From: Candidatus Kapaibacterium sp.
GTDB taxonomy: Bacteria > Bacteroidota > Ignavibacteria > Tepidaquicellales > Tepidaquicellaceae
Direction: 5' to 3'
DNA: 64,000 bases
Assembly: GCA_041675325.1 (NCBI GenBank)
Contig: JBAYUG010000004.1
Coordinates: 15,759 to 79,758, forward strand
Shown here: one piece after another, positions 1 to 64,000 of the stretch
How the letters are laid out: each line of letters opens with the position of its first letter
How positions within the stretch are numbered: position 1 is the stretch's first letter
Translations under genes and position numbers: made by a program
Notes under the pieces: generated by a model
What the model saw: only the letters and a program-made list of their open reading frames with translations
The model's database searches: none
What the model was told of the DNA's origin: nothing

Positions 1-1316
1 ATATCTTCCGATTTCTTTATCTCTTTCTGTTTGTAATACAAATCAGCTATCTGAGAAAGTATATATGTATCTCCTGTGTCTTTTGCATAAATTTTCTCAT
101 AAAACATCAGCGCCTTCTTGTAATCTTTTGATGTAGAATATGCTTGTGCCAGAGAAGTTGAAAACGTGCTCAGCAGACTGTCCGAAGAAAACCTCTCTTT
201 TATCGCCCCGTAAAGTGATTCAGCCTTGTCAAACTTTTCTGTAAATACATATAAGTCCATCAGACCCTGATAAACATAAAACGTATCAGGTTTCATATCA
301 ATGCACATATTATAATACTGCTCTGACTTATTGAAATGTATTTTGTTAATCGAGTCTTGTTTCACCACCATCGTGTCGTATGTCTTCATTGTATCATGCT
401 GCTTTGTATAATACCAGTTACCGTAAAGATTTGATTTATAAGATTCTGCAAGCCTGTAGTTGGAATTAAAAAGATTGTCTTTCTTCTTTTCAAGAAATAT
501 TTCGTCATTTTCCAGCGTCGCAAAATTTATATTGCTGGCTACTCGTGTAAAGCTGTTTATGGCAATCGCAAAGTTCAGGTTTCCGTAAAATCCGTATGAA
601 TATGTCGTAATGCCTATAACCTCACCCTTCGCGTTGAATAGCGCCCCGCCGCTGTTTCCGGGCGATATCGCTGCTGTTATCTGTATTACCTTGTCAAAAT
701 TCTTTTCTATTAATGCGTATGTTGCTGGGTCGTTGAAAGATACCTTCTCGTTCTCTCTTATCGCCGCTATTATTCCTTCCGATATGGTGTACTCAAACCC
801 TAACGGTGAGCCGACCGCAAAAACACTCTGCCCTACTTTTGGTAAATCCGAATTTCCTATTTTTACCGTAGGAAAAAGTTTATCCCCGCCGTTTAGTATC
901 CTTAAAATTGCAATGTCATTCTTCTCCTCAACGTACACAAGCTCTGCCTCATAAAATGTCCCGTCAGATGTTTTTACGAGCAGACTGTCAAACCCGTCTA
1001 TAACATGATAGTTCGTTCCCAGAAACCCGCGCGAATCAAAGATAAATCCGCTTCCGCTCAGTATGGTCGTGTCTTTTGGCAGAGAGCTGTAATAAAAGCT
1101 TGAGTAATTATCTGTATGAAACCATACGGAAACAAGAGCATCTTTATTCTGCTCAATAATCTGCTCTGCGTCTAAATCACCGTCCTTTGTCTCTATTAAA
1201 GGTGTTTTTTGTTCTGCTGTTTTCTTGTTTATATCCTGTGAATACGCCGAGGCTGCAAACATTAGCAGCAACAGAGTTATGTTGAAAATGCGCTGTGGCG
1301 TAAAGAATCTTTTCAA
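1..1316 (-). CDS. Trypsin-like (S1C/DegP-type) serine protease with helical-repeat C-terminal region; 3' end runs off the window
   Basis: Absent from the ORF track because there is no stop inside the window. My minus-strand translation starts at TTG 1316, with an in-frame TAA at 1322-1320 just upstream. It reads LKRFFTPQRIFNITLLLLMFAASAYSQ (signal peptide) ... GSGFIFD ... NDIAILRI ... AAISPGNSGGALFNAKGEVIGITT (catalytic Ser motif GNSGG near nt 650-665), then a TPR-like tail. Confidence 0.75.
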   Translation of the reverse strand, partial: MKRFFTPQRIFNITLLLLMFAASAYSQDINKKTAEQKTPLIETKDGDLDAEQIIEQNKDALVSVWFHTDNYSSFYYSSLPKDTTILSGSGFIFDSRGFLGTNYHVIDGFDSLLVKTSDGTFYEAELVYVEEKNDIAILRILNGGDKLFPTVKIGNSDLPKVGQSVFAVGSPLGFEYTISEGIIAAIRENEKVSFNDPATYALIEKNFDKVIQITAAISPGNSGGALFNAKGEVIGITTYSYGFYGNLNFAIAINSFTRVASNINFATLENDEIFLEKKKDNLFNSNYRLAESYKSNLYGNWYYTKQHDTMKTYDTMVVKQDSINKIHFNKSEQYYNMCIDMKPDTFYVYQGLMDLYVFTEKFDKAESLYGAIKERFSSDSLLSTFSTSLAQAYSTSKDYKKALMFYEKIYAKDTGDTYILSQIADLYYKQKEIKKSED

Positions 1317-1335
1317 ATATTATCCTTTCTCGTTT

Positions 1336-2148
1336 TTATTTTCCCTTCCATACAGGCTTTCTTTTCTCTATAAACGCTTTCATTCCCTCCATTTTATCCT
1401 CCGAAGCAAAAAGCAGGTTGAAATTTTTCTTCTCTGTTTCTATACCCATTTCCATTGTAGTGTCAAAAGCACGCAGTATGCTCTCCTTCGCAAGCTGCAC
1501 TGCTAAAGGCGCCTTTGTACAGATAGTCTTTGCAATCGCAATCGCATCCTCAAGATATTTATCATCATCAGAAACTTTTGTTAGCAAACCTGCAATGTAC
1601 AGTTCTTCCGATTCTATCATTCTTCCCGTAAGTATTATTTCCATCGCACGTGCTTTTCCAACTGCACGTGTCAATCTCTGTGTTCCGCCAACTCCGGGAA
1701 TTACTCCAAGGTTTACCTCGGGCTGTCCGAACTTTGCAGACCTTGCAGCAACTATCATATCGCAAAGCATAGCAAGCTCGCATCCGCCGCCAAGCGCAAA
1801 CCCGCTTACCGCTGCTATCAAAGGCTTCTTAATGTTTCTTAGCCTGTCCCACGAAGCAAACATATTCATGTAATGCATCTCAACCGAATTATGTGAAGAC
1901 ATTTCCTTTATATCAACACCCGCCGCAAACGCCTTTTCGTTTCCCGTCAGCACACTGCAGCCAAAATTCTCATCTTTGTCAACTTCAAAAAGTACCTCAA
2001 CAAGTTCCGCCATCAGCTCCATGTTAAGCGCATTCATTACCTGTGGTCTGTTAATCTGTATCTGGCATACGCTAAGCCCTTTTTCGTTTGCAATTTCTGT
2101 TACAAGGATATTCTTGTAAGTTGTTTTTAAAAACCCCTTTTCACCCAT
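1336..2148 (-). CDS. Enoyl-CoA hydratase (crotonase family)
   Basis: 270 aa with crotonase-fold motifs GNEKAFAAGVDIKEM and AAVSGFALGGGCELAMLCD. Confidence 0.9.
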   Translation of the reverse strand: MGEKGFLKTTYKNILVTEIANEKGLSVCQIQINRPQVMNALNMELMAELVEVLFEVDKDENFGCSVLTGNEKAFAAGVDIKEMSSHNSVEMHYMNMFASWDRLRNIKKPLIAAVSGFALGGGCELAMLCDMIVAARSAKFGQPEVNLGVIPGVGGTQRLTRAVGKARAMEIILTGRMIESEELYIAGLLTKVSDDDKYLEDAIAIAKTICTKAPLAVQLAKESILRAFDTTMEMGIETEKKNFNLLFASEDKMEGMKAFIEKRKPVWKGK

Positions 2149-2491
2149 TAATATTATTGTCTGTAATTAGTAGAATTATTGAATTTATCAATACTGCATA
2201 AAAATAACAATGAATTGAAAAATATAAAAGAAGACCCAAAATTGTTTAAAAAACAGGATACGCATTCACTCGCAACAATATTATAAAATTTGTCATTCCC
2301 GAATGCGCGTTCTATGTCGCAGATTCGCCGTGGAGAACGTCCGCCGTGGCGGATTCTTGGCGGGGATCTAATCATTGTTCCTTAAAACTCTCTCCGCGTA
2401 CTTTTTTTATTTAAATTAGCCTCAAAAAGAACATTCATAAACTAACGAAAGCTTATAACAGCAGCTATTTCCATGTGTAAAATTTAGTACC

Positions 2492-2535
2492 AAAGTGCGC
2501 ATAAAGTGCGCATAAAGTGCGCATAAAGTACGCAT
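2492..2535. repeat. 11-bp tandem repeat AAAGTGCGCAT x4
   Basis: Three exact copies plus one with a single substitution (aaagtacgcat). Confidence 0.95.
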
Positions 2536-2606
2536 AATTACTTTCAAAATATAACCCGTTATTATCTTTTTTCTTGTTCAAAAGCACCCTCTGTTCAACC
2601 ACATAA

Positions 2607-2700
2607 ATCCGTCAGCGTAAATCTGTGTTCTATTTTCAAATCTCTATCAGTGAAAATCATACTCTTTCAGTATTAATCAGTGTGCGCTCTTTGTTCACCT
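2607..2700 (+). repeat. Dispersed intergenic repeat: truncated module A (2607-2634) plus module B (2641-2700)
   Basis: atccgtcagcgtaaatctgtgttctatt, then tctctatcagtgaaaatcatactc...ctctttgttcacc, which is similar to 60795-60840. Confidence 0.8.
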
Positions 2701-2810
2701 TAAACAACTACACCATCATTTCTCTTGCCACCTTCTCCCTTTAATACACCGTTTTATATTCTTATATTTGTATTCATATCAAACATTATTAAATAAATCA
2801 ATTATACTCT

Positions 2811-3812
2811 ATGCCGTTTAACTTAAGAAACAGACACCTGCTCAAACTTGCAGACCTCTCTCAGAAAGAAATTAATTTCCTTCTCGACCTTTCAAGGGAC
2901 CTCAAAAGAGCAAAGTACGCAAAGACAGAGCAGCAGCATTTAAAAGGAAAAAACATAGCCCTCATTTTTGAAAAGGCATCAACCCGCACCCGCTGTGCAT
3001 TTGAAGTCGCCGCATTCGATCAAGGCGCACAGGTTACGTATCTCGGTCCCTCTGGCTCGCAGATTGGTCAAAAAGAATCAATGAAAGATACCGCCCGCGT
3101 TCTCGGAAGAATGTACGACGCAATCGAGTACCGTGGATACGGACAAACTATCGTTGAAGAGCTCGCCGCTTATGCCGGAGTCCCTGTGTACAACGGGCTC
3201 ACAGACGAGTGGCACCCAACCCAGGCTCTTGCCGATTTTCTTACTATGCAGGAACATTCTGATAAGCCACTTAACAAAATCAGTTATTGTTACATTGGCG
3301 ATACACGCTCAAACATGGGCAACACGCTCACAGTTGACGGCTGCATTATGGGAATGGACGTTAGAATCTGCGGACCAAAAAATCTCTGGCCTGATAAAGA
3401 AGTTCAGTATATGGCAAAAGAATTCGCAAAGAAATCCGGCGGTAAACTGATGATTACAGACGACCCCGCCAAAGCAGTAAAAGGCGTTGATTTCATTTAC
3501 ACAGATGTCTGGCTTTCTATGGGGGAGTCAGCGGAGAAATGGGCAGAAAGAATTAAACTTCTGAAACCTTATCAGGTTAATAAAAAGCTCATGGTAAAAA
3601 CCGGAAACCCGAACGCAAAATTTCTCCATTGTCTCCCAGCATTTCATAACAGGGAAACCACCGTCGGCGAAGATATATATCAGAAATACGGTCTCGATGG
3701 ACTCGAAGTAACCGAAGATGTTTTTGAATCGGAAGCTTCAGTAGTCTTCGATGAAGCAGAAAACAGAATGCACACTATAAAAGCCGTTCTCGTCGCAACC
3801 TTGGCAGACTAA
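2811..3812 (+). CDS. argF: Ornithine carbamoyltransferase
   Basis: 333 aa, collinear with E. coli ArgI as I remember it. Motifs [20 protein letters not shown] and HCLPAFH are present. Confidence 0.93.
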
Positions 3813-3837
3813 AAACCTAAATTAAAATTCATTAAAT

Positions 3838-3867
3838 AGAAAAGGCGGATTTATCTCCGCCTTTTCT
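3838..3867. terminator. Bidirectional hairpin terminator between convergent argF and the gpx-like gene
   Basis: aaaggcgga-tttatc-tccgccttt stem flanked by an A-run and a T-run. Confidence 0.7.
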
Positions 3868-3907
3868 ATTATATGTTTTATTTATAGCTCTAATTAACCA
3901 GTAAATC

Positions 3908-4495
3908 TTACAACAGTTTTTCTATCGCCGCTGTCATTTCTTCTGATTCGGGTTTCACCTTGCTCTTGTACCTTCCGACTACGTTTCCGCTTTTATCTAT
4001 TAAGAACTTTTCAAAGTTCCATGAGATATCCCCAGCCGGCTCATAGTTTATAAGCTTTGCATAAAGCGCTGACCTGTCTTCTCCGAGAACTTTTACCTTG
4101 TCAAACAGTGTAAATGTAACGTTGTAGTTTGTCTTGCAAAAATCCTGTATCTCCTCGAGTGTACCCGGCTCCTGTCCGCCGAAGTCGTTGCAAGGAAATG
4201 CAAGTATTTCAAAACCTCTGTCCTTATATTTATTGTATATATCCTGCAATCCTTCATACTGTTTTGTGTATCCGCATTTAGAAGCAACGTTTACTATTAG
4301 CACCACCTTGCCTTTATAGTCCGACAAAGATTTTTCCTGGCCGTCAATTGTTTTTACTTTCTGGTCTGAAATGTTTATTGGGTCAGTTGTTTTTGATGTC
4401 ATTTTATTTGTGTTTTCTGTTTCCTGTTTCTTCGTGCAACCAGTTGTATAGATGCTGACTGCCATTATTAGTATCAAGAAGAGTGTTCTTTTCAT
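3908..4495 (-). CDS. Glutathione peroxidase family lipoprotein (Cys-type, not Sec)
   Basis: Motifs VASKCGYT, FPCNDFGGQEPG and WNFEKFL. I moved the start from 4609 to ATG 4495, which gives MKRTLFLILIMAVSIYTTGC (lipoprotein signal). Confidence 0.88.
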   Translation of the reverse strand: MKRTLFLILIMAVSIYTTGCTKKQETENTNKMTSKTTDPINISDQKVKTIDGQEKSLSDYKGKVVLIVNVASKCGYTKQYEGLQDIYNKYKDRGFEILAFPCNDFGGQEPGTLEEIQDFCKTNYNVTFTLFDKVKVLGEDRSALYAKLINYEPAGDISWNFEKFLIDKSGNVVGRYKSKVKPESEEMTAAIEKLL

Positions 4496-4647
4496 GCTTT
4501 TTGTTTTTAAGTTATATGTACATAAACATAGAATTGTACAGAAAGAATCCCTTAAACAATAATCCAAACAAAAGTATTTCTTGCCTGGAATTGTTGAGTA
4601 TATTTTCATGTTTTATATTTAAAAAACAAACAAGAAGGAGTTATATC

Positions 4648-5019
4648 ATGGCAGGAAAGAATCCTATAGGATGGTTCGAAATACACGTTAAAGATTTTGA
4701 TAAGGCAAGAGATTTTTACGGTAAACTTTTTAACTGGGAGTTTAATCTATCCCAAAGCAGAAATTCTCAGTACTGGAATATCTTTACAGGAGAAGGCTCA
4801 ATAGGCGGCGGATTCATGAAAAAGGAAAAACCCGAACACGGTGGTCAGGCTGTAGTGCTTTATGTTTCTGTAGAAGATATTGATAGTACACTTAAAAATG
4901 TAAACGAGCTTGGAGGAAAAACTCATACACCCAAAACACTGATTAATGAAAAGGCTGGTTACTTTGCTTTGTTCTCAGATAACGATGGAAACTTAATTGG
5001 TCTCTGGTCACAAAATTAA
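4648..5019 (+). CDS. VOC/glyoxalase-family protein
   Basis: I moved the start to ATG 4648, preceded by AAGGAG at 4635-4640. The N-terminus GWFEIHVKDFDKARDFY is typical of glyoxalase/bleomycin-resistance fold proteins. Confidence 0.8.
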   Translation: MAGKNPIGWFEIHVKDFDKARDFYGKLFNWEFNLSQSRNSQYWNIFTGEGSIGGGFMKKEKPEHGGQAVVLYVSVEDIDSTLKNVNELGGKTHTPKTLINEKAGYFALFSDNDGNLIGLWSQN

Positions 5020-5076
5020 TTAATTAAAATTTTATGCTGCGTTGCTTTTTAAGCGGCGCAGTTTTCTTATTGCAAA

Positions 5077-5688
5077 TCACTGCGGAGCAACCGTTAACTC
5101 CAGAAACTCTATCTTAGCCGGTTTTTCAACCTCCTGAATCTTTATAGGCGCGTTCATCTGTACTGTATTTGCCGTTACCGTTATTCCTTCAAAGCTTGCC
5201 TTAAGCACATATTTGCTATCATATACGGAAAACTTCGAGCCTGTATTGTTCTCATAAATGTCGCATGTAAACCCCGCAACGATTTCGTTCCCGGTTTTCA
5301 TCATCTTTGATGCAATCTCCTCCGCATCCGAAAGCACCGCAAAGTTACTAAAGTAATTGTGGTCTTTTACAATTCTTGATTTCACGGGCTGTACTATTGT
5401 TTCAGTAGTAAAGTAAAAGTATATCCAGTCTTTATCAATAAATCTCGTTTCAAGGTTTGTCTGCCCGTTAACCGTTTTCTCAAGTTCTAGTTTAACGTTG
5501 CCTCCCTTCCTTGTCATCGTAATTTTGCCGCCGCCCGTTCCGGTAACGTCATACCTGATTATGGCAGAAGAAGAATCTTTTGAATTATTGTTATCTATAA
5601 TTTTCACAACCCTCTTCTGTTCCTCTTCACAGCCTTGTAATAACAGAAAGGCAATAAACACAAATAAACCGAGTAATATCTGTTTCAA
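5077..5688 (-). CDS. Hypothetical lipoprotein
   Basis: 203 aa with signal peptide plus lipobox (LLLQGCEEE). I recognised no family. Confidence 0.6.
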   Translation of the reverse strand: MKQILLGLFVFIAFLLLQGCEEEQKRVVKIIDNNNSKDSSSAIIRYDVTGTGGGKITMTRKGGNVKLELEKTVNGQTNLETRFIDKDWIYFYFTTETIVQPVKSRIVKDHNYFSNFAVLSDAEEIASKMMKTGNEIVAGFTCDIYENNTGSKFSVYDSKYVLKASFEGITVTANTVQMNAPIKIQEVEKPAKIEFLELTVAPQ

Positions 5689-5855
5689 GTCTTAATTTTT
5701 ATATCATAATAATTTAATTGCATAATTTATACAATCAAATTAGTTTTACATATATATTCAAACATTTGTCTTATTTATTCGTAAAATAAGATATTGGGAA
5801 TAAAACATCTAAACCGTTTTATTTGTTATAAATTAGTATAAATAAAAATAATAAT

Positions 5856-7637
5856 ATGAAGATTAAAACATTATTTGTAACATTGTTTCTGGTCGTTTTC
5901 TCTGCAGGGTATAGCCAGAACGATATCTGGTACACAACCGTTCTGCAGGAAAAGTTTTTGGATAAAGAGGGCAGACCCGTTACCGGCAAGGGGGTCGTTG
6001 TCGGCGATATAGATTCTGGTATTGACGTGTTTCACCCATTCTTCTTCTTTGCTGATGGGGGAGAGTTTAAATGGATAGATGTAGATAAAAACGGTACGTT
6101 CACACCCGGACTTGACGCTGTGGATTATAACAACGACGGGATTGCGAGTATAGACGAGGTCTTGAGATATATAGAAATGAATAACAACACTTATAATGTT
6201 CTTAAAACCGACAAAGATAATTATAATCCCGACATGGATTTCCTTTATAACGACAAAAACGGCAACAAGAAAAGAGACCATGGAGAGAAAGATGGTTTTT
6301 CTGAGCAGGATCCCACTTACGGCGAACAGTTCTTTATTGCGATTGACGCAAATCAAAACGGCGTTCTTGAAACAGGAGAAAATATAATTGCACTTAAAAC
6401 TTCAAAGGTACGTTCAGTAAGGGAAAAAGACGGAACGATTAGAAGAAGGGGGATAGACATTATAAAGACAGAACCCGATTCAGTCCAGCACGGAACAAGT
6501 GTAGCAGGTATTGTGCTTGGCGGACATTATGGCGTGCAGAAACTTCATGGCTTTGCTCCCGATGCCGAAATAGTAATGGCAAACATTAAATATGATTATA
6601 CACCAAGGTTCGCAAGAAATTTTCCCGATATGATTAAGTTCTTAAGGGACGAAAAAGTTAATATACTTTTGTTTGAAGATGGTGAGTGGATGTTTGAATT
6701 TATGGACGGTTCAACAGAAGAAGAAATGCTGACAAATGAACTCGCAAGGTCAGGTATGACTATTATCGGCGGGGGCGGAAATCTTGCTTCAGGCAATATG
6801 CTTGTTCGCTCAAAACTAAAGAAGGCACAGCTCGAAACATTTAAGTTCTCCTCTCCCGCAACGGGTGAGGGAAAGAAGAACGATGGCTCTTTTGTTTCCT
6901 TTCTCTGGAAAGGAAAAGATAAAAATGCCGTCTTTACTGTATTAACACCCGACAATAAACTTTCTACTGAAATAAAAGGTGGTTCCGGTATCCTTAAAGT
7001 TGGGAATTATAATATCAATTATGCAAGAGTTGTATCGCCAAAAGGAACCGTGATGATGAAGTTTGCGTTCTCTGAAAAAGATTCGGGCACTGTAAAAGGT
7101 GATTGGCAGATAAGAGTACATGCTAAGGATGAGATCGACCTGTTCGGTTTTATTGTTGACGTAACGCAGTCATGGGGAGGAACAACCCGCTGGTATTCGG
7201 ATAAAATTTCGGATGAGGGTACAGTTACTTTTCCTTCTACCGCCGACAGCTGTATTGCAGTAGGTGCTTACACTGTAAACTATGCGTGGGGTGAAAATGA
7301 TGCAATCGGTAAATTATGTTACTACAGCGGTATCGGTTATAATATTTCTGGTAAGGTTGGAATAGATATTTGTGCGCCCGGACACTCAACCTTTACAAGC
7401 GGTCCTAACAATTCCTATGCATTATTCAGCGGCACAAGCTCAGCCGCACCGCATGTTGTTGGCACGGTGGCATTAATGCTTCAGATAAACCCCGCCTTGA
7501 CTCACACCGATGTGAGAAACATTTTAAGGCACACCTCTAAATCAGATGAGTTTACAGGAACCGTACCGAATACAAAATGGGGAGCGGGAAAACTAAATCC
7601 CGAAGGCGCTTTAAAATATGTTTCGGAAAGGCCTTAA
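5856..7637 (+). CDS. Secreted subtilisin-like serine peptidase (S8) with EF-hand-like Ca-binding insert
   Basis: Catalytic triad motifs VGDIDSGID, HGTSVAGIV and SGTSSAAPHVVG, plus an N-terminal signal peptide. Confidence 0.88.
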   Translation: MKIKTLFVTLFLVVFSAGYSQNDIWYTTVLQEKFLDKEGRPVTGKGVVVGDIDSGIDVFHPFFFFADGGEFKWIDVDKNGTFTPGLDAVDYNNDGIASIDEVLRYIEMNNNTYNVLKTDKDNYNPDMDFLYNDKNGNKKRDHGEKDGFSEQDPTYGEQFFIAIDANQNGVLETGENIIALKTSKVRSVREKDGTIRRRGIDIIKTEPDSVQHGTSVAGIVLGGHYGVQKLHGFAPDAEIVMANIKYDYTPRFARNFPDMIKFLRDEKVNILLFEDGEWMFEFMDGSTEEEMLTNELARSGMTIIGGGGNLASGNMLVRSKLKKAQLETFKFSSPATGEGKKNDGSFVSFLWKGKDKNAVFTVLTPDNKLSTEIKGGSGILKVGNYNINYARVVSPKGTVMMKFAFSEKDSGTVKGDWQIRVHAKDEIDLFGFIVDVTQSWGGTTRWYSDKISDEGTVTFPSTADSCIAVGAYTVNYAWGENDAIGKLCYYSGIGYNISGKVGIDICAPGHSTFTSGPNNSYALFSGTSSAAPHVVGTVALMLQINPALTHTDVRNILRHTSKSDEFTGTVPNTKWGAGKLNPEGALKYVSERP

Positions 7638-7663
7638 TGAATTATAAAGAATAGTTTTAAATA

Positions 7664-7692
7664 AAAACGGCAGATATTTAACCTGCCGTTTT
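7664..7692. terminator. Hairpin terminator between convergent S8 peptidase and rpsT
   Basis: aaaacggcag-atatttaac-ctgccgtttt. Confidence 0.7.
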
Positions 7693-7711
7693 TTATAGTA
7701 TGTAAGAAAAC

Positions 7712-7972
7712 TTATTTGCTAACTTTATTGATGTGTTTTGCTAATCTTGATTTTTCATTAGCAGCTTTGTTCTTGTGTATGATTCCCTTCGTTGCGGCTC
7801 TGTCAAGTGTTCTTACAGCTTTTTTAAATTCTGCTGTTGCAGTATCTTTCTCTGTTGTTCCAAGAACTTTTTTCACAGAACCTTTTATTGTTACCCTGTA
7901 TTTCTTATTCTTCTCGGTCTTTTTTAATGTTTGTCTTGCTCTTTTCTGAGCTGATTTGTGTCTTAATGGCAT
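7712..7972 (-). CDS. rpsT: 30S ribosomal protein S20
   Basis: 86 aa, basic. The start MPLRHKSAQKRARQ resembles the S20 N-terminus. Confidence 0.9.
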   Translation of the reverse strand: MPLRHKSAQKRARQTLKKTEKNKKYRVTIKGSVKKVLGTTEKDTATAEFKKAVRTLDRAATKGIIHKNKAANEKSRLAKHINKVSK

Positions 7973-8030
7973 ATTTTATCTTATTTTAAAAGTGTAAAAA
8001 TACATAATTTAGGTTATAAATTCAATTCGT

Positions 8031-9545
8031 TTATAGTTTTGTAAGGGCATTTTTGATGTCAGAAACGATATTTTGTGTGTTACTGCTCTTTTTTAAACCT
8101 TCTTTTATGCTGTTATATGAGTAAAGTACCGTCGCATGATCTTTTCCCCCAAAGTTCAGCCCTATGGATTCCAGCGTGTATGAAGTTAATTCTTTTGCAA
8201 GATACATCGCAACCTGTCTCGCAAAAGCAATTTCTTTTGTTCGTTTTCGGGATAGTATCTGGTTCTCTGAAAGTTTAAAATACTCTGCTGTTGCAAATAT
8301 TATGTTCTCAATTGAAACGCTCTTTGCTTTTCTTACATTGCCTAAAAATTTTGAAACCACTTTCTCTGCCAGTTCAAGGTTAATTTCGCCCTTGTTAACA
8401 AAAAGACTTTCTGCAATTAAGTTTACAATACAGCCCTCAAGTGAACGAATGCTGTCCTTAATATTCGAAGCAATATAATGTATAACATCTTCCGGCACAT
8501 CTTCAATGTGAGCTTCCTCAAGTTTCTTCTGAATAATTGCCACCCTCATTTCCCAGCTTGGTAACTGTATATCTACCATGATACCCCACTGAAATCTCGA
8601 CATCAGTCTTTCTGTAATACTCTTTAGCTGATTAATCGGTTTATCACTCGAAAATATTATCTGCTTCTTATTGTTATACAGCGAGTTGAATATCTGATAC
8701 ATAAAATCCTGTGTTCCCGGTTTGCCCTCAAGATTTTGTATGTCATCAAGAATCAGAACGTCAAGAGATTTATAAAAACTGTCAAGCTTTCGGGGGCCGC
8801 CCTTCTCGCTAGTGAAATCAAACCTCTCCCTTGCAATGCTTGTTGTAAACTGGCTTGTAAATTCAGGAGTTGTAAGATAGTAAACCCTTTTCTCCGGGGA
8901 CCTTTTCAGAATCTCATTTCCGATTGCCTGTATTAGATGCGTTTTCCCTACACCTACACCGCCGTAAATTAAACACGGATTGTATGTTCCCCCGGGATTG
9001 TTCGCAATTGCAAATGCTGCGGCTACAGCTAAGTCATTACTCTCACCTTTTACAAAGTTCACAAATGTATGTTTTGAGTATAGATTTGAAACAAACTGTT
9101 CCTTCTGTTCTTCCTGACTGTATGATTTTGTTGCTCCGTAAGGATACTGAAAGTCTGTAATATTTGAATTCTTCGGTGTCGGTTGTTCCTGTTTTTGTTC
9201 TACATTGTCAAAAAGACTTTCTTGTGAAACAATGTAAGCAAGCTTACCGTTTTCCCCCAGTAAACCGCTTTCGATTATTGCAGATATTTGCTTGTTATAT
9301 CTCTTTTCAATTATCCCGTAAACATCCTTGCTCGGTACTTGAATTGTTAATACGTTGTTTTCGAAACTGCTGGGTGAAAGAATTGAAAACCACGTGCTGA
9401 TCTCCGACTGCTTTAAATTTTGAGACAATAACTCTATAAATTTTACCCAGATTTCTTTTGCGGCTTCTTTAACTTGCAGCTGTGCAGCTGTTTCTTTTTG
9501 TACGGGTTTACTTTCTTCAAACGAATTTAGTGTGGTATTACTCAT
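8031..9545 (-). CDS. dnaA: Chromosomal replication initiator DnaA
   Basis: 504 aa with Walker A GGVGVGKTHL, LILDDIQ, and a C-terminal DNA-binding domain (FGGKDHATVLYS). Confidence 0.95.
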   Translation of the reverse strand: MSNTTLNSFEESKPVQKETAAQLQVKEAAKEIWVKFIELLSQNLKQSEISTWFSILSPSSFENNVLTIQVPSKDVYGIIEKRYNKQISAIIESGLLGENGKLAYIVSQESLFDNVEQKQEQPTPKNSNITDFQYPYGATKSYSQEEQKEQFVSNLYSKHTFVNFVKGESNDLAVAAAFAIANNPGGTYNPCLIYGGVGVGKTHLIQAIGNEILKRSPEKRVYYLTTPEFTSQFTTSIARERFDFTSEKGGPRKLDSFYKSLDVLILDDIQNLEGKPGTQDFMYQIFNSLYNNKKQIIFSSDKPINQLKSITERLMSRFQWGIMVDIQLPSWEMRVAIIQKKLEEAHIEDVPEDVIHYIASNIKDSIRSLEGCIVNLIAESLFVNKGEINLELAEKVVSKFLGNVRKAKSVSIENIIFATAEYFKLSENQILSRKRTKEIAFARQVAMYLAKELTSYTLESIGLNFGGKDHATVLYSYNSIKEGLKKSSNTQNIVSDIKNALTKL

Positions 9546-10053
9546 CTAATAAACTTATATATATTAACAAATCAATTTTATTTAATAATTTACTTTAAGT
9601 GCCGTCTTTTGAAAACCTTTAAATATTAAGGTATTTTAGTCTTAGTATTAACAAAATTAAACATCTGTAAGCTCTATATTTTTAATACTGTTAGCTGTCT
9701 GCTTATGCGTTGTTAACATTCCCTGTTAATAACTAAATTTTGACGGACAAATAAAGATGAAATGTGAAGCTGTCAAAAAAAGTTATTAACAATGTACTAA
9801 CAGAAAAAATATCATTGCTTTAGGTGTATAATATTAACGAAAGCATTTAAATAAGTCAAGTTTGAAATTAATAAATACGTGAAAATTTATTTATCAATTG
9901 TTTTATTCCTCATTGTCTTAATTTTCATAAAATAAATACGAGGATGCCGACACTTCATCGTGGATAAAAGCTGCTCGCAATTTATAAACAAATTAACCTT
10001 TAAGGTTATGCTTAAGTTCTTTATTTTTAAAAATTGGAAATACTTTCTATTTA
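9546..10053. other. Candidate oriC (dnaA-upstream AT-rich intergenic region)
   Basis: 508-bp non-coding region adjacent to dnaA. One 8/9 DnaA box is present (cgTGGATAA at 9959-9967). Six copies of the motif (T)TATTAAC(A) lie at 9562, 9646, 9712, 9724(rc), 9783 and 9832. There are very AT-rich stretches near 10017-10035. Confidence 0.5.
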
Positions 10054-11826
10054 TTGAATAATCTGGATTACATAAAATTTGTTGTCTATAAGGTTGAGTC
10101 TGAGTTCATTGAACACTCAAACAGTCGTGAATATATAAAGGTTATTACCGTTCTGCATGCTTTAAAAGTATCAGACAATATCCTTAGAGATATCTATATC
10201 CTTTCCGGGATAAAAAAGTTGAGACAGCTTTCGTCCTACCTTATTTTTATTATTAAAAAAGTCGAATCGGGCAGTATTAACATAGACAATTTTATTGAAA
10301 ACTACTCTACTGATAAATCCTTCATCCGTTCTTATTTTCAGACGTACTATGATCTCGAACAAATAACCGAGGAGAAATTCATATCCGAAGAGGTTGATAC
10401 AAAGTTTATTTTTGATGATGATGAATCAGATAAGCAACCCCCTGTTTATTCTCTCGCTGAGTCGGACTTCAAGGTTGCTGACCTTGATAACGAGCTTGTT
10501 ACAGAAGAGTTCAGGGAAAGCACTGTTATGGAAAATTATTCCGAACCTATAGATTCTTACATGAGCCTTGTAGAAGATAACAAAGAAAACTTGGCAACGG
10601 AAGATAGCAACGTGTTCTTTACCGATGTTTCGGACGATGTTTTTAATCTTCCGGGAGAGGAATCTGATTCAACACAAAAAATAGAACCAAACGAAACTGA
10701 CGCAGCCGGAAAACAAGAACAAATAACGGTCGAATCTGTTGCACCAGAAGAGACAAAACCCGGCGAATTTATTGATGATGAAATTATTAACAAAGAAGAA
10801 GAAGTCGATGAAAACGAAATACTTCAAAACTTAATTCCTACTGCACCGGTAATAGCACAGGAAAAAGAAGAGCCGGCTTCGGAGATTCCGGAATCTGACA
10901 GTGAAGTTGATGAAAAACTTCAGGCAATAGAAAAGGAAACTTCTGAAGCAATAATGAATTCTGATTTTGTTATCTACGAGAAGTTTCTGTTAGAGAAAAA
11001 CAAAATACTGTTCGGTCTATTTGATGATTTAATTTTGCTAAAAGAATCCTCCGATCCTGATCTTGAAAGGCGTAGTAGAATTTTCGAAGAAATATTATCC
11101 ACAGTTGAAGAGCTAAAAGATTATTCAGAAAGAATGTCCTTTGAAGTTATAACTGGGATTTATGCCGCATTAGTTTATTCTTTTGATATTAAGTTTAAGG
11201 ACATTATCGTTTCATTGGATAACTTCTCTGTCTTCCGAAAAGCAATTGAAGGCATTGAAGATCTTATCGGCGGCAATGACCTTACCGGGTTTGACATAGT
11301 AGTTGCCAAGTTAAATTCCTTGCGAGATGATCTTGCGAAATTACTAGCAGACCGGGAAAATTTCGAGAAGAAAAAGTACGACTTTGGCGAAGAAGAAAGC
11401 AATGTTATAAGGGAATTTAAAGACAGCAGCGAATATGATGCTTTTATAATCCTAAGAGATAAAATATCCGAGCTGGAAAACACGTTTCAGATTATTGCTG
11501 ATATGAAGGATAAAACTTATCCGTTCGAATCAATAAGAAAGCTTTCCGTAACGTTTGCTCTTTTCAGGGAGATCGTTAATATAGCCCGTGTACTCGAAAT
11601 GAATAAGGTTGCACACTTAGCTGAAGCAGGATACATATTCGTGAAGTTTGTTCAGAATTACCGCATTGACCCGTTTAAAGAAGAAGTGTCAGAAGTTTTT
11701 AAATATTTAATATATAGTTTTAAACTTTTATATCTTGATAAACCGGTAAAAGATTTTGATAAATTTGTGTCTTTTTTAAACGAACCAGTTAAAATATTTT
11801 ACCCTAAAAACAATAAGAATGAATAA
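10054..11826 (+). CDS. Hypothetical protein with long acidic low-complexity centre
   Basis: 590-aa ORF with a TTG start and no nearby ATG. The central ~200 aa are rich in D/E. I recognised no family. Confidence 0.6.
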   Translation: MNNLDYIKFVVYKVESEFIEHSNSREYIKVITVLHALKVSDNILRDIYILSGIKKLRQLSSYLIFIIKKVESGSINIDNFIENYSTDKSFIRSYFQTYYDLEQITEEKFISEEVDTKFIFDDDESDKQPPVYSLAESDFKVADLDNELVTEEFRESTVMENYSEPIDSYMSLVEDNKENLATEDSNVFFTDVSDDVFNLPGEESDSTQKIEPNETDAAGKQEQITVESVAPEETKPGEFIDDEIINKEEEVDENEILQNLIPTAPVIAQEKEEPASEIPESDSEVDEKLQAIEKETSEAIMNSDFVIYEKFLLEKNKILFGLFDDLILLKESSDPDLERRSRIFEEILSTVEELKDYSERMSFEVITGIYAALVYSFDIKFKDIIVSLDNFSVFRKAIEGIEDLIGGNDLTGFDIVVAKLNSLRDDLAKLLADRENFEKKKYDFGEEESNVIREFKDSSEYDAFIILRDKISELENTFQIIADMKDKTYPFESIRKLSVTFALFREIVNIARVLEMNKVAHLAEAGYIFVKFVQNYRIDPFKEEVSEVFKYLIYSFKLLYLDKPVKDFDKFVSFLNEPVKIFYPKNNKNE

Positions 11827-12928
11827 TTACGCAGTGATTATGGCAGGAGGTATCGGCACCCGATTCTGGCCTAAGGGTACATCCAAGCTTCCAAAACAAT
11901 ATTTAAAAATAGAGAACGATCATAGTTCAATGATTCAGCAGACGTTTAAACGTCTCGAATCTGTTGTATCACCCAAAAATATATTTGTTGTTACCAACAC
12001 GGCTTATAAAGCGGTAACAAAGAAACATCTTCCTAAAATACCGGAGGAAAATATTATCTGTGAACCGTTCGGAAGAAACACGGCTCCGTGTATTGGTCTG
12101 ACTTGTCTTTTCATAAAGCAGTTTAACACAAAGGCAAACGTGCTTGTTGTTCCGTCAGACCATATAATAACAGACGTGGAGGAGTTTCAAAGAGTTGTTA
12201 AATCAGGGCTGGCTTATACAAATGAAAATGGCGGTATTGTAACGCTGGGAATAAATCCCTCAAAACCCGAAACAGGATACGGATATATTCAGTTTGATCA
12301 GGACGAGTATAAAGACGTAAACATCAAAATAGGCAGGAGCGAAGAGCTTACCGAAAGAGTCTATAAAGTAAGAACCTTTGCCGAGAAACCAAATCTTGAT
12401 ACTGCGAAAGCTTTCATTGAAAGCGGAGATTTTCTTTGGAACAGCGGTATGTTTATTTTTCGTGTTGATACAATGCTTGTTGAGATTCAGCAGTCACTAC
12501 CAGAGCTCCATTCTGCGCTGCTGAAGCTTGAGAAAAGCCTCATGAAAAACGATTTTGCTAAAGTTCTCGAAAATGTTTATTCTCAGATAAAAGGTATATC
12601 AATCGACTACGGCGTTATGGAAAAGTCACAGGACGTTTATACAATAAAAAGTAATTTTGACTGGAGCGATGTCGGGTCGTGGGACGAGATTTACAACTCA
12701 AACAAGAAAGATAAGGATGGAAATGTAAAGCAGGGAAGAACAGTTACTATCAATTCTAAAAACTGTTTGATTATTAATGACCAAAAAATATCAGCACTTG
12801 TCGGCGTAGAGGATTTGCTTGTTATTGATACAGATAACGGTCTGCTTATATGTAAGAGGACCGAATCTCAGAATGTTAAAGAAGTTGTTGATTACCTGAA
12901 GAGAAAAGGATTGGATCAATATTTATAA
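11819..12928 (+). CDS. Mannose-1-phosphate guanylyltransferase (NDP-sugar pyrophosphorylase)
   Basis: N-terminal MAGGIGTRFWP and GYGYIQ motifs. The start overlaps the upstream ORF by 8 nt. Confidence 0.88.
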   Translation: MNNYAVIMAGGIGTRFWPKGTSKLPKQYLKIENDHSSMIQQTFKRLESVVSPKNIFVVTNTAYKAVTKKHLPKIPEENIICEPFGRNTAPCIGLTCLFIKQFNTKANVLVVPSDHIITDVEEFQRVVKSGLAYTNENGGIVTLGINPSKPETGYGYIQFDQDEYKDVNIKIGRSEELTERVYKVRTFAEKPNLDTAKAFIESGDFLWNSGMFIFRVDTMLVEIQQSLPELHSALLKLEKSLMKNDFAKVLENVYSQIKGISIDYGVMEKSQDVYTIKSNFDWSDVGSWDEIYNSNKKDKDGNVKQGRTVTINSKNCLIINDQKISALVGVEDLLVIDTDNGLLICKRTESQNVKEVVDYLKRKGLDQYL

Positions 12929-12954
12929 TCAGTTTACAGAAATAGTTTTTTGAA

Positions 12955-12990
12955 GACACTTTGATAATTCACAAAGTGTTTTCCTTTTTC
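12955..12990. terminator. Hairpin terminator
   Basis: acactttg-ataattca-caaagtgt followed by a T-rich run, between convergent genes. Confidence 0.6.
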
Positions 12991-12997
12991 TGAGAAA

Positions 12998-13315
12998 CTA
13001 ATTTGCAAATTTTAACCCTATTACTCCAATAATTATTAATCCTGCGGAAAAAATTCTTAAAAGATTTGTTGGGTCCTTAAAGAATATAATACCGATAATA
13101 AAAGTTCCTATTGCACCGATTCCAGTCCATACTGCATAAGCCGTTCCAATCGGTATGTCTTTTTGTGCAACCCAAAGAAAATACCCGCTTGCTGCCATTG
13201 AAATTGCTCCAATAACAATCCACAAAATACGGTTCTCTGTTACTTGCGAAAGCTTGAAGCCAAGCGGCCAGCCCATTTCAAAAATTCCTGCTATTACTAA
13301 ATAAATCCATGCCAT
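12998..13315 (-). CDS. sugE: SMR-family transporter, SugE/Gdx type
   Basis: 105 aa with four TM segments. MAWIYLVIAGIFEMGWPLGFK contains the conserved membrane Glu. Confidence 0.9.
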   Translation of the reverse strand: MAWIYLVIAGIFEMGWPLGFKLSQVTENRILWIVIGAISMAASGYFLWVAQKDIPIGTAYAVWTGIGAIGTFIIGIIFFKDPTNLLRIFSAGLIIIGVIGLKFAN

Positions 13316-13473
13316 AAGTTTTTGGTTATTAAGTTTGAGTTATTTATCAAAATAATGAATTCAACAAAATAATTAAACTAAGATAAATAAGTTATTACCG
13401 ATTAGTCTGTGTATAATCATATATCTTGTATTTGTTTCCAAGCCTTGATAAATTTCAATAAAGGAGAATAACC

Positions 13474-13761
13474 ATGAAAAATTTAGATAGTGAAAAGCTT
13501 GTGACGGTTTTTAAAAGCGGCAACGAGGCACTTATTGCTCTTGCAAAATCAATGCTTGACGAAGCAGAAATTAAATATCTTGTGAAAAACGAGGGTATCC
13601 AGGATCTTTTTGGGATTGGGGTTTTTGGTACAGGATTTAATCCTCTTACGGGTCCGATACAGATACAAGTATTGCCCGGAGACGAAGCGACTGCAAAGGA
13701 AATACTGAAAGATGTTGAAGCAAGCGACGAGGCTTACGAAGAACCCGAAGAAAACACTTAA
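13474..13761 (+). CDS. DUF2007-like small protein
   Basis: 95 aa with AAAGGAG upstream. VTVFKSGNEALIALAKSMLDEAEIKYLVKNE resembles the DUF2007 pattern. Confidence 0.65.
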   Translation: MKNLDSEKLVTVFKSGNEALIALAKSMLDEAEIKYLVKNEGIQDLFGIGVFGTGFNPLTGPIQIQVLPGDEATAKEILKDVEASDEAYEEPEENT

Positions 13762-13779
13762 GTTAGAAATTAATATAGA

Positions 13780-14985
13780 ATGAAAATTGGAATAATCGGC
13801 GGCGGTGCTGCAGGATTCTTTGCCGCTATTACTACCGCAGAGACGAGCAAAGCCTCTATAACTATTCTTGAAAAGTCACCTAATGTACTTTCGAAAGTTC
13901 GTATATCAGGCGGAGGTAGATGCAATGTTACAAATGCAGTTTCAGATATAAAAGAGTTTATTAAATACTATCCTCGCGGCAGCAAAGAACTTATTTCAAC
14001 CTTCTCGCGGTTTAGTAATCTTGATACAATAGAATGGTTCAGGAAAAGAGGAGTCTATTTAAAAACAGAAACAGACGGCAGGGTCTTTCCGGTATCAGAT
14101 AATTCTCAGACGATAATAGATTTGTTCACAAGTCTGGCATCTAAGTGTAACATTAATGTAATTACAGGATTTGATGCGGCGAAAGTATCTTTTAGCAATG
14201 GTCTTTTTACTGTTAAAGACAGAAGAGAAAACACGCTATCTTTTAATAAACTGCTTGTATCTGCCGGTGGATTTTCAACTCTTGATAAATACAACTGGTT
14301 AATAAACCTTGGACACAATATTATAACACCCGTTCCGTCACTATTTACTTTTAATTGTAAAGACACTCTTCTTAGTGGATTACAGGGTATAGCCGTTGAG
14401 GATGTCATGGTAAAAGTTAGTGATACAAAACTTTCTTCGCAGGGTGATATTCTGATAACGCATTGGGGATTAAGCGGACCTTCTATACTTAAGCTATCTG
14501 CTTTTGGAGCCCGGGTACTTAACGAAATGAATTACAAATTTACTCTCGTGATTTGCTGGACAAAGATTGATGTTCACAAAGAAACAGAGGGGGCACAAAA
14601 GAACAGCCCTTTAAAACAGATTATAAAACATCCTTTCAGAAACATACCTATCAGGTTATGGGAATCGTTAATTATTAATTCGGGTGTCAATCACGAAAAA
14701 CGATTTAACGAGCTATCAAAAAAGGATGTTGAGGCAATTAATAATATTCTTACACATTCACAACTCAGTATAAACGGCAAGAGCACTTTTAAGGAAGAGT
14801 TTGTAACAGCAGGGGGAGTTTCTTTGAAGGAAGTAGATTTCAGGACAATGGAAAGCAAGATAGTACCGGGGCTTTATTTTGCTGGTGAATTACTCGATAT
14901 AGATGGTGTGACAGGAGGCTTTAACTTTCAGTCGGCATGGTCAACAGCATATATAGCGGGACAGAGCATGGCAAATCAGGTTTAA
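13780..14985 (+). CDS. HI0933/BaiN-family FAD-dependent oxidoreductase
   Basis: IGIIGGGAAGFFAA dinucleotide fold and the GGGRCNVTN motif. Confidence 0.88.
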   Translation: MKIGIIGGGAAGFFAAITTAETSKASITILEKSPNVLSKVRISGGGRCNVTNAVSDIKEFIKYYPRGSKELISTFSRFSNLDTIEWFRKRGVYLKTETDGRVFPVSDNSQTIIDLFTSLASKCNINVITGFDAAKVSFSNGLFTVKDRRENTLSFNKLLVSAGGFSTLDKYNWLINLGHNIITPVPSLFTFNCKDTLLSGLQGIAVEDVMVKVSDTKLSSQGDILITHWGLSGPSILKLSAFGARVLNEMNYKFTLVICWTKIDVHKETEGAQKNSPLKQIIKHPFRNIPIRLWESLIINSGVNHEKRFNELSKKDVEAINNILTHSQLSINGKSTFKEEFVTAGGVSLKEVDFRTMESKIVPGLYFAGELLDIDGVTGGFNFQSAWSTAYIAGQSMANQV

Positions 14986-15078
14986 CCTCTTATCTTTGTC
15001 GAGTTTGTTTATCATAGATTTTACTTTTGTATATAGTTAATTTGTTGCACTTCAAAATTAAACAATAGCATTTCAGAG

Positions 15079-15621
15079 ATGATAATACTTGTAGATATGG
15101 ATGACGTCATTGCAGATTTTGACGGCGGTTTTTTGATTAAGTGGCGGGAAAAATTTCCGGGCGAGTTTTTTATACCAATGAACGAAAGGCAGAAGTTTTA
15201 CATGCGCGATGAATATCCGCCCGAACTGCTTGATAGAGTGACAGAGTTGTTTACTGAAAAAGGATTTGTTGCAAACCTTCCTGAAATAGAAGGGGGAGTT
15301 GACGCCATCAGAAAGATAAAAGAAAAGGGGCACGAAGTATTTATCTGCTCAAGCCCTATGAGACAATATAAGAACTGTGTTGCAGAGAAATATGAGTGGA
15401 TTGAAAAGCATCTTGGACAGGAATGGACAATGAAGCTTGTGCTTACGAGAGATAAGACACTTGTTCGCGGAGACTTATTGATAGATGATAAGCCCGAGGT
15501 AACGGGTGCTGCAAAACCCGCTTGGGAACACATCATTTTTGATAAGAGTTATAATTCACACATAAAGAATCAGAGAAGAATAAACTGGAATAACTGGCAG
15601 GAAGTTTTAAAAGAAGTATAA
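15079..15621 (+). CDS. 5'(3')-deoxyribonucleotidase-like HAD phosphatase
   Basis: 180 aa with HAD motif I, LVDMDDVIADF. Confidence 0.8.
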   Translation: MIILVDMDDVIADFDGGFLIKWREKFPGEFFIPMNERQKFYMRDEYPPELLDRVTELFTEKGFVANLPEIEGGVDAIRKIKEKGHEVFICSSPMRQYKNCVAEKYEWIEKHLGQEWTMKLVLTRDKTLVRGDLLIDDKPEVTGAAKPAWEHIIFDKSYNSHIKNQRRINWNNWQEVLKEV

Positions 15622-15659
15622 CACATTATTTAAGAACATAAAGATTACAGGACATTTAA

Positions 15660-17906
15660 ATGGATTTAAAGTACGCACCGAAGATAGCACAAGAGCTTAA
15701 CTTAAAACTAAATCAGGTAGAGAACACTGCAAAGCTTCTAATGGAAGATGCTACTATACCTTTTATATCACGTTACAGAAAAGAACTTACGGGAAGCCTT
15801 GATGAGGTTGAGGTTACAGCAATAAGGGACAGATTGAATCAGCTTGAAGAGCTTGATAAGAGACGCGAAGCAATATTAAAATCACTTACAGAAAGAGATC
15901 TGCTGACGGAAGAACTCAAAGAGAAGATTGATGCAGCAGAAACAATGACAGAGCTGGAAGACATCTATCTTCCTTACAAACCAAAGAAACGCACTCGTGC
16001 TACAATAGCAAAAGAGAAGGGTCTTGAACCTCTTGCATTGACAATATTTGAACAGGGGAGTTTTAATTTATTGGCGGAAGCGCATAAGTATATTGATGCT
16101 GAAAAGGGTGTAAACACTGAAGAGGAGGCGCTTGCTGGGGCACGGGATATAATTGCCGAAATGGTTTCGGAAGACAAGACTTCAAGAGAAAAGATGAGAG
16201 AGCTGTTCACAAAGAAGGCAGTTATATATTCAAAGGTTGCAAAAGGAAAAGACGAAGAAGGAATTAAGTATAAAGACTATTATGAATGGAAAGAACTCGC
16301 ATCTGATTCCCCGTCTCACAGAATCCTCGCAATGTTCAGGGGCGAGAACGAAGACTTTCTTCGCTTAGAAGTAATTCCTGAAGAAGCAGAAGCAATTGAA
16401 ATACTCGAGAGAAATTTTATAAAAGCGGATAACGAAGCATCCGTACAGATGAAAATAGCAGTAACGGACAGCTACAAAAGACTTTTGTCGCCTTCTATGG
16501 AGTCAGAATTCAGAGCATCATTAAAATCAAAAGCAGATACAGAGGCAATAAAAGTATTTGCAGAAAATCTTTATCAGTTGCTAATGGCTGCTCCGCTTGG
16601 AGAAAAAGCCGTTCTTGCATTAGACCCGGGTTTCAGAACAGGTTGTAAAGTTGTTTGCCTGAACAGACAGGGAAAGCTTCTTCACAATGATACTATCTAT
16701 CCTCACACAGGGGAAGCGAAAACAATTGAAGCAGGAAAGAAAATTCTTGAATTGTTAAAAGCGTTCGGCTCTGAAGTCATTGCAATTGGCAACGGCACAG
16801 CGGGACGTGAGACAGAAGATTTTGTAAAGAGAGTTATAGGAAGTTCGGATGACGATAAGATAAAAAACCTGCAAGTAATAATGGTAAACGAAAGCGGGGC
16901 TTCGATATATTCTGCCTCTGAAGTTGCCCGTGATGAATTTCCTGATTACGATGTAACAGTAAGGGGCAGCGTTTCTATAGGAAGAAGGCTTGTTGACCCG
17001 CTTGCAGAGCTTGTTAAGATTGACCCGAAGGCTATTGGAGTAGGACAGTATCAGCATGATGTAAATCAGACACAGCTAAAACAGAAGCTCGATGATGTTG
17101 TGGAAAGTTGCGTTAATAAAGTCGGCGTTGAAGTAAACACCGCGAGTAAGCAATTACTCACTTATGTTTCGGGTGTGGGACCAAAGATGGCTGCCTCGAT
17201 TGTAGAATACAGAAATAACAACGGACCCTTTTCTTCGCGTGATGAGCTTAGAAATATTCCGCGCCTTAAAGGTAAGACCTTTGAACAGGCAGCAGGTTTT
17301 TTAAGAATCAGAAACGGTGAAAACCCTCTTGATTCAAGTGCAGTGCACCCTGAGAGCTATCACGTGGTTGAAAAAATGGCTGAAGACCTTGGGTGCACGA
17401 TAAAAGATTTAATGATTAACCCCAAGAATCAGGAAAAGATAGATATAAATAAGTATATAACAGATACTATAGGATTGCCGACCCTTGAAGATATAAGAGC
17501 AGAACTTAAAAAACCGGGACGTGACCCAAGAGAGAAATTCGAAGTATTTGAATTTATGAAGGGTGTTAATAAAATAGAAGACCTTGCAATAGGAATGAGA
17601 CTTCCGGGAATAGTAACAAACGTAACGAACTTCGGAGCGTTTGTGGATATAGGCGTTCATCAGGACGGGCTTGTTCACATCAGCGAGATAGCAGACGGGT
17701 ATATAAAGACTCCTGCGGATGTTCTTAAAGTTCATCAGAAAGTAACTGTTAAAGTTCTTGAAGTCGATACTGCGCGAAAGAGGATATCACTTTCAATGAG
17801 GCTTGGGGAAGTAGCAAAACCACAACCAAAGAAACCAAAGAAAGCTACGAAAGAAGATCTCGACAACAAGCTCAAAATGCTGATTGATAAATTCGGCAAA
17901 AAGTAA
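15660..17906 (+). CDS. tex: Tex-like transcription accessory protein (S1 domain)
   Basis: 748 aa with IPFISRYRKE near the N-terminus and a C-terminal S1 domain (GIVTNVTNFGAFVDIGVHQDGLVHISE). Confidence 0.93.
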   Translation: MDLKYAPKIAQELNLKLNQVENTAKLLMEDATIPFISRYRKELTGSLDEVEVTAIRDRLNQLEELDKRREAILKSLTERDLLTEELKEKIDAAETMTELEDIYLPYKPKKRTRATIAKEKGLEPLALTIFEQGSFNLLAEAHKYIDAEKGVNTEEEALAGARDIIAEMVSEDKTSREKMRELFTKKAVIYSKVAKGKDEEGIKYKDYYEWKELASDSPSHRILAMFRGENEDFLRLEVIPEEAEAIEILERNFIKADNEASVQMKIAVTDSYKRLLSPSMESEFRASLKSKADTEAIKVFAENLYQLLMAAPLGEKAVLALDPGFRTGCKVVCLNRQGKLLHNDTIYPHTGEAKTIEAGKKILELLKAFGSEVIAIGNGTAGRETEDFVKRVIGSSDDDKIKNLQVIMVNESGASIYSASEVARDEFPDYDVTVRGSVSIGRRLVDPLAELVKIDPKAIGVGQYQHDVNQTQLKQKLDDVVESCVNKVGVEVNTASKQLLTYVSGVGPKMAASIVEYRNNNGPFSSRDELRNIPRLKGKTFEQAAGFLRIRNGENPLDSSAVHPESYHVVEKMAEDLGCTIKDLMINPKNQEKIDINKYITDTIGLPTLEDIRAELKKPGRDPREKFEVFEFMKGVNKIEDLAIGMRLPGIVTNVTNFGAFVDIGVHQDGLVHISEIADGYIKTPADVLKVHQKVTVKVLEVDTARKRISLSMRLGEVAKPQPKKPKKATKEDLDNKLKMLIDKFGKK

Positions 17907-17907
17907 A

Positions 17908-18261
17908 ATGAACTTTGACACATTAAGAGAGTATGCATTAAAGAAGAAACACGTCACCGAATCGCAACCGTTCGGCGATGATGTTCTTGTTTTTAAAGTG
18001 ATGGACAAGATATTTATGATGATGGATTTCGAGCATCCAACAAACGTGAACCTTAAATGCGACCCCGAGCTTGCGGTTGAATTAAGAGAAAGATATAATG
18101 CCGTGCTTCCCGGACATCACATGAATAAAACCCACTGGAACACGGTCGTTTTAGATAATACAATTCCCCCGAAAAAAATTCTAAAAATGATTGACAATTC
18201 TTACGACCTTATCGTTAAGGCGTTTCCAAAAAGCAAGAGAGAGAAATACCTCGGCAAGTAG
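17908..18261 (+). CDS. MmcQ/YjbR-family protein
   Basis: I moved the start to ATG 17908, just after the tex stop at 17904-17906. MNFDTLREYALKKKHVTESQPFGDDVLVFKV is typical of YjbR. Confidence 0.8.
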   Translation: MNFDTLREYALKKKHVTESQPFGDDVLVFKVMDKIFMMMDFEHPTNVNLKCDPELAVELRERYNAVLPGHHMNKTHWNTVVLDNTIPPKKILKMIDNSYDLIVKAFPKSKREKYLGK

Positions 18262-18318
18262 TTTTTTCTCCCGAATTCAGCATTTTAAAAGTTAAAAATG
18301 GAATATAATTCTGCTGAA

Positions 18319-18355
18319 TTAGTACTGTATTAGCACAGTATTAGCACAGTATTAG
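18319..18355. repeat. 11-bp tandem repeat TTAGCACAGTA x3+
   Basis: ttagtactgta ttagcacagta ttagcacagta ttaga... Confidence 0.9.
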
Positions 18356-18447
18356 ATATTGTTTAGTATATGTAAAAACAGCAATATAAATATAATAAGT
18401 TTTTTAGGGTGAAAAGAGAACTAGAAGGCTGAATAAACAAAATAATG

Positions 18448-18488
18448 GAACACAGATTCACACGGATTAAGCGGATGAACGCGGATAA
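18448..18488 (-). repeat. Dispersed intergenic repeat module A (reverse orientation)
   Basis: The reverse complement reads ttatccgcgttcatccgcttaatccgtgtgaatctgtgttc. Confidence 0.85.
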
Positions 18489-18599
18489 AAAATATTGCAT
18501 TTGATGTTTTTGTACAGAAGAAGAGCACACACAGAAAGAGCGAATTGTTTTTATATAAAACATGAACTAATACTATACTGCATGGAGTTATATAAATAT

Positions 18600-19199
18600 A
18601 TGTTCAGAAAGGCACTATTAATAGCGATTGCATTTATAGCCATAATTAGTTCTGATTCTTTATCACAGGAGAAGGGATATGATTTTGCGCTGCGGAAAGG
18701 CACCAAATATTTAAACTGGGGCTTGGTGCAGCTAATTCCATCGCCGTATTTTGATAACGATGCGAATGCGGATAATGCGCGGATACAGTTTGGTTTCAGA
18801 TGGCAGTTTATACCCATAAATTTTTCATTTCGTGCGAACAGGTTTGTTTCGCCTGTACAGTTTTTTATGATAAATCCTGTAAGAAGATTTTCGGGTTCTG
18901 TTGAGTTGTTTGTTCAGCCCGAGGTTGTAACATCGTCATACAAATATTCGGGGTTTAACAGTTTCGGAGTTGGTACGGGCGCAAGAGTTTTAATTCCAAT
19001 TCAGGAGATGGGCGAGAACATAGCCGCATCTTTGGGCGCAAAATACACGTTCAGGAAGAATGACATCACAGGTGAGAGCGGTTACCCGGGAATTGAAGCG
19101 GGAGTGTATTTTCTTGGCGGTATGGTCGGGGCGCAGTTTGTAAAGAACCTTCACAAAAACAATGAGTATTCATTCGGGTTATACATAAAATATTTTTAA
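18600..19199 (+). CDS. Putative outer-membrane beta-barrel protein
   Basis: Signal peptide MFRKALLIAIAFIAIISSDSLSQ (alternative start at 18582), alternating beta-strand-like pattern and a C-terminal ...YIKYF. Confidence 0.55.
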   Translation: MFRKALLIAIAFIAIISSDSLSQEKGYDFALRKGTKYLNWGLVQLIPSPYFDNDANADNARIQFGFRWQFIPINFSFRANRFVSPVQFFMINPVRRFSGSVELFVQPEVVTSSYKYSGFNSFGVGTGARVLIPIQEMGENIAASLGAKYTFRKNDITGESGYPGIEAGVYFLGGMVGAQFVKNLHKNNEYSFGLYIKYF

Positions 19200-20194
19200 T
19201 GAAAAAGATTCTATACATATTAATATTATTTCTTTCTTTCTATGCTGCCGGCTGCTGGCCTGCAAGGCTTCTGGTTTACAATATAGGTGAATCAATTACA
19301 GGCGAGCCGGAAAAAATTAAAAAGTTCAGCAACCCTGTTCATGACAGCGTAAAGGTGTCGGTGCTTATGATAGGGCATTCGGCAACGCTTGTACAGATTT
19401 ATGACAAGGTAATAATGTTCGACCCGTTTTTCAATAAACGATTCGGCGGAATACTTATGAGACGCACAGAGCCGGGACTGAATGTTGACAGCCTTAAACA
19501 GCTTGATGTAATCTTTGTTTCGCATTCTCACATGGACCATCTGAGCTATTCTTCTTTAGATATATTAACTGAAAAATTTCCGAACACAAAACTTGTTTTT
19601 CCGGAAGGCGTAGAAAACTATCTGCCTGATTATCATGTAAGCATAATAAGGGTAAACAAAGCAGACGCAAGGTTTAAAAATTTTATCGGCAGACCTGTAT
19701 ATATTTCGGGCATGAAGGTAACACCTGTCTTTGCGTATCATAGCGGCGGGCGTTACGGCTTTGATACTTACACATGGCGAGAGGAAGGCGCGACAGGATT
19801 TATTATTGAATATAAAGACGTTACTTTTTATTATGCGGGGGATACAGGTTACCACGATACAGCATTCAAGCAAATAGGAGAAAAGTTTGATATAGGGGTT
19901 TCGCTTATTCCAATCGGACCCTGCCGGAACTGCGACTCTACGGGGTTTTGGCACCATACATCATCTATTGAAGCACTTGAACTTTTTAAAGATATTAAGG
20001 CGGACTACATGATACCTGTTCACTATGGAACGGTAAAGTATTTTACGGATGAGAACAGACCCTTGCAAGTTTTAAACGAACTGGTTGATTCATTAACTGC
20101 TTACAAACCATATAAAGAAAAGATTGTTGCTTTAAAACCCGGTGAACAGAAAGTATGGAAACAAACAGGGGTTACCATAAAGGAAACACAATAA
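19199..20194 (+). CDS. MBL-fold metallo-hydrolase lipoprotein
   Basis: Lipobox FYAAGCW and HxHxDH motif (VSHSHMDH). Its ATG overlaps the upstream TAA as TAATG. Confidence 0.85.
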   Translation: MKKILYILILFLSFYAAGCWPARLLVYNIGESITGEPEKIKKFSNPVHDSVKVSVLMIGHSATLVQIYDKVIMFDPFFNKRFGGILMRRTEPGLNVDSLKQLDVIFVSHSHMDHLSYSSLDILTEKFPNTKLVFPEGVENYLPDYHVSIIRVNKADARFKNFIGRPVYISGMKVTPVFAYHSGGRYGFDTYTWREEGATGFIIEYKDVTFYYAGDTGYHDTAFKQIGEKFDIGVSLIPIGPCRNCDSTGFWHHTSSIEALELFKDIKADYMIPVHYGTVKYFTDENRPLQVLNELVDSLTAYKPYKEKIVALKPGEQKVWKQTGVTIKETQ

Positions 20195-20207
20195 CCCCCT
20201 GAAATTT

Positions 20208-20567
20208 TTAGAACGGCATGTCTTCGCTGTTGGCGGCGAATTCGTCGGGCGGCTCGTTTGGACTGCCTGCGCTGCGACCGGAGCCTCCTTCATCCACAGG
20301 TTCAATCTTCCATGCAACGAGTGAATTAAAATAAACAGATTTTCCTTCCGGATTAACCCATTCCCTACCGTTAAGATTAAATGCTACTTTTACGATGTCT
20401 CCTTCAGCAAACTTTTCAATCAGCGAGCATCTGTCTTTAAGTAGCTGAAACGTGATGTACTGCGGGAACTGGCCTGTTTCGTCCGCAAGAACAAACTCTC
20501 TTTTTGTGAAGTTATTTTTGAATTCCTGTATAGGAAATACTTTGTGTATCTTGCCTGTAAAGTCCAT
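20208..20567 (-). CDS. DUF3127 (OB-fold, SSB-like) protein
   Basis: 119 aa. MDFTGKIHKVFPIQEFKNNFTKREFVL... matches DUF3127 as I remember it. The C-terminus ends in ...SEDMPF. Confidence 0.75.
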   Translation of the reverse strand: MDFTGKIHKVFPIQEFKNNFTKREFVLADETGQFPQYITFQLLKDRCSLIEKFAEGDIVKVAFNLNGREWVNPEGKSVYFNSLVAWKIEPVDEGGSGRSAGSPNEPPDEFAANSEDMPF

Positions 20568-20583
20568 TACTATTATTTTAAGT

Positions 20584-21990
20584 TTATACTAAATCAAATT
20601 TTGCAGTGAAGTGCCGGAGAAACTTTGGCTCTTCGACAATCTTTATGCCTCTTATCTTATCTTTGTTTTTGCTGATTTCAATAAGCACCTCTGCGACAAA
20701 ATCAATATGGCTTTGCGTGTAAACCCTTCTGGGTATTGCAAGTCTTACGAGCTCCATATCGGCAGGAATCAGCTTTCCTTTGTCGTCATACTTTCCGAAC
20801 ATAACACTACCGATTTCGACGCCTCTAATACCGCCCCGCTTGTAAAGCTCAACCACGAGCGCCTGTCCTGGATACTGATCGACGGGAATGTTTGGCAGAA
20901 AGCCTTTTGCGTCAATATAAAGTGCATGACCGCCGACGGGTTTTATGTAAGGAATACCGTTTGCTTCAAGCTTATCGCCGAGATACTTTGATGAATGAAT
21001 TCTGTAATGCAGATAGCTTTCATCGACTATCTCTTCAAGACCCTGTGCAATGGCTTCAAGGTCGCGTCCCGCAAGACCGCCGTAAGTTTCGTAACCTTCC
21101 GTAATAATTAAAAGGTTCTTGCAGTTCTGGTACCACTCTTCATTGTTCATTGAAAGGAATCCGCCGATGTTTGCGAATGCGTCCTTCTTTGCGGACATCG
21201 TACAGCCGTCAGCATAGGAAAACATTTCGTTGCAGATTTCCATAATAGATTTATTCTCGTATCCTTTTTCCCTTATCTTAATAAAATATGAATTCTCTGC
21301 AAACCTGCATGCATCAAGGAAGAACGGGATTTTATGTTCTTTGCATATCTTGCTTACTTCGCGTATATTTTCCATCGAAACAGGCTGGCCGCCGCCGGTA
21401 TTGTTCGTAATCGTCAGCATGCAGACAGGAATATTTTTTACACCTGTTGTTTCAATAAATTCGCGGAGTTTCTTTGTGTCCATGTTTCCTTTGAAAGGAT
21501 GAATCACTTCAGGATGCTTGCCTTCTTCTATCACAAGGTCAACAGCCTCAGCACCGTTAAACTCGATGTTTGCACGTGTTGTATCAAAATGGTTATTGCT
21601 GGGGATAGATTTTCCTTTTCCTGAATTAACAAAGCGCCCCTCTTTATCAATGTCACTGAGCAAAAATGTAAAAAGAATTCTTTCTGCAGCGCGTCCCTGA
21701 TGAACCGGGATGCAATGCTTGAAACCGAAAATCTTTCTTACTGCGGCATCAAATCTGAAGTATGATTTTGAACCTGCGTAAGATTCATCGCCGTCCATAA
21801 TAGCCGCCCATTGCTTTGAGCTCATAGCAGAAGTGCCGCTGTCGGTCAAAAGGTCTATCAGTACGTCTTCGGCGTGAATTAAGAAGGGATTGTAAAAAGC
21901 TTTCTTTATAATTTCTTCTCTTTCTTTGGCTGTCGTTGTTTTAACGTATTCAACAGATTTAATTCTGAAAGGCTCGATTATCGTTTTCAT
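20584..21990 (-). CDS. Beta-eliminating lyase (tryptophanase / tyrosine phenol-lyase family)
   Basis: 468 aa, collinear with TnaA and TPL. Motifs EPFRIKSVE, DLLTDSGT, FAENSYFIK, SAKKD (PLP Lys) and RLAIPRRVYT. Confidence 0.92.
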   Translation of the reverse strand: MKTIIEPFRIKSVEYVKTTTAKEREEIIKKAFYNPFLIHAEDVLIDLLTDSGTSAMSSKQWAAIMDGDESYAGSKSYFRFDAAVRKIFGFKHCIPVHQGRAAERILFTFLLSDIDKEGRFVNSGKGKSIPSNNHFDTTRANIEFNGAEAVDLVIEEGKHPEVIHPFKGNMDTKKLREFIETTGVKNIPVCMLTITNNTGGGQPVSMENIREVSKICKEHKIPFFLDACRFAENSYFIKIREKGYENKSIMEICNEMFSYADGCTMSAKKDAFANIGGFLSMNNEEWYQNCKNLLIITEGYETYGGLAGRDLEAIAQGLEEIVDESYLHYRIHSSKYLGDKLEANGIPYIKPVGGHALYIDAKGFLPNIPVDQYPGQALVVELYKRGGIRGVEIGSVMFGKYDDKGKLIPADMELVRLAIPRRVYTQSHIDFVAEVLIEISKNKDKIRGIKIVEEPKFLRHFTAKFDLV

Positions 21991-22212
21991 GTATTTGCTG
22001 TATTTTCTTGTGTAAAGATCAATTTACAAAAAAACCGCTAAAGAATTAATTCAGAAAGGGGGAATATTAGTTCAAAAGTTTTAAGCTATTTTCGGCGTTA
22101 TACACACGTCCTGCCGACGTTACCCAAAAGTTAAGGATGCTGACATTACTATTTGAATTACAAAAGTATAAAAATATTGTTATAATATTATTACAAACAA
22201 CAGGAGTATATC

Positions 22213-23532
22213 ATGAAATCTATTTCAGTTAACAACCTTAATATTAGTGCGGAAAATTCTTTTCCGTTTATTTCGGAAAGCGAACTTAATTCTTTAAAGA
22301 AAGAAACGGAAAGATGCTATAATGATTTGGTAAATCTTTCTGGCAAGGGAAACGAATTTCTGGGCTGGATTGACCTGCCCTCTGATATTCAAAAAGGAGA
22401 GCTGAAGACAATTGAAGAAACCGCACGTTATTTAAGGAGGAAGTCCGACGTTATAGTTGTTGTCGGCATTGGCGGCTCTTATCTTGGTGCGCGTGCCGTT
22501 ATTGAAGCTCTTCAACACAGCTTTAAGTATATTCTTAAAAAGAAAGACAGTCTGCCGCACGTTGTTTTTTCGGGACAAAATATAAGCGAAGACTATCTTT
22601 CGGATTTAATGGAAGTTCTTGAAGGTAAGAAGTTCTCGGTTATAGTGATTTCTAAATCAGGTACGACAACAGAGCCTGCAATTGCTTTCAGATTATTGAA
22701 GAATCTTGCGGAAAAGAAGTTTGGCAAAGAAGTAGCAGCGAACAGAATTGTTGCAATAACAGATAAAGCAAAAGGTGCACTGAAAAGGCTTGCCGATAAA
22801 GAAGGATACAAAACATTTGTTATTCCAGATGATGTAGGCGGAAGGTTTTCTGTGCTTTCACCCGTAGGGCTTCTGCCTGTAGCATGCGGCGGTTTTAACG
22901 TTAAAGATTTGATAAAGGGTGCCGAGGATATGGAGACTATTTTGAAAGGGAAAGAGAAGTTTGAAGATAACCCCGCAATGCTTTATGCCGCAATAAGAAA
23001 CCTGCTTTACAGAAAGGGCAAGACAACGGAAATACTTACAAGCTTTTCCCCGTCGCTGTATTGTTTTATTGAATGGTGGAAACAACTTTACGGAGAAAGC
23101 GAAGGCAAGGATGGAAAGGGGATTTTCCCTGCAGGCACAATTTTCTCAACCGACTTGCATTCAATGGGGCAGTATATTCAGGACGGAACAAGGAATATAT
23201 TTGAAACAAATATCTGGGTTAAGAAAGCAGGTAAGAAACTTCTTATACCAAAAGACGAAATGAATCTTGATGAACTGAATTATATTGCCGGAAAGAACAT
23301 AAATTTTGTAAACGAAAAGGCAATGCTTGGAACGATGCAGGCGCATAAAGACGGAGGAGTGCCTGCGATTACAATTGAGATACCCGCACTGAACGAAAAG
23401 GTTCTCGGCGGACTTATTTATTTCTTTGAGTTTGCCTGTGCCATAAGCGGTTACATGCTTGGGGTTAATCCTTTTGATCAGCCGGGCGTAGAAGCTTACA
23501 AAAAGAATATGTTTAAATTGCTTGGTAAATAA
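22213..23532 (+). CDS. pgi: Glucose-6-phosphate isomerase (short form)
   Basis: 439 aa with GIGGSYLGARA and ISKSGTTTEP; CAGGAG lies upstream. Confidence 0.92.
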   Translation: MKSISVNNLNISAENSFPFISESELNSLKKETERCYNDLVNLSGKGNEFLGWIDLPSDIQKGELKTIEETARYLRRKSDVIVVVGIGGSYLGARAVIEALQHSFKYILKKKDSLPHVVFSGQNISEDYLSDLMEVLEGKKFSVIVISKSGTTTEPAIAFRLLKNLAEKKFGKEVAANRIVAITDKAKGALKRLADKEGYKTFVIPDDVGGRFSVLSPVGLLPVACGGFNVKDLIKGAEDMETILKGKEKFEDNPAMLYAAIRNLLYRKGKTTEILTSFSPSLYCFIEWWKQLYGESEGKDGKGIFPAGTIFSTDLHSMGQYIQDGTRNIFETNIWVKKAGKKLLIPKDEMNLDELNYIAGKNINFVNEKAMLGTMQAHKDGGVPAITIEIPALNEKVLGGLIYFFEFACAISGYMLGVNPFDQPGVEAYKKNMFKLLGK

Positions 23533-23534
23533 AA

Positions 23535-25646
23535 ATGATTTATAATATGAAAAGAGCCATATTGGTTTTAATAGTTTTCTTAATATCAGCGTTCAGTCTT
23601 TATTCACAGGTCTTTACCCCCGAAGAACTACAGGTAATAAAACTTCAGGACGAGAGAACATTCGGGAGCAATAATGAATTAATAAATTATCTCGATGACA
23701 GAAATGATAATGTGGTTATTCGCAGCTTATGGGCAATAGGCAACGTAGGAAAAGAAGAAGGTGTAAGACCCGTCGCAGAAAAACTTTTCTCAAGCCGCTC
23801 GGAAGATATACGGATAGCCGCTGCATACGCGCTTGGGCTGTTGCATTTTGATGATTCAAGGAAAGCATTGGTTGAAATTATTGCAGATACACGAGATGAA
23901 AGAGTAAAAGCCGAAGCATTAAACTCACTGGGTTATATAGGCACGCCAGAAAATCTTGAAACAATTGCAGGCTATAAGTTTGATTCCGAAGTTTTGCAAA
24001 CTGCTCAGGCGTTGTCAATTGCGAGGTTCGGAAGAAGAAACATCAAAAGCGAAAGCAGCGTAAATAAATTAATTGAACTCGCTGCATCAAAATACGAATC
24101 AACCTCAAGAGCAGCGGCTTATGCACTCGCTAACACGAGAAACAGAGAGCTTCTGACAAACGCAAGGGGCGCAATAAACTCTTTATTGGTTTCAAGCAAT
24201 GCCGATACACGCATGTGGGCTTTTCTTGCAAATGGATATGTGTCTTCTGATGTAAAAAGTCTTATGAATGCTTATGAGAAAGAAAGTATCTGGCAGGTAA
24301 AAACAAACATACTAAATTCTTTTCAGACGATTAACAGATTTAATCCCGAGAAAGCCGACAATAAAGAACTTGCGTTCTTTCTCGTTAATAAAGGCAGCGG
24401 TGAAGATGTTTATCTTGCGACAACAGCTTTAAAAGTTCTCGGTAATATATTTCAATCTTCTAAAGACGAAACACTTAAATCAGAATTACTCCCGCAGCTG
24501 GAATGGTTTCTCATAAAAGGAAAAGCAGTTGATATACCAGTTATTGCAGAAGCGATAAACACTATCGGAATGATTTATAAAGATGCCGCAAAAGATGAGT
24601 TGATTGCATATTACAAAGACGTTGAAGGATACGAATTAAAATCAGCGGTTATATCTGCGTTCAAATATTTTGATGATGCCTCGGTTTATAATGATATGCG
24701 TGATATGATAACTAAGGATGTACAGGCTTATGTAGATAAGAATAAAATTGAGTCCGGCGATATGATTGCAGGCAAGGAGCTGAACGGTCTTTACCGCTCT
24801 TTTATCGAAAGTCTCGGTGAGCTTAAATACAAAGCTAATACAAAAGACAGGCACACTATGCGTCTTATATTTTCAGAGTTTGTCAGTTCAAAAGATCCGT
24901 CTATAATGGATTTATGCCTAACGTCTTTAAGCGACAGCATATACATAAATGACATTTCTGAAACCCGTGCAATACTGGCACTTGATTATCAGGACATGGT
25001 TTATCCGAAGGACAAAGAAGCGATGCGACTGATTATTCGTGCTTTTGGAAACCTCAAAGCAGAAAACGCAATTGACCTTCTTAAAAGCGGGTTGAATAGT
25101 AAAGACTACGAAATTGCAAAAGAGTCAGCCGGTGCTTTAAAGAAAATAACGAGTAAAGATTTTACTTTTACCGCGAAGCAAAGGTATTTAGAAAATCATG
25201 AACAGCTGAATTTATTGAACAACAAACAGTACGTGCTGCTGAACACAAACAAAGGTAACATCAAAATAAAACTTTATCCTTATGAGGTGCCTTATACAGT
25301 AATGAACTTCATATCTCTTGCAGAAAAAGGATTTTACAATAACACAGTTTTCCATCGCGTGATTCCTAACTTTGTAATACAGGGCGGTGACCCGCTTAAT
25401 AATGGATGGGGAGGACCCGAATATTCAATACGCTCGGAATTTGCACCGCTTCATTATGAACGCGGGATACTCGGAATGGCATCCGACGGAAAAGACACAG
25501 AAGGAAGTCAGTTTTTTGTAACTCATTCGCCATTTTATCATCTTGACAACTCCTACACGATTTTCGGTGAGGTTGTTGAAGGAATGGATGTAGTTGACAG
25601 AATTTATATCGGTGATGTGCTTAAGAGCATTACAATTCTTCCTTAA
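23535..25646 (+). CDS. Secreted HEAT-repeat protein fused to cyclophilin-type peptidyl-prolyl isomerase
   Basis: 703 aa with a signal peptide and about 500 aa of HEAT/armadillo-like repeats. The C-terminal cyclophilin domain shows FHRVIPNFVIQGGDP and GSQFFV. Confidence 0.85.
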   Translation: MIYNMKRAILVLIVFLISAFSLYSQVFTPEELQVIKLQDERTFGSNNELINYLDDRNDNVVIRSLWAIGNVGKEEGVRPVAEKLFSSRSEDIRIAAAYALGLLHFDDSRKALVEIIADTRDERVKAEALNSLGYIGTPENLETIAGYKFDSEVLQTAQALSIARFGRRNIKSESSVNKLIELAASKYESTSRAAAYALANTRNRELLTNARGAINSLLVSSNADTRMWAFLANGYVSSDVKSLMNAYEKESIWQVKTNILNSFQTINRFNPEKADNKELAFFLVNKGSGEDVYLATTALKVLGNIFQSSKDETLKSELLPQLEWFLIKGKAVDIPVIAEAINTIGMIYKDAAKDELIAYYKDVEGYELKSAVISAFKYFDDASVYNDMRDMITKDVQAYVDKNKIESGDMIAGKELNGLYRSFIESLGELKYKANTKDRHTMRLIFSEFVSSKDPSIMDLCLTSLSDSIYINDISETRAILALDYQDMVYPKDKEAMRLIIRAFGNLKAENAIDLLKSGLNSKDYEIAKESAGALKKITSKDFTFTAKQRYLENHEQLNLLNNKQYVLLNTNKGNIKIKLYPYEVPYTVMNFISLAEKGFYNNTVFHRVIPNFVIQGGDPLNNGWGGPEYSIRSEFAPLHYERGILGMASDGKDTEGSQFFVTHSPFYHLDNSYTIFGEVVEGMDVVDRIYIGDVLKSITILP

Positions 25647-25717
25647 CAGCAGGAATTATTGTATTGATTTTACAGTATTTATACGGGAATTTGAACTTCA
25701 AATCATTTATTATCGTT

Positions 25718-25735
25718 TTAATGTATATACATTAA
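25718..25735. promoter_or_regulatory. Perfect 18-bp palindrome TTAATGTATATACATTAA upstream of ferritin
   Basis: Ends 26 nt upstream of the ferritin ATG (25762). Candidate Fur-family-type operator. Confidence 0.35.
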
Positions 25736-25761
25736 ATTAAACTATTTAACGGAGATAAAAC

Positions 25762-26271
25762 ATGTTATCAAAAAAACTTGAAGACGCAATAAACAAACAA
25801 ATTAACAAAGAACTTTATTCCGCATATTTCTATCTTGGTATGTCAGCTTACTGCAACTCGGTTGACCTGGACGGGTTTGAAAATTTCTTCTACGTTCAGT
25901 ATCAGGAAGAAACATTTCATGCAATGAAACTATACAACTACGTTCTTGAAAGAAGCGGAAGTGTTGTCTTATCGCAGATTGACACTCCTCCGCAGAGTTT
26001 TAAATCTGCTCTGGATGTATGCGAGCAAACCTATGAACACGAAAAAGTAGTCACAAAATCAATCAACGACCTTATGGACATTGCAATAAAGGAAAATGAC
26101 CATGCAACATCGAGCTTCCTTAAATGGTATGTGGATGAACAGGTTGAAGAAGAAGCAACAATCTCAAAACTTGTCAACAGAATGAAGCTTGTCGGTGATA
26201 ACGTCGGCGGACTTTTTATTATCGACCAGGAATTAAAGGCGCGTGTCTTTACGCCTCCTGCGACAGCATAA
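25762..26271 (+). CDS. ftn: Non-heme ferritin
   Basis: 169 aa. INKELYSAYFYLGMSAYC and QEETFHAMK match ferroxidase-centre ligand positions. Confidence 0.9.
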   Translation: MLSKKLEDAINKQINKELYSAYFYLGMSAYCNSVDLDGFENFFYVQYQEETFHAMKLYNYVLERSGSVVLSQIDTPPQSFKSALDVCEQTYEHEKVVTKSINDLMDIAIKENDHATSSFLKWYVDEQVEEEATISKLVNRMKLVGDNVGGLFIIDQELKARVFTPPATA

Positions 26272-26298
26272 GAAAAACATCTTTTATAAATACAAAAG

Positions 26299-26329
26299 AC
26301 TGATCCGCCGCGGCGGACCAGCCTTTTTT
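26299..26329. terminator. Bidirectional GC-rich hairpin terminator (ferritin / MarR convergent)
   Basis: ctgatccgccg/cggcggaccag stem with one mismatch, an A-run before and TTTTTT after. Confidence 0.75.
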
Positions 26330-26349
26330 CATTTCGAGAGTAAAATATT

Positions 26350-26760
26350 CTATAAGCAATCTTCCAGTTTATGAAAGAGTTTAATCGTATCCTTTTTCTC
26401 TGAGACAGTTAGTTTTTTCTGAATGGTTTGTTCACACTCGTTGAGCACAACCTCAATTTTCTTGCGTACACGTGTCCCTTTTGGAGCAAGTTTAAGAACC
26501 ACATTTCTTCTGTCTTCTTTTGAAATTTCCTGATCAAGATATTTGTTTTTAATAAGCTTTTCAACAACGCGGCTTCCCCTCGAGACCGAAAGCCCCATAT
26601 TTTTTGACAGAGCGTTGCAGTTGCAGGGCTGTCCCGGTCTCATTGCAAGTATACCCCTGTACTCGGCAGGAGAGAGATTAAACTCAAGCCTTATTGATTC
26701 TTCCTTATCAAGGCATTTGCTTTTTATTCCGATTATGAGGTCTATTATTCTGTCTGCCAT
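26350..26760 (-). CDS. MarR-family transcriptional regulator
   Basis: 136 aa with a winged-HTH pattern (LSKNMGLSVSRGSRVVEKLIKNKYL). It is the last gene of the cytochrome/sulfur-transporter operon. Confidence 0.85.
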   Translation of the reverse strand: MADRIIDLIIGIKSKCLDKEESIRLEFNLSPAEYRGILAMRPGQPCNCNALSKNMGLSVSRGSRVVEKLIKNKYLDQEISKEDRRNVVLKLAPKGTRVRKKIEVVLNECEQTIQKKLTVSEKKDTIKLFHKLEDCL

Positions 26761-26794
26761 TGATTATTAATTTTAGAGTTTATTATAATTGTTT

Positions 26795-27985
26795 TTAGCA
26801 GCCGCCAATTATTCTTTTTGTTTTCTTATCGTCAGTGTTTATAGACTTTTTGCTTGCTTTAATAAGAGTGGGTAATTGTGCCCGTGCTTTTTCTCTGAAT
26901 ATATAAGTTGCCTGCATTTGTCTTGACACAGTATCGGGTTTTTTAAAATTCATTATTTCTTCTTTGAATGCATCCATGCCGCCTTTTAAGATATACAGGT
27001 TTTTATATCCCAGCTCGTTTGCAATGTATGCTAATCCTTTTTCCTCCTGTTCATTGTTTGCAATGATAATATTTTCTATTCCTTTCGTAGAAAATTTCTT
27101 ATTTATGTCTTTTCCGAATAAATCATCAGTCGTCCAGTTTGAAGATTTTGGAAGAGTTAATTCTTTGTATTCGTCTTTTGTTCTGAAATCATAAATTTGA
27201 ATGTTCTTGTCGTTATCAAGAAGTCTGAAAGCAAGCTCATCAGAATCCATGACTTCATACTTGATATTGTTTATTACCGCAGGGTTTACGGATTCTTCTT
27301 TTAAATTAACCTGTCTTTCGGGAAACGCAAAAGCTGAAAGCCCAATTAATAAAACAACAACCGCCAATCCGTAGTATAATTTTAAAGGCTTCAAATCTTC
27401 TGTTAAGTATCCAACGTTTTTCTTTTCAATCATAGTAGTAAAAATAAATGCCGCTACTGCCATGAATACCATCATAAAAGCAAACATACCCTGAGAAACT
27501 CCTATCAAGTCAAAGAATCTAATCTCCCCCCATGCACCCGCTTTGTATAACCCTTCAAACAAAGGATATCCTTCGGCAAATACGAATACCCCTATAAAAG
27601 AACCTGCGACAAAGATCATTGCATCTATTTTTCCTATTGCCGCAGCACATAAGCTTGTGCCCGGACAGAATCCTCCGATGACAAATCCAAGCCCCATTAT
27701 CAATCCTCCGACAATCGCCGACCAGATAAATGTCGGGTTAACATAAACCAAACTTAAATCCAGAAGACCATAATGACCAAGTATTACTACACCCATCATC
27801 GCAGTTATTCCTCCCGTGAAAAAAACTCTCAGAACCGTAAAATCATATCCGTAAAATAAACCGACAAGTTTCTTAGAGGTTGAAAATCCTGCCTGCTCGA
27901 GTATAAACCCAAAAGCAATTCCAATAATTAATGCAACTATCAGGTTTAATTCGTTTCCAATTATATCAGGTACTAATGGTGCCAT
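26795..27985 (-). CDS. YeeE/YedE-family sulfur-compound transporter half fused to a rhodanese-like domain
   Basis: I moved the start to ATG 27985, with AAGGAG 6-11 nt upstream. GFCPGTS motif, several TM segments, and a C-terminal rhodanese-like fold (IQIYDFRTKDEY...ILKGGMDAF). Confidence 0.85.
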   Translation of the reverse strand: MAPLVPDIIGNELNLIVALIIGIAFGFILEQAGFSTSKKLVGLFYGYDFTVLRVFFTGGITAMMGVVILGHYGLLDLSLVYVNPTFIWSAIVGGLIMGLGFVIGGFCPGTSLCAAAIGKIDAMIFVAGSFIGVFVFAEGYPLFEGLYKAGAWGEIRFFDLIGVSQGMFAFMMVFMAVAAFIFTTMIEKKNVGYLTEDLKPLKLYYGLAVVVLLIGLSAFAFPERQVNLKEESVNPAVINNIKYEVMDSDELAFRLLDNDKNIQIYDFRTKDEYKELTLPKSSNWTTDDLFGKDINKKFSTKGIENIIIANNEQEEKGLAYIANELGYKNLYILKGGMDAFKEEIMNFKKPDTVSRQMQATYIFREKARAQLPTLIKASKKSINTDDKKTKRIIGGC

Positions 27986-28001
27986 TATTATACTCCTTAT
28001 C

Positions 28002-28529
28002 TTATATCCAAAGTTTTCTGAAAAAATAAGCAAAGGCATACCCTCCGCCAAATATCGCCATCATTGTTATAATGCCGCCTGCTGACATTACTGCCATACC
28101 GCTTAATGCCGCACCGCTCGTACATCCCCGCCCGAGCTGTGCTCCAAAGCCGAACAAAAACCCTCCGATTAATGCTCCAATTATTCTAACACGTGTAGTT
28201 ACTTTCTGCGGATGCTCAAGTTTTAAACTCAATCTGTTAGATACCAGCCCCGAACCAAACGCACCGATTAAAACACCAATCACTTCGAACACAAGCCAGC
28301 TTTTCAGAGGATTATCTGAATGTTCAGTTTTGTACTCTTCATAATAATGTGTGTTTTCTGTGTGAGCAGGTGCAAGAGTACTTACTACCGAAACAACAGC
28401 ACTTTTGACAGCTCCGCTTGCTCCCAATCCTCTGCCTGTTATAAATATTGTTACAAGCAGAAGCAGCCCTAATAAAAATCCCGCAAGATAAGGATTCATG
28501 TATTTTGATTCTTTCATATTATATTTCAC
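28002..28529 (-). CDS. YeeE/YedE-family sulfur-compound transporter half
   Basis: 175 aa with TM segments and the GRGCTSGAALSG motif. The start is ambiguous (28529, 28517 or 28499). Confidence 0.85.
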   Translation of the reverse strand: MKYNMKESKYMNPYLAGFLLGLLLLVTIFITGRGLGASGAVKSAVVSVVSTLAPAHTENTHYYEEYKTEHSDNPLKSWLVFEVIGVLIGAFGSGLVSNRLSLKLEHPQKVTTRVRIIGALIGGFLFGFGAQLGRGCTSGAALSGMAVMSAGGIITMMAIFGGGYAFAYFFRKLWI

Positions 28530-29178
28530 TACTTAATGTTTCCGAATTTTCTTTCTTTATTTCTTCTGTATCGTGTTCTATTTCTTCATATCCCGTTAGC
28601 ATTGCCTTGAGGTTTGATGTCACGGTTGTTCCTGTTGTTATTAAGTAAAGATGTGTAACAATAAATGCCGCAAGAAGTATAGCCCCCGCTGTGTGAACAA
28701 TAGCAATTATTTCAAGAGAATCTATATTGATGCTTGCTATCGTCTGGTTTTGCGGATACCTGTAGAACATGTATAAAAGTCCTGAGATAACCATTATCGG
28801 AATAACGAGTATTTTCAGTCCGAAGTAAACAAGCTTCTGCAGCGGGTTTAATTTGCTTAGCACACTTTTTTTGGTCGGATGACTTGCATTCTTAAAAATG
28901 CCGAACAAGTAATAATTTAACTGAGCTTTTATGTTTGTGAATGTCGGAACATATTGCCTCCATTCACCTGTTGTAAAATGCCAGAACACTGCAAACACAA
29001 TTAATATGATAAAAGCGTATGCGGCAATGTTGTGATATGTAACAGCATTCTCAAAACCGAAGAATGAAAAAGTGCCGTGGATTTCAAACCCTGTAGCTGC
29101 AAGAAAAAATATCAGCAATGCCTGCATCCAGTGCCAGAAACGTTCAAATGATTTATATATTAATACAGTTTTTGACAT
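28519..29178 (-). CDS. Membrane di-heme cytochrome b (PF01292-like, hydrogenase/FDH gamma-subunit type)
   Basis: 219 aa with four TM segments. ERFWHWMQALLIFFLAATG carries the conserved His residues. Confidence 0.85.
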   Translation of the reverse strand: MSKTVLIYKSFERFWHWMQALLIFFLAATGFEIHGTFSFFGFENAVTYHNIAAYAFIILIVFAVFWHFTTGEWRQYVPTFTNIKAQLNYYLFGIFKNASHPTKKSVLSKLNPLQKLVYFGLKILVIPIMVISGLLYMFYRYPQNQTIASINIDSLEIIAIVHTAGAILLAAFIVTHLYLITTGTTVTSNLKAMLTGYEEIEHDTEEIKKENSETLSSEI

Positions 29179-29180
29179 AC

Positions 29181-30752
29181 TTAAATGTTTCTCCTTTGTT
29201 TTCTTGTTGACCTGATTCTAAGTGTCCCGTGAATTACTATTCCTAAAAAAGTGATCGCTATGATAGCTGTACCGGAATAGTCAACATATTTATTGTAATC
29301 TCTTCCTGGTATATAAAAATCTTTTAAGTTGGCTATTCTGCTGTCGTTTCTTGTGTGGCAGTCTGTGCACTGCAATGATGAATCTTTTGACGAAACCATG
29401 TGATTTATTGGCCAGTACATTTCAGTTTTTATAAACGAAATTTTTCCGCTGAACGGCAGATCAACTTCTTTCATTCCAACCTCTGAAGCTCTTTGCCAGT
29501 TAAAATCTTTCCAAAGCGCCCCTTCTCCTGTTTTGTCCGAAAATAATTTCGGCTGTATTAATGTTTTATACACAGGGTCGTAAGGTTGTTTTGCTTTGTG
29601 AATTTTTACAGGTATAATTTTCGATTCTCTGTCGTTATAAGAGCCTAATAATTTATTCAACACAAGCGGGTTTGTCGTATCGCTGATTGTGTCCCCAAGC
29701 AAATAATGCTGGGCATTTCCGTTAAACCATATATAATCAGGTTTTAAATTTTTACCCCACTTAAATGTTCCTTTAATTGAAAGGTATGTATGGTTTCCGT
29801 CTGCGTCATCTTCTTCGTAAGGCTCACCGTTCTTCAGTTTTCCGGCTGTTGACCAGTCCCACTCCATCTTAGTTGCATTAACTTTTGCGTAAACAGGAAT
29901 GTGGCATGTCTGGCAGGCAACCTTCATGTTGTGTTCGTTTAAAACTGAATTGCTGTGAGGACTTTCTGTATGACATTGCTCACAGGTTGAGCGGTCTCTG
30001 TTCATTGAAGACAAAGAATAAACCTTCCCAAGCATTTTATGTTTCTCTGTAAGGTGACAATCAATACACTGTAAGTTCTTTCCATCTGTTGCCATGTGAA
30101 CGTCTGTTGTTTTTTCAGGCGCAAACATGGATTCTTCAAGGTCCCCGTGTTTTACGTTGTTTCCGCCGCCTCCGTAAAAATGACACACACCGCAATTTGA
30201 CCTTTTAGGCTTGCCTACGCCCTGTGCAATGCTGCTAAGATTTAATTTAGGGTTGGGGTATCCTGATAATTCTTCCCCCTTGGCGTATGTCTCTGTGTTG
30301 TCGTGGCAGACAAGACAGTCAACATTATTTTCATCTGTAAATGCAAAACTCTTGTCTGTCATTCCAAAACCAATATGGCATTTAGCACAGCTTTGCTCGT
30401 TTCCGTCCACACCTATACAGAAATTATTAATAGCATTCTTCTTTCCTATTGATATAATGCCTCTTCCTTTCACATACTCCTGCCTTTCCCAGTTCCAGTG
30501 GCTTGAGTTCATTACCTCTGTATGTCTGTCTGTATGACAGGTGTTGCATACAGCCGTTACCTCTTGGGGTGTAGCAAAATTCTTTTTCAGTACATCAAAT
30601 TTTGAGTGGTCAACAGAAGAAATATATTTTTCCGAATACTTCTCTTTTAACTTGTCAACCGTACCAACATCATGTTCTTTCGGTACAAGGAGTAAAATTG
30701 CAGATATTATGAATAGTATAAACAGCGTAACAGATATGAAGACTTTTTTCAT
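29181..30752 (-). CDS. Octaheme c-type cytochrome, tetrathionate-reductase (OTR) family
   Basis: 523 aa with exactly eight CXXCH motifs: CNTCH, CAKCH, CLVCH, CGVCH, CIDCH, CEQCH, CQTCH, CTDCH. It has an N-terminal anchor and a C-terminal TM helix. Confidence 0.85.
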   Translation of the reverse strand: MKKVFISVTLFILFIISAILLLVPKEHDVGTVDKLKEKYSEKYISSVDHSKFDVLKKNFATPQEVTAVCNTCHTDRHTEVMNSSHWNWERQEYVKGRGIISIGKKNAINNFCIGVDGNEQSCAKCHIGFGMTDKSFAFTDENNVDCLVCHDNTETYAKGEELSGYPNPKLNLSSIAQGVGKPKRSNCGVCHFYGGGGNNVKHGDLEESMFAPEKTTDVHMATDGKNLQCIDCHLTEKHKMLGKVYSLSSMNRDRSTCEQCHTESPHSNSVLNEHNMKVACQTCHIPVYAKVNATKMEWDWSTAGKLKNGEPYEEDDADGNHTYLSIKGTFKWGKNLKPDYIWFNGNAQHYLLGDTISDTTNPLVLNKLLGSYNDRESKIIPVKIHKAKQPYDPVYKTLIQPKLFSDKTGEGALWKDFNWQRASEVGMKEVDLPFSGKISFIKTEMYWPINHMVSSKDSSLQCTDCHTRNDSRIANLKDFYIPGRDYNKYVDYSGTAIIAITFLGIVIHGTLRIRSTRKQRRNI

Positions 30753-30951
30753 TGATATAATTTAAATGTAATAATGTAGTCGTTTATTATTATTTGCTTA
30801 ACCTCAGGTTCTTTTTCTGGGGAAAAACACCTGACTTTATCAAAGACAGAACGTTTGCTAAACACAACAGAATAATTTACTATTTATAATTAATTGTTAT
30901 TAGCAAGTTATAAAGATTAAACCGTAAAGTCAATATCATATTTTTTCAACT

Positions 30952-31093
30952 TAACCGCGTAAACCAGCTTCATCCGTGTAAATCCATGCTCTATTGTGCA
31001 CTACAATCAGTTTAGTTAATGTTTGCTCTTTGAAATAAAAAAACGTTAATTATCCGCGTAAATCTGCTTCATCCGCATAATCTATGTTCTATT
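30952..31093 (+). repeat. Two copies of module A (30952-30995 and 31051-31093)
   Basis: taaccgcgtaaaccagcttcatccgtgtaaatccatgctctatt and tatccgcgtaaatctgcttcatccgcataatctatgttctatt. Confidence 0.9.
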
Positions 31094-31126
31094 ATGCACC
31101 ACATCCTATTTCCATCCTTGGGATTG

Positions 31127-31747
31127 CTATGAAGACTCTTTCATCACTGTTATATGTGCTGTTTTAGGATTGTCTGTTATTTCTTTTGTGATGCTTAGCT
31201 TGCTTTGGTGTGCAAGTCCTCTCAGCCCTCCTTTTGAAACGTAAGATTTAAAATTGCGGTAGTGCTCTCTTCCCGCTACAAACTCAACAATACCGTTAAT
31301 CTTGTCTGTAAATCCTCCGGGTCTCGGCACAAGATAATCAACAATTATTATATTTTCGGCATGCTTCGAAAGAAGCTTCAGAAGAGGGACCCTATCGGAT
31401 TCATTTATTTCATGAATAACATAAGAAAGAACGGCGTAATCATATTTTATGTCACTGCCTTTAAGATATGTATATGCATCCGCATGAATGTACTCTATTT
31501 TTTCCGAAAGTAGTTTGCACAGCTTTTTTTTTGCTGTGTCAATGTTCCTTATTGATAAGTCTATACCAGTATATTTTCTGTATTTATCCCAAAGGCGGAA
31601 CGCCATTCTTCCTGTTCCGCATCCTACATCAAGAATCACGGAATCGTTACTAATAATTTCTTTTACAGTTTCAAAAGCCTTGTCCTGATTAGGAGCAATC
31701 ACTTTGTCGTAAAACATTCCGTCATACCAGTGATTCTTGTTCTTCAT
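31127..31747 (-). CDS. Class I SAM-dependent methyltransferase
   Basis: Motif I, ILDVGCGTGR. Contiguous with the upstream gene. Confidence 0.85.
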   Translation of the reverse strand: MKNKNHWYDGMFYDKVIAPNQDKAFETVKEIISNDSVILDVGCGTGRMAFRLWDKYRKYTGIDLSIRNIDTAKKKLCKLLSEKIEYIHADAYTYLKGSDIKYDYAVLSYVIHEINESDRVPLLKLLSKHAENIIIVDYLVPRPGGFTDKINGIVEFVAGREHYRNFKSYVSKGGLRGLAHQSKLSITKEITDNPKTAHITVMKESS

Positions 31748-32383
31748 TTACAAATTTACTATTTCGTTAAAATAATCTTTGTCAAGATGTTTCGGTGTAT
31801 ATACTTCGTCACGTCTGTTTATGTTTCTTGTGAAAGCTCGCAGATGATTTTCAGATGCTCTTTTCAGATTGTTATAGACCATAGCTATATCTTTGTTGTC
31901 TGTGTCTTTTACAGCGTCCATTAAGTCTTTAATATCAATCTCTTCTATCTCGGCTGCTGCTTTCAATGCGTCAAGAGCCGATTTGTTTCCCTGATTAAGC
32001 AAAGATAAATAAAGGTTCTTAATTTTTTCATTCTTAAACTCACCCGTTTTCAGACCGCTCACGGGATTTACTATTCCATACTTGTTAAGAAGAGATTCAA
32101 TCGCATCCATATGCTTTTGTTCTGCTTCTTTTATATTGCCAAACGGTCTTAATCCCCACTTGTCATACATGGTTATGTAAAAATCCCTTGCCATCTTTTC
32201 TTCCTCAATCATATACAGCATTTCTTTTTCTTCTTCTGCCGATACATCCTGTTTCGGCAAATCAATAGCATAATAACACGAATGCTTATCTTGGGCTTTT
32301 GCTTCACTGATAAATATATTGCCGTTCAAAAAACCTGCAAATATTATTATTGTAAAGATGCTTGCTAAAATGTTTGTTTTCAT
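31748..32383 (-). CDS. Secreted DUF2202 / ferritin-like domain protein
   Basis: Signal peptide. EEEKMARDFYITMYDKWGLRPFGNIKEAEQKHMDAI is the DUF2202 pattern as I remember it. Confidence 0.72.
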   Translation of the reverse strand: MKTNILASIFTIIIFAGFLNGNIFISEAKAQDKHSCYYAIDLPKQDVSAEEEKEMLYMIEEEKMARDFYITMYDKWGLRPFGNIKEAEQKHMDAIESLLNKYGIVNPVSGLKTGEFKNEKIKNLYLSLLNQGNKSALDALKAAAEIEEIDIKDLMDAVKDTDNKDIAMVYNNLKRASENHLRAFTRNINRRDEVYTPKHLDKDYFNEIVNL

Positions 32384-32594
32384 AATCCTTTAATTTTGTT
32401 GATTACCTTTTAATCATCAATTATCATACCACTTAAATTTCTTTTTAACCTCTTTCATTTAGCTGTTTTTGCAATTTATAATCCGGAAAACAAATAGTTA
32501 TCGTGTATTTTGTATAATTATCCCGACAATTATGCCGTTATTATTAAAAATGGCGGTAATGAAACCATTATTCAAAGTAATGAATGTATGTCTT

Positions 32595-32761
32595 CCTACT
32601 ATTAATCACAACAAAAATCAAAACTAAGACACCGAAAATTTTCTTTTTATGTAAATATGCTTTGTAAACATTTGTTTTTGAGTAACTTAAAATTTTTATC
32701 AAATTTCTCGCATGAGAAAAAATGTGTCACAATTTTCATTTTTGTTGTGATTAATAGTAGG
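32595..32761. repeat. Perfect 24-bp inverted repeat pair separated by 119 bp
   Basis: cctactattaatcacaacaaaaat (32595-32618) and atttttgttgtgattaatagtagg (32738-32761). Confidence 0.95.
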
Positions 32762-32988
32762 AGGGTGTGTCTGATTATTCATTTTGGTATTTCATTTTTT
32801 CGATGTAAGCAAACCTTAATTCTAAGCGTTTTTCAGGCATCCCGTTTTCTGCATTTTCGATTTCGGTTTCCTTGCGGTCACCTTGCGTCCTAATTAGGTA
32901 TGAAATTTTATTTTCACAAAGATGTAAAAACAGTATGTTAGTAATTTCATTTTTATTTTTCCTTATTCGAGCAAACCCTGCCTTCTTT

Positions 32989-33415
32989 TTAGCAAATCGG
33001 TGTTCTATTGTTTTTTGTAAGTAATATGTTATGCGTTTTCTCTTTAACTTTTATTTTAAAAATCAGCATTAGTAATTTTATAGGTATTTTTCTTTATCCG
33101 TGTAAATCCGTTTAATCTGCGCCAATCTGTGTTCTATTGTTTTTTGTAAGTAATATGTTATGTGTTTTTCTCTTTAACTTTTATTTTAAATCAGCAAGTA
33201 ATTCCATATGTGTTTATCTTTATCAGTGTAAATCCGTTTAATCTGCGCCAATCCGTGTTCTATTGCTTTTGTAAGAAATATGTTATGTGTTTTTCTCTTT
33301 AACTTTTATTTTAAATCAGCAAGTAATTCCATATGTGTTTATCTTTATCCGTGTAAATCCGTTTAATCTGCGCCAATCCGTGTTCTATTGTTTTTTGTAA
33401 ATAATAAATCCGCAA
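32989..33415 (+). repeat. Tandem repeat, units of 129/126/125 bp x3.2, each ending in module A
   Basis: Unit starts (ttctattg) lie at 33003, 33132, 33258 and 33383. Module A copies lie at 33105-33138, 33221-33264 and 33346-33389. Confidence 0.95.
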
Positions 33416-33478
33416 ATTTTTAATCCTGTTTTTCTGGTATGTATTTACTAAATTAAAAATAAATAAAAAGTAATTCAC

Positions 33479-35377
33479 ATGAAATACTTGAACTCTATCT
33501 CGTTTTTAACATTGTTGATGTTTGTAAATATTTCTCTGGCGCAAATGACACCTTTGCCCACTCAGACATCTTCTATTTTTTCCGGCTCAGGCAACTGTGC
33601 AACTTGTCATACCGGAAACGGAATTGTGCTTACAGAAAACGGTGTTGATATTTCCCCTATCACTCACTGGCGTTCCTCTATGATGGGTAATTCATCTAAG
33701 GACCCTTTCTGGCGTGCAATCGTTGCAGAAGAAATTCACGAGCATCCTCAGTTTCAGTTTATAATTGAGAGCACTTGTACAAAATGTCATGCACCTATGG
33801 GACACAGACAGGCAATTCAGAACGGTGACTCAGGATACACTATGTCACAGATGAAAGCAGACCCCCTCGCAAACGATGGTGTAAGTTGTACATCCTGCCA
33901 TCAGATTAAAAATACAAACTTCGGTTCTTCCTCAAGCTATACCGGCGGATATAACATTACTACTGAACGAATTATTTACGGTCCGTATCCGAATCCCCTT
34001 GTACAGCCGATGATTACATTTGTTAACTATACCGCCGTTCATTCTACATCAATGAATAATTCAGAGCTTTGTGCGACCTGTCATACATTGTTTACACCTA
34101 CTGTAAACTACTCAGGACAGATTGTGGGCTCTTTTCCAGAACAAACACCTTATATCGAATGGAAGAATAGCAATTATAAAACTTATAACGTTCCTTGTCA
34201 GACATGTCACATGCCTATAACTAATACACCGATAGATATATCTTCTATCCCTCCCTTCGATACAACAAAGCGAAGCCCGTACTGGAAACACCTTTTTGGT
34301 GGCGGCAACACTATGCTAAATAGAATCATGAGAAATAATATTGATTCACTACAACTTTCTGCTTCTGCTTCAAACTTTGATACTACATTGGTCTATACAG
34401 AGAGAATGCTTAAGGAAACCGCCGTGAACCTTACTATTACACCGGCGTACAGCTCTGGCTTTATAAATATTGGCGTTACAGTTGAAAACCTCGCTGGTCA
34501 TAAATTACCAACAGGAATTCCGTACAGAAGAATGTGGGTTCATTTTAAAGTCAAGGACCAAAGTAACAATATAATCTTTGAATCCGGAAACTGGGATACT
34601 CAGGGTGAAATCATAGGGCTGGATTCTTTATATGAACAGCACTATTCTGAAATTACAAATACGAATCAGGTTCAGATTTACGAAGGTGCCTTTAAAGATA
34701 TTAATGGTAACTTTACGTTTAACCTATTAAGATCAGCCGCTTTCTTAAAAGATAACAGACTTCCCCCTAAAGGTTTTAACACTTCTCATCCAAGCTATGA
34801 CACAATAGCGATTGTAGGCGGTGCTGTCAGCGACACTAACTTTAACAGACAAGGAACAACTCAGGGCACGGGCAGGGATATTATTTATTATAAAGTGCCT
34901 GCTGTAACCGGGTCACAGTACACGATTTCTGCTGAACTCTGCTACCAAACTATTCCGCCCCGGCTTGTTACTTATATACAGGGTATAAGTTCTCCCGACA
35001 TACAAAAGTTTGTATCCCTTTATAACACAGCTGATAAGTCTCCTGTAATCATGAAAACTGTATCCGTTCCATTCTTAACAGGCGTTAATCCTATCGGTAA
35101 TATTACACCCGCATCATTTAAACTTTATCAGAATTATCCGAATCCGTTCAACCTCTCAACAAAAATTAGATTTGATGTACCAAACGGTAATAAATTTATT
35201 AGTCTGAAAATATATGATGTGCTTGGAAAAGAAGTCCGGACGCTTGTTGCGGGATCTTTGATACCGGGTTCTTATGAAACAGATTTTGATGCCAAAGACC
35301 TTTCTTCGGGAATGTTCTTCTGTGTTTTGCGCTCAGAAAGTTTTTACGAAATCAAACGTATGATGTTTATTAAATAA
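33479..35377 (+). CDS. Pentaheme c-type cytochrome with T9SS C-terminal sorting domain
   Basis: 632 aa with a signal peptide and five CXXCH motifs (CATCH, CTKCH, CTSCH, CATCH, CQTCH). The C-terminus (YQNYPNPFNLSTKIRFDV...GMFFCVL) is T9SS-CTD-like. Confidence 0.85.
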   Translation: MKYLNSISFLTLLMFVNISLAQMTPLPTQTSSIFSGSGNCATCHTGNGIVLTENGVDISPITHWRSSMMGNSSKDPFWRAIVAEEIHEHPQFQFIIESTCTKCHAPMGHRQAIQNGDSGYTMSQMKADPLANDGVSCTSCHQIKNTNFGSSSSYTGGYNITTERIIYGPYPNPLVQPMITFVNYTAVHSTSMNNSELCATCHTLFTPTVNYSGQIVGSFPEQTPYIEWKNSNYKTYNVPCQTCHMPITNTPIDISSIPPFDTTKRSPYWKHLFGGGNTMLNRIMRNNIDSLQLSASASNFDTTLVYTERMLKETAVNLTITPAYSSGFINIGVTVENLAGHKLPTGIPYRRMWVHFKVKDQSNNIIFESGNWDTQGEIIGLDSLYEQHYSEITNTNQVQIYEGAFKDINGNFTFNLLRSAAFLKDNRLPPKGFNTSHPSYDTIAIVGGAVSDTNFNRQGTTQGTGRDIIYYKVPAVTGSQYTISAELCYQTIPPRLVTYIQGISSPDIQKFVSLYNTADKSPVIMKTVSVPFLTGVNPIGNITPASFKLYQNYPNPFNLSTKIRFDVPNGNKFISLKIYDVLGKEVRTLVAGSLIPGSYETDFDAKDLSSGMFFCVLRSESFYEIKRMMFIK

Positions 35378-35436
35378 CCTTTTAAGTATTGTATTTGTTT
35401 ATATAAAATAACACGTTAAATAAATATTAGTATATA

Positions 35437-36183
35437 TCACGTGTGATTGTGATATATACTAAGAACAAACAACAAGGCAACACCTGCCAAGAATGCCAGA
35501 CCATGAATAATATTATTTTTTAGAGTAGTGTGTTTATTAACTTCGGGAATTAAATCTGTTGCACCAATATACAAGAAGTTCCCTGCTGCAAATGGTATAA
35601 GGAATGACACATTAATTTTGTCAGAAATAAAATATGTAATCAAACCACCAATTAAAAACGTAGAAGACGAAAGCAAATTATAAAGAATAGCCTTCTTCTT
35701 TTCCCAGCCGCTATGTACAAGCGCCGCAAAATCACCAAGCTCTTGTGGAATTTCGTGAAAGATTGCACCTAACCATGCGATTAAACCAAGATTAAAATCT
35801 ATAAGGAATAATCCGGATATCGAAAGACCCCCTATAAAATTATGTAAACCATCACCAAGCAATATTAACACGGACATAGGCTTTCTGCAGTCGCTTTCGG
35901 CTTTTTTACAATGGTGGTAATGCAGATACTGTTCAAATATAAAGAACAGACTAAACCCTGCGACGAATATAAGAAAGAATGTTCTAACATTCTCAATATG
36001 TTGTAAACCCTCAGGAACCATCATAAAAAAAGCACCGCCAATGAGTGAACCCGCAGAAAATGCTACAAGCGGCGTGAGAAGTTTTAATTGTGTTTGTTTT
36101 GTAAACAGCATTATAAGTCCTCCCGAAAGAGAAACAACGCTCATTAAAACCCCAAAAACTACAATCACTAAAAACGCACTCAT
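35437..36183 (-). CDS. ZIP-family divalent metal transporter
   Basis: 248 aa, polytopic, with the HEIPQELGDFA signature. Confidence 0.88.
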   Translation of the reverse strand: MSAFLVIVVFGVLMSVVSLSGGLIMLFTKQTQLKLLTPLVAFSAGSLIGGAFFMMVPEGLQHIENVRTFFLIFVAGFSLFFIFEQYLHYHHCKKAESDCRKPMSVLILLGDGLHNFIGGLSISGLFLIDFNLGLIAWLGAIFHEIPQELGDFAALVHSGWEKKKAILYNLLSSSTFLIGGLITYFISDKINVSFLIPFAAGNFLYIGATDLIPEVNKHTTLKNNIIHGLAFLAGVALLFVLSIYHNHT

Positions 36184-36376
36184 CTCTTTGTAATTAAATA
36201 TTTAAATAATATATTTTTACACTTCTCATGTTTGTATTAAAGAGAAACATTATTTGTCTCATTATTTGTCGGTTACTTTGCCTTGGTTCTGTTTGTAGCC
36301 ATGGTAATATCTCTTTAAAATAAGTGCTACTACTTAAAAACATCCGGTAATATTATATTCGTACATTGTCTGTTAC

Positions 36377-36443
36377 GGTAAAAGTTTTGCTCTTGACTTG
36401 TTTAAAATATCTTTATACTTTAGTTATGAACATTAGTTCATAA
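36377..36443 (+). promoter_or_regulatory. Promoter plus palindromic operator, copy 1 (upstream of the radical-SAM/CGGC operon)
   Basis: GGTAAAAgtTTTGCTCTTGACTT contains -35 TTGACT at 36393-36398. TACTTT lies at 17-nt spacing (36416-36421). The palindrome TTATGAAC-ATTA-GTTCATAA is at 36424-36443. Confidence 0.6.
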
Positions 36444-36564
36444 TATAACAAGTTTGTTATTATAATTAAATGACAATATGAATAGTTTTAATTCAGTAAA
36501 ATCATAGAAACAAACTAATAAAGAAAACGCCTTTTTGTTAAGGTTATCAGGAAAGGGGCAAAGA

Positions 36565-37593
36565 ATGGACAACACAAAAAAATGGTTAAGAAGGAAAATC
36601 GAAACCTTTTGTGCAGCGCTTGAGCGGAATATCTTGTTAAATAAATCTCTTAAGTGTAAGGTGGTTTTTGGTCCTGTACATTCAAGAAGACTTGGTCTTG
36701 TTATTGGAGTTAACAATATTAAACCAAGCACCTGTTCCTACAATTGTATATATTGTTCATCTGGAAATAAGACCTGTTGTTCTGTCTGTACTTCAAATTG
36801 TATTTCTCCTTACGAACTTCATGCCTCCATGAGAAATAAGTTAACAAACATTGATCAATTAAAAAATAAAATTAATTATATCGTTTTTACGGGGAGTGGA
36901 GAACCTGCTTTAGATACAGAGCTATCGAAAGAGATTACCATACTGAGAGAATTTGGATATAAAATTGCTGTTTTTACAAATGCTTCGCTTATTTGGAATG
37001 CACATATACGTGAAAATTTAATGTTTGCTGACTATGTTTCATTAAAAATTGACACAGTAAATCCGGAAACATGGTTGAAAATAAATCGTCCTCATAAAAG
37101 ATTAAGTTATGACTTAATCTTAGATGGAATTAAACAGTTTTCAAAAATATATAAAGGCAAATTGTCCACAGTGACAATGCTAATAAAAGATATAAACGAT
37201 AATAAGGAAGAAGTTGAGAAACTCGCAAATTACCTTAATACGATAAATCGTGAGGTTTCGTATTTTACAACCCCTGTGTTTCCACCCCAAGAAAGTTATG
37301 TAACGAGTCCCGATTCAAATAACCTCGATTTTTTAAAAAGCCTGATTAAAGAAAAGGTATCTAAAGCAGTATTGTTATGCTGCCCTGATAACGAAGAATG
37401 CTTTACATTGAACGATTTTAAAAATGAACTTCTGGGTTTGCTTGCTATTCATCCAATAGGTGTGGAAACAGTTAAACAGTTTGTTAAAAAAGAAGTTGAC
37501 ACAATAATGCTTAACGAAATGATTGAGAGAAAGATTATTGAAGAAGTGGATTTTCACGGTAAAAAATATTTTAAGGAATGTGCTGCTTTGTAA
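36565..37593 (+). CDS. Radical SAM protein, paralog 1
   Basis: I moved the start to ATG 36565, with GAAAGGGG upstream. VFGPVHSRRLGLVIGVNN...CSYNCIYC is a CX3CX2C motif, followed by an extra Cys-rich insert KTCCSVCTSNC. Confidence 0.85.
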   Translation: MDNTKKWLRRKIETFCAALERNILLNKSLKCKVVFGPVHSRRLGLVIGVNNIKPSTCSYNCIYCSSGNKTCCSVCTSNCISPYELHASMRNKLTNIDQLKNKINYIVFTGSGEPALDTELSKEITILREFGYKIAVFTNASLIWNAHIRENLMFADYVSLKIDTVNPETWLKINRPHKRLSYDLILDGIKQFSKIYKGKLSTVTMLIKDINDNKEEVEKLANYLNTINREVSYFTTPVFPPQESYVTSPDSNNLDFLKSLIKEKVSKAVLLCCPDNEECFTLNDFKNELLGLLAIHPIGVETVKQFVKKEVDTIMLNEMIERKIIEEVDFHGKKYFKECAAL

Positions 37594-37690
37594 ACAAGCC
37601 AAGGTTTACATTAACAGAAAAATGTGAAAGCAGATAAAGGGAAAAAGAGTTTTATTGAATTATAAAAAACATTAAATCATTAAAAAGTTC

Positions 37691-38137
37691 ATGAAAGAAA
37701 AAGTAAATATTGGTATTATAATTTGTGACAGGTATAAAAGCTGTGCAGGTGGTAAATGTTTTAGAGCAATTAAAGAAAGGTCAGGTGCTTTTGATATATA
37801 TGCAGATAAAGATGTAGAAGTAGTTGGATACACTTCCTGTGGCGGATGCCCGGGAGGAAATATTGAAAACAGTATGGAAGAACTAAAGAAAAACAATGCC
37901 GCTGTAATTCATTTTGCAACCGGAATGGTGGTTGGCTACCCTCCTTGCCCATACATTGATCATTTCAAATTATTTATTGAGAATATACACCGAATGAAGG
38001 TTGTTGTCGGTACTCATCCTATCCCGGAAAAATATTATTTAGCTCACAGAGAAATGAAAACCTGGGCATCAGAGGAGTGGGCTGATTTGTTAGAACCAAC
38101 TTTATGTAACAAAGTAACAAGAGTATATTATGACTAA
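37691..38137 (+). CDS. CGGC-domain protein
   Basis: 148 aa. IGIIICDRYKSCAGGKCF and YTSCGGCPGG match the CGGC domain signature. Confidence 0.8.
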   Translation: MKEKVNIGIIICDRYKSCAGGKCFRAIKERSGAFDIYADKDVEVVGYTSCGGCPGGNIENSMEELKKNNAAVIHFATGMVVGYPPCPYIDHFKLFIENIHRMKVVVGTHPIPEKYYLAHREMKTWASEEWADLLEPTLCNKVTRVYYD

Positions 38138-38142
38138 TTAAA

Positions 38143-39111
38143 ATGAGTCCTGAAGTTAATAATACGGAAATTGTATTCGGTCCGGTACCATCTAGAAGAT
38201 TAGGAAGAAGCATGGGAATCAACAACATCCCTCTGAAAACCTGTAGCTATTCATGTATTTATTGTCAGATTGGTAATACAAATATATTATCAACAAAAAG
38301 AAAAGAAATTTTTAAACCCAAACGAATCTATCATGAGGTATCCGAAAAGGTGATCTTTTTAAAGAGTCTTAACGAGCAAATAGACTATTTAACATTTGTT
38401 GCAGACGGAGAACCCACTCTCGATTTTAGTATTTGCAAAAGTATAGAAATATTAAAACCTTTAGGAATTAATATCGCTGTTATAACAAATTCTTCTTTAC
38501 TTTGGGACAAAGACGTTAGAAATGATTTAATGAAAGCTGATTTAGTCTCAGTCAAAATAGATACGGTTATTCCTGCCATATGGCATAAAATAAACAGACC
38601 TCATGGAAGCTTAGAACTTGATAAGATTATAAATGGAATCAGAGAGTTTGCCGCCGAATATTCAGGAAAATTAGTTACTGAAACGATGCTTATAAAAGAT
38701 GTTAACGATGATAATAAATCGCTACAAGAAACAGCAGTAATTATTAATAGTCTAAGTCCCGCCAAGTCATTTATTTTAATCCCAACTCGTCCAACTGCTG
38801 TAAAATCTGCTATAGCACCAGACGAAGAAATTATTAATATTGCTTTTCAAATATTTAACGATATTATTAAAAATGTGGAGCTCGCAATTTCGTATGAAGG
38901 AACAAACTTTTCATTTCTGTTAAATTCAGAAAAAGAACTACTTAGTATCCTTGCTGTTCATCCAATGCGATACGATGATGTTGAAGAGTTTTTAAAAAAA
39001 TCAAATATGGGCTGGAACACATTTAATCAATTAGTAAATCAACGAATCTTAAAAAAAGTTAAATATCAGGGTAATTATTTCATAATGAAAAGTAATCTCA
39101 ATATATTGTGA
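38143..39111 (+). CDS. Radical SAM protein, paralog 2
   Basis: VFGPVPSRRLGRSMGINN...CSYSCIYC. Collinear with paralog 1 along its whole length, including the C-terminal LLSILAVHP... tail. Confidence 0.88.
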   Translation: MSPEVNNTEIVFGPVPSRRLGRSMGINNIPLKTCSYSCIYCQIGNTNILSTKRKEIFKPKRIYHEVSEKVIFLKSLNEQIDYLTFVADGEPTLDFSICKSIEILKPLGINIAVITNSSLLWDKDVRNDLMKADLVSVKIDTVIPAIWHKINRPHGSLELDKIINGIREFAAEYSGKLVTETMLIKDVNDDNKSLQETAVIINSLSPAKSFILIPTRPTAVKSAIAPDEEIINIAFQIFNDIIKNVELAISYEGTNFSFLLNSEKELLSILAVHPMRYDDVEEFLKKSNMGWNTFNQLVNQRILKKVKYQGNYFIMKSNLNIL

Positions 39112-39163
39112 CAGTATATATTTTTTTAAAAACGTTTATTTAAGTCTAAAATAGGAGATTAAA

Positions 39164-39427
39164 ATGCCAAACTTAAACGGAACATGTCCAATTGGAAATG
39201 GACCAATGACAGGAAATAAATTAGGGAAATGTAACACCCCAAAATCTACTGTAACTGATAGTTCGGTATCCGATAACAGTGCAGCTAATTTTGAAGTGAG
39301 AAAAAGTGCTTTCAATCGTTGGAGAAGATTTGGCTTTGGAGGCGGTAGAGGCTTTGGAGGCGGCAGAGGTTTTGGAGGCGGCAGAGGCTTCGGAGGCGGC
39401 AGGGGCTTCAAAGGTGGCAAAGATTAA
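39164..39427 (+). CDS. DUF5320-like small protein with (GGGRGF)4 C-terminal repeat
   Basis: 87 aa with a strong RBS (TAGGAG, 7 nt spacer). The N-terminus MPNLNGTCPIGNGPMTGNKLGKC resembles the DUF5320 MP..DGTGP.G.GPMTGRG.G.C signature. The tail is FGFGGGRGFGGGRGFGGGRGFGGGRGFKGGKD. Confidence 0.7.
   Translation: MPNLNGTCPIGNGPMTGNKLGKCNTPKSTVTDSSVSDNSAANFEVRKSAFNRWRRFGFGGGRGFGGGRGFGGGRGFGGGRGFKGGKD
39332..39421 (+). repeat. 18-bp in-frame tandem repeat x5 (last copy degenerate) encoding GFGGGR units
   Basis: Units are ggctttggaggcggtaga / ggctttggaggcggcaga / ggttttggaggcggcaga / ggcttcggaggcggcagg / ggcttcaaaggtggcaaa. Confidence 0.9.
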
Positions 39428-39544
39428 ATTATAAATGTACTTTATAGTTTATTTTATCTTGCTGGTTACATCCATTATTATCGATGTATCTGCTTCGTAG
39501 CTTAAACCGGATCAAAAATTGAAAAACACAGAGGGATCTTGATT

Positions 39545-39611
39545 GGTAAAAACTTTGCTCTTGACTTATAAAACAATTATCTTTAAATTTATTATGAGCA
39601 TATGCTCATAA
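39545..39611 (+). promoter_or_regulatory. Promoter plus palindromic operator, copy 2 (upstream of the NifX-like/pdaD operon)
   Basis: GGTAAAAacTTTGCTCTTGACTT contains -35 at 39561-39566. TAAATT lies at 17-nt spacing (39584-39589). A perfect 20-bp palindrome, TTATGAGCATATGCTCATAA, is at 39592-39611. Confidence 0.6.
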
Positions 39612-39639
39612 TAAATAATTAATATTAATAAAAAACCAA

Positions 39640-40050
39640 GTGAAAATTGCAGTAGCTTCAGACAACGGAAAAACAATAACAGGTCACGTTGGGAAATGTG
39701 AAATGTTTATCGTCTTTGATATAAACAACAAAGAAATCACGGGCATTGAAAAAAGAATAAATACTTTTACAATGCACAAAAAAGAAGGTCATCGGCACGA
39801 ACATCATCATGATGAACATAATCCCAACCAGCAAGGCGTTGGAAAGCATTTAGGAATTATTGAAGGTCTAAAAGACTGTAATTATCTTTTTTGTTGTTCT
39901 GGTGGCCAGGGATTAATGAGTGATTTAAATGCAAATGGTATTCAGACGATATTTACCGACGAAGTAGATGCAGAAGATGCTGTTAAATTGTTTCTGGCGG
40001 ATAAATTAAAAAGTGACCCTAATAAACAATGTAGTGGACATAGTCACTAA
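39640..40050 (+). CDS. NifX/NifB-like (dinitrogenase FeMo-cofactor-binding fold) protein with His-rich insert
   Basis: GTG start. [27 protein letters not shown] is the family's typical N-terminus. The insert is [15 protein letters not shown]. Confidence 0.8.
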
Positions 40051-40055
40051 ATAAA

Positions 40056-40601
40056 TTGTTCGTACCCACTAAAATATTTTTCACAAAAGGTGTAGGCAGG
40101 CATATAGAATACTTAGCCTCCTTTGAATCTGCGTTACGTAGTGCAGGAATAGAGTTTTGTAATCTCGTAATGGTGAGTAGTATCTTTCCGCCAAATTGCA
40201 AAATGTTATCGAGAGAACAGGGTATTAAAGAAATATTACCGGGACAAATAACATTTGCAGTAATGGCTAGAAACCATACTAATGAACCTAATCGTTTAAT
40301 CGCTTCATCAATAGGCGTTGCCATCCCCTCTGATAAATCGCAGTATGGTTATTTATCTGAATACCATCCTCAGGGAGTCAATGAAAAAACTTGTGGCGAC
40401 TATGCCGAAGATTTAGCCGCTCAAATGCTTGCTTCTACCCTGGACGTAGAGTTCAATACGGATACCGATTGGAATGAAAGGGAACAGGTCTTTAAAATGT
40501 CAGAAAGAATAGTTAAAACTTTTAATATTACTAAAACTGCCAAAGGGGACAAAAACGGATTGTGGACTACTGTTATATCAGCCGCAATTTTGTTACCATA
40601 A
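40056..40601 (+). CDS. pdaD: Pyruvoyl-dependent arginine decarboxylase
   Basis: 181 aa with a TTG start. [16 protein letters not shown]...[12 protein letters not shown] contains the Ser-Ser self-cleavage site characteristic of PdaD. Confidence 0.85.
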
Positions 40602-40785
40602 TAAATATTATTAGACTTCATTAATTACAAATTTGTTTATAAATTACATTTAAGTATGAACAACAAAGGGCATGCTAAGTTTTGTCTGTGGGAAAAATGA
40701 ATTCTCGAAACAATAGTAAAAATTAGTCACCGTAATGCAATAGTGTTGTACTAAAATGTTTAAAATATTTGAGTATTTATAGATT

Positions 40786-41196
40786 ATGGCAAGACCTGTT
40801 AAACAAAGGAAGATATTAGCGCCACATTCAGACATTTGGTTTTTTCCGGCAGGAAATAGAAATCCCGATGCTGATAGCCTTTTATTCCTTGCCGAGGAAT
40901 TTGAGGCTGTAAAATTAATAGACTATGAGGGCTTAAACCATTCTAAGGCTGCAAAGTTGATGAAAGTATCCAGACCTACATTTACAAGAATATATAAACG
41001 GGCAAGAATTAAATTATCAACATCACTTGTCGAAAAAAGAACTTTGAAACTCTCTGGTGAAAATATTTATTACGGTGATAATTGGCATAAATGCCAAAAC
41101 TGTGAATGTATTTATAATGTTGTAAAAAAATCAAATCCGGAATTTTGTCCGCTTTGTAAGAGTACTAATTTTATAAATATACTAAACATTGATTAA
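40786..41196 (+). CDS. DUF134-family HTH protein with C-terminal 4-Cys zinc ribbon
   Basis: MARPVKQRKI..., EEFEAVKLIDYEGLNHSKAAKLMKVSRPTFTRIYKRAR (HTH), then CQNC...CPLC. Confidence 0.82.
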   Translation: MARPVKQRKILAPHSDIWFFPAGNRNPDADSLLFLAEEFEAVKLIDYEGLNHSKAAKLMKVSRPTFTRIYKRARIKLSTSLVEKRTLKLSGENIYYGDNWHKCQNCECIYNVVKKSNPEFCPLCKSTNFINILNID

Positions 41197-41202
41197 TTTG
41201 AT

Positions 41203-41514
41203 ATGAAGGTAGTAACCGTAAAAGAAGACAATTTGAATTCCCCAATCGAGGATTGCTTTGGAAAAACAAAGTTTTTCTGCTTTATCAAAGATGATATTAA
41301 TAATATTGAGTTTGTATCGAATCCCGGCAATGATTTTTTGAAAAACTCGGGCAAAAAAGCAGTAACATTTTTACACTCAAGGGGTGTTACCTCTGTTATG
41401 TCAGGAAACTATGGAATGACTGTAAAAAAAATGTTCGATAAACACAAGATCCAGACTATTATTATACCTGCAAAATATAAAAACCTAACCCAGCTTTTAA
41501 AAATATTGAAGTAA
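41203..41514 (+). CDS. NifX/NifB-like domain protein (short)
   Basis: 103 aa. MKVVTVKEDNLNSPIEDCFGKTKFFCFI fits the family N-terminus; this is the weakest of the three. Confidence 0.68.
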   Translation: MKVVTVKEDNLNSPIEDCFGKTKFFCFIKDDINNIEFVSNPGNDFLKNSGKKAVTFLHSRGVTSVMSGNYGMTVKKMFDKHKIQTIIIPAKYKNLTQLLKILK

Positions 41515-41581
41515 AAAACTATTCTTAGATGTTAATAGAACAAATAAAAGCAAATAGAATTTCTCAATATCTCTTTTCTTT

Positions 41582-41625
41582 AATCAGCACCATGTGTTTT
41601 AGGGAAAAAACACATGGTGCTGATT
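41582..41625. terminator. Perfect 19-bp-stem hairpin between convergent operons
   Basis: aatcagcaccatgtgtttt-agggaa-aaaacacatggtgctgatt. Confidence 0.8.
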
Positions 41626-41629
41626 TAAT

Positions 41630-42337
41630 TTATTTCTTCACTAATTTATCGAGTATTGTCTTCTCAGGAATTTCTTTAGTACAGAAAAACCAGTCATAAC
41701 ATTTCATCTTTTCTTTGCTTTCCATGCGTTCTTTCGCTACACCACAGGATCCGGCTGTAGGCACTATAACGTCGTCACCAGGTCTCCAGTCTGCCGGGGT
41801 TGCTATCGAGAATTCGTCAGCAGCCTGCATTGCAATTAAAGCTCTGTAAAGCTCATCAAAATTCCTTCCAAGACTCAAAGGGTAATATATAATTGCCCGG
41901 ATTATTCCTTTTGGGTCAATAAAAAATACTGCTCTGACGGCTTTTGTTGAGCTCTCGCCCGGTTGTATCATTCCATACTTTCCTGCTACTTCCATTGTAA
42001 TGTCTTCAATAAGAGGAAACTTAACTTCTACGTCTTTCATGCCTTTGTATTCTATCTTTTCTTTGATGGTTCTCAGCCATGCTATATGACTGTATAATCC
42101 GTCAACCGAGAGACCTACAAGCTTGCAGTTTGCCTTTGCAAACTTGTCTTCCATCGTTGCAAAAGTCATGAACTCAGATGTACAAACAGGAGTAAAATCT
42201 GCCGGATGACTGAATAAAATTACCCAGCTTCCCTTGTAATCTGATGGAAAATTTATATCTCCCTGAGTTGTTACAGCTTTAAAATCAGGGGCTTTTTCGC
42301 CGATTCTCGGCATTGCTATTGCTTTGTTTTCTTCCAT
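41630..42337 (-). CDS. Peroxiredoxin (Prx6 subfamily, archaeal-type with C-terminal Cys pair)
   Basis: 235 aa with FSHPADFTPVCTSE (peroxidatic Cys) and a C-terminal SCGVAKE...KCYDWFFC. Confidence 0.92.
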   Translation of the reverse strand: MEENKAIAMPRIGEKAPDFKAVTTQGDINFPSDYKGSWVILFSHPADFTPVCTSEFMTFATMEDKFAKANCKLVGLSVDGLYSHIAWLRTIKEKIEYKGMKDVEVKFPLIEDITMEVAGKYGMIQPGESSTKAVRAVFFIDPKGIIRAIIYYPLSLGRNFDELYRALIAMQAADEFSIATPADWRPGDDVIVPTAGSCGVAKERMESKEKMKCYDWFFCTKEIPEKTILDKLVKK

Positions 42338-42393
42338 GATTATTTATATTTGGTTTTTAATAAAAAAGGAGTTTGTTATTCTTAATACAACCA

Positions 42394-42798
42394 TTAGTTG
42401 CAATCTGCTCCGTGTTGATGTCTGTGATTGTGTTGATGGTTGTGTCCATGATGATGCTCATGCTCCTTGCACATTTCTCCGTTGTCTTTTATGTTACCGT
42501 TTAGCCAGTCATTTAATACGACTTTTACGTTGCCTGAACATCCTCTTACGACCGCAATACCGTTATCACTTAACTTGTTAACAGCACCGCCTCCGATATT
42601 GCCCGCTAACATTACTTTAACACCAATTTGTGTTAATTTTTCTACAACATTAGATTTGCATCCGCAGCTGTCAGGAGAAGAAATTATTTCTTCGTGTATG
42701 ATTTCTTTCTTGTCGTTCGTTGTGAAAACCATAAAATACTCGCAATGACCAAAGTGGTCATCTACTATACCCGAATGTGTTGGAATTGCTACTTTCAT
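42394..42798 (-). CDS. NifX/NifB-like domain protein with His-rich C-terminal tail
   Basis: MKVAIPTHSGIVDDHFGHCEYFMVFT; the tail is CKEHEHHHGHNHQHNHRHQHGADCN. Confidence 0.82.
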   Translation of the reverse strand: MKVAIPTHSGIVDDHFGHCEYFMVFTTNDKKEIIHEEIISSPDSCGCKSNVVEKLTQIGVKVMLAGNIGGGAVNKLSDNGIAVVRGCSGNVKVVLNDWLNGNIKDNGEMCKEHEHHHGHNHQHNHRHQHGADCN

Positions 42799-42851
42799 CT
42801 TATTTTTCCTTATAATATTTTAAAAAGTAATTCTGTTTTAATTTAAATAAT

Positions 42852-43823
42852 TCATTCATATAAATCATGCTCTCTTAACCAGTCGTCATTATGATACTTC
42901 GATAAATATCTCTCCCCTGTATCACAAACGATAAACACTACAACAGCATTTTCATCAAGGTTCTTTGCAATTTCAAGCGCTGCATAAGCGGCCGTTCCCG
43001 AAGAAGCACCGCAGAAGATACCTTCTTCCAAAGAAAGCCTCTTGCACATATTAATAGAATCTATGTCTTTTACACTTACAATTTCATCAACATAATCGAA
43101 ATTTGTTATCGGTGGAATAATATCTGTTCCCAGACCCTCAATCTGGTGAAGCGTCGTTTCTCCTATCTTTCCCGTATCTTTGTATCTTTTAAAGTTCGAA
43201 CCAATCGGGTCTGCTCCCGTCACCTTTATATTAGGATTCTTTTCCTTTAAATATTTTGAGACACCCGTTATTGTTCCTGCTGTTCCTACTCCGCAAACAA
43301 AATGTGTTATATTTCCGTCTGTATCGTTCCATATTTCTGTACCCGTACCGGAATAATGACTAAAAGGATTTGATTCGTTGGCATATTGATTTAAATTTAT
43401 TGCATTAGGTATTTCTTCAGAAAGTGCTTTCGCTTTATTCCTGTAATAATCTGGTGAGTCAGGCAGAGCCTCTTTTGGTACTATCACAACTTCAGCGCCA
43501 AGAGCTTTTAGATAGTTTCTTTTCTCCTGTCCGATTTTATCTGTCATTACAAGTATTACCCTATAACCTTTAACACGCCCGGCTAATGCAAGACCTATTC
43601 CTGTGTTTCCGCTCGTAGCCTCAACAATTGTTGACCCGGGTTTTAATAAACCCTTACTTTCAGCATCCTCTATCATTGCAAGCCCAACCCTGTCTTTAAC
43701 ACTTCCGCCCGGGTTTGTAAATTCGATTTTAGCAAGTACCGTTGCTTTAATTCCTTTCGTAAGATTATTTATCTTTACAAGTGGTGTGTTGCCTATTAGT
43801 TCAAGTATATTCTTGTAATACAT
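42852..43823 (-). CDS. cysK: Cysteine synthase (O-acetylserine sulfhydrylase / CBS-like PLP enzyme)
   Basis: 323 aa with NPGGSVKDR (PLP Lys), TSGNTG and GTAGT motifs. Confidence 0.88.
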
Positions 43824-43846
43824 ATTGTTTAATTTGTTTTGTTAGT

Positions 43847-44260
43847 TTAATCTGTCTCTTCTTTTGTACTTATAAGCTTTATACATTTTGGACAATTATT
43901 ATTATTTAATATTTTGTCCGTAAGTATAAAGTTGTTTTTACAAATTTTACATCTGGACTTATTAGTTTTTCCAAAAGTATAACTTCCGCCTTCAATTTTT
44001 ATTGCTTTCCCGAAAAGAATAGCATCTGTAATTTTTGAATGTGCCTTTTCAACAATGCGCCCAAGCGTCTGTCTCGAAATTCCCATTTTCTCAGCTGCTT
44101 CTTCTTGATATAATTTCTTTATGTCAGTTAATGTTATCGCTTCCAGCTCGTCATAGGTTAATACAACTTCCTCAAGATTTCCGAGAGGAATACCTCTCGG
44201 CTTGAAATAGCTGGACTCAGGGCTGAACGATACTTTCCTTATTTTTTTAGGTCTCGGCAT
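43847..44260 (-). CDS. DUF134-family HTH protein with C-terminal 4-Cys zinc ribbon
   Basis: I moved the start to ATG 44260, giving MPRPKKIRKVSF... DELEAITLTDIKKLYQEEAAEKMGISRQTLGRIVEKAH (HTH), then CKIC...CPKC. Confidence 0.82.
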   Translation of the reverse strand: MPRPKKIRKVSFSPESSYFKPRGIPLGNLEEVVLTYDELEAITLTDIKKLYQEEAAEKMGISRQTLGRIVEKAHSKITDAILFGKAIKIEGGSYTFGKTNKSRCKICKNNFILTDKILNNNNCPKCIKLISTKEETD

Positions 44261-44268
44261 AATGTACA

Positions 44269-44288
44269 AAATGGGCATATGCTCATAA
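44269..44288. promoter_or_regulatory. Palindromic operator, copy 3 (DUF134 / cydA divergent region)
   Basis: aaATGgGCATATGCTCATAA matches copy 2 at 17/20. It starts 9 nt upstream of the DUF134 start and ends 97 nt upstream of the cydA ATG. Confidence 0.5.
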
Positions 44289-44384
44289 TAAATCAAGCCA
44301 TTTATAAGCAATAAATTATGAAATAAATTGTACTATATTTTGAAATTATTTCTTTATATGTTTATATCAACCTTATTCAATAGA

Positions 44385-45755
44385 ATGGATACTGAAATAT
44401 TATCAAGAATTCAATTTGCTTTTACAATTGCCTTCCATTACATATACCCTCCGATAAGCATTGGTCTTGGGGTGCTGCTTGTTATTATGGAAGGTATGTA
44501 TGTTAAAACAAAGAATAAAACGTATGAACATATAACAAAGTTCTGGATTAAAATATTTGCGTTGGTCTTTGCTATGGGAGTTGCCACCGGAATTGTCATG
44601 GAGTTTGAATTCGGCACAAATTGGGCGACTTATTCAAGATTTGTTGGAGATGTATTTGGAAGCGCTTTGGCAGCTGAAGGAATTTTTGCTTTCTTTCTTG
44701 AATCGGGTTTTCTTGCTATTCTTGTTTTTGGCTGGAACAGGGTTTCTACTAAAATGCATTTCTTTTCAACCATCATGGTTTCTTTGGGTGCCATGTTAAG
44801 CGCAGTTTGGATTATTGTTGCAAATTCCTGGCAGCAAACCCCCGCGGGGCATCATATTGTTAATAATGCCGGAATCCTGAGAGCAGAAATCATCGATTTC
44901 TGGGCAATGATTTTTAATCCTTCCTCTGTTGACAGGCTTACTCATACTCTATCCGCCGCTTGGTTAACAGGTGCGTTTCTTGTATTAAGCGTCTCTGCAT
45001 ATTATCTGCTTAAGAACAAGCATCTCGATTTTTCCAAAAAATCTATAAAGATTGCTCTCGGACTTGCAATGTTTGCTTCTCTTTTTCAGCTCTTTACAGG
45101 ACACCAAAGTGCTGTTGGCATCAGCGTGAATCAACCGGCAAAACTTGCTGCATTTGAGGGACATTACAACACTTCTCCGGCTCCTCTTTATTTATTTGGA
45201 TGGGTTGATGATAGTCAACAAAAAGTAAATTTTGGAGTTTCCGTCCCTGGTATGTTGAGCTATCTTGTTCACGGAGATTCGAAAACCTCCATTGTGGGTT
45301 TGAATGAATTTCGTAAGGAAGATAGACCGCCCGTAAATCTTGTATTCCAATCTTATCATCTTATGGTTGCAATAGGTATGATTTTGATTGGAATCAGTTC
45401 TCTGTCAATAATAATGCTCCGAAAAGAGAAGTTGTTTAAAAGTAAAATAATGCTTAAGGTACTGGTTTTGTCTGTTCTTCTCCCGCAGGCGGCTAATCAA
45501 CTCGGGTGGATGTCTGCCGAAGTTGGCAGGCAGCCATGGATAGTTTACAACCTGCTTCGTACTAAGGATGCTCTTTCAAAATCAGTTACAGGAAGCGAAG
45601 TGTTGTTTTCTCTTATATTGTTTCTGTTAATCTATGCCCTGCTGTTTATATTATTTTTGTTCTTGCTCGATAGAAAGATTAAACATGGACCCGATATAAG
45701 TGATAATTCTGACGATGTTTATTCATCTCAGAAAGGAATGTTAAACAAAAATTAA
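44385..45755 (+). CDS. cydA: Cytochrome bd ubiquinol oxidase subunit I
   Basis: I moved the start to ATG 44385. [23 protein letters not shown] and [12 protein letters not shown] are present. Confidence 0.93.
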
Positions 45756-45763
45756 ATCAAACT

Positions 45764-46780
45764 ATGGACTTAAATATTATCTGGTTTATACTGGTTGGGA
45801 TTTTGCTTACTGGCTATGCTATCCTTGACGGATTCGATCTCGGTGTCGGTGCCTTACACCTGCTTACGAAGAGTGACCTGAACAGAAGGATATCAATTAA
45901 TTCTATCGGACCGGTATGGGATGGAAATGAAGTTTGGCTCGTAACAGGCGGAGGTGCTCTCTTTGCTGCGTTTCCGGATGTTTACGCAACAGTATTCTCT
46001 GGTTTCTATATTGCTTTTATGCTTCTCTTATTTTTTCTGATATTTCGTGCAGTTGCGATTGAATTCAGAAGCAAGCAGGAAAGTAAACAATGGCGGGTTT
46101 GGTGGGATAGAGCATTCAGCTTTTCAAGTATTTTAATAGCTTTATTGATGGGTGTTGCATTAGGAAACATAATCACTGGAATCTCTATTGGTCCGGATAA
46201 AGAATACATGGGTACTTTTCTTGAATTATTAAATCCCTATTCGATACTAGTTGGAATAACCACTGTCTCCTTGTTCATTATGCATGGTGCAATATATCTG
46301 GTTATGAAAACCGAAGGAGAACTGCAAATTCAAACAAAAAGCTGGGTTAATAATACGATTATTTTCTTTACCATTTGTTTTGTCACGACTACCATGGCGA
46401 CATTAATATATTATCCTGGTATGGTCTATCATTTTAAAGATTTTCCCCCGTTCTTTCTTCTGGCAATTATTACTATGCTTGCAATTGCGAATATACCCAG
46501 AGAAATTCATCTTGGCAGAGAGTTCAGAGCGTTTCTGTCATCTTCTGCAACAATCGCTTTGTTGCTGGTTTTATTTGCTGTAGGAATATTTCCAAACCTG
46601 GTTTTATCAAACCCTAATCCGGAATATAGTCTAAGCATTTACAACGCAGCATCATCACAGAAAACATTAATGATTATGCTTATAATGGCGATTATAGGAA
46701 TGCCTTTTGTGATAACTTATACGATAATAATTCAAAAAATATATAAAGGGAAAGTAAAAATTGATGAAATGAGTTATTAA
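45764..46780 (+). CDS. cydB: Cytochrome bd ubiquinol oxidase subunit II
   Basis: 338 aa. IWFILVGILLTGYAILDGFDLG is the typical CydB N-terminus. Confidence 0.92.
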   Translation: MDLNIIWFILVGILLTGYAILDGFDLGVGALHLLTKSDLNRRISINSIGPVWDGNEVWLVTGGGALFAAFPDVYATVFSGFYIAFMLLLFFLIFRAVAIEFRSKQESKQWRVWWDRAFSFSSILIALLMGVALGNIITGISIGPDKEYMGTFLELLNPYSILVGITTVSLFIMHGAIYLVMKTEGELQIQTKSWVNNTIIFFTICFVTTTMATLIYYPGMVYHFKDFPPFFLLAIITMLAIANIPREIHLGREFRAFLSSSATIALLLVLFAVGIFPNLVLSNPNPEYSLSIYNAASSQKTLMIMLIMAIIGMPFVITYTIIIQKIYKGKVKIDEMSY

Positions 46781-46839
46781 AACACACTCATCTAAACATT
46801 ATAAAAACCAACTTGAAGGGTAATCACTTTTAACTCTTT

Positions 46840-47865
46840 CTATTTGAACATTGCCTTTACTTTAAATGCATCCATATTTATAAACTCATTGTAAACCTTC
46901 AGCGCCTCCGGTGATGAATCAACCCGCATATTAGATATAGACCCGTCTGCATTATCAAAAGAAGAATGCCAGTAAGATATAGCTTTTACTCTCGGAAACT
47001 TTCCTCCAAGCACCGTTTCAAAGGCCTCTCTTATCCATTCCGCCTTTTTTCCTGCGCTCGGATCTTCGACAACTCCGAACTCCGCAATTGCTATCGGTTT
47101 TACTTTAGAAATCTTTTCCATTTCACGGTAGGCGTTTCTGAAGTAGGGAAAGAAATTTGCCCAGGGCCACCCTACTTTCTGTGAGCCATAAACGCTCATT
47201 CCTAACCAGTCAATATAATCGTCTCCCGGATAGTAAGATTGAAATCTGTTCCATTCAGCGTTAGGCTCTGAAACTGCATTCACATGATACATCCATGTTA
47301 AATTGTCCGCCCCCGCTTCTCTCATCAGCTCCACAACGTGTCTGTGTGCATCTTTGTACAAATCCGCACCTTCTTCTTCGAAATTAAATGTTCCGCTCCA
47401 GGGAAACCAGTTGCCGTTCATCTCAGGTGCAAATTCTACAAGTATAGGCTTACCGAATTTCTTTGCATCTTTTGCCCACTTTTCTAAATCTTCATCAAAG
47501 TCTCCGTTAGCAATTTTATCTAAACCATAAATTGCATCAGGTCTTCCCATTCCCCAGTCGCTTCGTGGCATTATTCGTATATATGGTATTGAGTTAAACC
47601 CTGCTACCGATTTCGCTTTATCCATTGGAAATTTTATTCCGTAAAACCAGCTGTTTGAAAAACATATCCATACAGGCTGCGCTCCAGTTATATTTAGGTA
47701 TTCCTGAATTCTTTCCGTTGTTAAGCTGTCTTCTGTATTTCCCATGTCTGGAAATATTCCTGCATATATACCACTTGTCGGTGGCACAAGTTTCTTTCCT
47801 TTCTGAGCTATGGATAAATTCGTGAGCGTAAGTATAAATAGAAACAAAATCAATAATCTAATCAT
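46840..47865 (-). CDS. Secreted glycoside hydrolase family 26-like enzyme
   Basis: I moved the start to ATG 47865 (signal peptide MIRLLILFLFILTLTNLSIAQ). Motifs EFAPEMNGNWFPW, YYPGDDYIDWLGMSVYG and IAIAEFG. Confidence 0.78.
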   Translation of the reverse strand: MIRLLILFLFILTLTNLSIAQKGKKLVPPTSGIYAGIFPDMGNTEDSLTTERIQEYLNITGAQPVWICFSNSWFYGIKFPMDKAKSVAGFNSIPYIRIMPRSDWGMGRPDAIYGLDKIANGDFDEDLEKWAKDAKKFGKPILVEFAPEMNGNWFPWSGTFNFEEEGADLYKDAHRHVVELMREAGADNLTWMYHVNAVSEPNAEWNRFQSYYPGDDYIDWLGMSVYGSQKVGWPWANFFPYFRNAYREMEKISKVKPIAIAEFGVVEDPSAGKKAEWIREAFETVLGGKFPRVKAISYWHSSFDNADGSISNMRVDSSPEALKVYNEFINMDAFKVKAMFK

Positions 47866-48673
47866 TGGTGTTCCTTGCCGTAAAGTTAAGAAAAGCGTCT
47901 GCACTGAAAACATTAAATATTATTTTTGATAAGTTGTAAAAAAAGTTTTTGTTGGATAGCGGATATGAAAAATTTATTCTTTTAACGTTCGTAAACCCGC
48001 TTTTGTTTAAAGTCTCGCTCAGCGATCTTGAAGTGAAAAAACTTCTGTGGTACAAAGGATGATTTCCACCCTTCCATTTTTTCCCGCTCATTCTAAACTT
48101 AATGCTGTTTAGATTCGGTACCTCAATCAATAGATACCCGTTCGGCGAAAGCAGTTCCTTCATCCTACTTAATTCAACTACAGGTTCCGTTATATGTTCC
48201 AAAACATGCCACATCGTTATCATGTCATATTTTTTTCCTTCGTTTATCAGGTCTTCTGTTGTTTTGTTGTAAACATTCAGTCCGAATTCATCTCTTGCAA
48301 AGTTTAACGCATTGTTTGAAACATCAATTCCTTCTCCTTGTAATCCCGCATCCTTACATGATTTTAAAAATAGCCCCGAACCGCATCCGATATCAAGTAA
48401 TTTGAAATTCTCTGAACCATTCACAATCTTCTTTATTAGCCCGGTACGCTGCTCGTTTATCTCATATATCTCTCTTAAATGAGCAAACGAAGAGTCTTCA
48501 CTGTAATCATCGCCTTTAAACTCAATTTGATAATAATCTTCATATATAATGCTCTCGTCAGGCGGGTTCAATAGAAATGTCAATCCGCAGGATTTGCATC
48601 GGACTACGAGAAATTCTTCCTCTTTAATCCTCAGTGTATTTTCCCTGCTTTTGCAGTTTGGACAAGGTCTCAA
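47858..48673 (-). CDS. Class I SAM-dependent methyltransferase with N-terminal zinc ribbon
   Basis: CPNC...CKSC, then LLDIGCGSGLF. Its stop overlaps the GH26 start by 8 nt. Confidence 0.82.
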   Translation of the reverse strand: MRPCPNCKSRENTLRIKEEEFLVVRCKSCGLTFLLNPPDESIIYEDYYQIEFKGDDYSEDSSFAHLREIYEINEQRTGLIKKIVNGSENFKLLDIGCGSGLFLKSCKDAGLQGEGIDVSNNALNFARDEFGLNVYNKTTEDLINEGKKYDMITMWHVLEHITEPVVELSRMKELLSPNGYLLIEVPNLNSIKFRMSGKKWKGGNHPLYHRSFFTSRSLSETLNKSGFTNVKRINFSYPLSNKNFFYNLSKIIFNVFSADAFLNFTARNTND

Positions 48674-48737
48674 TATAGATGAATTATTAAATTTCTTTGA
48701 TTCTAAAAATAGCTTATTTTATAAAAATAATTAATAT

Positions 48738-48947
48738 ATGATAGAAATAAAATTCAAGACAAACATTAATTGCAATCATTGTATTAGCAAGATTACCCCT
48801 GTTCTCGATTCAGATACCGGTATTAGTGAATGGAACGTCGATTTAAAGAGCGAGGATAAAATATTAACAGTGAAAGGTGAAAACCCTGATACAGGCAGGA
48901 TTATAGAATCTCTTTCGGGTGTGGGATATATTGCCGAGAAGGTATAA
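48738..48947 (+). CDS. Heavy-metal-associated (HMA) domain protein
   Basis: 69 aa. IEIKFKTNINCNHCISKI contains a CxxC in the HMA position. Confidence 0.68.
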   Translation: MIEIKFKTNINCNHCISKITPVLDSDTGISEWNVDLKSEDKILTVKGENPDTGRIIESLSGVGYIAEKV

Positions 48948-48948
48948 G

Positions 48949-49332
48949 TTAAATAAACCCTAACTCGTACTTTGCCTCTTCAGACATGTTGTCAAAGCTC
49001 CACGGAGGGTCAAAAGTTATTTCTACTCTTGCATCGTTTACCATTGGATGCTCTCTGAGTTTTTCCTGTACTTCTCCCGGCAGCGTTCCTGCTACTGGAC
49101 ATGCAGGGGAGGTTAACGTCATTACTACAAATACATCTCCGTTCGTTGCAAGATTAATATCATAAATTAAACCCAGGTCATAAATATTAACAGGGATCTC
49201 AGGGTCAAAACAGTTTTTCAGTACTTTTACAACCTCTTCTTTTAGTACTTCAAGGTCAACCGTCTTGCTTTCGCTTGCAGTATCTGTCTTTTTCTCTTCG
49301 TTATTTGTATTTTCTTCTTTCATATCTTCCAA
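48949..49332 (-). CDS. sufT: SUF Fe-S assembly protein (DUF59/SufT-like)
   Basis: CFDPEIPVNIYDLGLIYDI and TLTSPACPVAG. Confidence 0.82.
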   Translation of the reverse strand: MEDMKEENTNNEEKKTDTASESKTVDLEVLKEEVVKVLKNCFDPEIPVNIYDLGLIYDINLATNGDVFVVMTLTSPACPVAGTLPGEVQEKLREHPMVNDARVEITFDPPWSFDNMSEEAKYELGFI

Positions 49333-49347
49333 GTAAAATCCTCTGAT

Positions 49348-49773
49348 TTAATTGCTGTTTATACATTGTTCCGCACTTCTCTTCATAAACTTTATCATCG
49401 ATACAAGTCCGTTTGACCTCGTCGGTGAGAGATGCTCTTTCATACCTATCTTGTCTATAAATTCAAGTTTAGCATTTATTATGTCTTCGGGTTTCTTGTC
49501 TGATAATACTTTCACAAGCAGCCCTACCAGCCCCTTTGTTATTATTGCATCGCTGTCTGCGTCAAAATATAATTTCCCATCTTTATATTCAGTGTGCAGC
49601 CATACTTGTGAAACACATCCAGCAACCTTGTTCTCATCTGTTTTGTAAACCGGGTTCATTGGTTTCAGGCTCTTCCCGAAGTCTATTATATATTCATACT
49701 TATCTTCCCAATTATCAAAAAATGAAAAATCTTCTATTATTTCTGCTTCAGTCTTATCTATCGTGTTTTCCAT
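49348..49773 (-). CDS. sufE: Cysteine desulfuration protein SufE
   Basis: 141 aa with GCVSQVWL (persulfide-acceptor Cys). Confidence 0.88.
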   Translation of the reverse strand: MENTIDKTEAEIIEDFSFFDNWEDKYEYIIDFGKSLKPMNPVYKTDENKVAGCVSQVWLHTEYKDGKLYFDADSDAIITKGLVGLLVKVLSDKKPEDIINAKLEFIDKIGMKEHLSPTRSNGLVSMIKFMKRSAEQCINSN

Positions 49774-49776
49774 ACT

Positions 49777-50994
49777 TTATGATAACATTTTCTTTGCCTT
49801 TTTTACTCCGTCAACAAGTGCATCTATTTCACTTTTCGTATTATACATTCCAAACGATGCTCTTACCGTTCCGGGAATCCCCAGCCTATTCATTAATGGC
49901 TCTGCGCAATGGTGACCCGTCCTTACCGCAATTCCCTGCTTGTCAAGTATCGTCCCTACATCATAAGGATGTGTTCCATCTATTAAAAAGGAGATTACGC
50001 TCGCCTTATTCTTTGCATTGCCTATTAAACGAAACCCTTCAATTTCTTTTAACTTCTCCGTTCCGTAATTCAGAAGTTCCTTTTCATATTCTGCAATATT
50101 ATCCAGCCCTGCATTCTTCACGTATTCTAATGCTTCCGGTAAAACAATAGCTCCGCAAATATTTGGCGTGCCCGCTTCAAACTTATAAGGCAGCTCATTA
50201 TATGTGGTCTTTTCAAATGATACACTTTTTATCATATCACCGCCGCCCTGATAAGGATTCATCGCATTCAGTAATTCCTCTTTTCCGTAAAGCACACCTA
50301 TTCCTGTAGGACCGTAAACCTTATGTCCCGAAAAAGCAAAGAAATCCGCGTTAAGTTCCTGCACATCAACTTTCGTGTGTTGTACTGCCTGTGCCCCGTC
50401 TATCAATACTACCGCTCCTGTATCATGCGCAGCTTTAATAATTTCTATTACCGGATTCTTTGTGCCAAGTGCATTCGAGGTATGTCCTACCGCAACAATC
50501 TTTGTCTTTTCATTTAAAAGTTTTTTGTATTCGTCTATTAATAATTCACCGTCATCATTCACAGGTATCACTTTAAGCTTTGCATTCTTTCTCTCACAAA
50601 GCATCTGCCATGGTACTATGTTCGAATGATGTTCAAGGTATGAAACAATTATTTCATCACCTTCCTTTATAAACTTGTCTCCGTATCCGTTAGCTACAAG
50701 ATTTATCGCCTCAGTTGTTCCTCTTACAAATACTACTTCATTAGAAGTATTTGCATTAATAAATTCTGCAATCTTATTCCTTGAGTTCTCATACAAAGTT
50801 GTTGCACTGTCACTCAGAAAATGTACACCGCGGTGAACATTGCTGTTCTGCTCGGAGTAGTATCTTGCTATTGCATTAATAACCACTTGCGGCTTGTGTG
50901 TTGTCGCAGCATTATCAAGATAGATAAGGTCTTTTCCGTAAACCTTTTGTTTAAGTATTGGAAAATCTTTTCTTATTTTTTCAACGTCAATCAT
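49777..50994 (-). CDS. sufS: Cysteine desulfurase SufS
   Basis: 405 aa with FSGHKVYGPTGIG (PLP Lys) and RTGHHCAEP (catalytic Cys). Confidence 0.95.
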   Translation of the reverse strand: MIDVEKIRKDFPILKQKVYGKDLIYLDNAATTHKPQVVINAIARYYSEQNSNVHRGVHFLSDSATTLYENSRNKIAEFINANTSNEVVFVRGTTEAINLVANGYGDKFIKEGDEIIVSYLEHHSNIVPWQMLCERKNAKLKVIPVNDDGELLIDEYKKLLNEKTKIVAVGHTSNALGTKNPVIEIIKAAHDTGAVVLIDGAQAVQHTKVDVQELNADFFAFSGHKVYGPTGIGVLYGKEELLNAMNPYQGGGDMIKSVSFEKTTYNELPYKFEAGTPNICGAIVLPEALEYVKNAGLDNIAEYEKELLNYGTEKLKEIEGFRLIGNAKNKASVISFLIDGTHPYDVGTILDKQGIAVRTGHHCAEPLMNRLGIPGTVRASFGMYNTKSEIDALVDGVKKAKKMLS

Positions 50995-51027
50995 ATTATT
51001 TAATCATCTATATATCATTCAAAAATC

Positions 51028-52305
51028 TTAGCCGAGCTTTTTTTCTAACCTCTTTATCAGTAATTCTTTTAGTTCCTCATTTGCAACTTCATCTATTATT
51101 TCATGCACATAAGCCGAAAGCAATAATTTCTTTGCCTCTGACTCCGATATGCCTCTTGACCTTAAATAAAACACCTCGTCAGGATTTATCTGCCCCGTCG
51201 TTGCTCCGTGGCTGCATTTAACATCATCAGCAAATATTTCAAGCTGCGGTTTCGAGTTAATCGTTGCGTCATTTGAAAGAAGTATGTTAGTGTTAGTCTG
51301 GTATGCGTTTGTCTTTTGTGCATCCTGCCTCACCATTATCTTTCCGTTGAAAATCCCCGTTCCTTCCTCGTCCAGCAAGCCTTTATAAAATTCGTTGCTG
51401 TGGCTGTTTGGCTTTGCATGGTCTGCAAGTGTATGATTATCAATCAACTGCTTTCCCTTCACAAGATAAAACCCTCTGAAATAACAGTCGATTCCTTCTC
51501 CGTTTATCACAGAGTTCAAATTGTTTCTCAAAAGACTTCCGCCCCATGAAACAACCATTGAATAAAACCTGCTGTGATTTCTCTGCTCAACCTGCGTCGT
51601 TCCTATATGATAAGCTTCAGCACCTTCATTCTGTATTTTGTTGTGATGCAGCTCCGCATTTTCGCCAAGAAATATTTCTGTTACAGTGTTTGAAAATGAC
51701 GAGTGTTTCGAGTTTGCATAGAACACCTCGCTCACATCAGCTTTACCCCCTGTTTCAACAACTATGAGGTTTCTGTGGTTTGCAAATATGTCTTTGTCCG
51801 ATTCTTCTATAAAATTAATTATGACAACCGGCTTTTCAATTACGGCATTCTTAGGTACATACAAAAGAAGCCCGCTGTTTATCATTGATGTATTCAGTGC
51901 TGTGAACCCGTCTGCTTTATCGTTTGCATATTTGCCGAAATGCCCTTCAAAAACCTTTTCATGTCCCGATGCTATAGCATCAGCAAAACTTCCTATAAAA
52001 ATCTTATCATTCTTTTCGTGTATCTTTGAAAGCTCTTTTGCATACGTTCCGTTATAAACCACAACAATATTTGCATCGAATTTGTACTCATCAAGTTTTT
52101 CTATCTCAAGTTTTTTTATTCTTGGCTCTTTGTCTAACCTAAAATCTTTGTTTACAATCGTACTTACGTTTGTAAACCTCCACTCTTCATGGCTCTTCGT
52201 CGGAAACCCTGTCTGTTCAAGCGTAGCAAGTGCATCCTTTCGTTTGCTTTCCAGAGATTTCGAACCATGTTTTTTGCTTGTGTTTAATAATTCTTTTAAA
52301 CCCAT
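51028..52305 (-). CDS. sufD: Fe-S cluster assembly protein SufD
   Basis: 425 aa, in SufD position and pattern (KPQLEIFADDVKCSHGATTGQI). Confidence 0.92.
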   Translation of the reverse strand: MGLKELLNTSKKHGSKSLESKRKDALATLEQTGFPTKSHEEWRFTNVSTIVNKDFRLDKEPRIKKLEIEKLDEYKFDANIVVVYNGTYAKELSKIHEKNDKIFIGSFADAIASGHEKVFEGHFGKYANDKADGFTALNTSMINSGLLLYVPKNAVIEKPVVIINFIEESDKDIFANHRNLIVVETGGKADVSEVFYANSKHSSFSNTVTEIFLGENAELHHNKIQNEGAEAYHIGTTQVEQRNHSRFYSMVVSWGGSLLRNNLNSVINGEGIDCYFRGFYLVKGKQLIDNHTLADHAKPNSHSNEFYKGLLDEEGTGIFNGKIMVRQDAQKTNAYQTNTNILLSNDATINSKPQLEIFADDVKCSHGATTGQINPDEVFYLRSRGISESEAKKLLLSAYVHEIIDEVANEELKELLIKRLEKKLG

Positions 52306-52306
52306 T

Positions 52307-53059
52307 CTACGCCCCTATGCTTTCCTTAATCCAGTCGTAACCCACTTCTTCAAGCTTAAGCGCCAGATTCTTGTCTCCTGATTTCACTAACCTGCCATTA
52401 TATAAAACGTGCACAAAATCAGGAACTATGTATTCAAGCAGTCTTTGATAGTGTGTTATCACAACAAAAGCATTATCATTGCTTCTTAGTTTGTTGACAC
52501 CGTTCGCCACTATTTTCAAAGCATCAATATCCAGCCCCGAATCCGTCTCATCAAGTATTCCGAGCTTTGGCTCAAGCATTGCCATCTGAAAAATCTCGTT
52601 ACGCTTTTTCTCTCCGCCCGAAAAACCAACGTTCACATATCTCTTTGTCATTTCAACATCAAGCTCAACAAGTGCCGCCTTTTCCCTAAGTCTTTTCATG
52701 AATTCCTGTGCTTTCATCGGTTCAAGACCATTGTGCTTCCTTATTTCATTGATAGATGTTTTCATGAAATTTGTTGTGGATACCCCCGGTATTTCTATCG
52801 GATATTGGAACGCAAGAAATATTCCCTCTCTTGCTCTTTCCTCTGCTTCAATGTCTAACAAGTTCTTTCCGTTATAAATAACTTCGCCGTCCGTTACTTC
52901 ATATCCTTCGCGTCCGGCAAGTACCGATGCGAGCGTTGACTTTCCCGAGCCGTTAGGTCCCATGATTGCATGAACCTCACCCTTTTTAACTTCAAGGTCT
53001 ATTCCCTTTAAAATTTCTTTTCCTTCTACTTCTGCCTTTAATCCTTTAATTATTAACAT
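52307..53059 (-). CDS. sufC: Fe-S cluster assembly ATPase SufC
   Basis: 250 aa with GPNGSGKST, FSGGEKKRNEI and LDETDSGLD. Confidence 0.96.
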   Translation of the reverse strand: MLIIKGLKAEVEGKEILKGIDLEVKKGEVHAIMGPNGSGKSTLASVLAGREGYEVTDGEVIYNGKNLLDIEAEERAREGIFLAFQYPIEIPGVSTTNFMKTSINEIRKHNGLEPMKAQEFMKRLREKAALVELDVEMTKRYVNVGFSGGEKKRNEIFQMAMLEPKLGILDETDSGLDIDALKIVANGVNKLRSNDNAFVVITHYQRLLEYIVPDFVHVLYNGRLVKSGDKNLALKLEEVGYDWIKESIGA

Positions 53060-53254
53060 ATTTATTAATATTTATTATTTAGTTCTTCATTATATTTAAT
53101 TTTTTAATCTTCTGTGTTTTTGTCATCCCCGCGTGTTTTTGGCAGGGATTTAACCCCGTTTTCAATGTTTTTTATTTGCTTTTGTTACAAAATTTAAGTT
53201 TTGAGACAAACTCCGTGGTGAACGCCCTTTGCGGTTAAATATCCTTCTGTCTCT

Positions 53255-53298
53255 TATCCGCGTAAATCTGCTTCATCCGCGTTAATCCGTGTTCTATT
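53255..53298 (+). repeat. Module A copy inside the sufB-sufC intergenic gap
   Basis: tatccgcgtaaatctgcttcatccgcgttaatccgtgttctatt. Confidence 0.9.
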
Positions 53299-53356
53299 TT
53301 TGCATTGTGAACAACAATTCTAAGTTTCTTTCCGCAGCTATCAACTTTCACCCAAA

Positions 53357-54793
53357 TTACCCCACACTTCCTTCCAGCGATATCGCCAGAAGTTTTTGTG
53401 CCTCAACCGCAAACTCCATCGGCAATTGATTTAGCACTTCCTTCGCATAACCATTCACAATCAATGCAACTGCATCTTCCTCTGATATACCCCTTTGCTG
53501 GCAGTAAAACAAAATATCCTCACCTATCTTCGATGTTGTTGCTTCGTGCTCAACTATTGCATTCTTGTTTTTAATGTCAAAGTACGGAAATGTGTGAGCC
53601 CCGCACCTGTCTCCCATCAGCAGACTATCGCATTGCGAAAAGTTCCTCGCACCCTCCGCACCTTTCGCCACCTTAACAAGTCCTCTGTAGCTGTTCTGAC
53701 TCTTTCCAGCCGAAATACCCTTCGAAACAATCCTGCTCTTCGTGTTCTTCCCTATATGTATCATCTTCGTTCCCGTATCTGCTTGCTGCATGTTGTTTGT
53801 TAGTGCAACACTGTAAAACTCTCCTATAGAATTGTCGCCTTTTAAAATAACACTTGGATACTTCCATGTTATTGCGCTACCTGTTTCAACCTGCGTCCAG
53901 GATATCTTAGCATCTTTTCCGCAAATTCCTCTCTTCGTCACAAAATTGTATATTCCGCCCTTTCCGTTTTTGTCTCCCGGATACCAGTTCTGTACAGTGG
54001 AATATTTTATTTCTGCACCGTCCATCGCTATCAGTTCTACTATTGCGGCGTGAAGCTGGTTCTCATCTCTCATCGGAGCCGTGCACCCTTCTAAATATGA
54101 TACATACGCGCCTTCATCAGCTATTATCAGCGTTCTTTCAAACTGACCTGTATTAGCTGCGTTTATTCTAAAGTATGTTGAAAGCTCCATCGGACACCTC
54201 ACTCCTTTAGGTATGTAAACAAAAGAACCATCGCTGAATACAGCAGAATTCAAAGCACCAAAAAAGTTATCTGTATAAGGCACAACCGAACCAAGATATT
54301 TTCTCACAAGTTCTGGATGTTCCTTTATCGCGTCGCTTATCGAACTAAAAATTATTCCAAGGTCGCTCAGCTTTTCTCTATATGTCGTCATAACCGAAAC
54401 ACTGTCCATTACAGCATCAACCGCAACTCCTGCCAGAAACTGCTGTTCCAGAAGTGGAATGCCGAGTTTTTCATACGTTTCTTTAATCTTCGGGTCTAAA
54501 TCATCGAGAGAGTTCAGTTTGTTTTCTTTCTTCGGAGCTGCATAGTATATAACATCCTGATAATCAAATTTAGGATAGTGTACATTTGCCCATTTCGGTT
54601 CTTCCATCTTCAGCCAGTGCCTGTATGACTTCAATCTCCACTCAAGCATGAATTCTGGCTCGCCCTTTTTCTTAGAAATGAATTTGACAACGTCTTCATT
54701 CAGTCCCTTTGGAAGCGTTTCCATTTCAATATCGGTCGTGAATCCAAATTCGTAATCACTTCCTATTTTTTCCAGAATAATATCGTCACTCAT
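53357..54793 (-). CDS. sufB: Fe-S cluster assembly scaffold SufB
   Basis: 478 aa, highly conserved SufB pattern ([48 protein letters not shown]). Confidence 0.96.
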
Positions 54794-54986
54794 ATGTATA
54801 TAACTTGTTTATTTTTCAGTATAATAGAAAACAGGACTATTTTAGTCCCATTTATAAATTTAAACCCCAACATCTCTCAAAAAGTTCATAAATATACCAA
54901 AATAAGCATAAAATTGTGTCTGTAAAATATTTATATTGTATTTTGCGACCTTTTGTACTCCAAAAGCGTCTTATATACAAACATTA

Positions 54987-55619
54987 ATGTTAATGTCTCT
55001 GGAGAATGAAAAATATATTGAGTTACTGAAACCCGTTTATAACGATTTACTTCGGTATTGCAAAGCAATGTTTAAAAACGGATGCTATGACGATGCCGAA
55101 GAACTGTTTCAAATTACTCTCGTAAAAAGTTATCGGAAAATCAATACGCTTTCAGATCATGCAAAATTTAAAAGCTGGATATTTACGATAGCGTCCCGGG
55201 AATTTATTTCTGTGCACAGAAATCATTTCTGGAAAAGATTTCTGCCCCTTGGTGAAGAATACAACGATAAGTTTGTTTATGAACTCTATGACAGAAGTGA
55301 CAACGACGATGACAAGAAAGTATTGTTAAACGCACTTTCAAAGCTTAATTACAAAGAGCGCTCTGCAATTTTACTCTTTGAAGTTGCAAACTTTTCAATC
55401 CGTGAAATACAGGAAATTCAGAACGATAAAAGCGAGTCTGCGGTAAAATCAAGACTTAGCAGGGTTCGTGATAAACTCAGAAAAGATATTCTTGAAAACA
55501 GCGGTAAAAACAATTTATTAACCGGTCTCGAAAAAGGAGATTTGCAAGATGAAACACTCAAAATTATTTCAGGAATCAGACGGAAAGGGGATGAAGCAAA
55601 TGGACAAGTACTGGGATAA
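54987..55619 (+). CDS. ECF-type sigma-70 family sigma factor
   Basis: Region 2 (KSWIFTIASREFISVHR) and region 4 (ERSAILLFEVANFSIREIQEI...AVKSRLSRVRDKL). The start is ATG 54987 or 54993; the track's 54936 start seems too far upstream. Confidence 0.8.
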   Translation: MLMSLENEKYIELLKPVYNDLLRYCKAMFKNGCYDDAEELFQITLVKSYRKINTLSDHAKFKSWIFTIASREFISVHRNHFWKRFLPLGEEYNDKFVYELYDRSDNDDDKKVLLNALSKLNYKERSAILLFEVANFSIREIQEIQNDKSESAVKSRLSRVRDKLRKDILENSGKNNLLTGLEKGDLQDETLKIISGIRRKGDEANGQVLG

Positions 55620-56481
55620 AATTCGGCAGGAAAAATACGATGGTTCTTTCGAAAGAACAACTAAAGCACTTTTAAGAAATCAAAATTCACAAACAAAAAG
55701 GAAACACAAAATGAAAACATTTATCTTAGAGCATAAAATAAAACTCGCAATAGCAGTCTTTCTCGTTTTTATAGTCGGTGCGTGTAATTATCCCGTAACT
55801 CAGGAGAAAAATATCGGCTACGCATTTTCCTGGACAACAAAACCTGAAAACGAAAAAACAGTCGAGCAAAGTCTTAAAAATCTTCCTTGGCTTAACAATG
55901 CACCATTGACCATTAACATTAAGAATGAAGGCGGTACCGATATTGCGGAGTTTAACACCGTTCTGCAGGGAGTAGATGAACAAACAGCCATGCTCCACAA
56001 AAACGACCTTGAAAAAATTAAAGAAATTAACTCCGTTAAAATATTACCGCTTACTGAACATTCAACCGTTCCTTTATACTCTGCAGCTCTTTACAAATTC
56101 TTCAGAGTGGAAGTCTTTTCAAGCGGAAAATCCGAAGCCGAAATAATAGCAGAAATCCAAAAGCAGCTTAAAGAAAATGGTTTTGAAAACGCTTCCGTAA
56201 CCTATGAAAAAATCGGCGATCACAATAAACTTATGATTAAGTTTCCTGAGAACTCTAACATGAACGGTCAGAATATGGAAGTAATCGTTAGCGGTGACGG
56301 TAAAGAAGAAGAGGTAAAAATTAAATCCGCAATCGGTATTGGAATAAATGGCAATATGTCCGACGACGAAATCAAAAGGAAAGTCATAGAAGACAATCCA
56401 AATGTTAAACCCGATGAAATAAAAATTATCCGCGAAGGCGGCAAGCTTAAGGTAGAAGTAGAAAAAGAAGATAGAAAGTAA
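55549..56481 (+). CDS. Single-pass membrane protein, putative anti-sigma factor
   Basis: ATG 55549 is preceded by AAGGAG (55534-55539). One TM segment (IKLAIAVFLVFIVGA). The gene follows the sigma factor and overlaps it. Confidence 0.6.
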   Translation: MKHSKLFQESDGKGMKQMDKYWDKIRQEKYDGSFERTTKALLRNQNSQTKRKHKMKTFILEHKIKLAIAVFLVFIVGACNYPVTQEKNIGYAFSWTTKPENEKTVEQSLKNLPWLNNAPLTINIKNEGGTDIAEFNTVLQGVDEQTAMLHKNDLEKIKEINSVKILPLTEHSTVPLYSAALYKFFRVEVFSSGKSEAEIIAEIQKQLKENGFENASVTYEKIGDHNKLMIKFPENSNMNGQNMEVIVSGDGKEEEVKIKSAIGIGINGNMSDDEIKRKVIEDNPNVKPDEIKIIREGGKLKVEVEKEDRK

Positions 56482-56683
56482 AAGTCTGAACATCTTCCCG
56501 CCACAATTTATGGCGGGAAGAAAACTACAGTTTCATCCTAAAATATCTCTATAAATCATGTTAATAATCAACCCCATCTTACTAAAAACCCAAAATTTAA
56601 CCCATTTTTCAACCATCACTAAATTTTATCCACTCTCGACACCTCATTAAAATACTGTTAAAACAGTCATTAATTGTCTTATC

Positions 56684-56738
56684 AAACGCTAACCAAACGC
56701 TGCTCTAACGTTTATTATACGCTATTCTAACGTCTAAA
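56684..56738. repeat. Degenerate 11-bp phased repeat (wAACGYT) x5
   Basis: CG dinucleotides at 56687, 56698, 56709, 56720 and 56731 give an exact 11-bp period. Confidence 0.8.
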
Positions 56739-57025
56739 TTAATAAAAACACTCACCTATACTATTGCTCTTTAAAATAACTCCATACTTACTCTTTCTGA
56801 GAATTCCGTTCTTTCTCTGTGCGCTCTGTAAAAAATCTTTATTCAAGCTTCTGTTCTTTTCAATAAATTAATTTTTTCTCCGTGCACTCTGTGCCTTCTG
56901 TGATTAGATTTTTCACTGATTTATACCTATTGCTGCGTCATGTCATCTCTTAAATCTTTCCTCAATATTTCCATTTCACATTTAATTCATTATTATTATT
57001 TTTTATTAAATCAAACCCCGAACAA

Positions 57026-58105
57026 ATGATAAAATTTGTCTTTTTTGTTTTTGCATTTATCCCCGTACTTGCTTTTTCGCAGAGCGACACAAATAATTCT
57101 ATCCTTAACGACATCAAGTTCCACGTTCTTGTCGATTCTTACTATTCAGTTGACCTGAATTACACAAAGGACTCCGCTTCAAAAATCAGAACTTTCAGCT
57201 CTAACAGTATGTACAACGATGAGTTTCGTCTTAATATAGCTTTGCTCATGCTTGATTACGATAGCCCGAATCTTTTCTCATCTGTCGCCTTCCAGTTTGG
57301 TGATATCCCTTTTATTTTTACACCTATTGATAAACAGTTTATAAAATATATTAAGCGGGCTTACTTCGGTTATAAATTTAATAAACAGACTTCTGTTAAA
57401 GTGGGTTACATGTCTCATTACATCGGTTATGAATCATCAGTACCGGAATACAATTATCTTTCCACAGCCTCTGTCGGTGGTTACTTTCAGCCTTCCAATA
57501 TTATAGGAGTTCAGCTTCGGCATGACTTTTCCGAAAAATTATCCGCAAGTGCTTACTACTACAACGCATACCATATCGTTTCAAAAAATAATGATAATAA
57601 ATCTGTAGGTATGTCAATGACTTACAGCCCTTTTAAAAATCTTACACTCTTCTACGGAAACTCTTTTGGAAATGAATCCGATTTCGGCTACCAGAATCAG
57701 TGGATGTTCTATAACGATTTCGTTCTTTCATGTTCTTTCGGCAAATTAGACCTCGTTGGTTTCTTCGATTTTGCTCTTCAGACAAATTCCGATAATGCCG
57801 ATACAACCAAAACAGCGTTCATGAATTCTGGTATGCTGCAGCTAAGATACAACGTACACCCAAAGTTTAACCTTACACTTCGCGGTGAATGGTTTCATGA
57901 CCCTAACGCCATTATATCCGAAGGTTCCGGCGATAGCGGTGATTTTCTTAACCTTGCGGGAGCTGCATTCGGTTTCACTTTCAAGCCGATTGATAATTTC
58001 TACCTTAAAGCTGAATACGATTTTCTCGCCTCCGACCAGAATCTTTTCTCAAGAAATTCTAAGCAAAGAAACAGCCTGGTCTTTTGCTCGGGTATAATAT
58101 TCTAA
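57026..58105 (+). CDS. Putative outer-membrane beta-barrel / porin-like protein
   Basis: Signal peptide, alternating aromatic beta-strand pattern and a C-terminal ...SGIIF. Confidence 0.62.
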   Translation: MIKFVFFVFAFIPVLAFSQSDTNNSILNDIKFHVLVDSYYSVDLNYTKDSASKIRTFSSNSMYNDEFRLNIALLMLDYDSPNLFSSVAFQFGDIPFIFTPIDKQFIKYIKRAYFGYKFNKQTSVKVGYMSHYIGYESSVPEYNYLSTASVGGYFQPSNIIGVQLRHDFSEKLSASAYYYNAYHIVSKNNDNKSVGMSMTYSPFKNLTLFYGNSFGNESDFGYQNQWMFYNDFVLSCSFGKLDLVGFFDFALQTNSDNADTTKTAFMNSGMLQLRYNVHPKFNLTLRGEWFHDPNAIISEGSGDSGDFLNLAGAAFGFTFKPIDNFYLKAEYDFLASDQNLFSRNSKQRNSLVFCSGIIF

Positions 58106-58153
58106 AATTTATTACATTTTAAAAGTAATCCTTTCTGCTTAATTTTGACTACG

Positions 58154-58948
58154 ATGATCTGTCCGTATTGCAATAATGTTATTAAAAATAATGAGGAAAA
58201 AGCTGTCTGCTTCCGCTGCGAAATCCCTCATCACAAAACATGCTGGGAAAGGTATCAGGGCTGTTCTACCCCCGACTGCTATGAAAATCCTACCGTTAAA
58301 GCAAACGCTGAAAATGTTGGTAATAAAACCATCACTGAAATTCTTGGAAAAGATAATTACCCCAAAGTATCTGCCGTCCGGCCAAAACCGGACTCGGTGC
58401 AGACTGATAACCCCGAACCCAAAGAAGAGTTTCAGGAAGAATTTAAAACACGCTACAAAGAGAAGCTCGATTTTAAGTTCAGAAGAAGAATTCTTCTCTT
58501 CTCAAGCATAGGAGTCCTTTCAGCGCTCCTTATAGTCTCCGCAATTTTCACATACATAAAAATTAACGAATACTATTCCTCCGAAGATTATCGCATTAAT
58601 CAGTTCATGAAAACATGGGAAGCCGCATGGGAAAGCCGTGACATTTTTCGCTACCGAGAACTTCTCGATAAAGATTATCAATATATTGATAAAGGCGGAA
58701 AAGCAATCTCCTACGACGAAAGAATAAAAAGAGTTACTAAATCATTTGAATCCGTTAAAAACATATCCGTAAAAGTACGCGATGTAAAAATTGAATACGA
58801 GTCCGTTAACAAAAATTACGTGAACGTTAAATTCAATCAGACTTTTTCGGCAGATAAAAAGGAAGAAAAAGGAATTAAAACTCTTCGTCTCTTCAAAAGC
58901 GACGAAACCGGCAATCAGTGGCGTGTTTTCCGTGAGTATTACGAGTAA
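58154..58948 (+). CDS. Membrane protein with N-terminal prokaryotic RING-like zinc finger and C-terminal NTF2/SnoaL-like domain
   Basis: MICPYCNN...CFRCEIPHHKTCWERYQGCSTPDC, one TM segment, then FMKTWEAAWESRDIFRYRELLDKDY. An alternative TTG start lies at 58145. Confidence 0.7.
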   Translation: MICPYCNNVIKNNEEKAVCFRCEIPHHKTCWERYQGCSTPDCYENPTVKANAENVGNKTITEILGKDNYPKVSAVRPKPDSVQTDNPEPKEEFQEEFKTRYKEKLDFKFRRRILLFSSIGVLSALLIVSAIFTYIKINEYYSSEDYRINQFMKTWEAAWESRDIFRYRELLDKDYQYIDKGGKAISYDERIKRVTKSFESVKNISVKVRDVKIEYESVNKNYVNVKFNQTFSADKKEEKGIKTLRLFKSDETGNQWRVFREYYE

Positions 58949-58952
58949 TTAA

Positions 58953-58979
58953 AAAGCCGCAGTAAATAAATTCCGCGGC
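58953..58979. terminator. Hairpin terminator between convergent genes
   Basis: agccgc...gcggct stem, with AAAA before and a T-rich run after. Confidence 0.55.
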
Positions 58980-59007
58980 TCTTATTTAATCATTAAATTC
59001 TTTTCTT

Positions 59008-59970
59008 TCACATAAACAAAGTATATAAAAACGCTATCAGCAATCCAAGATTCAGCATCAAACCAAATTGCATATTGAACTGTGCTGTCATTATGTTAAG
59101 TTTTGTGCCGACTTCCCAGCGTGGTATGTTATCATCAGGTAAAGTTTTCAGCATCTTCACGAGCTTTAATGCTGTCGGTAGTGTTATCAGGTTTAACAAG
59201 GCAGGCCATGGCAGCAAACCAAACACTACAAATAGTATTATCGATGCGTATGCACCGACTATCAAAACATCATACATATAAATTGACATCTTCTGTCCGA
59301 TAATTATCGGAATCGTCTTTACCCCGAATGCCCCGTCAAACTTCATGTCGCGTATATTGTTTGTGTGAAGTATTGCAATTATGAGGAGCCCTATTGGCGA
59401 AGAAAGCACAACCGGTCTCCAGTCAAACTGTCCCGTCTGTACAATGTACGCACCTAAAGTCATCCCGACCCCAAACGTTAAGAATACCATTAAATCTCCC
59501 AATGCTTTATACTTCAAAGCAAAAGGATTTGCTGTATAATATATCGCAGCAAAAAGTCCGAATATCATTAGGTAAAGTATCCATGTACCTATCATCAGCC
59601 ATAGATAAATTCCTATTAAACCCGAAAGTATTAGCGAGCTAAATGCTATTACCTTCATTCTTTCCACCGAGACAAACCCTTTCGATATCACCATCGAACC
59701 GCCGTGTGGAATCCCTATTTCAGGGTCTTCTTTATCTATACCCTTTTTGTAGTCATAAATATCATTTATTATGTTTGACCCTACATGAACCGACATCGCT
59801 CCTATTAGCGTTAAAGCGAAATAAAGAAAGTTAAAGCTTGTTTCCGGTATCAGCAATACTGAAAGTATCGAACCGTACAATACGGGTATTACAGAAGCAG
59901 GAAAAGCAAATGCACGTATTGCCATCATAAATAGTTTAAACCCTTTTGGGGCTTGCATGTTTTGTTCCAT
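59008..59970 (-). CDS. UbiA-family prenyltransferase (MenA-like)
   Basis: 320 aa, polytopic, with the Asp-rich motif NIINDIYDYKKGID. Confidence 0.82.
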   Translation of the reverse strand: MEQNMQAPKGFKLFMMAIRAFAFPASVIPVLYGSILSVLLIPETSFNFLYFALTLIGAMSVHVGSNIINDIYDYKKGIDKEDPEIGIPHGGSMVISKGFVSVERMKVIAFSSLILSGLIGIYLWLMIGTWILYLMIFGLFAAIYYTANPFALKYKALGDLMVFLTFGVGMTLGAYIVQTGQFDWRPVVLSSPIGLLIIAILHTNNIRDMKFDGAFGVKTIPIIIGQKMSIYMYDVLIVGAYASIILFVVFGLLPWPALLNLITLPTALKLVKMLKTLPDDNIPRWEVGTKLNIMTAQFNMQFGLMLNLGLLIAFLYTLFM

Positions 59971-60018
59971 TATATCTTCTATTAATTATTTAATTTCCAT
60001 AACAAACAACCGCATTTA

Positions 60019-60627
60019 TTAATTCATGGGAAATATGACAAAAATAAATGGGTCCCAAAGCATGTGTGATAGCGCCGCCGCAACAATGTTGCCCCTCCAT
60101 ATAAATATCAGTCCCCAGTAAATCCCTACTAAAAAAGCCGCAAGTAAAAGTATAGTATTTCCCGTCGGTATGTGAACAGCCGTGTAAAACGCAACCGTTA
60201 TTATTAACGCAATCCACTTACCGTGCTTCTCTGCAAGATGTCTTTGAATGTATCCTCTCCAGAAATATTCCTCACCGAACCCAATCGGAAAAAACAACAG
60301 CATTGCCACAACCCACTCCGGCAGCTGCTCCTTGTTTGCATAAACGCTGTTAATATTATTCGCATGGTCAGGAATAATACCGAATGTATCAAGTACATAC
60401 CTCCCGAAAAAGAATATCAAATAAAGCAGCGCCGCGCTTCCTATCCCAATCGCAATTTCCTTAACGCTAAAATATTCTTTCTTAAACTGGTCTTTATAGT
60501 GAAGATAGGAAATCACCGAAAGCAACGAGGTGGAAAATGCCATCATTACCCAGAAGTTGAACGGCTTCAAAACAAACATCACAAACCATAAAATCGCCGC
60601 CAATGCAATATATATCAAATACTTCAA
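60019..60627 (-). CDS. CPBP-family intramembrane glutamic endopeptidase (CAAX protease-like)
   Basis: Motifs GFGEEYFWRGYI and SHMLWD. Confidence 0.85.
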   Translation of the reverse strand: MKYLIYIALAAILWFVMFVLKPFNFWVMMAFSTSLLSVISYLHYKDQFKKEYFSVKEIAIGIGSAALLYLIFFFGRYVLDTFGIIPDHANNINSVYANKEQLPEWVVAMLLFFPIGFGEEYFWRGYIQRHLAEKHGKWIALIITVAFYTAVHIPTGNTILLLAAFLVGIYWGLIFIWRGNIVAAALSHMLWDPFIFVIFPMN

Positions 60628-60748
60628 ATAATTCTCTTATTCTTTATACCATTAATTTTAAAAACCCCGTTGTTTTTTGAATACCCTTAATCTTGAATGA
60701 AGTGTAAAAATACTAAATCCCAAATAAACATTAAATCCATACCCCTAA

Positions 60749-61022
60749 CTATCCGCGTTAATCCGCACTAATATGTGTTCTATTATATTTCCATTTTGTT
60801 CTATCAGTGCAAATCATAATCCATCAGTTCTTTGTTGTGCCTGCCTGCAGCAGGCAGGCGCTCTTGCTCTTATTCTAAAAATTTTCTATCCGCGTTAATC
60901 CGTTTAATCTGCGCTAATCTGTGTTCTATTATTTTGTTTCCTCAGTGATAATCATAATCCATCCGCTCTTTGTTGAGCCTGCCTGCTGCAGGAAGGCGTT
61001 CTTTCTTCCACGTTCTATTATC
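60749..61022 (+). repeat. Tandem duplication (2 x 137 bp) of a composite element: module A, module B and a GC-rich hairpin
   Basis: Unit starts (ctatccgcg) lie at 60749 and 60886. Hairpins are gcctgcctgcagcaggcaggc (about 60841-60862) and an imperfect copy near 60975-61000. Confidence 0.9.
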
Positions 61023-61030
61023 TTTCTATT

Positions 61031-62173
61031 TTAAACATAAATCCTCTGTACCCTGTCCGCAAAGGAACACAGCACCTCATACGGAATCGACTTAACAATC
61101 TTAGCTATCTTGTCAGCACCAAGATTGTTCTTGTTTTCTCTGCCTATCAGCAAAACATCATCACCGATTTTCACAGCACTTCTTTTTCCCAGATTAACCA
61201 TCAGCCAGTCCATCGTTATTGTACCGGCAATCGGATAGTATTCATTATTAATGCAAACCTTTCCTCCGCTCGAAAGCGAACGCCAGTATCCGTCGCCGTA
61301 ACCAATAGGAATTGAACCGATAAAAGTTTTTTCCTTTGTGAAATATTTTCTGCCGTATGATATGCTTGTGTTTTTATCAAGCCTCTTAATATAAGTTACT
61401 TTCGACTTCAGACTCATTATGGGTTTTAGCTCTAACTTATTCTCCTTCTCTTCCGATGGATAGTAGCCGTAAAGCAGCAACCCGGGTCTTACCATGTCAA
61501 AGAATGAATCTTTAATATCCAGTATTGCTCCGCTGTTTGCGGCATGTACGATAGGGAATTCCATTCCCGCTTTCTTCAGTAAATGCAGCAGCTCCTTAAA
61601 TTGATTTAACTGTGTTTTTGCAAACTTCTTATCTCCGCTCTCCGCAGTTGCAAAATGTGTGTATATTCCCTCTATATCAAGATTCTTATACGAGAATATC
61701 TGCTCTATATTTTTATAAGCTCTCTTAACGTCAAATCCTATCCTTCTCATTCCTGTATCTATCTTTAAGTGTACCTTGAATTTCTTCTTCAGCCCCCCCG
61801 AGTACCTGTCAAGAAATTTTGCAGTGTCAAGCGATGCTACTGTCGCAATAAGATTGTATTTAAAAAGCCTTGATACGTATGCCGCCGGCTTTAATTTTGA
61901 GTGTATCAATGTCCCGAAAACAAGTATGTTCGCATCAGGAATTGTGGTTCTTAATTTAATAGCTTCATCATAGTTTGCCACACCTAAATAATCCGCTCCA
62001 AGCGATATAAGCTTCTGGCTTATTTCTCTTATTCCGTGTCCGTATGCATTTGCCTTCACAACCCCGCATATCTTCACTTGCTTTCGGGGATTCGCTTTGT
62101 GCAAATGTTTCTTTATCTGATTATAATTATACTCAAGTTTGTTAAGCGATATTTCTGCCCTTGTTGGATTCAA
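61031..62173 (-). CDS. alr: Alanine racemase
   Basis: 380 aa with VVKANAYGHG (PLP Lys). Confidence 0.92.
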   Translation of the reverse strand: MNPTRAEISLNKLEYNYNQIKKHLHKANPRKQVKICGVVKANAYGHGIREISQKLISLGADYLGVANYDEAIKLRTTIPDANILVFGTLIHSKLKPAAYVSRLFKYNLIATVASLDTAKFLDRYSGGLKKKFKVHLKIDTGMRRIGFDVKRAYKNIEQIFSYKNLDIEGIYTHFATAESGDKKFAKTQLNQFKELLHLLKKAGMEFPIVHAANSGAILDIKDSFFDMVRPGLLLYGYYPSEEKENKLELKPIMSLKSKVTYIKRLDKNTSISYGRKYFTKEKTFIGSIPIGYGDGYWRSLSSGGKVCINNEYYPIAGTITMDWLMVNLGKRSAVKIGDDVLLIGRENKNNLGADKIAKIVKSIPYEVLCSFADRVQRIYV

Positions 62174-62384
62174 TTTATATGTCTTTTCTTATCAGCTTTA
62201 ATTATTAAAAATAAATATTCTGATATTAAATTATACAAATAAATTTAAAAGTGGTATGCACTTACACATTCACCGCTGCATCTGATATCTCACGAAGACG
62301 AATAATTTCTGAGCTTGTAACTGTTTAATCTTAGTCATTGTTTTATTTGCAGAAACAAACAATATTTGATTAAATAAAAATACT

Positions 62385-63440
62385 ATGAAAAAGATATTAA
62401 TACTGTTATTGCTCTTTATAAGTGCCGGTGCTTTTGCCCAGAATGCATCAACATACTTTCCTTCTTCACAGGGATATAAATGGTTCTATAAAAACACGCC
62501 GCTGGACTCGCTAAACAATCCAATGACAAACCTGGTTACTTACAGAATAGATTCGTTTGCAGTCGTGCAAAATTATAATGGGAAACAGGCAAATGTTGTT
62601 AGGAAAAAAGATTTTCTTACTTCGTTTAATCAGGAAAGACCATATAACGACACTGCTTATTACAACTTTGACGGCACTAATGGCTGGGAGTTTTTATTCG
62701 CTTCAGTTGATACAACCATAATACCCTTTCCCGGAATAGGCAATTTCCTCGCGGGACTCCGCAACTGGTACAGCGTCTTTCGTTTCGCTCAGGCTGTGAA
62801 TAATGAATATACACTTGTACAAAAGGATACAACTATTTCATTTGATACTATCTCCGCGCCGTTAAGATTTAAGTATAAAGCAAAAAGGTTAAACGACGAG
62901 ACGGTTAATACGGTAAACGGTACTTATGAAAATGCAAAGAAGTTTGTTACCACAACAGGCTTATACATCAGAGTTGTTATTTTTGAAATACCAATCATTG
63001 AAAGACCTGATACAACATGGTTTGCTTCAGGCGTCTGGATGATAAAGCGGGTAACTCCATCGGTCAACGTTGATTTAAGCGGACTCGGCATACCACTTTC
63101 TTTCTCCGTTCCGGGAAATAAATATGAGCTCGAAAACCCGGCAACAGCTATTCAGAATATATCATCTGAAACACCTTCGTCATTTTCGCTGCACCAGAAT
63201 TATCCGAACCCCTTTAACCCTGTTACTAACATTAAATTCAGTATCCCGAAATCTTCAAACGTCAGGATAGCCGTTTACAACATTAGCGGAAAAGAAGTTG
63301 ATGTACTCGTAAATGAGAACGTTAACGCTGGCACATATCAGGTATCGTGGAATGCGGAAAGATACTCAAGCGGAACATATTTCTGCCGAATGTCTGCAAA
63401 TGGATTTGCCGAAACAAAAAGGATGACCTTAATTAAATAA
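62385..63440 (+). CDS. Secreted hypothetical protein with T9SS C-terminal sorting domain
   Basis: Signal peptide. The C-terminus is HQNYPNPFNPVTNIKFSIP...GTYFCRM. Confidence 0.75.
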   Translation: MKKILILLLLFISAGAFAQNASTYFPSSQGYKWFYKNTPLDSLNNPMTNLVTYRIDSFAVVQNYNGKQANVVRKKDFLTSFNQERPYNDTAYYNFDGTNGWEFLFASVDTTIIPFPGIGNFLAGLRNWYSVFRFAQAVNNEYTLVQKDTTISFDTISAPLRFKYKAKRLNDETVNTVNGTYENAKKFVTTTGLYIRVVIFEIPIIERPDTTWFASGVWMIKRVTPSVNVDLSGLGIPLSFSVPGNKYELENPATAIQNISSETPSSFSLHQNYPNPFNPVTNIKFSIPKSSNVRIAVYNISGKEVDVLVNENVNAGTYQVSWNAERYSSGTYFCRMSANGFAETKRMTLIK

Positions 63441-63467
63441 TCTTTAAAATAGTAGATATAAAATTAA

Positions 63468-63498
63468 AAGCCGGTAACATAGACGTGCCGGCTATTTT
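63468..63498. terminator. Hairpin terminator between convergent genes
   Basis: aaaagccgg-...-ccggctatttt. Confidence 0.55.
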
Positions 63499-63513
63499 AT
63501 TTATAGTACTCTG

Positions 63514-63981
63514 TTAGTTCAGCATCCATATTTTAAAATTCAAAACGCTCGCAAAGCTCACCCATAGCAAGTATGGAACCAGCAGCCATGATGCTATCTT
63601 TGAAACAGAATAAAATGTTACAATGCACAATATTATAAATATCCACAGCAATATAATCTCAAAGAAAGCAAACATCGGATTTCTCATCCCGAAAAATATT
63701 ATGCTCCATAAAGCATTCAACACCATCTGTATCGAAAACATAATTGCCGGTATCTTTATATTAAAAGAATCCGACTCTCTCCACACGAGAAAAAACGAAA
63801 TGCCAATCATAAAGTATAAAGTTATCCAGACAGGTCCGAATAGATAATTCGGAGGACTGAACGACGGCTTGTTCAGCGTTGCGTACCATGTCGGTATGCT
63901 CTGGATTGTGAACAGCGAGCCGATTACTCCCGCCGCCTGACTTATGATAATGCTGACTATAAGCCTAAATATGTTCTTCAT
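63514..63981 (-). CDS. tspO: TspO/MBR tryptophan-rich sensory protein
   Basis: 155 aa with five TM segments. PSFSPPNYLFGPVWITLYFMIG is present. Confidence 0.9.
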   Translation of the reverse strand: MKNIFRLIVSIIISQAAGVIGSLFTIQSIPTWYATLNKPSFSPPNYLFGPVWITLYFMIGISFFLVWRESDSFNIKIPAIMFSIQMVLNALWSIIFFGMRNPMFAFFEIILLWIFIILCIVTFYSVSKIASWLLVPYLLWVSFASVLNFKIWMLN

Positions 63982-64000
63982 GTTATTATACTTTTTGTTT

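Follow-up and report, generated by a model that had tools for sequence, protein, structure and literature searches.

A candidate membrane-bound sulfur-respiratory module coupling an OTR-family octaheme cytochrome to a split YeeE channel with a rhodanese-like domain and a GGC arm

Layout and boundaries of the locus

The window (the whole 64,000-nucleotide stretch of Candidatus Kapaibacterium sp. that was analysed) carries on its minus strand five tightly packed genes that encode, in order of transcription, an OTR-family octaheme cytochrome c, a cytochrome b, two YeeE/YedE-type proteins (YeeE1 and YeeE2) and a MarR-like regulator (Table 1). An ORF check of the window recovered all five genes as an earlier, sequence-only reading had listed them, with spacings of 2, -11, 16 and 34 nt, the overlap between cytochrome b and YeeE1 depending on a GTG start at 28529 (the ATG at 28517 would instead leave a 1-nt gap). 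Co-transcription as one operon is predicted because the genes are closely spaced and syntenic, and because a terminator-like hairpin follows the MarR-like gene only; a hairpin search of the operon found none comparable between the five genes. The presumed promoter region holds weak sigma-70-like matches (for example at 30963-30935), weak palindromes, and two copies of an imperfect direct repeat, GGATGAAGC(A/T)G(A/G)TTTACGCGG(A/T)TAA.

Table 1. Features of the OTR locus (positions in the window)
Feature	Position	Strand	Detail
Presumed promoter/operator region	30753..31126	-	374-nt gap upstream of the OTR start
OTR-family octaheme cytochrome c, 523 aa	29181-30752	-	8 CXXCH; TIGR04315
OTR N-terminal signal-anchor, residues 1-23	30684..30752	-	MKK + 20-residue hydrophobic stretch
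Lys104 codon	30441..30443	-	GKKNA by translation; aligns with Lys56 of Shewanella OTR
OTR C-terminal transmembrane helix with His508	29214..29273	-	From translation; followed by a basic, probably cytoplasmic tail
Four-helix cytochrome b (FdnI/HyaC/PhsC type), 219 aa	28519-29178	-	PF01292, 99.7 bits
YeeE1, PmpA-like C-terminal half of YeeE/YedE, 175 aa	28002-28529	-	PF04143 positions 175-309, 80.7 bits
YeeE2, 396 aa from ATG 27985	26795-27985	-	Mechanical ORF starts at TTG 28051
YeeE2 core, PmpB-like N-terminal half, residues 1-147	27545..27985	-	PF04143 positions 4-157
Two extra YeeE2 transmembrane helices, residues ~165-220	27326..27493	-	AF2 helices 165-191, 201-220
Rhodanese-like domain of YeeE2, residues ~240-345	26951..27268	-	PF00581, 35.1 bits
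Basic C-terminal GGC arm, residues 382-396	26798..26842	-	INTDDKKTKRIIGGC*; tail KKTKRIIGGC
MarR-like regulator, 136 aa	26350-26760	-	Last gene, 34 nt after YeeE2
Terminator-like hairpin	26294..26327	-	15-bp stem, 7 G-C pairs, then T-rich tail

The MarR-like protein matches several MarR-family models (E-values from 1e-5 to 1e-12, all just under the curated cut-offs) and would act as a local transcriptional regulator. The gene is present as claimed, but it does not belong to the conserved core: downstream of YeeE2 it is kept in close relatives only (G001, G007, G011, G012 and G043), among which its position varies, and other lineages with the cassette carry MerR-like or Crp/Fnr regulators instead, making it a lineage-specific addition.

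A membrane-tethered octaheme cytochrome and its cytochrome b

OTR is a long-puzzling enzyme. The protein encoded here scores 586.3 bits against TIGR04315 (cut-off 375) and matches the Shewanella oneidensis structure 1SP3 with an E-value of 1.8e-131, at ~50% identity along the entire catalytic domain, placing it in the OTR family and not with HAO or ONR. It shares with the Shewanella enzyme eight CXXCH motifs, the Lys of GK(K)N, the Cys of NNFC and the Lys of VKHGD, and K104, N109, C112 and K201 are invariant among the aligned homologues. Lys104, conserved throughout the homologue alignments, falls at the position of the Shewanella residue that we take to be the heme-ligand lysine.

The Shewanella-type enzyme is soluble and stands alone, whereas the window OTR has a membrane helix at each terminus. 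The N-terminal hydrophobic stretch spans residues 4-23 with no evident A-x-A cleavage site, and probably persists as an uncleaved signal-anchor. The C-terminal helix, GTAIIAITFLGIVIHGTLRI, followed by RSTRKQRRNI, carries His508, present in 71 of 71 homologues; it is limited to OTRs with a neighbouring cytochrome b gene and is missing from those without one (the g24 type, the Shewanella type and the f6 short type). At the Shewanella-type loci (L111-L129), neither cytochrome b nor YeeE nor rhodanese genes occur within 6 kb.

The pair presumably shares its architecture with the FdnI/HyaC/HydC-type anchors of formate dehydrogenase-N and [NiFe] hydrogenase: a four-helix PF01292 cytochrome b with histidine ligands on helices 1, 2 and 4, beside a periplasmic redox subunit whose C-terminus forms one membrane helix. 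The cytochrome b of the operon, whose closest NCBIfam model is PhsC (100.7 bits, under the cut-off of 204), has six invariant histidines (16, 34, 49, 100, 162 and 176), and its last helix holds the 162/176 pair, spaced by 14 residues. On the OTR side, the invariant His508 presumably resembles His305 of Wolinella HydA, a residue required for quinone reactivity. The partner in those systems is an Fe-S subunit, in contrast to the multiheme cytochrome c found here, and the electrons would here probably run outward from quinol. Cytochrome b is a probable menaquinol-oxidising anchor of OTR. On all these points (family membership, the lysine at the heme-ligand position, membrane tethering, the contrast with the soluble Shewanella type, and a dedicated cytochrome b) the sequence-only reading is borne out. 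The pairing itself is already known and not new: Thermosulfurimonas dismutans has a periplasmic OTR with a neighbouring multi-helix cytochrome b (TDIS_1882/1883), for which a membrane link was proposed (PMC4911364), but that paper mentions neither a YeeE/PmpAB pair nor a rhodanese-like domain nor a GGC arm.

The split YeeE channel and the extensions of YeeE2

YeeE1 and the YeeE2 core cover complementary parts of PF04143, in agreement with the split proposed earlier, and by this coverage are read as the two halves of a single YeeE, assigned according to the published PmpA/PmpB scheme (PMC11582611). The GRGCTSG motif of YeeE1 (R134 and C136 invariant) and the invariant GGFCPGT motif of YeeE2 (with C107) give each half one central conserved Cys, at the Cys293 and Cys91 positions, as in full-length YeeE/TsuA (6LEO) and in PmpA/PmpB. 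In the AF2 model, whose transmembrane part is of moderate confidence (pLDDT 50-75), the YeeE2 core forms two TM / short-helix / TM elements that would match H1-H6 of StYeeE as described; 6LEO was retrieved by neither the profile-versus-PDB nor the Foldseek search with YeeE2. The operon encodes no YeeD/TusA-like cytoplasmic acceptor, and E. coli-type YeeE requires YeeD (PMC11582611). Import of a sulfur product through the YeeE pair is plausible.

Could the channel and OTR serve another chalcogen, OTR reducing selenite or a related compound and a YedE-like channel importing the product? Both halves do match the YedE/FdhT selenium-metabolism models, but at 39 and 29 bits, far under the curated cut-off of 350 (the TsuA equivalog models, too, are matched only far under cut-off). 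Moreover, the YeeE2 tail ends in Cys, no selenium-utilisation genes lie nearby in the window, and a Psr/Phs-linked variant of the module (see below) points to sulfur, making a selenium or tellurium oxyanion module highly unlikely.

A classical PmpB has ~130 aa, whereas YeeE2 continues into two additional helices and then into the rhodanese-like domain and its GGC-ended arm; these extensions, including the lack of the rhodanese cysteine, were missing from the earlier description of the operon. The loop between the extra helices is rich in K/R (on average 3.5 K+R versus 0.9 D+E), and the helices would bring the chain back to the outer face. Because H6 of StYeeE ends outside, like its N-terminus (PMC7449682), because two helices with a K/R-rich loop follow, and because the free GGC-tailed rhodanese versions are lipoproteins or signal-anchored proteins, the rhodanese-like domain and the arm are predicted to lie in the periplasm.

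The domain is modelled with pLDDT >90, its Foldseek matches are rhodaneses only, and its profile finds 6MXV in the PDB at 4.3e-11. The catalytic position is nevertheless occupied by Ala, and no conserved Cys is found there across the family. Its best single-sequence PDB match, weak at E=0.024, is Sud, the Wolinella polysulfide-sulfur transferase. The gene for Sud, a rhodanese-fold periplasmic protein of the Wolinella succinogenes Sud/Psr system, likewise accompanies a sulfur reductase that is quinol-linked, but Sud has the canonical active-site Cys that the fused domain lacks; in YeeE2 the sole conserved Cys of the extramembrane region is at the extreme C-terminus. There, all 43 sequences compared keep G394, G395 and C396, on an arm that appears disordered (AF2 pLDDT 35-50). 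Among 3360 ORFs of at least 100 aa in this genome, YeeE2 is the only one to end in GGC followed by 0-2 residues, and GGC-type endings occur in 121 of the 2946 ORFs of OTR loci. This Cys-less rhodanese-like domain with its GGC arm is the most informative element of the operon.

The closest parallel to the arm is SoxY, whose carboxy-terminal GGCGG also places Gly-Gly-Cys near the end of a flexible arm in a sulfur-redox cluster, its Cys binding the sulfur substrate (PMC6067878). In contrast to Sox, the GGC here sits on a transporter-linked rhodanese fold and not on SoxY/SoxZ, the Sox enzymes are absent, the context is reductive, and covalent loading of the arm is only putative.

Conservation of the cassette and its proposed function

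The order OTR, cytochrome b, YeeE1, YeeE2-rhodanese-GGC is kept at ~100 independent loci in at least eight phyla, including ~63 of 80 loci in named genomes (Ignavibacteria, Bacteroidia, Acidobacteriota, Planctomycetota, Armatimonadota, Delongbacteria, LCP-89 and others). In 61 related genomes a YeeE pair lies downstream of OTR at 30 of 30 OTR loci; 35 of these genomes have a full-length YeeE2-rhodanese, adjoining OTR wherever the contig extends (one contig stops before the OTR position), and the other 26 lack both. Across 401 genomes of the phylum, all fused YeeE2-rhodanese homologues of at least 42% identity lie within ~3 kb of an OTR gene. The link between OTR and YeeE, noticed earlier at this single locus, is therefore genuine and strongly conserved. 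Literature searches found no description of the full cassette or of the GGC arm, in agreement with the earlier impression that the combination is undescribed.

We propose, at a probability of about 0.58, that the operon serves respiration with inorganic sulfur through a membrane-bound module. Menaquinol would be oxidised by the dihaem-type cytochrome b, and electrons would pass to the eight hemes of a periplasmic OTR held to it by the C-terminal helix with its invariant His and by the N-terminal anchor. A sulfur compound with an S-S bond would be reduced at the Lys-ligated active-site heme, most likely tetrathionate to two thiosulfate, possibly polysulfide or another polythionate. Beside the reductase, the PmpA/PmpB-type pair would form a thiol-lined channel, whose PmpB half would present the Cys-less rhodanese-like domain and the flexible Lys-rich GGC arm in the periplasm, where both may take up sulfur species at the reductase and pass them to the channel for import. 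An E0' of +198 mV for tetrathionate/thiosulfate makes tetrathionate reduction by menaquinol favourable, and otr is up 36-fold with tetrathionate in sediment microcosms (PMC8528874).

The earlier proposal of a quinol:tetrathionate (or nitrite/hydroxylamine) reductase module is favoured on its sulfur side. OTR is promiscuous in vitro, with nitrogen and sulfur substrates (PMC13510729), and sulfur genes might adjoin a nitrite/hydroxylamine reductase without functional meaning. However, such a substrate is disfavoured because the conserved partners are all sulfur-handling and because the same module occurs at a Psr/Phs-type locus (L198), where a YeeE pair and GGC-armed rhodanese-like proteins follow a PhsA/PsrA-like molybdoenzyme, PsrB and NrfD/PsrC-like subunits. 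Sulfur is also favoured by Bacteroidales variants of the locus, which include an outer-membrane porin and GGC-ended lipoproteins with tandem rhodanese domains. An order kept across at least eight phyla, a near-perfect co-occurrence and cassette neighbourhoods without any conserved nitrogen-cycle gene make chance adjacency the least credible of the readings. The recurrence of the cassette core in many phyla suggests that OTR naturally acts on a sulfur compound.

The electrons might also run the other way, from sulfide, polysulfide or an arm-bound persulfide via cytochrome b to menaquinone. FdnI/HyaC-type cytochromes b normally reduce quinone, and f22, a family of the phylum with small genomes that supplies 22 of the 62 OTR-positive genomes in the sample of 401, has a related OTR with cytochrome b. 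At +198 mV, however, the oxidation of thiosulfate to tetrathionate is unable to reduce menaquinone, the YeeE/GGC module is missing from the f22 loci, and no PhsA/Psr-like molybdoenzyme gene was found in this genome by tblastn; the oxidative direction is very doubtful.

Somewhat less doubtful, although still improbable, is a role in sulfane-sulfur homeostasis or detoxification, in which the module would sense and remove periplasmic polysulfide or persulfide, with OTR as a polysulfide reductase and PmpAB adjusting cellular sulfane sulfur, and not in respiration. A small redox-type regulator (MarR, Cys-rich MerR-like or Crp/Fnr) always stands beside the cassette, the weak Sud match of the rhodanese domain fits, and PmpAB-like proteins are reported to import zero-valent sulfur and to be found in stress-type operons (PMC11582611). 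A dedicated, quinol-linked octaheme cytochrome together with its dihaem-type cytochrome b would nevertheless be costly for detoxification. Polysulfide reduction by menaquinol is, in addition, thermodynamically uphill. The in situ response of otr to tetrathionate (PMC8528874) also favours the respiratory module.

In the OTR tree, a clade of 78 sequences (SH-aLRT 98) has a GGC-tailed rhodanese partner at every locus, fused to YeeE2 in 65 and a free lipoprotein in 13. The arm is thus the one partner common to the whole clade, channel-less loci with a small lipoprotein rhodanese included. As an alternative reading, cassette-type OTR may act not on a free anion but on sulfur that the terminal Cys carries covalently as an S-thiosulfonate, persulfide or polysulfide. 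The arm would show this adduct to the active site before the sulfur is relayed to the channel cysteines, working like the swinging arm of SoxY but in a reductive setting. Tetrathionate readily forms S-thiosulfonates with thiols. The invariance of GGC on a disordered, Lys-rich arm, its resemblance to the substrate-binding GGCGG of SoxY (PMC6067878) and the invariant Cys112 adjoining the OTR active site speak for such a carrier-bound substrate. Yet the arm could merely bind or guide anions electrostatically, and Shewanella OTR works on free substrates with no such partner, so we regard this reading as unlikely, although less so than the other alternatives. The channel-and-arm module is not obligatory for the OTR-cytochrome b core, since in some clades that core has neither YeeE nor a GGC partner (f22, L191-L193; also L153, L181 and L199).

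Cytochromes and split channel of the cassette

The five minus-strand ORFs of the operon lie where the sequence-only reading had placed them, with spacings of 2, -11, 16 and 34 nt, the overlap becoming +1 if an alternative ATG start is used. The first ORF contains the eight CXXCH motifs that had been counted, and its attribution to the octaheme tetrathionate reductase (OTR) family is well founded: in an HMM search TIGR04315 scores 586.3 bits against a curated cut-off of 375 (model positions 1-440), and the Shewanella oneidensis OTR structure (1SP3) is matched by residues 53-469 (E=1.8e-131). All 16 heme-motif cysteines are invariant in 71 homologues. NrfA chains give a marginal match (E ~6e-4 across 43 residues), and other multiheme models remain far below cut-off; given the TIGR04315 and 1SP3 matches, a HAO, ONR, NrfA or MccA identity can be ruled out, and the HAO/ONR grouping that might have overturned the assignment was not seen. 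OTR residues K104, N109, C112 and K201 align with Lys56, Asn61, Cys64 and Lys153 of 1SP3, and are invariant in alignments that include Shewanella OTR along with a pair of divergent relatives. Lys56 was reportedly identified by Mowat and colleagues in 2004 as the ligand of the active-site heme (heme-2), the other three being its neighbours, and the lysine ligand to be looked for would thus be K104. The C-terminal helix of OTR carries His508 in 71/71 homologues and is restricted to loci where cytochrome b comes next, an arrangement resembling that of FdnI/HyaC-type cytochromes b, whose partner subunits are tail-anchored.

The predicted cytochrome b also holds, with 99.7 bits to PF01292, the prokaryotic cytochrome b561 family (gathering threshold 30.1), and four hydrophobic helices. 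Six histidines are invariant (16, 34, 49, 100, 162 and 176), including H16, H49, H162 and H176, which correspond to the ligands of helices 1, 2 and 4 (two) in PF01292 proteins of the FdnI-HyaC-PhsC type. The closest curated model is PhsC (NF011582 equivalog), at 100.7 bits against a cut-off of 204; by these scores the protein is a relative of PhsC, not an orthologue.

Coordinates of the features discussed (positions in the window unless a comparison locus is named)
Feature	Position	Strand	Remarks
Five-ORF operon	26350-30752	-	
OTR	29181-30752	-	first ORF, 523 aa, eight CXXCH
Cytochrome b	28519-29178	-	second ORF, PF01292
Terminator-like hairpin	26294-26327	-	15-bp stem, after MarR; sole strong one on this strand
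Direct copies	30953-31072	minus reading	two imperfect copies of ~25 nt, ~95 nt apart, upstream of the OTR gene
SAM methyltransferase and DUF2202 protein	31127-32383	-	directly upstream of the operon
Ferritin gene	25762-26271		converges on the operon 3' end
Multiheme cytochrome c	33479-35377	+	C-terminal Por_Secre_tail (T9SS) sorting domain, PF18962 30.3 bits
Second multiheme cytochrome c-cytochrome b ORF	L179:7287-9701; L136:7267-10155		joined via xHGxLR-motif helix
OTR fragment fused to YeeE2-rhodanese-GGCT	L196:5898-7073 (G443)		
Cys-rich MerR-family regulator	L058:6388-6840		one of 17 such loci
Molybdoenzyme cluster	L198:2365-11537 (G354)		

ORFs 3 and 4 correspond to the C- and N-terminal parts of PF04143 (YeeE1, positions 175-309, 80.7 bits; YeeE2, positions 4-157, 39.9 bits), as expected for two YeeE/YedE halves, in the PmpA/PmpB arrangement and half mapping of Dahl's group (PMC11582611). 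Each half harbors one invariant central cysteine (C136 in GRGCTSG of YeeE1, C107 in GGFCPGT of YeeE2). Models for the thiosulfate transporter TsuA/YeeE (NF041049 and NF052577) score 23.9 and 44.1 bits against 645 and 400, and the operon contains no YeeD/TusA-like gene (the YeeD/TsuB partner). Sequence and profile searches of the PDB with YeeE2 retrieved rhodaneses and not StYeeE (6LEO), and Foldseek with its AF2 model returned rhodanese folds only, so that the YeeE assignment of this half rests on Pfam and on its helix pattern.

YeeE2 is much longer than PmpB (396 aa vs ~130 aa): the half-channel is followed by two extra hydrophobic helices, a rhodanese-like domain, a helix, and lastly a disordered tail, or arm, which is rich in Lys/Arg and ends ...KRIIGGC (Cys396). 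The rhodanese-like domain is supported by PF00581 (35.1 bits vs 22.2), by a profile match to 6MXV (4.3e-11), and by an AF2 model with pLDDT above 90 whose Foldseek matches are all rhodaneses. Its catalytic position, opposite the cysteine of Sud, is occupied by alanine (IIIANNEQEE), and no conserved cysteine occupies the active-site column in ~60 homologues. This is therefore a rhodanese-homology domain and no canonical sulfurtransferase, and an annotation as 'rhodanese' should not be taken to mean an active enzyme. The terminal Gly-Gly-Cys is invariant in an alignment of 43 sequences (32-63% identity); in the genome that contains the window, 3360 ORFs reach 100 aa or more and YeeE2 is the sole one ending in GGC (+0-2 residues), such endings being found in 121/2946 ORFs of the collected OTR loci.

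On which side of the membrane do the domain and its arm lie? In the StYeeE crystal the chain starts outside, and its helices H1-H6 are arranged as two TM/short-helix/TM elements ending outside (PMC7449682). The AF2 helices of YeeE2 (11-34, 40-43, 49-71; 87-104, 108-116, 120-147) match this pattern, and are followed by the extra TM helices 165-191 and 201-220, between which lies the loop richest in K/R. With an N-half ending outside, two further TM helices and this K/R-rich loop, the rhodanese-like domain and the arm should be extracytoplasmic, as judged from the model. A cytoplasmic domain is considered less likely: two helices come after the outside-ending N-half, and free homologues made of domain and tail are lipoproteins or bear an N-terminal signal anchor.

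Distribution and variants of the cassette

Among 61 related genomes, OTR scores above cut-off in 33, and YeeE1 and YeeE2 are directly downstream in 30/30 loci returned. Full-length YeeE2-rhodanese is found in 35/61, adjoining OTR wherever the contig extends that far (the G001 contig stops short of this position), and the remaining 26 genomes lack both YeeE2-rhodanese and OTR. One genus of a sister family has a short, lipoprotein-like OTR without C-terminal helix or cytochrome b, and keeps the YeeE pair. The synteny survey that had been proposed was run as a scan with a single genome for each species and gave 80 loci, ~63 of which keep the order OTR, cytochrome b, YeeE1, YeeE2-rhodanese, while several others end at contig edges; they are titled Ignavibacteria, Bacteroidales, Acidobacteriota, Pirellulaceae, Chthonomonadia, Delongbacteria, LCP-89 and others. 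Among them is a cultured carrier of the complete cassette, Saccharicrinis sp. FJH62 (L065, NZ_JBHJHQ010000002.1). In 401 genomes across the phylum, all fused YeeE2 homologues of at least 42% identity are located within ~3 kb of OTR. One candidate stand-alone YeeE2-rhodanese (locus L196) was rejected: its ORF starts as an OTR N-terminal fragment (GKKNAFNNFCIGV...) in frame with YeeE2-rhodanese-GGCT, and is a deletion remnant of a decayed cassette.

The 120 closest clusters in the protein-cluster listing for the window OTR are all at least 64% identical and do not cover distant contexts, for which metagenomes were scanned instead, with the Shewanella OTR sequence as the ranking reference. Within 6 kb of the soluble OTRs of Shewanella type (L111-L129), no gene for cytochrome b, YeeE or a rhodanese is present. 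Of 106 OTRs placed in a tree, 78 form a clade (SH-aLRT 98) with a GGC-tailed rhodanese partner at every locus, fused to YeeE2 in 65 and encoded as a small free lipoprotein in 13, the latter with an intact active-site cysteine (IVYCKKGKRS) as well as the GGC tail. Basal lineages have OTR and cytochrome b only (L153, L181, L199 and f22, a family of the same phylum as the window with small genomes, 1.6-3.1 Mb). The three f22 loci inspected (L191-L193, from G186, G266 and G150) pair OTR with a 201-aa cytochrome b and show no GGC-tailed protein nearby, and none of the 22 OTR-positive f22 genomes sampled yields a YeeE2-rhodanese match. A separate clade (L136, L179) combines a soluble-type OTR with a YeeE pair, and between them lies an ORF joining cytochrome b to a second multiheme cytochrome. 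In Bacteroidales variants, an outer-membrane porin (Alginate_exp-like) and a lipoprotein with tandem rhodanese domains and a GGC end are inserted.

The sequence-only reading held this combination to be undescribed. OTR, PmpAB and the rhodanese helpers of sulfur reductases are already known, and the pairing of OTR with cytochrome b has been published (PMC4911364); a search of the full-text literature found no description of the full cassette, of the membrane-anchored clade with its helix histidine, or of GGC-armed rhodanese-like proteins, in agreement with that view of the combination as a whole. In sediments, sludge and aquifers, Ignavibacteria, Bacteroidia and Acidobacteriota commonly carry the cassette. 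The sulfur cycle of these environments has tetrathionate, thiosulfate and polysulfide among its key intermediates.

Sulfur compounds as candidate substrates

The structure of OTR was described in 2004; since tetrathionate, nitrite and hydroxylamine are all reduced by the purified protein, its cellular role has long been uncertain. The conserved partners of the cassette are all sulfur-handling, and no genomic argument to date speaks more strongly than this cross-phylum partnership for a sulfur compound as the natural substrate; the partnership also names the parts involved, namely the C-terminal anchor helix, the cytochrome b, the split YeeE channel and the cysteine-tipped arm. A locus from a genome without OTR (L198) encodes a PhsA/PsrA-like molybdoenzyme, an Fe-S subunit and an NrfD/PsrC-like subunit, then YeeE1, a 196-aa YeeE2, and two rhodanese-like proteins, both signal-anchored and Cys-less, that have poly-Lys linkers and PEGGC ends, together with a Crp-type regulator and two more rhodaneses. 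The YeeE pair and GGC arms would therefore serve sulfur reductases of the periplasm that use two unrelated types of cofactor, which suggests a general accessory of such enzymes. No molybdopterin sulfur reductase turned up in the window genome when a PhsA-like protein was used for a tblastn search. In a marine acidobacterium otr is upregulated 36-fold upon tetrathionate addition, and with the tetrathionate/thiosulfate couple at +198 mV (PMC8528874) reduction by menaquinol is favourable. Although OTR is promiscuous in vitro (PMC13510729), nitrite or hydroxylamine reduction in cells is unlikely, given the sulfur-handling partners, the L198 module, the otr response and this potential.

We favor, with a probability of about 0.6, a system predicted from gene content in which menaquinol drives the reduction of tetrathionate, or a related S-S compound, coupled to sulfur capture and import: electrons would pass from menaquinol via cytochrome b to the OTR hemes that act on the compound, these would carry out its periplasmic reduction, and sulfur, captured by the rhodanese-like domain together with the basic arm, would enter via the PmpAB-type channel. 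An alternative that we regard as improbable is that the substrate of the membrane-anchored branch is not the free ion but sulfur held covalently on the terminal cysteine of the GGC arm of periplasmic rhodanese-fold proteins: the arm would load tetrathionate or polysulfide sulfur, OTR would reduce the adduct, and the arm would thread the remainder into the two-cysteine PmpAB channel. SoxY, which carries its substrate covalently on a C-terminal GGCGG (PMC6067878), offers a precedent. SoxY presents this motif on its own fold with SoxZ, whereas YeeE2 has only the terminal GGC in common, on a rhodanese fold; no sox genes are found near the operon, and the likeness may indicate how the arm works, not family membership. 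If true, this covalent carrier would add, next to Sox and independent of it, a second 'swinging-arm' system for sulfur, with respiration coupled to sulfur group translocation. Detoxification of sulfane sulfur, operation in the oxidative direction and selenium handling are lesser alternatives to the menaquinol-driven reduction favored here.

Regulators and surroundings of the operon

The fifth ORF had been read as a MarR regulator within a five-gene operon. It scores just below threshold for Pfam MarR, MarR_2 and HTH_27 (24.8/27, 20.7/24.6 and 22.1/22.2 bits), and 12 NCBIfam MarR-type models match it (E 1e-12 to 7e-3), each under its cut-off; placement in the MarR superfamily appears reasonable, and the Pfam and NCBIfam models identified no orthologue. 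The closest relatives keep MarR downstream (gap ~37 nt to 2.5 kb); in some other Ignavibacteria a MarR-type gene precedes OTR instead, and further lineages carry Crp/Fnr or a MerR-like protein rich in Cys. As the position and identity of the regulator vary by lineage, the operon reduces to a conserved core of four genes (OTR, cytochrome b, YeeE1, YeeE2), with MarR as a local regulator. At 17 loci, the gene directly upstream of OTR encodes a MerR-family regulator whose C-terminal extension is rich in Cys (…CWEHIQCPAEQREKCPAF…GCW…); it may control the cassette in response to metals or sulfur.

A promoter scan showed no excess of matches over shuffled sequence (27 vs 23.5), and palindromes upstream of the operon are weak, hence no operator is proposed. 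The direct copies in this region read GGATGAAGC(A/T)G(A/G)TTTACGCGG(A/T)TAA, and could belong to a dispersed repeat or serve as sites for a regulator. The neighbors on either side, a class I SAM methyltransferase with a secreted DUF2202 (ferritin-like) protein and a ferritin, form no recurrent cluster in the OTR loci of other genomes. On the opposite strand, beyond the DUF2202 and methyltransferase genes, lies a multiheme cytochrome c with a T9SS sorting domain.

Follow-up and report, generated by a model that had tools for sequence, protein, structure and literature searches.

Palindromes on three neighbouring promoters as candidate operators of DUF134 proteins in Candidatus Kapaibacterium

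Three neighbouring operons for iron-sulfur or sulfur-handling proteins in a Candidatus Kapaibacterium sp. genome have copies of one palindrome at their promoters, raising the question of which protein reads this element and to what effect. Two of the operons encode proteins of the DUF134 (UPF0251) family, small regulators that are widespread and, to our knowledge, uncharacterised; no publication describing a DUF134 operator was found in the literature. The DNA analysed here, referred to as the window, is a stretch of 64,000 nt (contig JBAYUG010000004.1, positions 15,759-79,758, forward strand), and Pfam bore out the gene calls of the locus (Table 1).

Promoter modules and palindromes in the window

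A sequence-only reading of this DNA had described two 58-nt promoter modules and three palindromes (Pal1-3), and all of its statements on their sequences and coordinates were reproduced; the 64 kb contain no others of this kind. The identical 14-mer TTTGCTCTTGACTT occurs at exactly two places in the window (36386-36399 and 39554-39567), and a repeat search recovered the modules as a two-copy 69-nt repeat (36377-36445 and 39545-39613, 72% identity) with GGTAAAAnnTTTGCTC inside. The distance from the -35 hexamer to the start of the palindrome is 25 nt in either module, placing that start 2 nt past the -10. That these conserved blocks are a promoter and an operator under selection, as the reading had proposed, is supported by the recurrence of the same -35/25 nt/palindrome geometry with drifted spacers in L081, a syntenic relative, and in L085-L087; in all of these the invariant part of the orthologous footprint is CTTG, TAnnTT and the dyad alone. 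The conservation noted further upstream (GGTAAAA...) fared less well: it is shared by both modules, is not kept in L081, and looks like within-genome likeness of two promoters and not an extra site.

A window search for TTATGARCANNTGYTCATAA allowing up to three mismatches gave 3 matches against 0.23 expected, and none of 100 shuffles yielded three. When the window was scanned with a weight matrix trained solely on sites from other genomes, the top three hits were Pal2 (35.5 bits), Pal3 (24.6 bits) and Pal1 (13.2 bits), followed by a next-best score of 4.9. The highest maximum of any one shuffle was 17.7, above the score of Pal1, which would thus be unconvincing by itself without its ortholog in L081 (18614-18633), a perfect TTATGAACATATGTTCATAA with the same 25-nt offset. 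As a set, the three palindromes are not a product of chance.

Table 1. Features of the locus (window coordinates). A5, 7-promoter alignment (orthologs or paralogs).
Feature	Coordinates	Strand	Remarks
-35 hexamer TTGACT, module 1 (radical-SAM operon promoter)	36393..36398	+	CTTG invariant in 7-promoter alignment
-10-like hexamer TACTTT, module 1	36416..36421	+	17 nt past -35; TAnnTT kept in A5; putative
Pal1, candidate operator TTATGAAC-ATTA-GTTCATAA, TGAAC type	36424..36443	.	predicted DUF134-1 site
Radical SAM protein, heads operon 1	36565..37593	+	PF04055
CGGC-domain protein, operon 1	37691..38137	+	PF08821, 1.9e-28
Second radical SAM protein, operon 1	38143..39111	+	PF04055
DUF5320-like protein, (GRGFGG)n tail, end of operon 1	39164..39427	+	PF17253 below cutoff, 22.7 vs 27 bits
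-35 hexamer TTGACT, module 2 (operon 2)	39561..39566	+
-10-like hexamer TAAATT, module 2	39584..39589	+	TTGACT-17-TAAATT; A5; putative
Pal2, candidate operator TTATGAGCATATGCTCATAA, perfect, TGAGC type	39592..39611	.	for DUF134-2 and/or DUF134-1
NifX-like protein, His-rich tail, heads operon 2	39640..40050	+	PF02579
Pyruvoyl-dependent arginine decarboxylase (pdaD), operon 2	40056..40601	+	PF01862, 2.2e-59
DUF134-1, helix SRPTFTRI, C-terminal CxxC...CPxC motif	40786..41196	+	PF02001, 50.3 bits, cutoff 27
NifX-like protein directly 3' of DUF134-1	41203..41514	+	PF02579
Bidirectional terminator hairpin, convergent operons 2/3	41579..41628	.	19-bp stem, T-rich tail; inverted repeat, 22-nt arms
1-Cys peroxiredoxin (prx), last gene of operon 3	41630..42337	-	PF00578 and PF10417
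NifX-like protein, His-rich tail, operon 3	42394..42798	-	PF02579, 7.9e-20
Cysteine synthase/CBS-family PLP enzyme (cysK)	42852..43823	-	NCBIfam cysKM, 352 bits, cutoff 344
DUF134-2, helix SRQTLGRI	43847..44260	-	PF02001, 83.6 bits; true start ATG 44260
DUF134-2 promoter, predicted	44268..44296	-	-35 TTGATT 44296-44291, 17-nt spacer, -10 CATTTT 44273-44268
Pal3, candidate operator AAATGGGCATATGCTCATAA, minus-strand reading TTATGAGCATATGCCCATTT	44269..44288	.	17/20 match; putative DUF134-2 autoregulatory site
cydAB, divergent neighbour of DUF134-2	44385..46780	+	cydA 456 aa from ATG 44385

The dyad and DUF134 genes across phyla

The association between palindrome and gene family was examined in both directions. 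A set of 80 genome loci, spanning about 11 groups at phylum level, was picked by DUF134 homology alone. In 70 of them a dyad centred on [GA]CATATG[CT] lies no more than 200 nt upstream of DUF134, a count that rises to 72 with the inclusion of a site mismatched in its core and another at the edge of a contig; the form carried on the DUF134 promoter is TTATGAGCATATGCTyATAA, and GCATATGC occurs 85 times in the 804 kb of these loci against about 12 expected. Conversely, a DUF134 gene abuts the site in 61 of 80 metagenome contigs picked by the exact 20-mer TTATGARCATATGYTCATAA alone, and in two further contigs (L138, L161) the DUF134 gene is truncated at the contig end; a few exact 20-mers with no DUF134 gene nearby lie within longer inverted repeats or a CRISPR spacer. 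The palindrome, which stands ahead of DUF134 genes in some dozen bacterial phyla, is thus very probably the DNA-binding site of this family and a deeply conserved operator.

The proteins and their sites also co-vary. When half-sites are tallied over 149 non-redundant protein/site pairs, Q64 goes with 142 G and no A, A64 with 40 G and no A, and P64 with 63 G and 47 A; S67 is found with 25 A and 5 G, T67 with 12 A and no G, and G67 with 197 G and 7 A; N68 is paired with T in all 30 half-sites, and R68 with 227 G, 34 A and 3 T (Fisher tests, p = 3e-18 and 7e-21). The resulting code, in which Q/A64-G67-R68 goes with TGAGC, P64-S/T67 with TGAAC and N68 with TTRGC, is not one-to-one, since P64 stands beside both G-type and A-type half-sites. 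Co-variation partly tracks clades; on a neighbour-joining tree the states must have changed independently several times (N68/TT sites, 3; S/T67/AA sites, 9-10). Blind prediction of site type from the helix alone was right in four of four cases: three Bacteroidota SRPTFTRI proteins (L207-L209) have GAAC-W4-GTTC sites, and an SRQTFGNI fusion protein (L210) has TTGGC-GTAT-GCTAA. The W4 centre of Pal1 is likewise present in Bacteroidota sites. The AlphaFold model of DUF134-2 (helices 36-47, 52-59 and 63-83, pLDDT 84-92) shows a confident helix-turn-helix in which residues 64, 67 and 68 occupy the first two turns of helix 63-83; this part of the protein can be superposed on region 4 of an ECF sigma factor in complex with -35 DNA. 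The gene association and the helix co-variation together lend strong support, as far as DNA binding goes, to the earlier suggestion that the DUF134 proteins are the regulators.

Two paralogs and three operons

A single regulator had been proposed for all three units; two now seem probable, as the paralogs are 27% identical and differ in helix residues that track different half-sites in more than 140 proteins. We consider it probable that the three palindromes are operators of both DUF134 proteins, each of which has a sigma-70-region-4-like helix-turn-helix and most likely forms a dimer on the 20-bp dyad TTATGA(G/A)C-W4-G(C/T)TCATAA. DUF134-1 (S-R-P-T-F-T-R-I) would read TGAAC and control the radical-SAM/CGGC/radical-SAM/DUF5320 operon through Pal1. 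The first radical SAM protein of this operon has MoaA-like and W-cofactor-maturase-like matches in NCBIfam, all below threshold. A CGGC gene is also part of the L210 DUF134 operon, and DUF5320 genes come right after the palindrome in L142 and L152, while L208 and L210 carry such genes in their DUF134 operons; the (GRGFGG)n tail of the DUF5320-like protein is encoded by 18-nt tandem repeats. DUF134-2 (S-R-Q-T-L-G-R-I) would read TGAGC, with its own DUF134-2-cysK-nifX-like-prx operon under Pal3. The N-terminus encoded from its ATG, MPRPKK, lines up with the family alignment, and this ATG stands 7 nt past the -10, which makes a leaderless transcript probable. Pal3 has orthologs in L001, L050, L081, L082 and L084, and CTTGATTTATTATGAGCATATGCCCAT(A/T)TT of the promoter is kept in L001 and L081. 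Gene order through the peroxiredoxin is the same in L001 and L081-L084, and the L001 ortholog of the cysteine synthase matches PF00291.

The wiring at Pal2, which heads the nifX-like/pdaD/DUF134-1/nifX-like operon, is ambiguous, because the site is TGAGC-type here and the operon carries the gene for the TGAAC-type paralog. Its dyad symmetry reaches 30 bp (39587-39616), and its orthologs are GAAC/GAAC in L081, L086 and L087 and hybrid in L085; either DUF134-2 would control DUF134-1 here or both paralogs could use Pal2. The arginine decarboxylase gene is kept in the L081 and L085 operons and missing from the L086 and L087 versions. DUF134-1 is 100% identical to one Candidatus Kapaibacterium sp. 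protein.

The proposed coupling of cydAB did not hold up as well. Pal3 lies 8 nt from the DUF134-2 ATG (44260, minus strand) and 97 nt ahead of the cydA ATG (44385), within the DUF134-2 promoter and clear of any core promoter plausible for cydA. The divergent layout is kept in L001 and L081-L084; across phyla, cydA is the divergent neighbour in 1 of 47 loci, and it adjoins a DUF134 operon in the Ignavibacteria/Kapaibacterium lineage only. Membership of cydAB in a DUF134 regulon is unproven.

Repression and its alternatives

The palindrome had been placed over the core promoter in modules 1 and 2, a geometry borne out here. Among 99 TGAGC-type sites from other phyla, 52 fill the -35/-10 spacer, as Pal3 does in the DUF134-2 promoter, and 24 begin 24-26 nt past the -35, as in modules 1 and 2; positions 16-21 read (C/T)ATAAT in 71. 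The dyad in every case overlaps a core promoter whose -35 and -10 elements are good and whose spacer measures 17 nt. Binding would therefore be expected to block RNA polymerase, making repression, including autorepression by DUF134, the likely mode of action. An operator between -35 and -10, the commonest geometry, would also suit an activator or a NifX-partner-dependent dual regulator resembling MerR-type factors, and Pal3, lying upstream of the divergent cydA, is at a conceivable activator position. We regard this as unlikely, given spacers of an optimal 17 nt versus 19-20 nt in MerR-type promoters, -35 and -10 elements close enough to consensus (TTGACA, TATAAT) to leave an activator unneeded, and a second geometry that covers the -10/+1 region, the classic repressor position.

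It is very unlikely that another factor, of the LexA type or an Rrf2-, Fur- or MarR-type protein encoded elsewhere, binds the palindrome and that DUF134 is merely regulated. GAAC-N4-GTTC is the Gram-positive SOS (Cheo) box bound by LexA-type repressors, and the cores of Pal1 and the L081 sites, GAACATATGTTC or GAACATTAGTTC, match it; genes of MarR-like (26350-26760) and ECF sigma (54936-55619) type are also present in the window. However, GAGC and not GAAC is found at Pal2, at Pal3 and at about 100 sites from other phyla, 17 of 24 GAAC-type exact sites in metagenomes also directly precede DUF134 genes, no SOS gene was found among the flanking genes, and consistent adjacency of any other regulator gene was not found. 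The half-site base, moreover, tracks and can be predicted from the DUF134 recognition helix.

Even less probable is a hairpin, whether an RNA terminator or attenuator or a cruciform, with the symmetric G-to-A and C-to-T changes as compensatory pairs. A terminator scan does report a 13-bp hairpin at 39587-39616 with a T-rich run after it, and GAGC/GCTC to GAAC/GTTC substitutions leave the arms complementary. Against this, the spacer filled in those 52 of 99 cases is untranscribed, A-T pairs dominate the stems (3 of 13 pairs are G-C), hybrid sites with GAGC in one arm and GAAC in the other are common (13 loci), an Rfam search gave no match, and Pal2 has a promoter upstream of it and is 160 nt past the previous stop codon; co-variation with amino acids of a helix-turn-helix protein would also be left unexplained. 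Least probable of all is that modules 1 and 2 resemble each other by recent promoter duplication or gene conversion, by descent and not site selection: the 72% identical repeat with its shared 14-mer and GGTAAAA, and the lack of conservation of that extension in L081, fit such an origin, but the spacer between the conserved blocks has drifted, L081 and L085-L087 show the same blocks at the same spacing with unrelated spacers, and nothing but the dyad is common to Pal3 and over 130 sites from other organisms.

Returning to DUF134 as the binding protein, a partner is suggested by the gene immediately downstream, which is NifX-like (PF02579) in 61 of 77 loci and in five proteins is fused to DUF134 (L137, L139, L158, P0355 and P0373), making it a candidate sensor domain. 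The co-transcribed NifX-like protein may serve as a ligand-sensing partner, perhaps for an Fe-S, thioferrate or Mo-S type cluster. Because its gene is linked to the site as tightly as DUF134, binding is assigned to DUF134 by fold and helix co-variation. The operon 3 NifX-like protein, whose closest solved structures are TM1816, TM1290 and MTH1175, resembles the C-terminal domain of MrpORP (partial NCBIfam match, 62.8 bits).

Probable operator sites and gene layout

The sequence-only reading described the two promoter modules and the palindromes exactly at every base. The 14-mer TTTGCTCTTGACTT occurs in exactly two copies, and a repeat search recovered the module as a 69-nt two-copy repeat with 72% identity. 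In both modules, a 17-nt spacer separates TTGACT from a TAnnTT hexamer (TACTTT or TAAATT), and a 20-bp dyad begins 2 nt past the -10, which is 25 nt past the -35. A search with the degenerate 20-mer, allowing up to three mismatches, returned only three sites in 64 kb (0.23 expected), namely the candidate operators Pal1, Pal2, and Pal3, and a weight matrix built from foreign sites only gave Pal2, Pal3, and Pal1 the first, second, and third ranks in the window. All three carry the operator pattern, a dyad TTATGA(G/A)C-W4-G(C/T)TCATAA overlapping a core promoter, and their offsets (25 nt for Pal1 and Pal2, within the spacer for Pal3) are the two commonest geometries across phyla. The ATTA centre of Pal1 is normal for its subfamily, in which the centre is W4 and not ATAT.

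Features of the DUF134 locus and its surroundings in the window
Feature	Position	Strand	Description
Cytochrome c gene	33479-35377		multihaem; C-terminal Por/T9SS sorting domain
ZIP transporter gene	35437-36183	-	240 nt from Pal1
Module 1 repeat	36377-36445		14-mer starts at 36386
Pal1	36424-36443		TTATGAAC-ATTA-GTTCATAA; GAAC-type
Operon 1			radical SAM, CGGC, radical SAM, weak DUF5320 (Pfam)
DUF5320-like gene end	39332-39421		five 18-nt tandem repeats
Module 2 repeat	39545-39613		14-mer starts at 39554
Pal2	39592-39611		perfect palindrome TTATGAGCATATGCTCATAA; GAGC-type
Operon 2			NifX-like, PvlArgDC (pdaD), DUF134, NifX-like (Pfam)
pdaD to DUF134-1 gap	40602-40785		184 nt
Lone half-site	40656-40662		TATGAAC
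DUF134-1	40786-41196	+	PF02001, 50.3 bits
Hairpin	41579-41628		19-22 bp stem, 6-nt loop
Terminator scan match	41582-41625
Operon 3		opposite strand	DUF134, cysteine-synthase-family enzyme, NifX-like, 1-Cys peroxiredoxin
DUF134-2	43847-44260	-	PF02001, 83.6 bits; ATG at 44260
Pal3	44269-44288		AAATGGGCATATGCTCATAA; 17/20 positions as in Pal2
cydAB			divergent from operon 3; cydA ATG at 44385
suf cluster	48949-54793	-	SufB, C, D, S, E and FeS_assembly_P protein
ECF sigma factor gene	54936-55619	+	divergent from suf cluster

Gene calls backed by Pfam resolve three operons and one divergent neighbour, with NCBIfam giving no specific names for the radical SAM, CGGC, and DUF5320 proteins of the window. 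A sigma-70/terminator consensus scan of 36150-44450 was uninformative in this AT-rich DNA (47 promoter-like matches vs 35.6 expected), and it did recover TTGACT-17-TAAATT and one terminator. The hairpin there, strong and T-rich on both sides, separates the NifX-like (+) gene from the convergent peroxiredoxin (-) gene and probably terminates operons 2 and 3 in both directions; an Rfam 15 search of 35000-46000 gave two chance-level matches only, both on it (E 0.3 and 0.89). The gap between pdaD and DUF134-1 is unusually long, measures 134 nt in the syntenic Ignavibacteria relative L081 and 50 nt in locus L085, and is missing in L086 and L087, both of which lack pdaD. A separate operator was sought within the gap, where no dyad was found beyond the lone half-site, and an internal promoter there is possible.

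At the edges of the locus, a homolog of the adjoining cytochrome c gene directly follows the peroxiredoxin gene in the relatives L082-L084. The suf Fe-S assembly cluster, whose gene names rest on synteny and matching lengths with L081 and on a Pfam check of 48949-49332 only, is 2 kb past cydAB; no DUF134-type site was found at this cluster or at the ECF sigma gene.

Linkage of site and gene, and the recognition helix

An alignment of DUF134 homologs provided 80 loci from species-representative genomes (804 kb), which by their record titles include Ignavibacteriota, Thermodesulfobacteriota/'Deltaproteobacteria', Spirochaetota, Acidobacteriota (including Aminicenantes), Planctomycetota, Omnitrophota, Nitrospirota, Zixibacteria, WOR-3, Clostridia, and one PVC-group MAG. 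The dyad recurs repeatedly in the 120 nt upstream of these DUF134 genes, for example as CCCTTGACAAATTATGAGCATATGCTTATAATT, and GCATATGC occurs 85 times in the 804 kb compared to about 12 expected, nearly always just before a DUF134 start. Using the strict pattern, 70 of the 80 loci have a site no more than 200 nt upstream of DUF134; in two further loci the site has one mismatch in its core or sits at the edge of a contig, and in most of the remainder DUF134 is internal in an operon with the site further upstream.

The converse search, in which metagenome contigs were scanned for the exact 20-mer TTATGARCATATGYTCATAA and the resulting 80 loci were searched with an HMM from the DUF134 alignment, found a DUF134 gene abutting the 20-mer in 61 loci and a DUF134 start truncated at the contig end in two more. 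Elsewhere the 20-mer is directly followed by DUF5320 genes (L142, L152), a NifX-like gene divergent from cysK (L127), a PAS/sigma-54 activator (L167), or a CusB/HlyD-type adaptor (L105). One exact copy, TTATGAACATATGCTCATAA, is within a CRISPR array spacer (L141 988-1007; repeat GTTCCCCACAGGCGTGGGGATGAACCG). Others are embedded in longer perfect inverted repeats such as GGTCAGT-[20-mer]-ACTGACC (L096 1956, L117 7216, L094 1285, L113 3036, L119 2577, L124 2855) with no DUF134 or NifX-like gene near, and the flanking ORF common to L096 and L117 suggests a repeated or mobile element.

Both window proteins belong to DUF134 (Pfam cutoff 27 bits), and one is 100% identical to a Candidatus Kapaibacterium MAG protein (Bacteroidota, FCB group). 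In the family alignment M1, R3, P4, R8, S62, R63, T65, C104, and C107 are invariant, C123 and C126 are kept in at least 90% of sequences, and both window proteins carry these residues; the family marks sought were an N-terminal M-x-R-P...R, an S-R-x-T-F HTH, and a C-terminal CxxC...CPxC ribbon. The family, also known as UPF0251, comprises about 3,800 representatives at 50% identity (E <=1e-10), and a PDB sequence search returned no relative, leaving it without a solved structure. The AlphaFold model predicts a three-helix HTH with confidence (pLDDT 84-92) and assigns residues 63-83 to its third helix. Superposition of this HTH on ECF sigma region 4 in complex with -35 DNA puts positions 64, 67, and 68 in the opening two turns of the recognition helix. 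The best structural matches to this core are ECF sigma region 4, GerE/LuxR, and DeoR HTHs, with Foldseek aligning it to 2h27 (sigmaE region 4 on -35 DNA), 3vep, 7bhy, and 1fse over about 50 residues at rmsd 0.6-1.0 A, although E-values are weak (>=0.01) and the matches span the three-helix core only; Pfam likewise gives weak Sigma70_r4 matches. DUF134 differs from these in adding an N-terminal beta region (MPRP...R..P..YFKP.GIP) and a C-terminal Cys4 ribbon, and is predicted to recognise a dyad rather than a single -35 element.

Since the NifX-like gene is linked to the site almost as tightly as DUF134, we examined protein-DNA co-variation in 149 non-redundant DUF134 proteins with an upstream site, counting per half-site. 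Three positions of the motif S62-R63-x64-T65-F66-x67-x68-I69 co-vary with the DNA. At the variable base of TGA[G/A]C, Q64 and A64 are found exclusively with G (142 and 40 half-sites, 0 A), while P64 accompanies both types (63 G, 47 A); S67 (25 A, 5 G) and T67 (12 A, 0 G) go with A, and G67 with G (197 G, 7 A). At T[G/T]AGC, N68 is paired with T in 30/30 half-sites and R68 with G or A in 261/264. Fisher tests on the co-variation gave p = 3e-18 and 7e-21. Single-linkage protein clustering did not settle whether the co-variation events are independent, so parsimony was used instead on a neighbour-joining tree built without these columns, and counted 3 changes for N68 with TT sites and 9 to 10 for S/T67 with AA sites.

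Half-site predictions made from the helix were correct in 4/4 cases. TGAAC half-sites were predicted and found for three Bacteroidota SRPTFTRI proteins (TTTTGAACATTTGTTCATTA, AAATGAACAATAGTTCATTA, TATTGAACAAATGTTCAATA), two of the three sites lying between a Bacteroidetes-type -33 TTTG and -7 TAnnTTTG, and for a SRQTFGNI fusion protein the predicted TTRGC appeared as TTATTGGCGTATGCTAACAA directly after TTGACA-N17-TATTAT. Site-gene linkage, helix co-variation, and these predictions back the DUF134 HTH proteins that had been put forward as candidate regulators, and provide strong comparative evidence that DUF134 is the protein reading the dyad.

Promoter geometry and proposed wiring of the two paralogs

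Overlap of the dyad with the core promoter, noted from the window alone, recurs across phyla at a small number of set positions. In 52 of 99 TGAGC-type sites the distance from TTGAC to the dyad is 0 to 3 nt, and the dyad occupies the whole 17-nt spacer and supplies the -10 hexamer, with positions 16-21 reading (C/T)ATAAT in 71/99. A further 24 of the 99 begin 24 to 26 nt past the -35, which is 2 nt past the -10; for TTRGC-type sites the distance from the -35 is 18 to 22 nt. Pal3, on the minus strand, has the first geometry (TTGATT-TATTATGAGCATATGCC-CATTTT-N7-ATG), kept in L001 and L081, and the DUF134-2 ATG, a real start, lies where transcription should begin, making a leaderless mRNA likely. 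Modules 1 and 2 have the second geometry, which comparison of intergenic regions, as the sequence-only reading had proposed, found kept with unrelated spacers in L081 and three further relatives; the upstream extension of the conserved block claimed there, GGTAAAA, is not kept in L081.

As the dyads overlap core promoters with near-consensus hexamers and optimal spacing, the geometry is one of repression by occlusion, and DUF134 is most likely a repressor. That it instead activates these promoters is improbable, as the same hexamers and spacing fit occlusion and not the geometry of MerR-type activators. In MerR-type operators the dyad separates -35 and -10 elements that stand a suboptimal 19-20 bp apart. 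The window promoters and the cross-phylum class (e.g. TTGACA-N17-TATAAT) have 17-nt spacers, and we rejected this assignment.

The LexA/DinR SOS box of Firmicutes, or Cheo box (consensus GAAC-N4-GTTC), has a dyad core nearly identical to TGAAC-type sites (GAACATATGTTC), and LexA likewise acts at operators overlapping promoters and is autoregulated, as DUF134 appears to be. However, the GAAC-N4-GTTC core is present in Pal1 only, Pal2 and Pal3 being GAGC/GGGC, and DUF134 sites in general are mostly GAGC with conserved TTAT...ATAA flanks. The proteins belong to different families, LexA joining a winged HTH to an S24 peptidase domain and DUF134 a sigma-4-like HTH to a zinc ribbon. The genes downstream (radical SAM, CGGC, NifX-like, PvlArgDC, DUF134, CysK, Prx) include no lexA, recA, uvr, or repair genes, the wider DUF134 regulon consists of metallocluster and sulfur genes rather than DNA repair genes, and GAAC-type sites elsewhere abut DUF134 genes. 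A Rho-independent terminator was flagged by the scan at Pal2, but the stem has 3 G-C pairs of 13 and lies downstream of the promoter, the homologous dyad is untranscribed spacer DNA in 52/99 promoters, and hybrid sites and amino-acid co-variation also contradict a hairpin or terminator. Simple promoter duplication leaves the conservation in other genomes unexplained.

The single regulator first envisaged for the three palindromes probably gives way to two paralogs with different helix residues and site types. DUF134-2 and all its orthologs have SRQT(L/F)GRI and own promoters with GAGC/GGGC dyads, while DUF134-1 and all its orthologs have SRPTFTRI. By residues 64/67/68, Pal3 (GAGC) matches the Q-G-R of DUF134-2 and Pal1 (GAAC) the P-T-R of DUF134-1, and Pal2 is GAGC although it is upstream of the P-T-R paralog. 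The site of the DUF134-1 operon is GAAC/GAAC in L081, L086, and L087, a GAGC/GAAC hybrid in L085, and GAGC/GCTC in the window. From these helix residues and site types, the simplest wiring would have DUF134-2 autoregulating at Pal3 and DUF134-1 controlling the radical-SAM operon at Pal1, with Pal2 used by DUF134-2, DUF134-1, or both. At Pal2, the two symmetric substitutions may reflect a switch of controlling paralog, and cross-recognition between paralogs is possible given that P64 proteins are also found beside G-type sites.

The proposed coupling of cydAB to this circuit is not supported: Pal3 is ~65 to 100 nt upstream of any plausible cydA start, and cydA is beside DUF134 only in the Ignavibacteria/Kapaibacterium lineage (1/47 divergent neighbours across phyla). 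Inspection by eye and alignment found a conserved block, ATTGTACTATGTTAT, 45-58 nt ahead of the cydA ATG, and no convincing -35 for a cydA promoter.

The candidate NifX-like partner and comparison with known systems

A NifX-like gene (PF02579) immediately follows DUF134 in 61/77 genome loci, both window paralogs have one in their own operon, and five proteins are DUF134-NifX-like fusions (L137, L139, L158, P0355, P0373), of which P0373 adds a Gly/Arg tail (GGGRGMGG). DUF134-headed operons elsewhere encode DUF5320, CGGC, ARMT1-like, ZIP, and Mrp/NBP35-ferredoxin ATPases including the MrpORP architecture, which is encoded at L210, the locus of the SRQTFGNI fusion. Because this is the gene set of the ORP complex and IssA, and drawing solely on gene fusion and context, we propose that the NifX-like domain is the ligand-binding module of a DUF134 switch, which would respond to whether an inorganic Fe-S or Mo-S species is available or has suffered redox damage. 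That cysteine synthase, peroxiredoxin, and a Cys/Met PLP enzyme were recruited in particular lineages would fit such a sensor. A broader and distinctly tentative reading is that DUF134 and NifX-like proteins form a widespread, unrecognised metallocluster-sensing switch of anaerobes, in which the NifX-like domain, separate or fused, would sense whether an Fe-S, thioferrate, or Mo-S type cluster is present and would set DNA binding by the DUF134 domain. The operator core GCATATGC is nearly invariant across about a dozen phyla, and the simple three-residue code at 64/67/68 for half-site specificity would have let paralogs like the two in the window form small cascades.

No common divergent partner of DUF134 was found in 47 genomes, where the neighbours are heterogeneous (4 PAS/sigma-54 EBPs, 3 MoaE, 2 MOT1, 2 MoeA, 1 cydA). 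Seven of the 47 are Mo-related (MoaE, the molybdate transporter MOT1, and MoeA; loci L001-L080), a thin hint that some DUF134/NifX-like pairs are tied to Mo or W handling. The window ZIP gene is divergent from the radical-SAM operon, and a ZIP gene inside a DUF134-headed operon of a Vicingaceae contig (L208 6573-7316) indicates that ZIP may be part of the regulon in some lineages. In L081 the intergenic region equivalent to that of Pal1 instead adjoins a divergent operon of a Cys/Met-metabolism PLP enzyme and a NifX-like gene (18841-20405), and the radical-SAM operon contains an extra ARMT1-like gene (16585-17352).

Among known systems, orp (Orange Protein complex) operons in Desulfovibrio vulgaris are controlled by OrpR with sigma-54; this redox-sensing, enhancer-binding protein activates sigma-54 promoters and senses through a [4Fe-4S] PAS domain (PMC8359166, PMC6345978). 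The gene kinds are common to both systems (NifX-like/ORP, Mrp/NBP35 ATPases with ferredoxin domains, small Fe-S proteins), as is the occurrence of anaerobe-specific genes in divergent operons, and PAS sigma-54 EBPs often neighbour DUF134-NifX pairs, one directly after a palindrome. DUF134, in contrast, is a small HTH protein on sigma-70-type promoters, and most likely a repressor.

In Pyrococcus furiosus, the IPR003731 (NifX-like) protein IssA/SipA has a cationic Gly-rich tail, serves as a thioferrate store of Fe and S, and is sulfide-induced under sufficient iron (PMC5524996). The putative window targets are likewise NifX-like proteins and a DUF5320 protein, whose terminal tandem repeats encode (GRGFGG)n, also cationic and Gly-rich, and the P0373 tail is similar in kind; the resemblance of the tails is compositional only. 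To our knowledge, the regulator of issA is not a DUF134 protein.

IscR (Rrf2) and SufR are small autoregulated repressors that respond to Fe-S status through cluster sensing and bind palindromic operators. Like them, DUF134 would be a small repressor on the promoters of Fe-S-related operons, its own included, but the folds and motifs are unrelated, and its putative sensor would be a separate or fused NifX-like domain rather than an HTH-bound cluster.

The type of system, an autoregulated HTH repressor with a palindromic operator, is thus ordinary. No DUF134 member has been characterised so far, and papers retrieved for DUF134, UPF0251, COG1342, PF02001, and the motif included no study of function or binding sites. 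What would be new is that comparative data assign this family an operator, a recognition code, and a core regulon, giving it a testable mechanism; new too are the NifX-like partner and an operator that hardly varies across about a dozen phyla. The NifX-like, DUF5320, CGGC, radical-SAM, and Mrp/NBP35 sets are poorly understood, anaerobe-specific, and related to the ORP complex and IssA, and having a probable regulator in hand opens the question of their stimulus. The compact promoter-operator-repressor cassette relies on consensus sigma-70 elements, which makes it open to direct testing in E. coli, and it could find further use as a genetic part.

Follow-up and report, generated by a model that had tools for sequence, protein, structure and literature searches.

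A conserved two-radical-SAM gene module in Kapaibacteria and its likely place in anaerobe metal–sulfur handling

The window, a 64,000-nucleotide stretch of DNA from Candidatus Kapaibacterium sp., carries four same-strand open reading frames at positions 36565–39427 of the plus strand, separated by gaps of 97, 5 and 52 nt. The initial annotation had described this four-gene layout from the letters alone, and a check of the ORF coordinates found every gene where it had been placed. The module consists of the following:

36565–37593, plus strand: rSAM1, a divergent radical-SAM paralogue (Pfam Radical_SAM, 50.8 bits; threshold 29.5)
37691–38137, plus strand: CGGC-domain protein (PF08821, 99.2 bits; threshold 27)
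38143–39111, plus strand: rSAM2, canonical member of a widespread uncharacterised radical-SAM family (Pfam Radical_SAM, 39.1 bits)
39164–39427, plus strand: DUF5320-type short protein of 87 aa (PF17253, 22.7 bits, below the threshold of 27)
39332–39408, plus strand: tandem repeat, 18 bp x 4.3 copies, encoding GFGGGR units (Tandem Repeats Finder, 91% matches, score 126)

We infer that the module is an operon. An alternative TTG start for rSAM1 lies at 36535. The flanking genes and regulatory elements are as follows:

35437–36183, minus strand: ZIP-family metal transporter, divergent from the module (Pfam Zip, 120 bits)
36386–36399, plus strand: promoter segment TTTGCTCTTGACTT with a −35-like TTGACT; identical 14-mer at 39554–39567
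36424–36443, plus strand: operator 1, palindrome TTATGAACATTAGTTCATAA, just past the −10 region; equivalent before rSAM1 in locus L001 at 5430
39554–39611, plus strand: promoter copy 2 (39554–39567) and operator 2, TTATGAGCATATGCTCATAA (39592–39611); L001 equivalent at 9477
39640–40050, plus strand: NifX-like (Nitro_FeMo-Co) protein with a His-rich insert (PF02579, 46.3 bits)
40056–40601, plus strand: pyruvoyl-dependent arginine decarboxylase (PF01862, 200 bits), its position kept in 7–8 related loci
40786–41196, plus strand: DUF134 putative regulator 1, with C-terminal CxxC...CxxC (PF02001, 50.3 bits)
41203–41514, plus strand: NifX-like protein (PF02579, 35.3 bits)
41630–44260, minus strand: DUF134-led operon of four genes (profile matches), listed in the next four lines
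44260–43847, minus strand: DUF134 regulator 2, the first gene
43823–42852, minus strand: cysteine synthase
42798–42394, minus strand: NifX-like protein with a His-rich tail
42337–41630, minus strand: peroxiredoxin
44269–44288, no strand assigned: operator 3, core ATGGGCATATGCTCAT at 44271–44286, between DUF134 regulator 2 and cydA; L001 equivalent at 14071
44328–46780, plus strand: cydAB cytochrome bd oxidase (ORFs; Cyt_bd_oxida_I and II annotated in syntenic L001)

A shared promoter and operator had been proposed for the module, and this holds: TTTGCTCTTGACTT is followed on its 3' side by a palindrome of consensus TTATGARC-N4-GYTCATAA at two sites (36386/36424 and 39554/39592), preceding the module and the next NifX-like gene, respectively. 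The third operator lies between the DUF134 regulator 2 gene and the divergent cydAB genes and is common to both. All three positions recur in L001, a 74%-identical relative, with 3 matches against 0.04 expected; therefore, the operator is not a chance occurrence. Furthermore, locus L004 has a matching palindrome directly upstream of its DUF134-led operon. Judging from these sequences, a DUF134 regulator probably binds the palindrome and represses the module. The same operator thus connects the module to a NifX-like gene and to the pair formed by the DUF134–cysteine synthase–NifX–peroxiredoxin operon and cydAB. The redox-repair function suggested initially finds its only support here, at the level of regulation.

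A full-length alignment of the two radical-SAM proteins gives 37% identity (E 1e-73), as expected for the paralogs that the initial annotation took them to be, and the motifs it quoted (VFGPV(H/P)SRRLG, CSY(N/S)CIYC, LL.(L/I)LA(I/V)HP, KTCCSVCTSNC and CCPDNEEC) are all present. The extra Cys-rich segments ascribed to rSAM1 alone stand in part. Across 120 rSAM1 orthologues, eight additional cysteines are conserved: C16 (89%), C31 (97%), C71/C72/C75/C79 (90–99%) and C272/C273 (95–97%). However, C279, the last Cys of CCPDNEEC, is conserved in only 2%. The eight cysteines probably form auxiliary metal sites in an unusual location. rSAM1 also has an N-terminal helix, and its AF2 model has a pLDDT of 87.3 and a pTM of 0.86. 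In rSAM2 and the wider family, the only conserved cysteines are the three of CxYxCxYC. Additional motifs of rSAM2 are GPxxSRRxGxSxG, GEP, NRPH, TRPP and VHP, along with a C-terminal winged-helix-like domain. Neither protein shows a SPASM/twitch domain or a conserved C-terminal Cys cluster in Pfam, NCBIfam or the orthologue alignment, in line with the earlier reading, and assignment as SPASM maturases was rejected.

Searches against NCBIfam placed the rSAM pair in no characterised family, as every match fell far under its cut-off. The best match was viperin at 43–45 bits against a cut-off of 180; these models are matched over their N-terminal half only, and the module has no defence context. 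The NifB model TIGR01290 gave no match at E<=0.01, and no match was found among PDB sequences. Foldseek matches were to generic radical-SAM cores at ~15% identity. The top match is NifB (7jmb, E 3.7e-10), but PFL-activating enzyme, TYW1, RlmN and viperin score almost equally, so this match cannot single out one family. PFL-activating enzyme is the nearest fold over the full length when ranked by TM-score per target (TMt 0.73–0.74). However, PFLA scores 26.5 bits against 232, and there is no glycyl-radical enzyme nearby. Viperin, PFL-activase and NifB were all rejected on these grounds. The initial annotation knew of no experimentally defined function for the four families; consistent with this, literature searches on DUF5320, the CGGC domain, COG0731, and radical SAM with ORP or IssA found no functional study, and curated families and solved structures likewise gave no function for the module proteins.

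JGI names many family members "wyosine synthetase," raising the idea that the rSAMs are RNA-modifying enzymes related to TYW1. Foldseek and profile searches both return weak matches to TYW1 (2yx0, 6djt), the radical-SAM core is of similar size, and the winged-helix-like domain would suit such a role. TrmO-like genes neighbour the rSAM gene in 4 loci, and protein P0239 fuses an rSAM domain to TrmO_N. However, the TYW1 model TIGR03972 gives rSAM1 17 bits against 318 and does not match rSAM2, and we rejected the label. rSAM2-type proteins lack the Cys for the second TYW1 cluster, the neighbours are overwhelmingly metal and Fe-S rather than translation genes, and the host is a bacterium. Wyosine synthesis is not known in Bacteria. 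RNA modification thus appears extremely unlikely.

The CGGC protein has conserved C12, C18, C23, C50, C53, C86, H74 and H108 in an alignment of 13 homologues, and no relative was found in the PDB. The DUF5320-type protein matches its profile at positions 1–58 only, but the orthologues in L001 and L011 exceed the threshold (32.6 and 34.0 bits), so the name is a fair one. It has an N-terminal MPxxxGTxPxGxGPxTG motif, kept from Archaea to Bacteria, followed by GFGGGR repeats of a Gly/Arg/Phe type, and no coiled coil was detected. A gene of this type lies after rSAM2 in every two-rSAM locus with enough contig sequence to show it (six loci). A fusion of DUF5320 with a NifX-like domain exists in L017 (35.3 bits, above threshold), and L022 and L040 show weaker cases.

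The constant position after rSAM2 invites a reading in which the rSAMs are protein-modifying maturases acting on the DUF5320-type protein, on the equivalent NifX-fused tails, or on the CGGC protein. The winged-helix-like domain may then serve peptide recognition and the widely conserved DUF5320 motif may be the recognition sequence. The structure model does contain a helix-helix-helix-hairpin domain (residues 285–338), and PFL-activating enzyme, the closest full-length fold, acts on a protein. However, a DUF5320 gene is present in only 4–10 of ~80 family loci, depending on detection, and its fusion partners are NifX-like rather than rSAM domains. The lack of a SPASM/twitch cluster and of a glycyl-radical enzyme also counts against this reading. 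Furthermore, the invariant rSAM residues are largely basic (SRR, NRPH, TRPP), so a polycationic substrate fits poorly. We regard maturase activity as unlikely.

Synteny was the second point on which the initial annotation could have failed, and the four genes are syntenic in L001, L002, L003, L009 and L011. The four-gene unit is lineage-specific: Ignavibacteria/Kapaibacteria relatives alone keep the two-rSAM arrangement, to which a DUF89 gene is often added, and named rSAM1 orthologues come from Ignavibacteria-type genomes only. The rSAM2-type family, with at least 594 genome loci, has a far wider range, as does its set of partners. We counted partners within 10 kb in 79 loci with an rSAM2-type gene, from anaerobic Bacteria and Archaea (Ignavibacteria, Desulfobacterales, Anaerolineae, Thermococci, Thermoplasmatales, Bathyarchaeia, Methanothrix and Hadesarchaea). 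The partners were NifX-like proteins (31 loci), MBL-fold proteins (25), MinD-type ATPases with two ferredoxin motifs (24), methyltransferases (20), DUF134 (13), CGGC (12), Mrp (12), IscU (10), PAS sigma54 activators (10) and ZIP (9), with Fur, DtxR, FeoB, DUF1847 and J-domain proteins also among the neighbours. In about half of the loci, of which many sit on short contigs, no NifX-like gene is seen, and enrichment over genomic background is a rough estimate with assumed copy numbers. Typical gene orders are "NifX NifX IscU DUF1847 NifX NifX rSAM" (L070, L077) and "NifX x4 DUF1847 MBL rSAM" (L017). With neighbourhoods dominated by NifX-like, MinD-Fer4, Mrp, IscU, Fur/DtxR/FeoB/ZIP and DUF134 genes, the metal-cofactor or Fe-S function guessed at first is strengthened. 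Against this, no MinD-Fer4, Mrp, IscU, MBL or DUF89 gene was found in the 64-kb window; therefore, the module functions here with most of its customary partners absent.

Mere co-regulation, as part of a regulon for redox, sulfide or oxygen stress and with no pathway joining the module to NifX-like proteins, would also fit the operator that the module has in common with cydAB and the peroxiredoxin–cysteine synthase operon. Rubrerythrin, Usp, thioredoxin and Prx genes do occur in related loci, and Desulfovibrio orp genes respond to redox potential (PMC8359166). However, tight same-strand adjacency of rSAM with NifX-like, ATPase or IscU genes extends across phyla and both domains and is kept whether the regulator is DUF134 or a sigma54 activator. 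Such adjacency is typical of functional coupling rather than shared regulation alone, and co-regulation by itself seems very improbable.

Alternatively, the family may make or repair a small organic molecule, such as a cofactor, cluster ligand or phosphorylated metabolite, together with the MBL-fold protein, a SAM-dependent methyltransferase and a DUF89 phosphatase, the adjacent metal genes being users or co-regulated. MBL-fold and methyltransferase genes, among the commonest neighbours, often directly adjoin the rSAM gene, and a DUF89/ARMT1-like gene lies between rSAM1 and CGGC in L001, L002 and L003 and beside ATPases in L010 and L022. Small-molecule or RNA chemistry would account just as well as metal–sulfur handling for how often MBL, methyltransferase, DUF89 and TrmO-like genes lie nearby. 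Among sequence matches, all far below threshold, the best are nucleotide-acting enzymes (viperin, MoaA and tungsten-cofactor maturase), and the invariant Arg/His could bind phosphates. However, the viperin and MoaA matches span the generic core only, no recognisable pathway enzymes recur near family loci, and the module in the window is conserved yet has neither MBL nor DUF89. We consider such chemistry quite unlikely.

Three known systems bear on metal–sulfur handling, and the neighbour families counted above match those of two of them, IssA and the ORP complex. Like NifB, the rSAM2 family is a radical-SAM enzyme genetically tied to IPR003731/NifX-like carriers, with IscU/NifU-type scaffolds and SIMIBI-class ATPases nearby, and NifB structures (7jmb, 7bi7, 6y1x) are the top Foldseek matches. 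However, identity is ~15%, the K1/K2 cluster ligands are lacking, no nif genes accompany the module, and, unlike NifB, which joins a radical-SAM and a NifX-like domain, the rSAM family showed no NifX-domain fusion. In IssA of Pyrococcus furiosus, which binds thioferrate, a NifX-like domain carries a cationic Gly/Arg/aromatic tail (PMC5524996). NifX-like domains adjoin the module at 39640–40050, 41203–41514 and 42394–42798, the module encodes cationic, low-complexity Gly/Arg/aromatic sequence of the type proposed to wrap anionic iron sulfide, and the NifX–DUF5320 fusions in related loci have the same architecture. Unlike IssA, the tail-like sequence in the window is a separate 87-aa protein with the DUF5320 N-terminal motif; two of the NifX-like proteins have regions rich in His instead of Gly/Arg, and no radical-SAM partner is described for IssA. 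Lastly, the ORP complex of Desulfovibrio comprises the ferredoxin-type ATPases Orp3/4, Orp5, the metal-sulfide protein Orp8 and the MrpORP protein Orp9, under redox regulation by OrpR (PMC6345978, PMC8359166), and ORP/IssA-type families are co-induced by sulfur in Thermococcales (PMC6981617). The ORP families recur in L003, L009 and L011: MinD-type ATPases bearing two [4Fe-4S] motifs, NifX-like proteins, Mrp, a PAS sigma54 activator and a small Gly-rich or Cys-containing protein. However, the window has DUF134 and the palindromic operator in place of the ATPase, Mrp and sigma54 activator, and radical-SAM and CGGC proteins are not given as ORP components (PMC6345978, PMC8359166).

By guilt by association, the module likely belongs to an anaerobe metal–sulfur handling system. 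Our best overall explanation, for which we put the chance at a little under even, is that it is the Ignavibacteria/Kapaibacteria form of a wider extension of that system, which would be centred on NifX-like (IPR003731/PF02579) carriers and include the ORP complex and the IssA thioferrate store. From gene context we infer the identity of the regulator, each biochemical role and the substrate. The four genes would form one operon, repressed through the palindrome. rSAM2 would be the conserved enzyme, cleaving SAM reductively at a single [4Fe-4S] cluster. rSAM2-type proteins have no conserved Cys/His set able to hold NifB-like K clusters, so any cluster substrate would have to be presented by another protein. 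More tentatively, a NifX-like carrier could hold an anionic metal–sulfur species on which, or on a ligand of which, rSAM2 acts in trans, following NifB logic with the rSAM and NifX parts split onto two proteins. rSAM1 would be a lineage-specific paralogue, partner or donor, its eight extra Cys binding one or two auxiliary clusters. The CGGC protein, whose gene ends 5 nt before rSAM2, may be a translationally coupled metal/Fe-S scaffold or electron donor, and the DUF5320-type protein may contribute, as a chain of its own, the kind of cationic Gly/Arg/aromatic tail with which IssA wraps anionic iron sulfide. Many oxygen-avoiding bacteria and archaea carry the family, almost always next to iron–sulfur carrier, storage and regulator genes, and this repeated adjacency makes it a good lead to a missing iron–sulfur step. 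Locus L022 (Thermoplasmatales) holds most of the set: DUF134, rSAM, DUF5320, NifX, DUF89, two ATPases, a CDF transporter, an MBL-fold protein and a methyltransferase.

The module consists of four genes on the plus strand at 36565–39427, listed here from the ORF list.

36565–37593, plus strand, rSAM1, a radical-SAM protein (with an alternative start at an upstream TTG, 36535)
37691–38137, plus strand, CGGC protein (Pfam CGGC)
38143–39111, plus strand, rSAM2, a second radical-SAM protein (Pfam Radical_SAM)
39164–39427, plus strand, Gly/Arg-rich protein of 87 aa (weak DUF5320 match)

This list agrees exactly with the initial annotation, which had described four same-strand genes separated by gaps of 97, 5, and 52 nt. 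The two radical-SAM proteins, which it had called full-length paralogs, align end to end with 37% identity (E 1e-73), and every sequence motif it quoted was found. Both exceed the Pfam PF04055 gathering threshold (50.8 and 39.1 bits vs 29.5), and their radical-SAM CX3CX2C motifs read CSYNCIYC and CSYSCIYC. The CGGC protein scores 99.2 bits against PF08821 (threshold 27). Its CGGCPGGN motif is kept in an alignment of 13 homologs, and CGGC proteins are closely alike across Ignavibacteria, Bathyarchaeia, and Geobacteraceae, with six cysteines and two histidines conserved.

The DUF5320-like protein of the window reaches 22.7 bits against PF17253 (threshold 27) and covers profile positions 1–58 only; it has the N-terminal motif and the Gly/Arg region and lacks a C-terminal coiled coil. 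Orthologs in L001, a 74%-identical Ignavibacteria relative, and in the related locus L011 lie above the threshold, at 32.6 and 34.0 bits. The Gly/Arg/Phe repeats are coded by an 18-bp tandem repeat (4.3 copies, 91% matches). A 94-aa ORF on the minus strand (39136–39420), rich in PPLKPLPPPKP, is the proline-rich antisense shadow of this repeat and is very unlikely to be a genuine gene. A full-length DUF5320 protein in L010 has a center rich in Gly/Arg/Trp/Tyr.

The rSAM2-type family is large. It contains 3,848 clusters at 50% identity (E ≤ 1e-3), or 625 at E ≤ 1e-30, nearly all with full-length alignments, and a genome scan with a 12-sequence alignment (A2) found a member at no fewer than 594 genomic loci. 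The 80 loci kept (each designated L plus a number) come from Ignavibacteria, Desulfobacterales, Anaerolineae, Thermotogae, Thermococci, Thermoplasmatales, Bathyarchaeia, Methanothrix, Hadesarchaea, and others, with 45–61% identity to rSAM2, a striking degree of conservation across both prokaryotic domains. Members from Bacteroidota and Archaea share 45–53% identity; the window itself, a 100% match to a Candidatus Kapaibacterium genome, falls in Bacteroidota, where NCBI classes this genus. The near-invariant residues are G13, P14, S17, R18, R19, G21, S23, G25, C34, Y36, C38, Y40, C41, and G44 toward the N-terminus, followed by D81, G89, E90, P91, N116, D140, P153, F169, G175, M182, N188, R216, P217, and P274. 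The only cysteines conserved among rSAM2 and 91 diverse family representatives are the radical-SAM triad. Extensions of longer members resemble read-through sequence, apart from the metagenomic protein P0239 (356 aa), which combines the family core with TrmO_N (115.8 bits), either as a genuine fusion or through an assembly artifact.

rSAM1 is a divergent paralog. Nearly all of its named orthologs belong to Ignavibacteria, Melioribacteraceae, and genomes like these, the cultured Ignavibacterium album among them, and they share just 32–39% identity with every other family member. Eight extra cysteines are conserved among them (C16, C31, C71, C72, C75, C79, C272, and C273), and they depart from the family consensus at four near-invariant sites (S23 to V46, D81 to N104, V125 to I148, and R216 to F239). 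An AlphaFold (AF2) model built from a 94-sequence alignment is confident (pLDDT 87.3, pTM 0.86); a single-sequence model of rSAM2 had a pLDDT of 33 and was set aside. The rSAM1 model begins with an rSAM1-specific helix (residues 2–25) and a β hairpin carrying GPxxSRRxG, and continues with a partial TIM barrel and a C-terminal helix-helix-helix-hairpin domain (285–338) of winged-helix-like appearance. The extra-cysteine loops are of low confidence, as is expected of metal-binding loops modeled without metal. A Foldseek search of the PDB returned NifB (7jmb, E 3.7e-10), PFL-activating enzyme, TYW1, RlmN, and viperin with nearly equal scores, ~15% identity, and TM-scores of ~0.5. These matches are generic core similarity, with no close solved relative.

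Pfam and NCBIfam profiles assigned the rSAM pair to no characterized family, as the initial annotation had anticipated, with NCBIfam scores far below threshold. PDB sequence searches with rSAM1, rSAM2, and the CGGC protein gave no match, and a family profile found only weak, generic radical-SAM matches there, the best being viperin-like cores at E 2e-6. For TYW1 (TIGR03972, cut-off 318 bits), rSAM1 scores 17 bits and rSAM2 has no match; furthermore, rSAM2 and the 91 representatives have no cysteines for a second auxiliary [4Fe-4S] cluster. JGI gives many members the automatic name “wyosine synthetase,” a widespread label that is thus unsupported for these radical-SAM proteins, given the NCBIfam, PDB, and fold results. 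The C-terminus is a cysteine-free, winged-helix-like domain with no SPASM Pfam match, in line with the absence of a SPASM/twitch cluster already noted from the sequence. NCBIfam SPASM models reach 17–21 bits against cut-offs of 400–625, which rejects a SPASM/twitch RiPP maturase. Also rejected with NCBIfam were a tungsten-cofactor maturase (32–36 bits vs 380) and MoaA (~34 bits vs 284). A glycyl-radical enzyme activase fared no better (PFLA 26.5 vs 232, PFLE_PFLC 24 vs 174), and no glycyl-radical enzyme gene was seen in the window or related loci. Viperin (pVip) scores 43–46 bits against the NF038283 cut-off of 180, with the match confined to the first ~140–170 of 257–281 model positions; a defense-system reading is ruled out, as the PADLOC viperin matches are partial, sub-threshold, and restricted to the N-terminal half.

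Neither rSAM protein matches the NifB model TIGR01290 (cut-off 344 bits) at E ≤ 0.01, and the C-terminal part of that model is matched only by the NifX-like neighbors. Unlike NifB, rSAM2-type proteins lack conserved Cys or His residues that would bind the K1 and K2 precursor clusters, and the eight extra cysteines of rSAM1 appear to occupy positions other than those of the NifB K1/K2 ligands. As in NifB, the family is tied to a NifX-like carrier, but as a neighboring gene rather than a fusion.

We then surveyed the neighborhoods of the family by clustering locus ORFs with all-against-all BLASTP, dropping shadow ORFs, and naming clusters with Pfam. Counting presence within 10 kb of the rSAM gene at 79 loci, many of them on short contigs, NifX-like proteins (PF02579) occur at 31 loci, 18 of these in a same-strand run, and NifX-like fusions at a further 15. 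On the same basis, MBL-fold proteins are found at 25 loci, MinD/CbiA ATPases with two ferredoxin motifs at 24, type-11 methyltransferases at 20, DUF134 at 13, CGGC and Mrp at 12 each, a CoADR/NSR-like flavoprotein at 11, a PAS sigma54 activator and IscU at 10 each, and ZIP at 9. Further neighbors include ArsP-type permeases, FeoB, Fur, DtxR, DUF1847, J-domain proteins, peroxiredoxin, and TrmO-like proteins. The rSAM gene usually closes the run, as in “NifX NifX IscU DUF1847 NifX NifX rSAM” (L070, L077) or “NifX x4 DUF1847 MBL rSAM” (L017). A single Thermoplasmatales locus (L022) combines DUF134, rSAM, DUF5320, NifX, DUF89, two ATPases, a CDF transporter, an MBL-fold protein, and a methyltransferase.

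The four-gene order itself recurs in L001 and L002, as rSAM1 - (DUF89/ARMT1-like) - CGGC - rSAM2 - DUF5320 - NifX-like - arginine decarboxylase, with variants in L003, L009, and L011, so that the refuting condition set by the initial annotation, a lack of synteny in all other genomes, does not hold. Among the sampled loci, the two-rSAM arrangement is limited to the Ignavibacteria/Kapaibacteria lineage. The DUF89/ARMT1-like gene sits between rSAM1 and CGGC in L001 (6709–7476) and likewise in relatives; no DUF89 homolog was found in the 64-kb window, where this space is the 97-nt gap (37594–37690). In seven to eight Ignavibacteria/Kryptoniota loci, including L001, L002, L003, L009, L011, and L013, a pyruvoyl-dependent arginine decarboxylase (window 40056–40601) directly follows NifX-like or rSAM genes. 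It lies directly 3′ of the rSAM gene in L013, and the window copy lies behind the operator of the NifX-like gene.

Two known systems share these gene families. The orange-protein (ORP) complex of Desulfovibrio includes Orp3/4 ATPases with two [4Fe-4S] motifs, the metal-sulfide protein Orp8, and Orp9 (MrpORP), and is expressed under the redox-sensing PAS sigma54 activator OrpR (PMC6345978, PMC8359166). IssA of Pyrococcus joins a NifX-like domain to a cationic Gly/Arg/aromatic tail and stores Fe and S as thioferrate (PMC5524996). Elemental sulfur induces SipA/IssA in Thermococcales together with another NifX-like protein and “CobQ” Fe-S ATPases (PMC6981617). In related loci, rSAM neighbors belong to ORP-complex families, and IssA families are represented as well. 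Unlike those loci, the window has no Orp3/4-type ATPase or MrpORP; tblastn found no MinD-Fer4 or Mrp homolog in its 64 kb, and NifX-like proteins are the only ORP-type family present. The DUF5320 protein shares the chemical character of the IssA tail, with IssA compared by its published description. In the window, the NifX-like domain and the cationic Gly/aromatic part are on separate proteins; NifX-like–DUF5320 fusions occur in L017, at 35.3 bits, and with weaker matches in L022 and L040. Targeted literature searches returned no study of the module families, in keeping with the earlier claim that they have no defined function: those on DUF5320, the CGGC domain, COG0731, DUF134, or radical SAM together with ORP, IssA, or DUF89 gave nothing relevant to these families, and the ORP/IssA literature found mentions no radical-SAM or CGGC component.

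The evidence best supports a reading of the module as an enzyme-bearing accessory branch of the metal-sulfur handling system of anaerobes, and the cautious metal-cofactor or Fe-S interpretation of the initial annotation stands. Membership in that system is well supported, but the chemistry of the module is not. The rSAM enzyme would act in trans, by a NifB-like logic, on a carrier-bound anionic metal-sulfur species or its ligand. We favor this because the NifX-like carrier is the dominant and most widespread partner, the invariant residues of the enzyme are largely basic, and the canonical enzyme itself lacks an auxiliary cluster. We leave room for a small-molecule or RNA substrate, in light of the MBL, methyltransferase, DUF89, and TrmO-like neighbors. 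We likewise leave room for a protein substrate, to which the strict rSAM2-DUF5320 adjacency in the Ignavibacteria/Kapaibacteria lineage would speak: a short DUF5320-type Gly/Arg protein directly follows rSAM2 in all six two-rSAM loci with a long enough contig, window included. The predicted winged-helix-like domain and PFL-activase-like fold would also suit a protein substrate.

Taking carrier-bound action further, it is conceivable, though we think it improbable, that rSAM2-type enzymes supply the missing catalytic core of a pathway that is widespread among anaerobic Bacteria and Archaea and independent of NifB, one that builds, remodels, or mobilizes non-standard metal-sulfur species on NifX-like carriers. 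Examples of such species would be a complex cluster or a chain of thioferrate-like or thiometallate type, and the pathway would draw on DUF5320 polycations, CGGC/DUF1847 scaffolds, and Orp-type ATPases. If this were true, the ORP and IssA systems would gain an enzymatic function, and a second class of cluster-processing radical-SAM enzyme would be defined. On present evidence, the module is an enzyme-containing variant of known, poorly understood systems and not a new kind of biology. Years of work on the ORP complex and the IssA family have not yielded a defined biochemical pathway, and the assembly, storage, and detoxification of iron sulfide in sulfide-rich anaerobes are still largely open. 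Our analysis links a large, conserved, unstudied radical-SAM family, CGGC, DUF5320, and putative DUF134 regulators to NifX-like carriers in both prokaryotic domains, and it yields testable candidates for an enzyme, its likely partners, its likely regulator, and the operator of that regulator.

The regulatory DNA is organized around a repeated element. A 14-mer, TTTGCTCTTGACTT, holds a -35-like TTGACT and is followed by a -10-like AT-rich stretch and then a 20-bp palindrome, TTATGARC-N4-GYTCATAA. The 14-mer and palindrome are found together in two places: ahead of rSAM1 (36386/36424) and ahead of the NifX-like gene at 39640 (39554/39592). A third operator lies between the DUF134 gene and cydAB:

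44271–44286, ATGGGCATATGCTCAT, 11 nt upstream of the ATG of the DUF134 gene (44260–43847, minus strand)

The DUF134 gene leads a minus-strand operon with cysteine synthase, a His-rich NifX-like protein, and peroxiredoxin, divergent from cydAB. L001 bears the palindrome at all three equivalent positions (3 matches vs 0.04 expected), and in L004 it is directly upstream of a DUF134-led operon whose last genes are CGGC and rSAM. Since DUF134 and the palindrome are repeatedly linked, DUF134 is the putative operator-binding protein and TTATGARCATATGYTCATAA its candidate target. Placement just downstream of the -10 region suggests that the operator may work in repression. A Rex or CRP/FNR site was considered; the half-site TTATGAA resembles the TTGTGAA of Rex, but the spacing is off by two bases. 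The operator is common to cydAB, cysteine synthase, and peroxiredoxin, which, together with a nearby octaheme cytochrome of the tetrathionate-reductase family, points to control of the module by sulfide or redox state. The palindrome is absent from L003, L009, and L011, relatives with a PAS sigma54 activator and not DUF134 nearby. Close relatives thus have either the palindrome and DUF134 (window, L001, L002, L004) or an OrpR-like PAS sigma54 activator (L003, L009, L011), and the regulator appears to have been swapped between them. Rfam detected no riboswitch or other RNA in the window and leader regions. A generic promoter scan was uninformative in this AT-rich DNA (32 promoter-like sites vs 25 expected), and the sole “terminator” in the generic scan was the operator palindrome itself.

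Two of the three NifX-like proteins in the window carry His-rich segments, internal in one (39640–40050) and, as EHEHHHGHNHQHNHRHQHGADCN, at the C-terminus of the other (42394–42798). These stand where Gly/Arg tails would be in IssA-like proteins, which suggests that they may bind a divalent metal (Ni, Zn, or Fe) rather than wrap a polyanion.

Two genes just upstream of the module (29181–30752 and 33479–35377) encode an octaheme cytochrome c of the tetrathionate-reductase family, which scores 586 bits against TIGR04315, and a multihaem protein of 632 aa bearing a T9SS sorting tail; the gene at 26795–28051 is a weak match to a YedE-like sulfur/selenium transporter. This upstream region has a sulfur-redox flavor. 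A SAM-dependent methyltransferase (31127–31747) and a DUF2202 protein (31748–32383, 176 bits) lie 4–5 kb upstream. The former recurs near the rSAM gene in Kryptoniota L013 and the latter in Methanothrix L048 and L074, and since they recur in such distant taxa the conserved neighborhood may reach to ~31.1 kb.

Elsewhere in the family, TrmO-like genes are neighbors of the rSAM gene in four loci, and small J-domain proteins with Cys/Arg-rich tails lie beside it in L045, L047, L067, and L080. IscU is in the same run in L045 and L080, a pairing that recalls the HscB-IscU pair of Fe-S cluster transfer. In L018, L042, and L059, a further radical-SAM gene, unrelated to the family, adjoins the rSAM2-type gene; its product, with a Cys-rich segment at the N-terminus and Fer4_12, is similar to AmmeMemoRadiSam or PFL-activase-like enzymes. 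Additionally, some proteins of L019 (326–751), L046, L047, and L053 that carry a Gly/Arg-rich region or the N-terminal motif of DUF5320 have a zinc-ribbon-like CxCPKCG...CPxCG at the C-terminus instead of a coiled coil, and the L019 protein also bears a ferredoxin domain. Such proteins are possible counterparts of the small [2Fe-2S]-binding protein of the ORP operon (PMC6345978).
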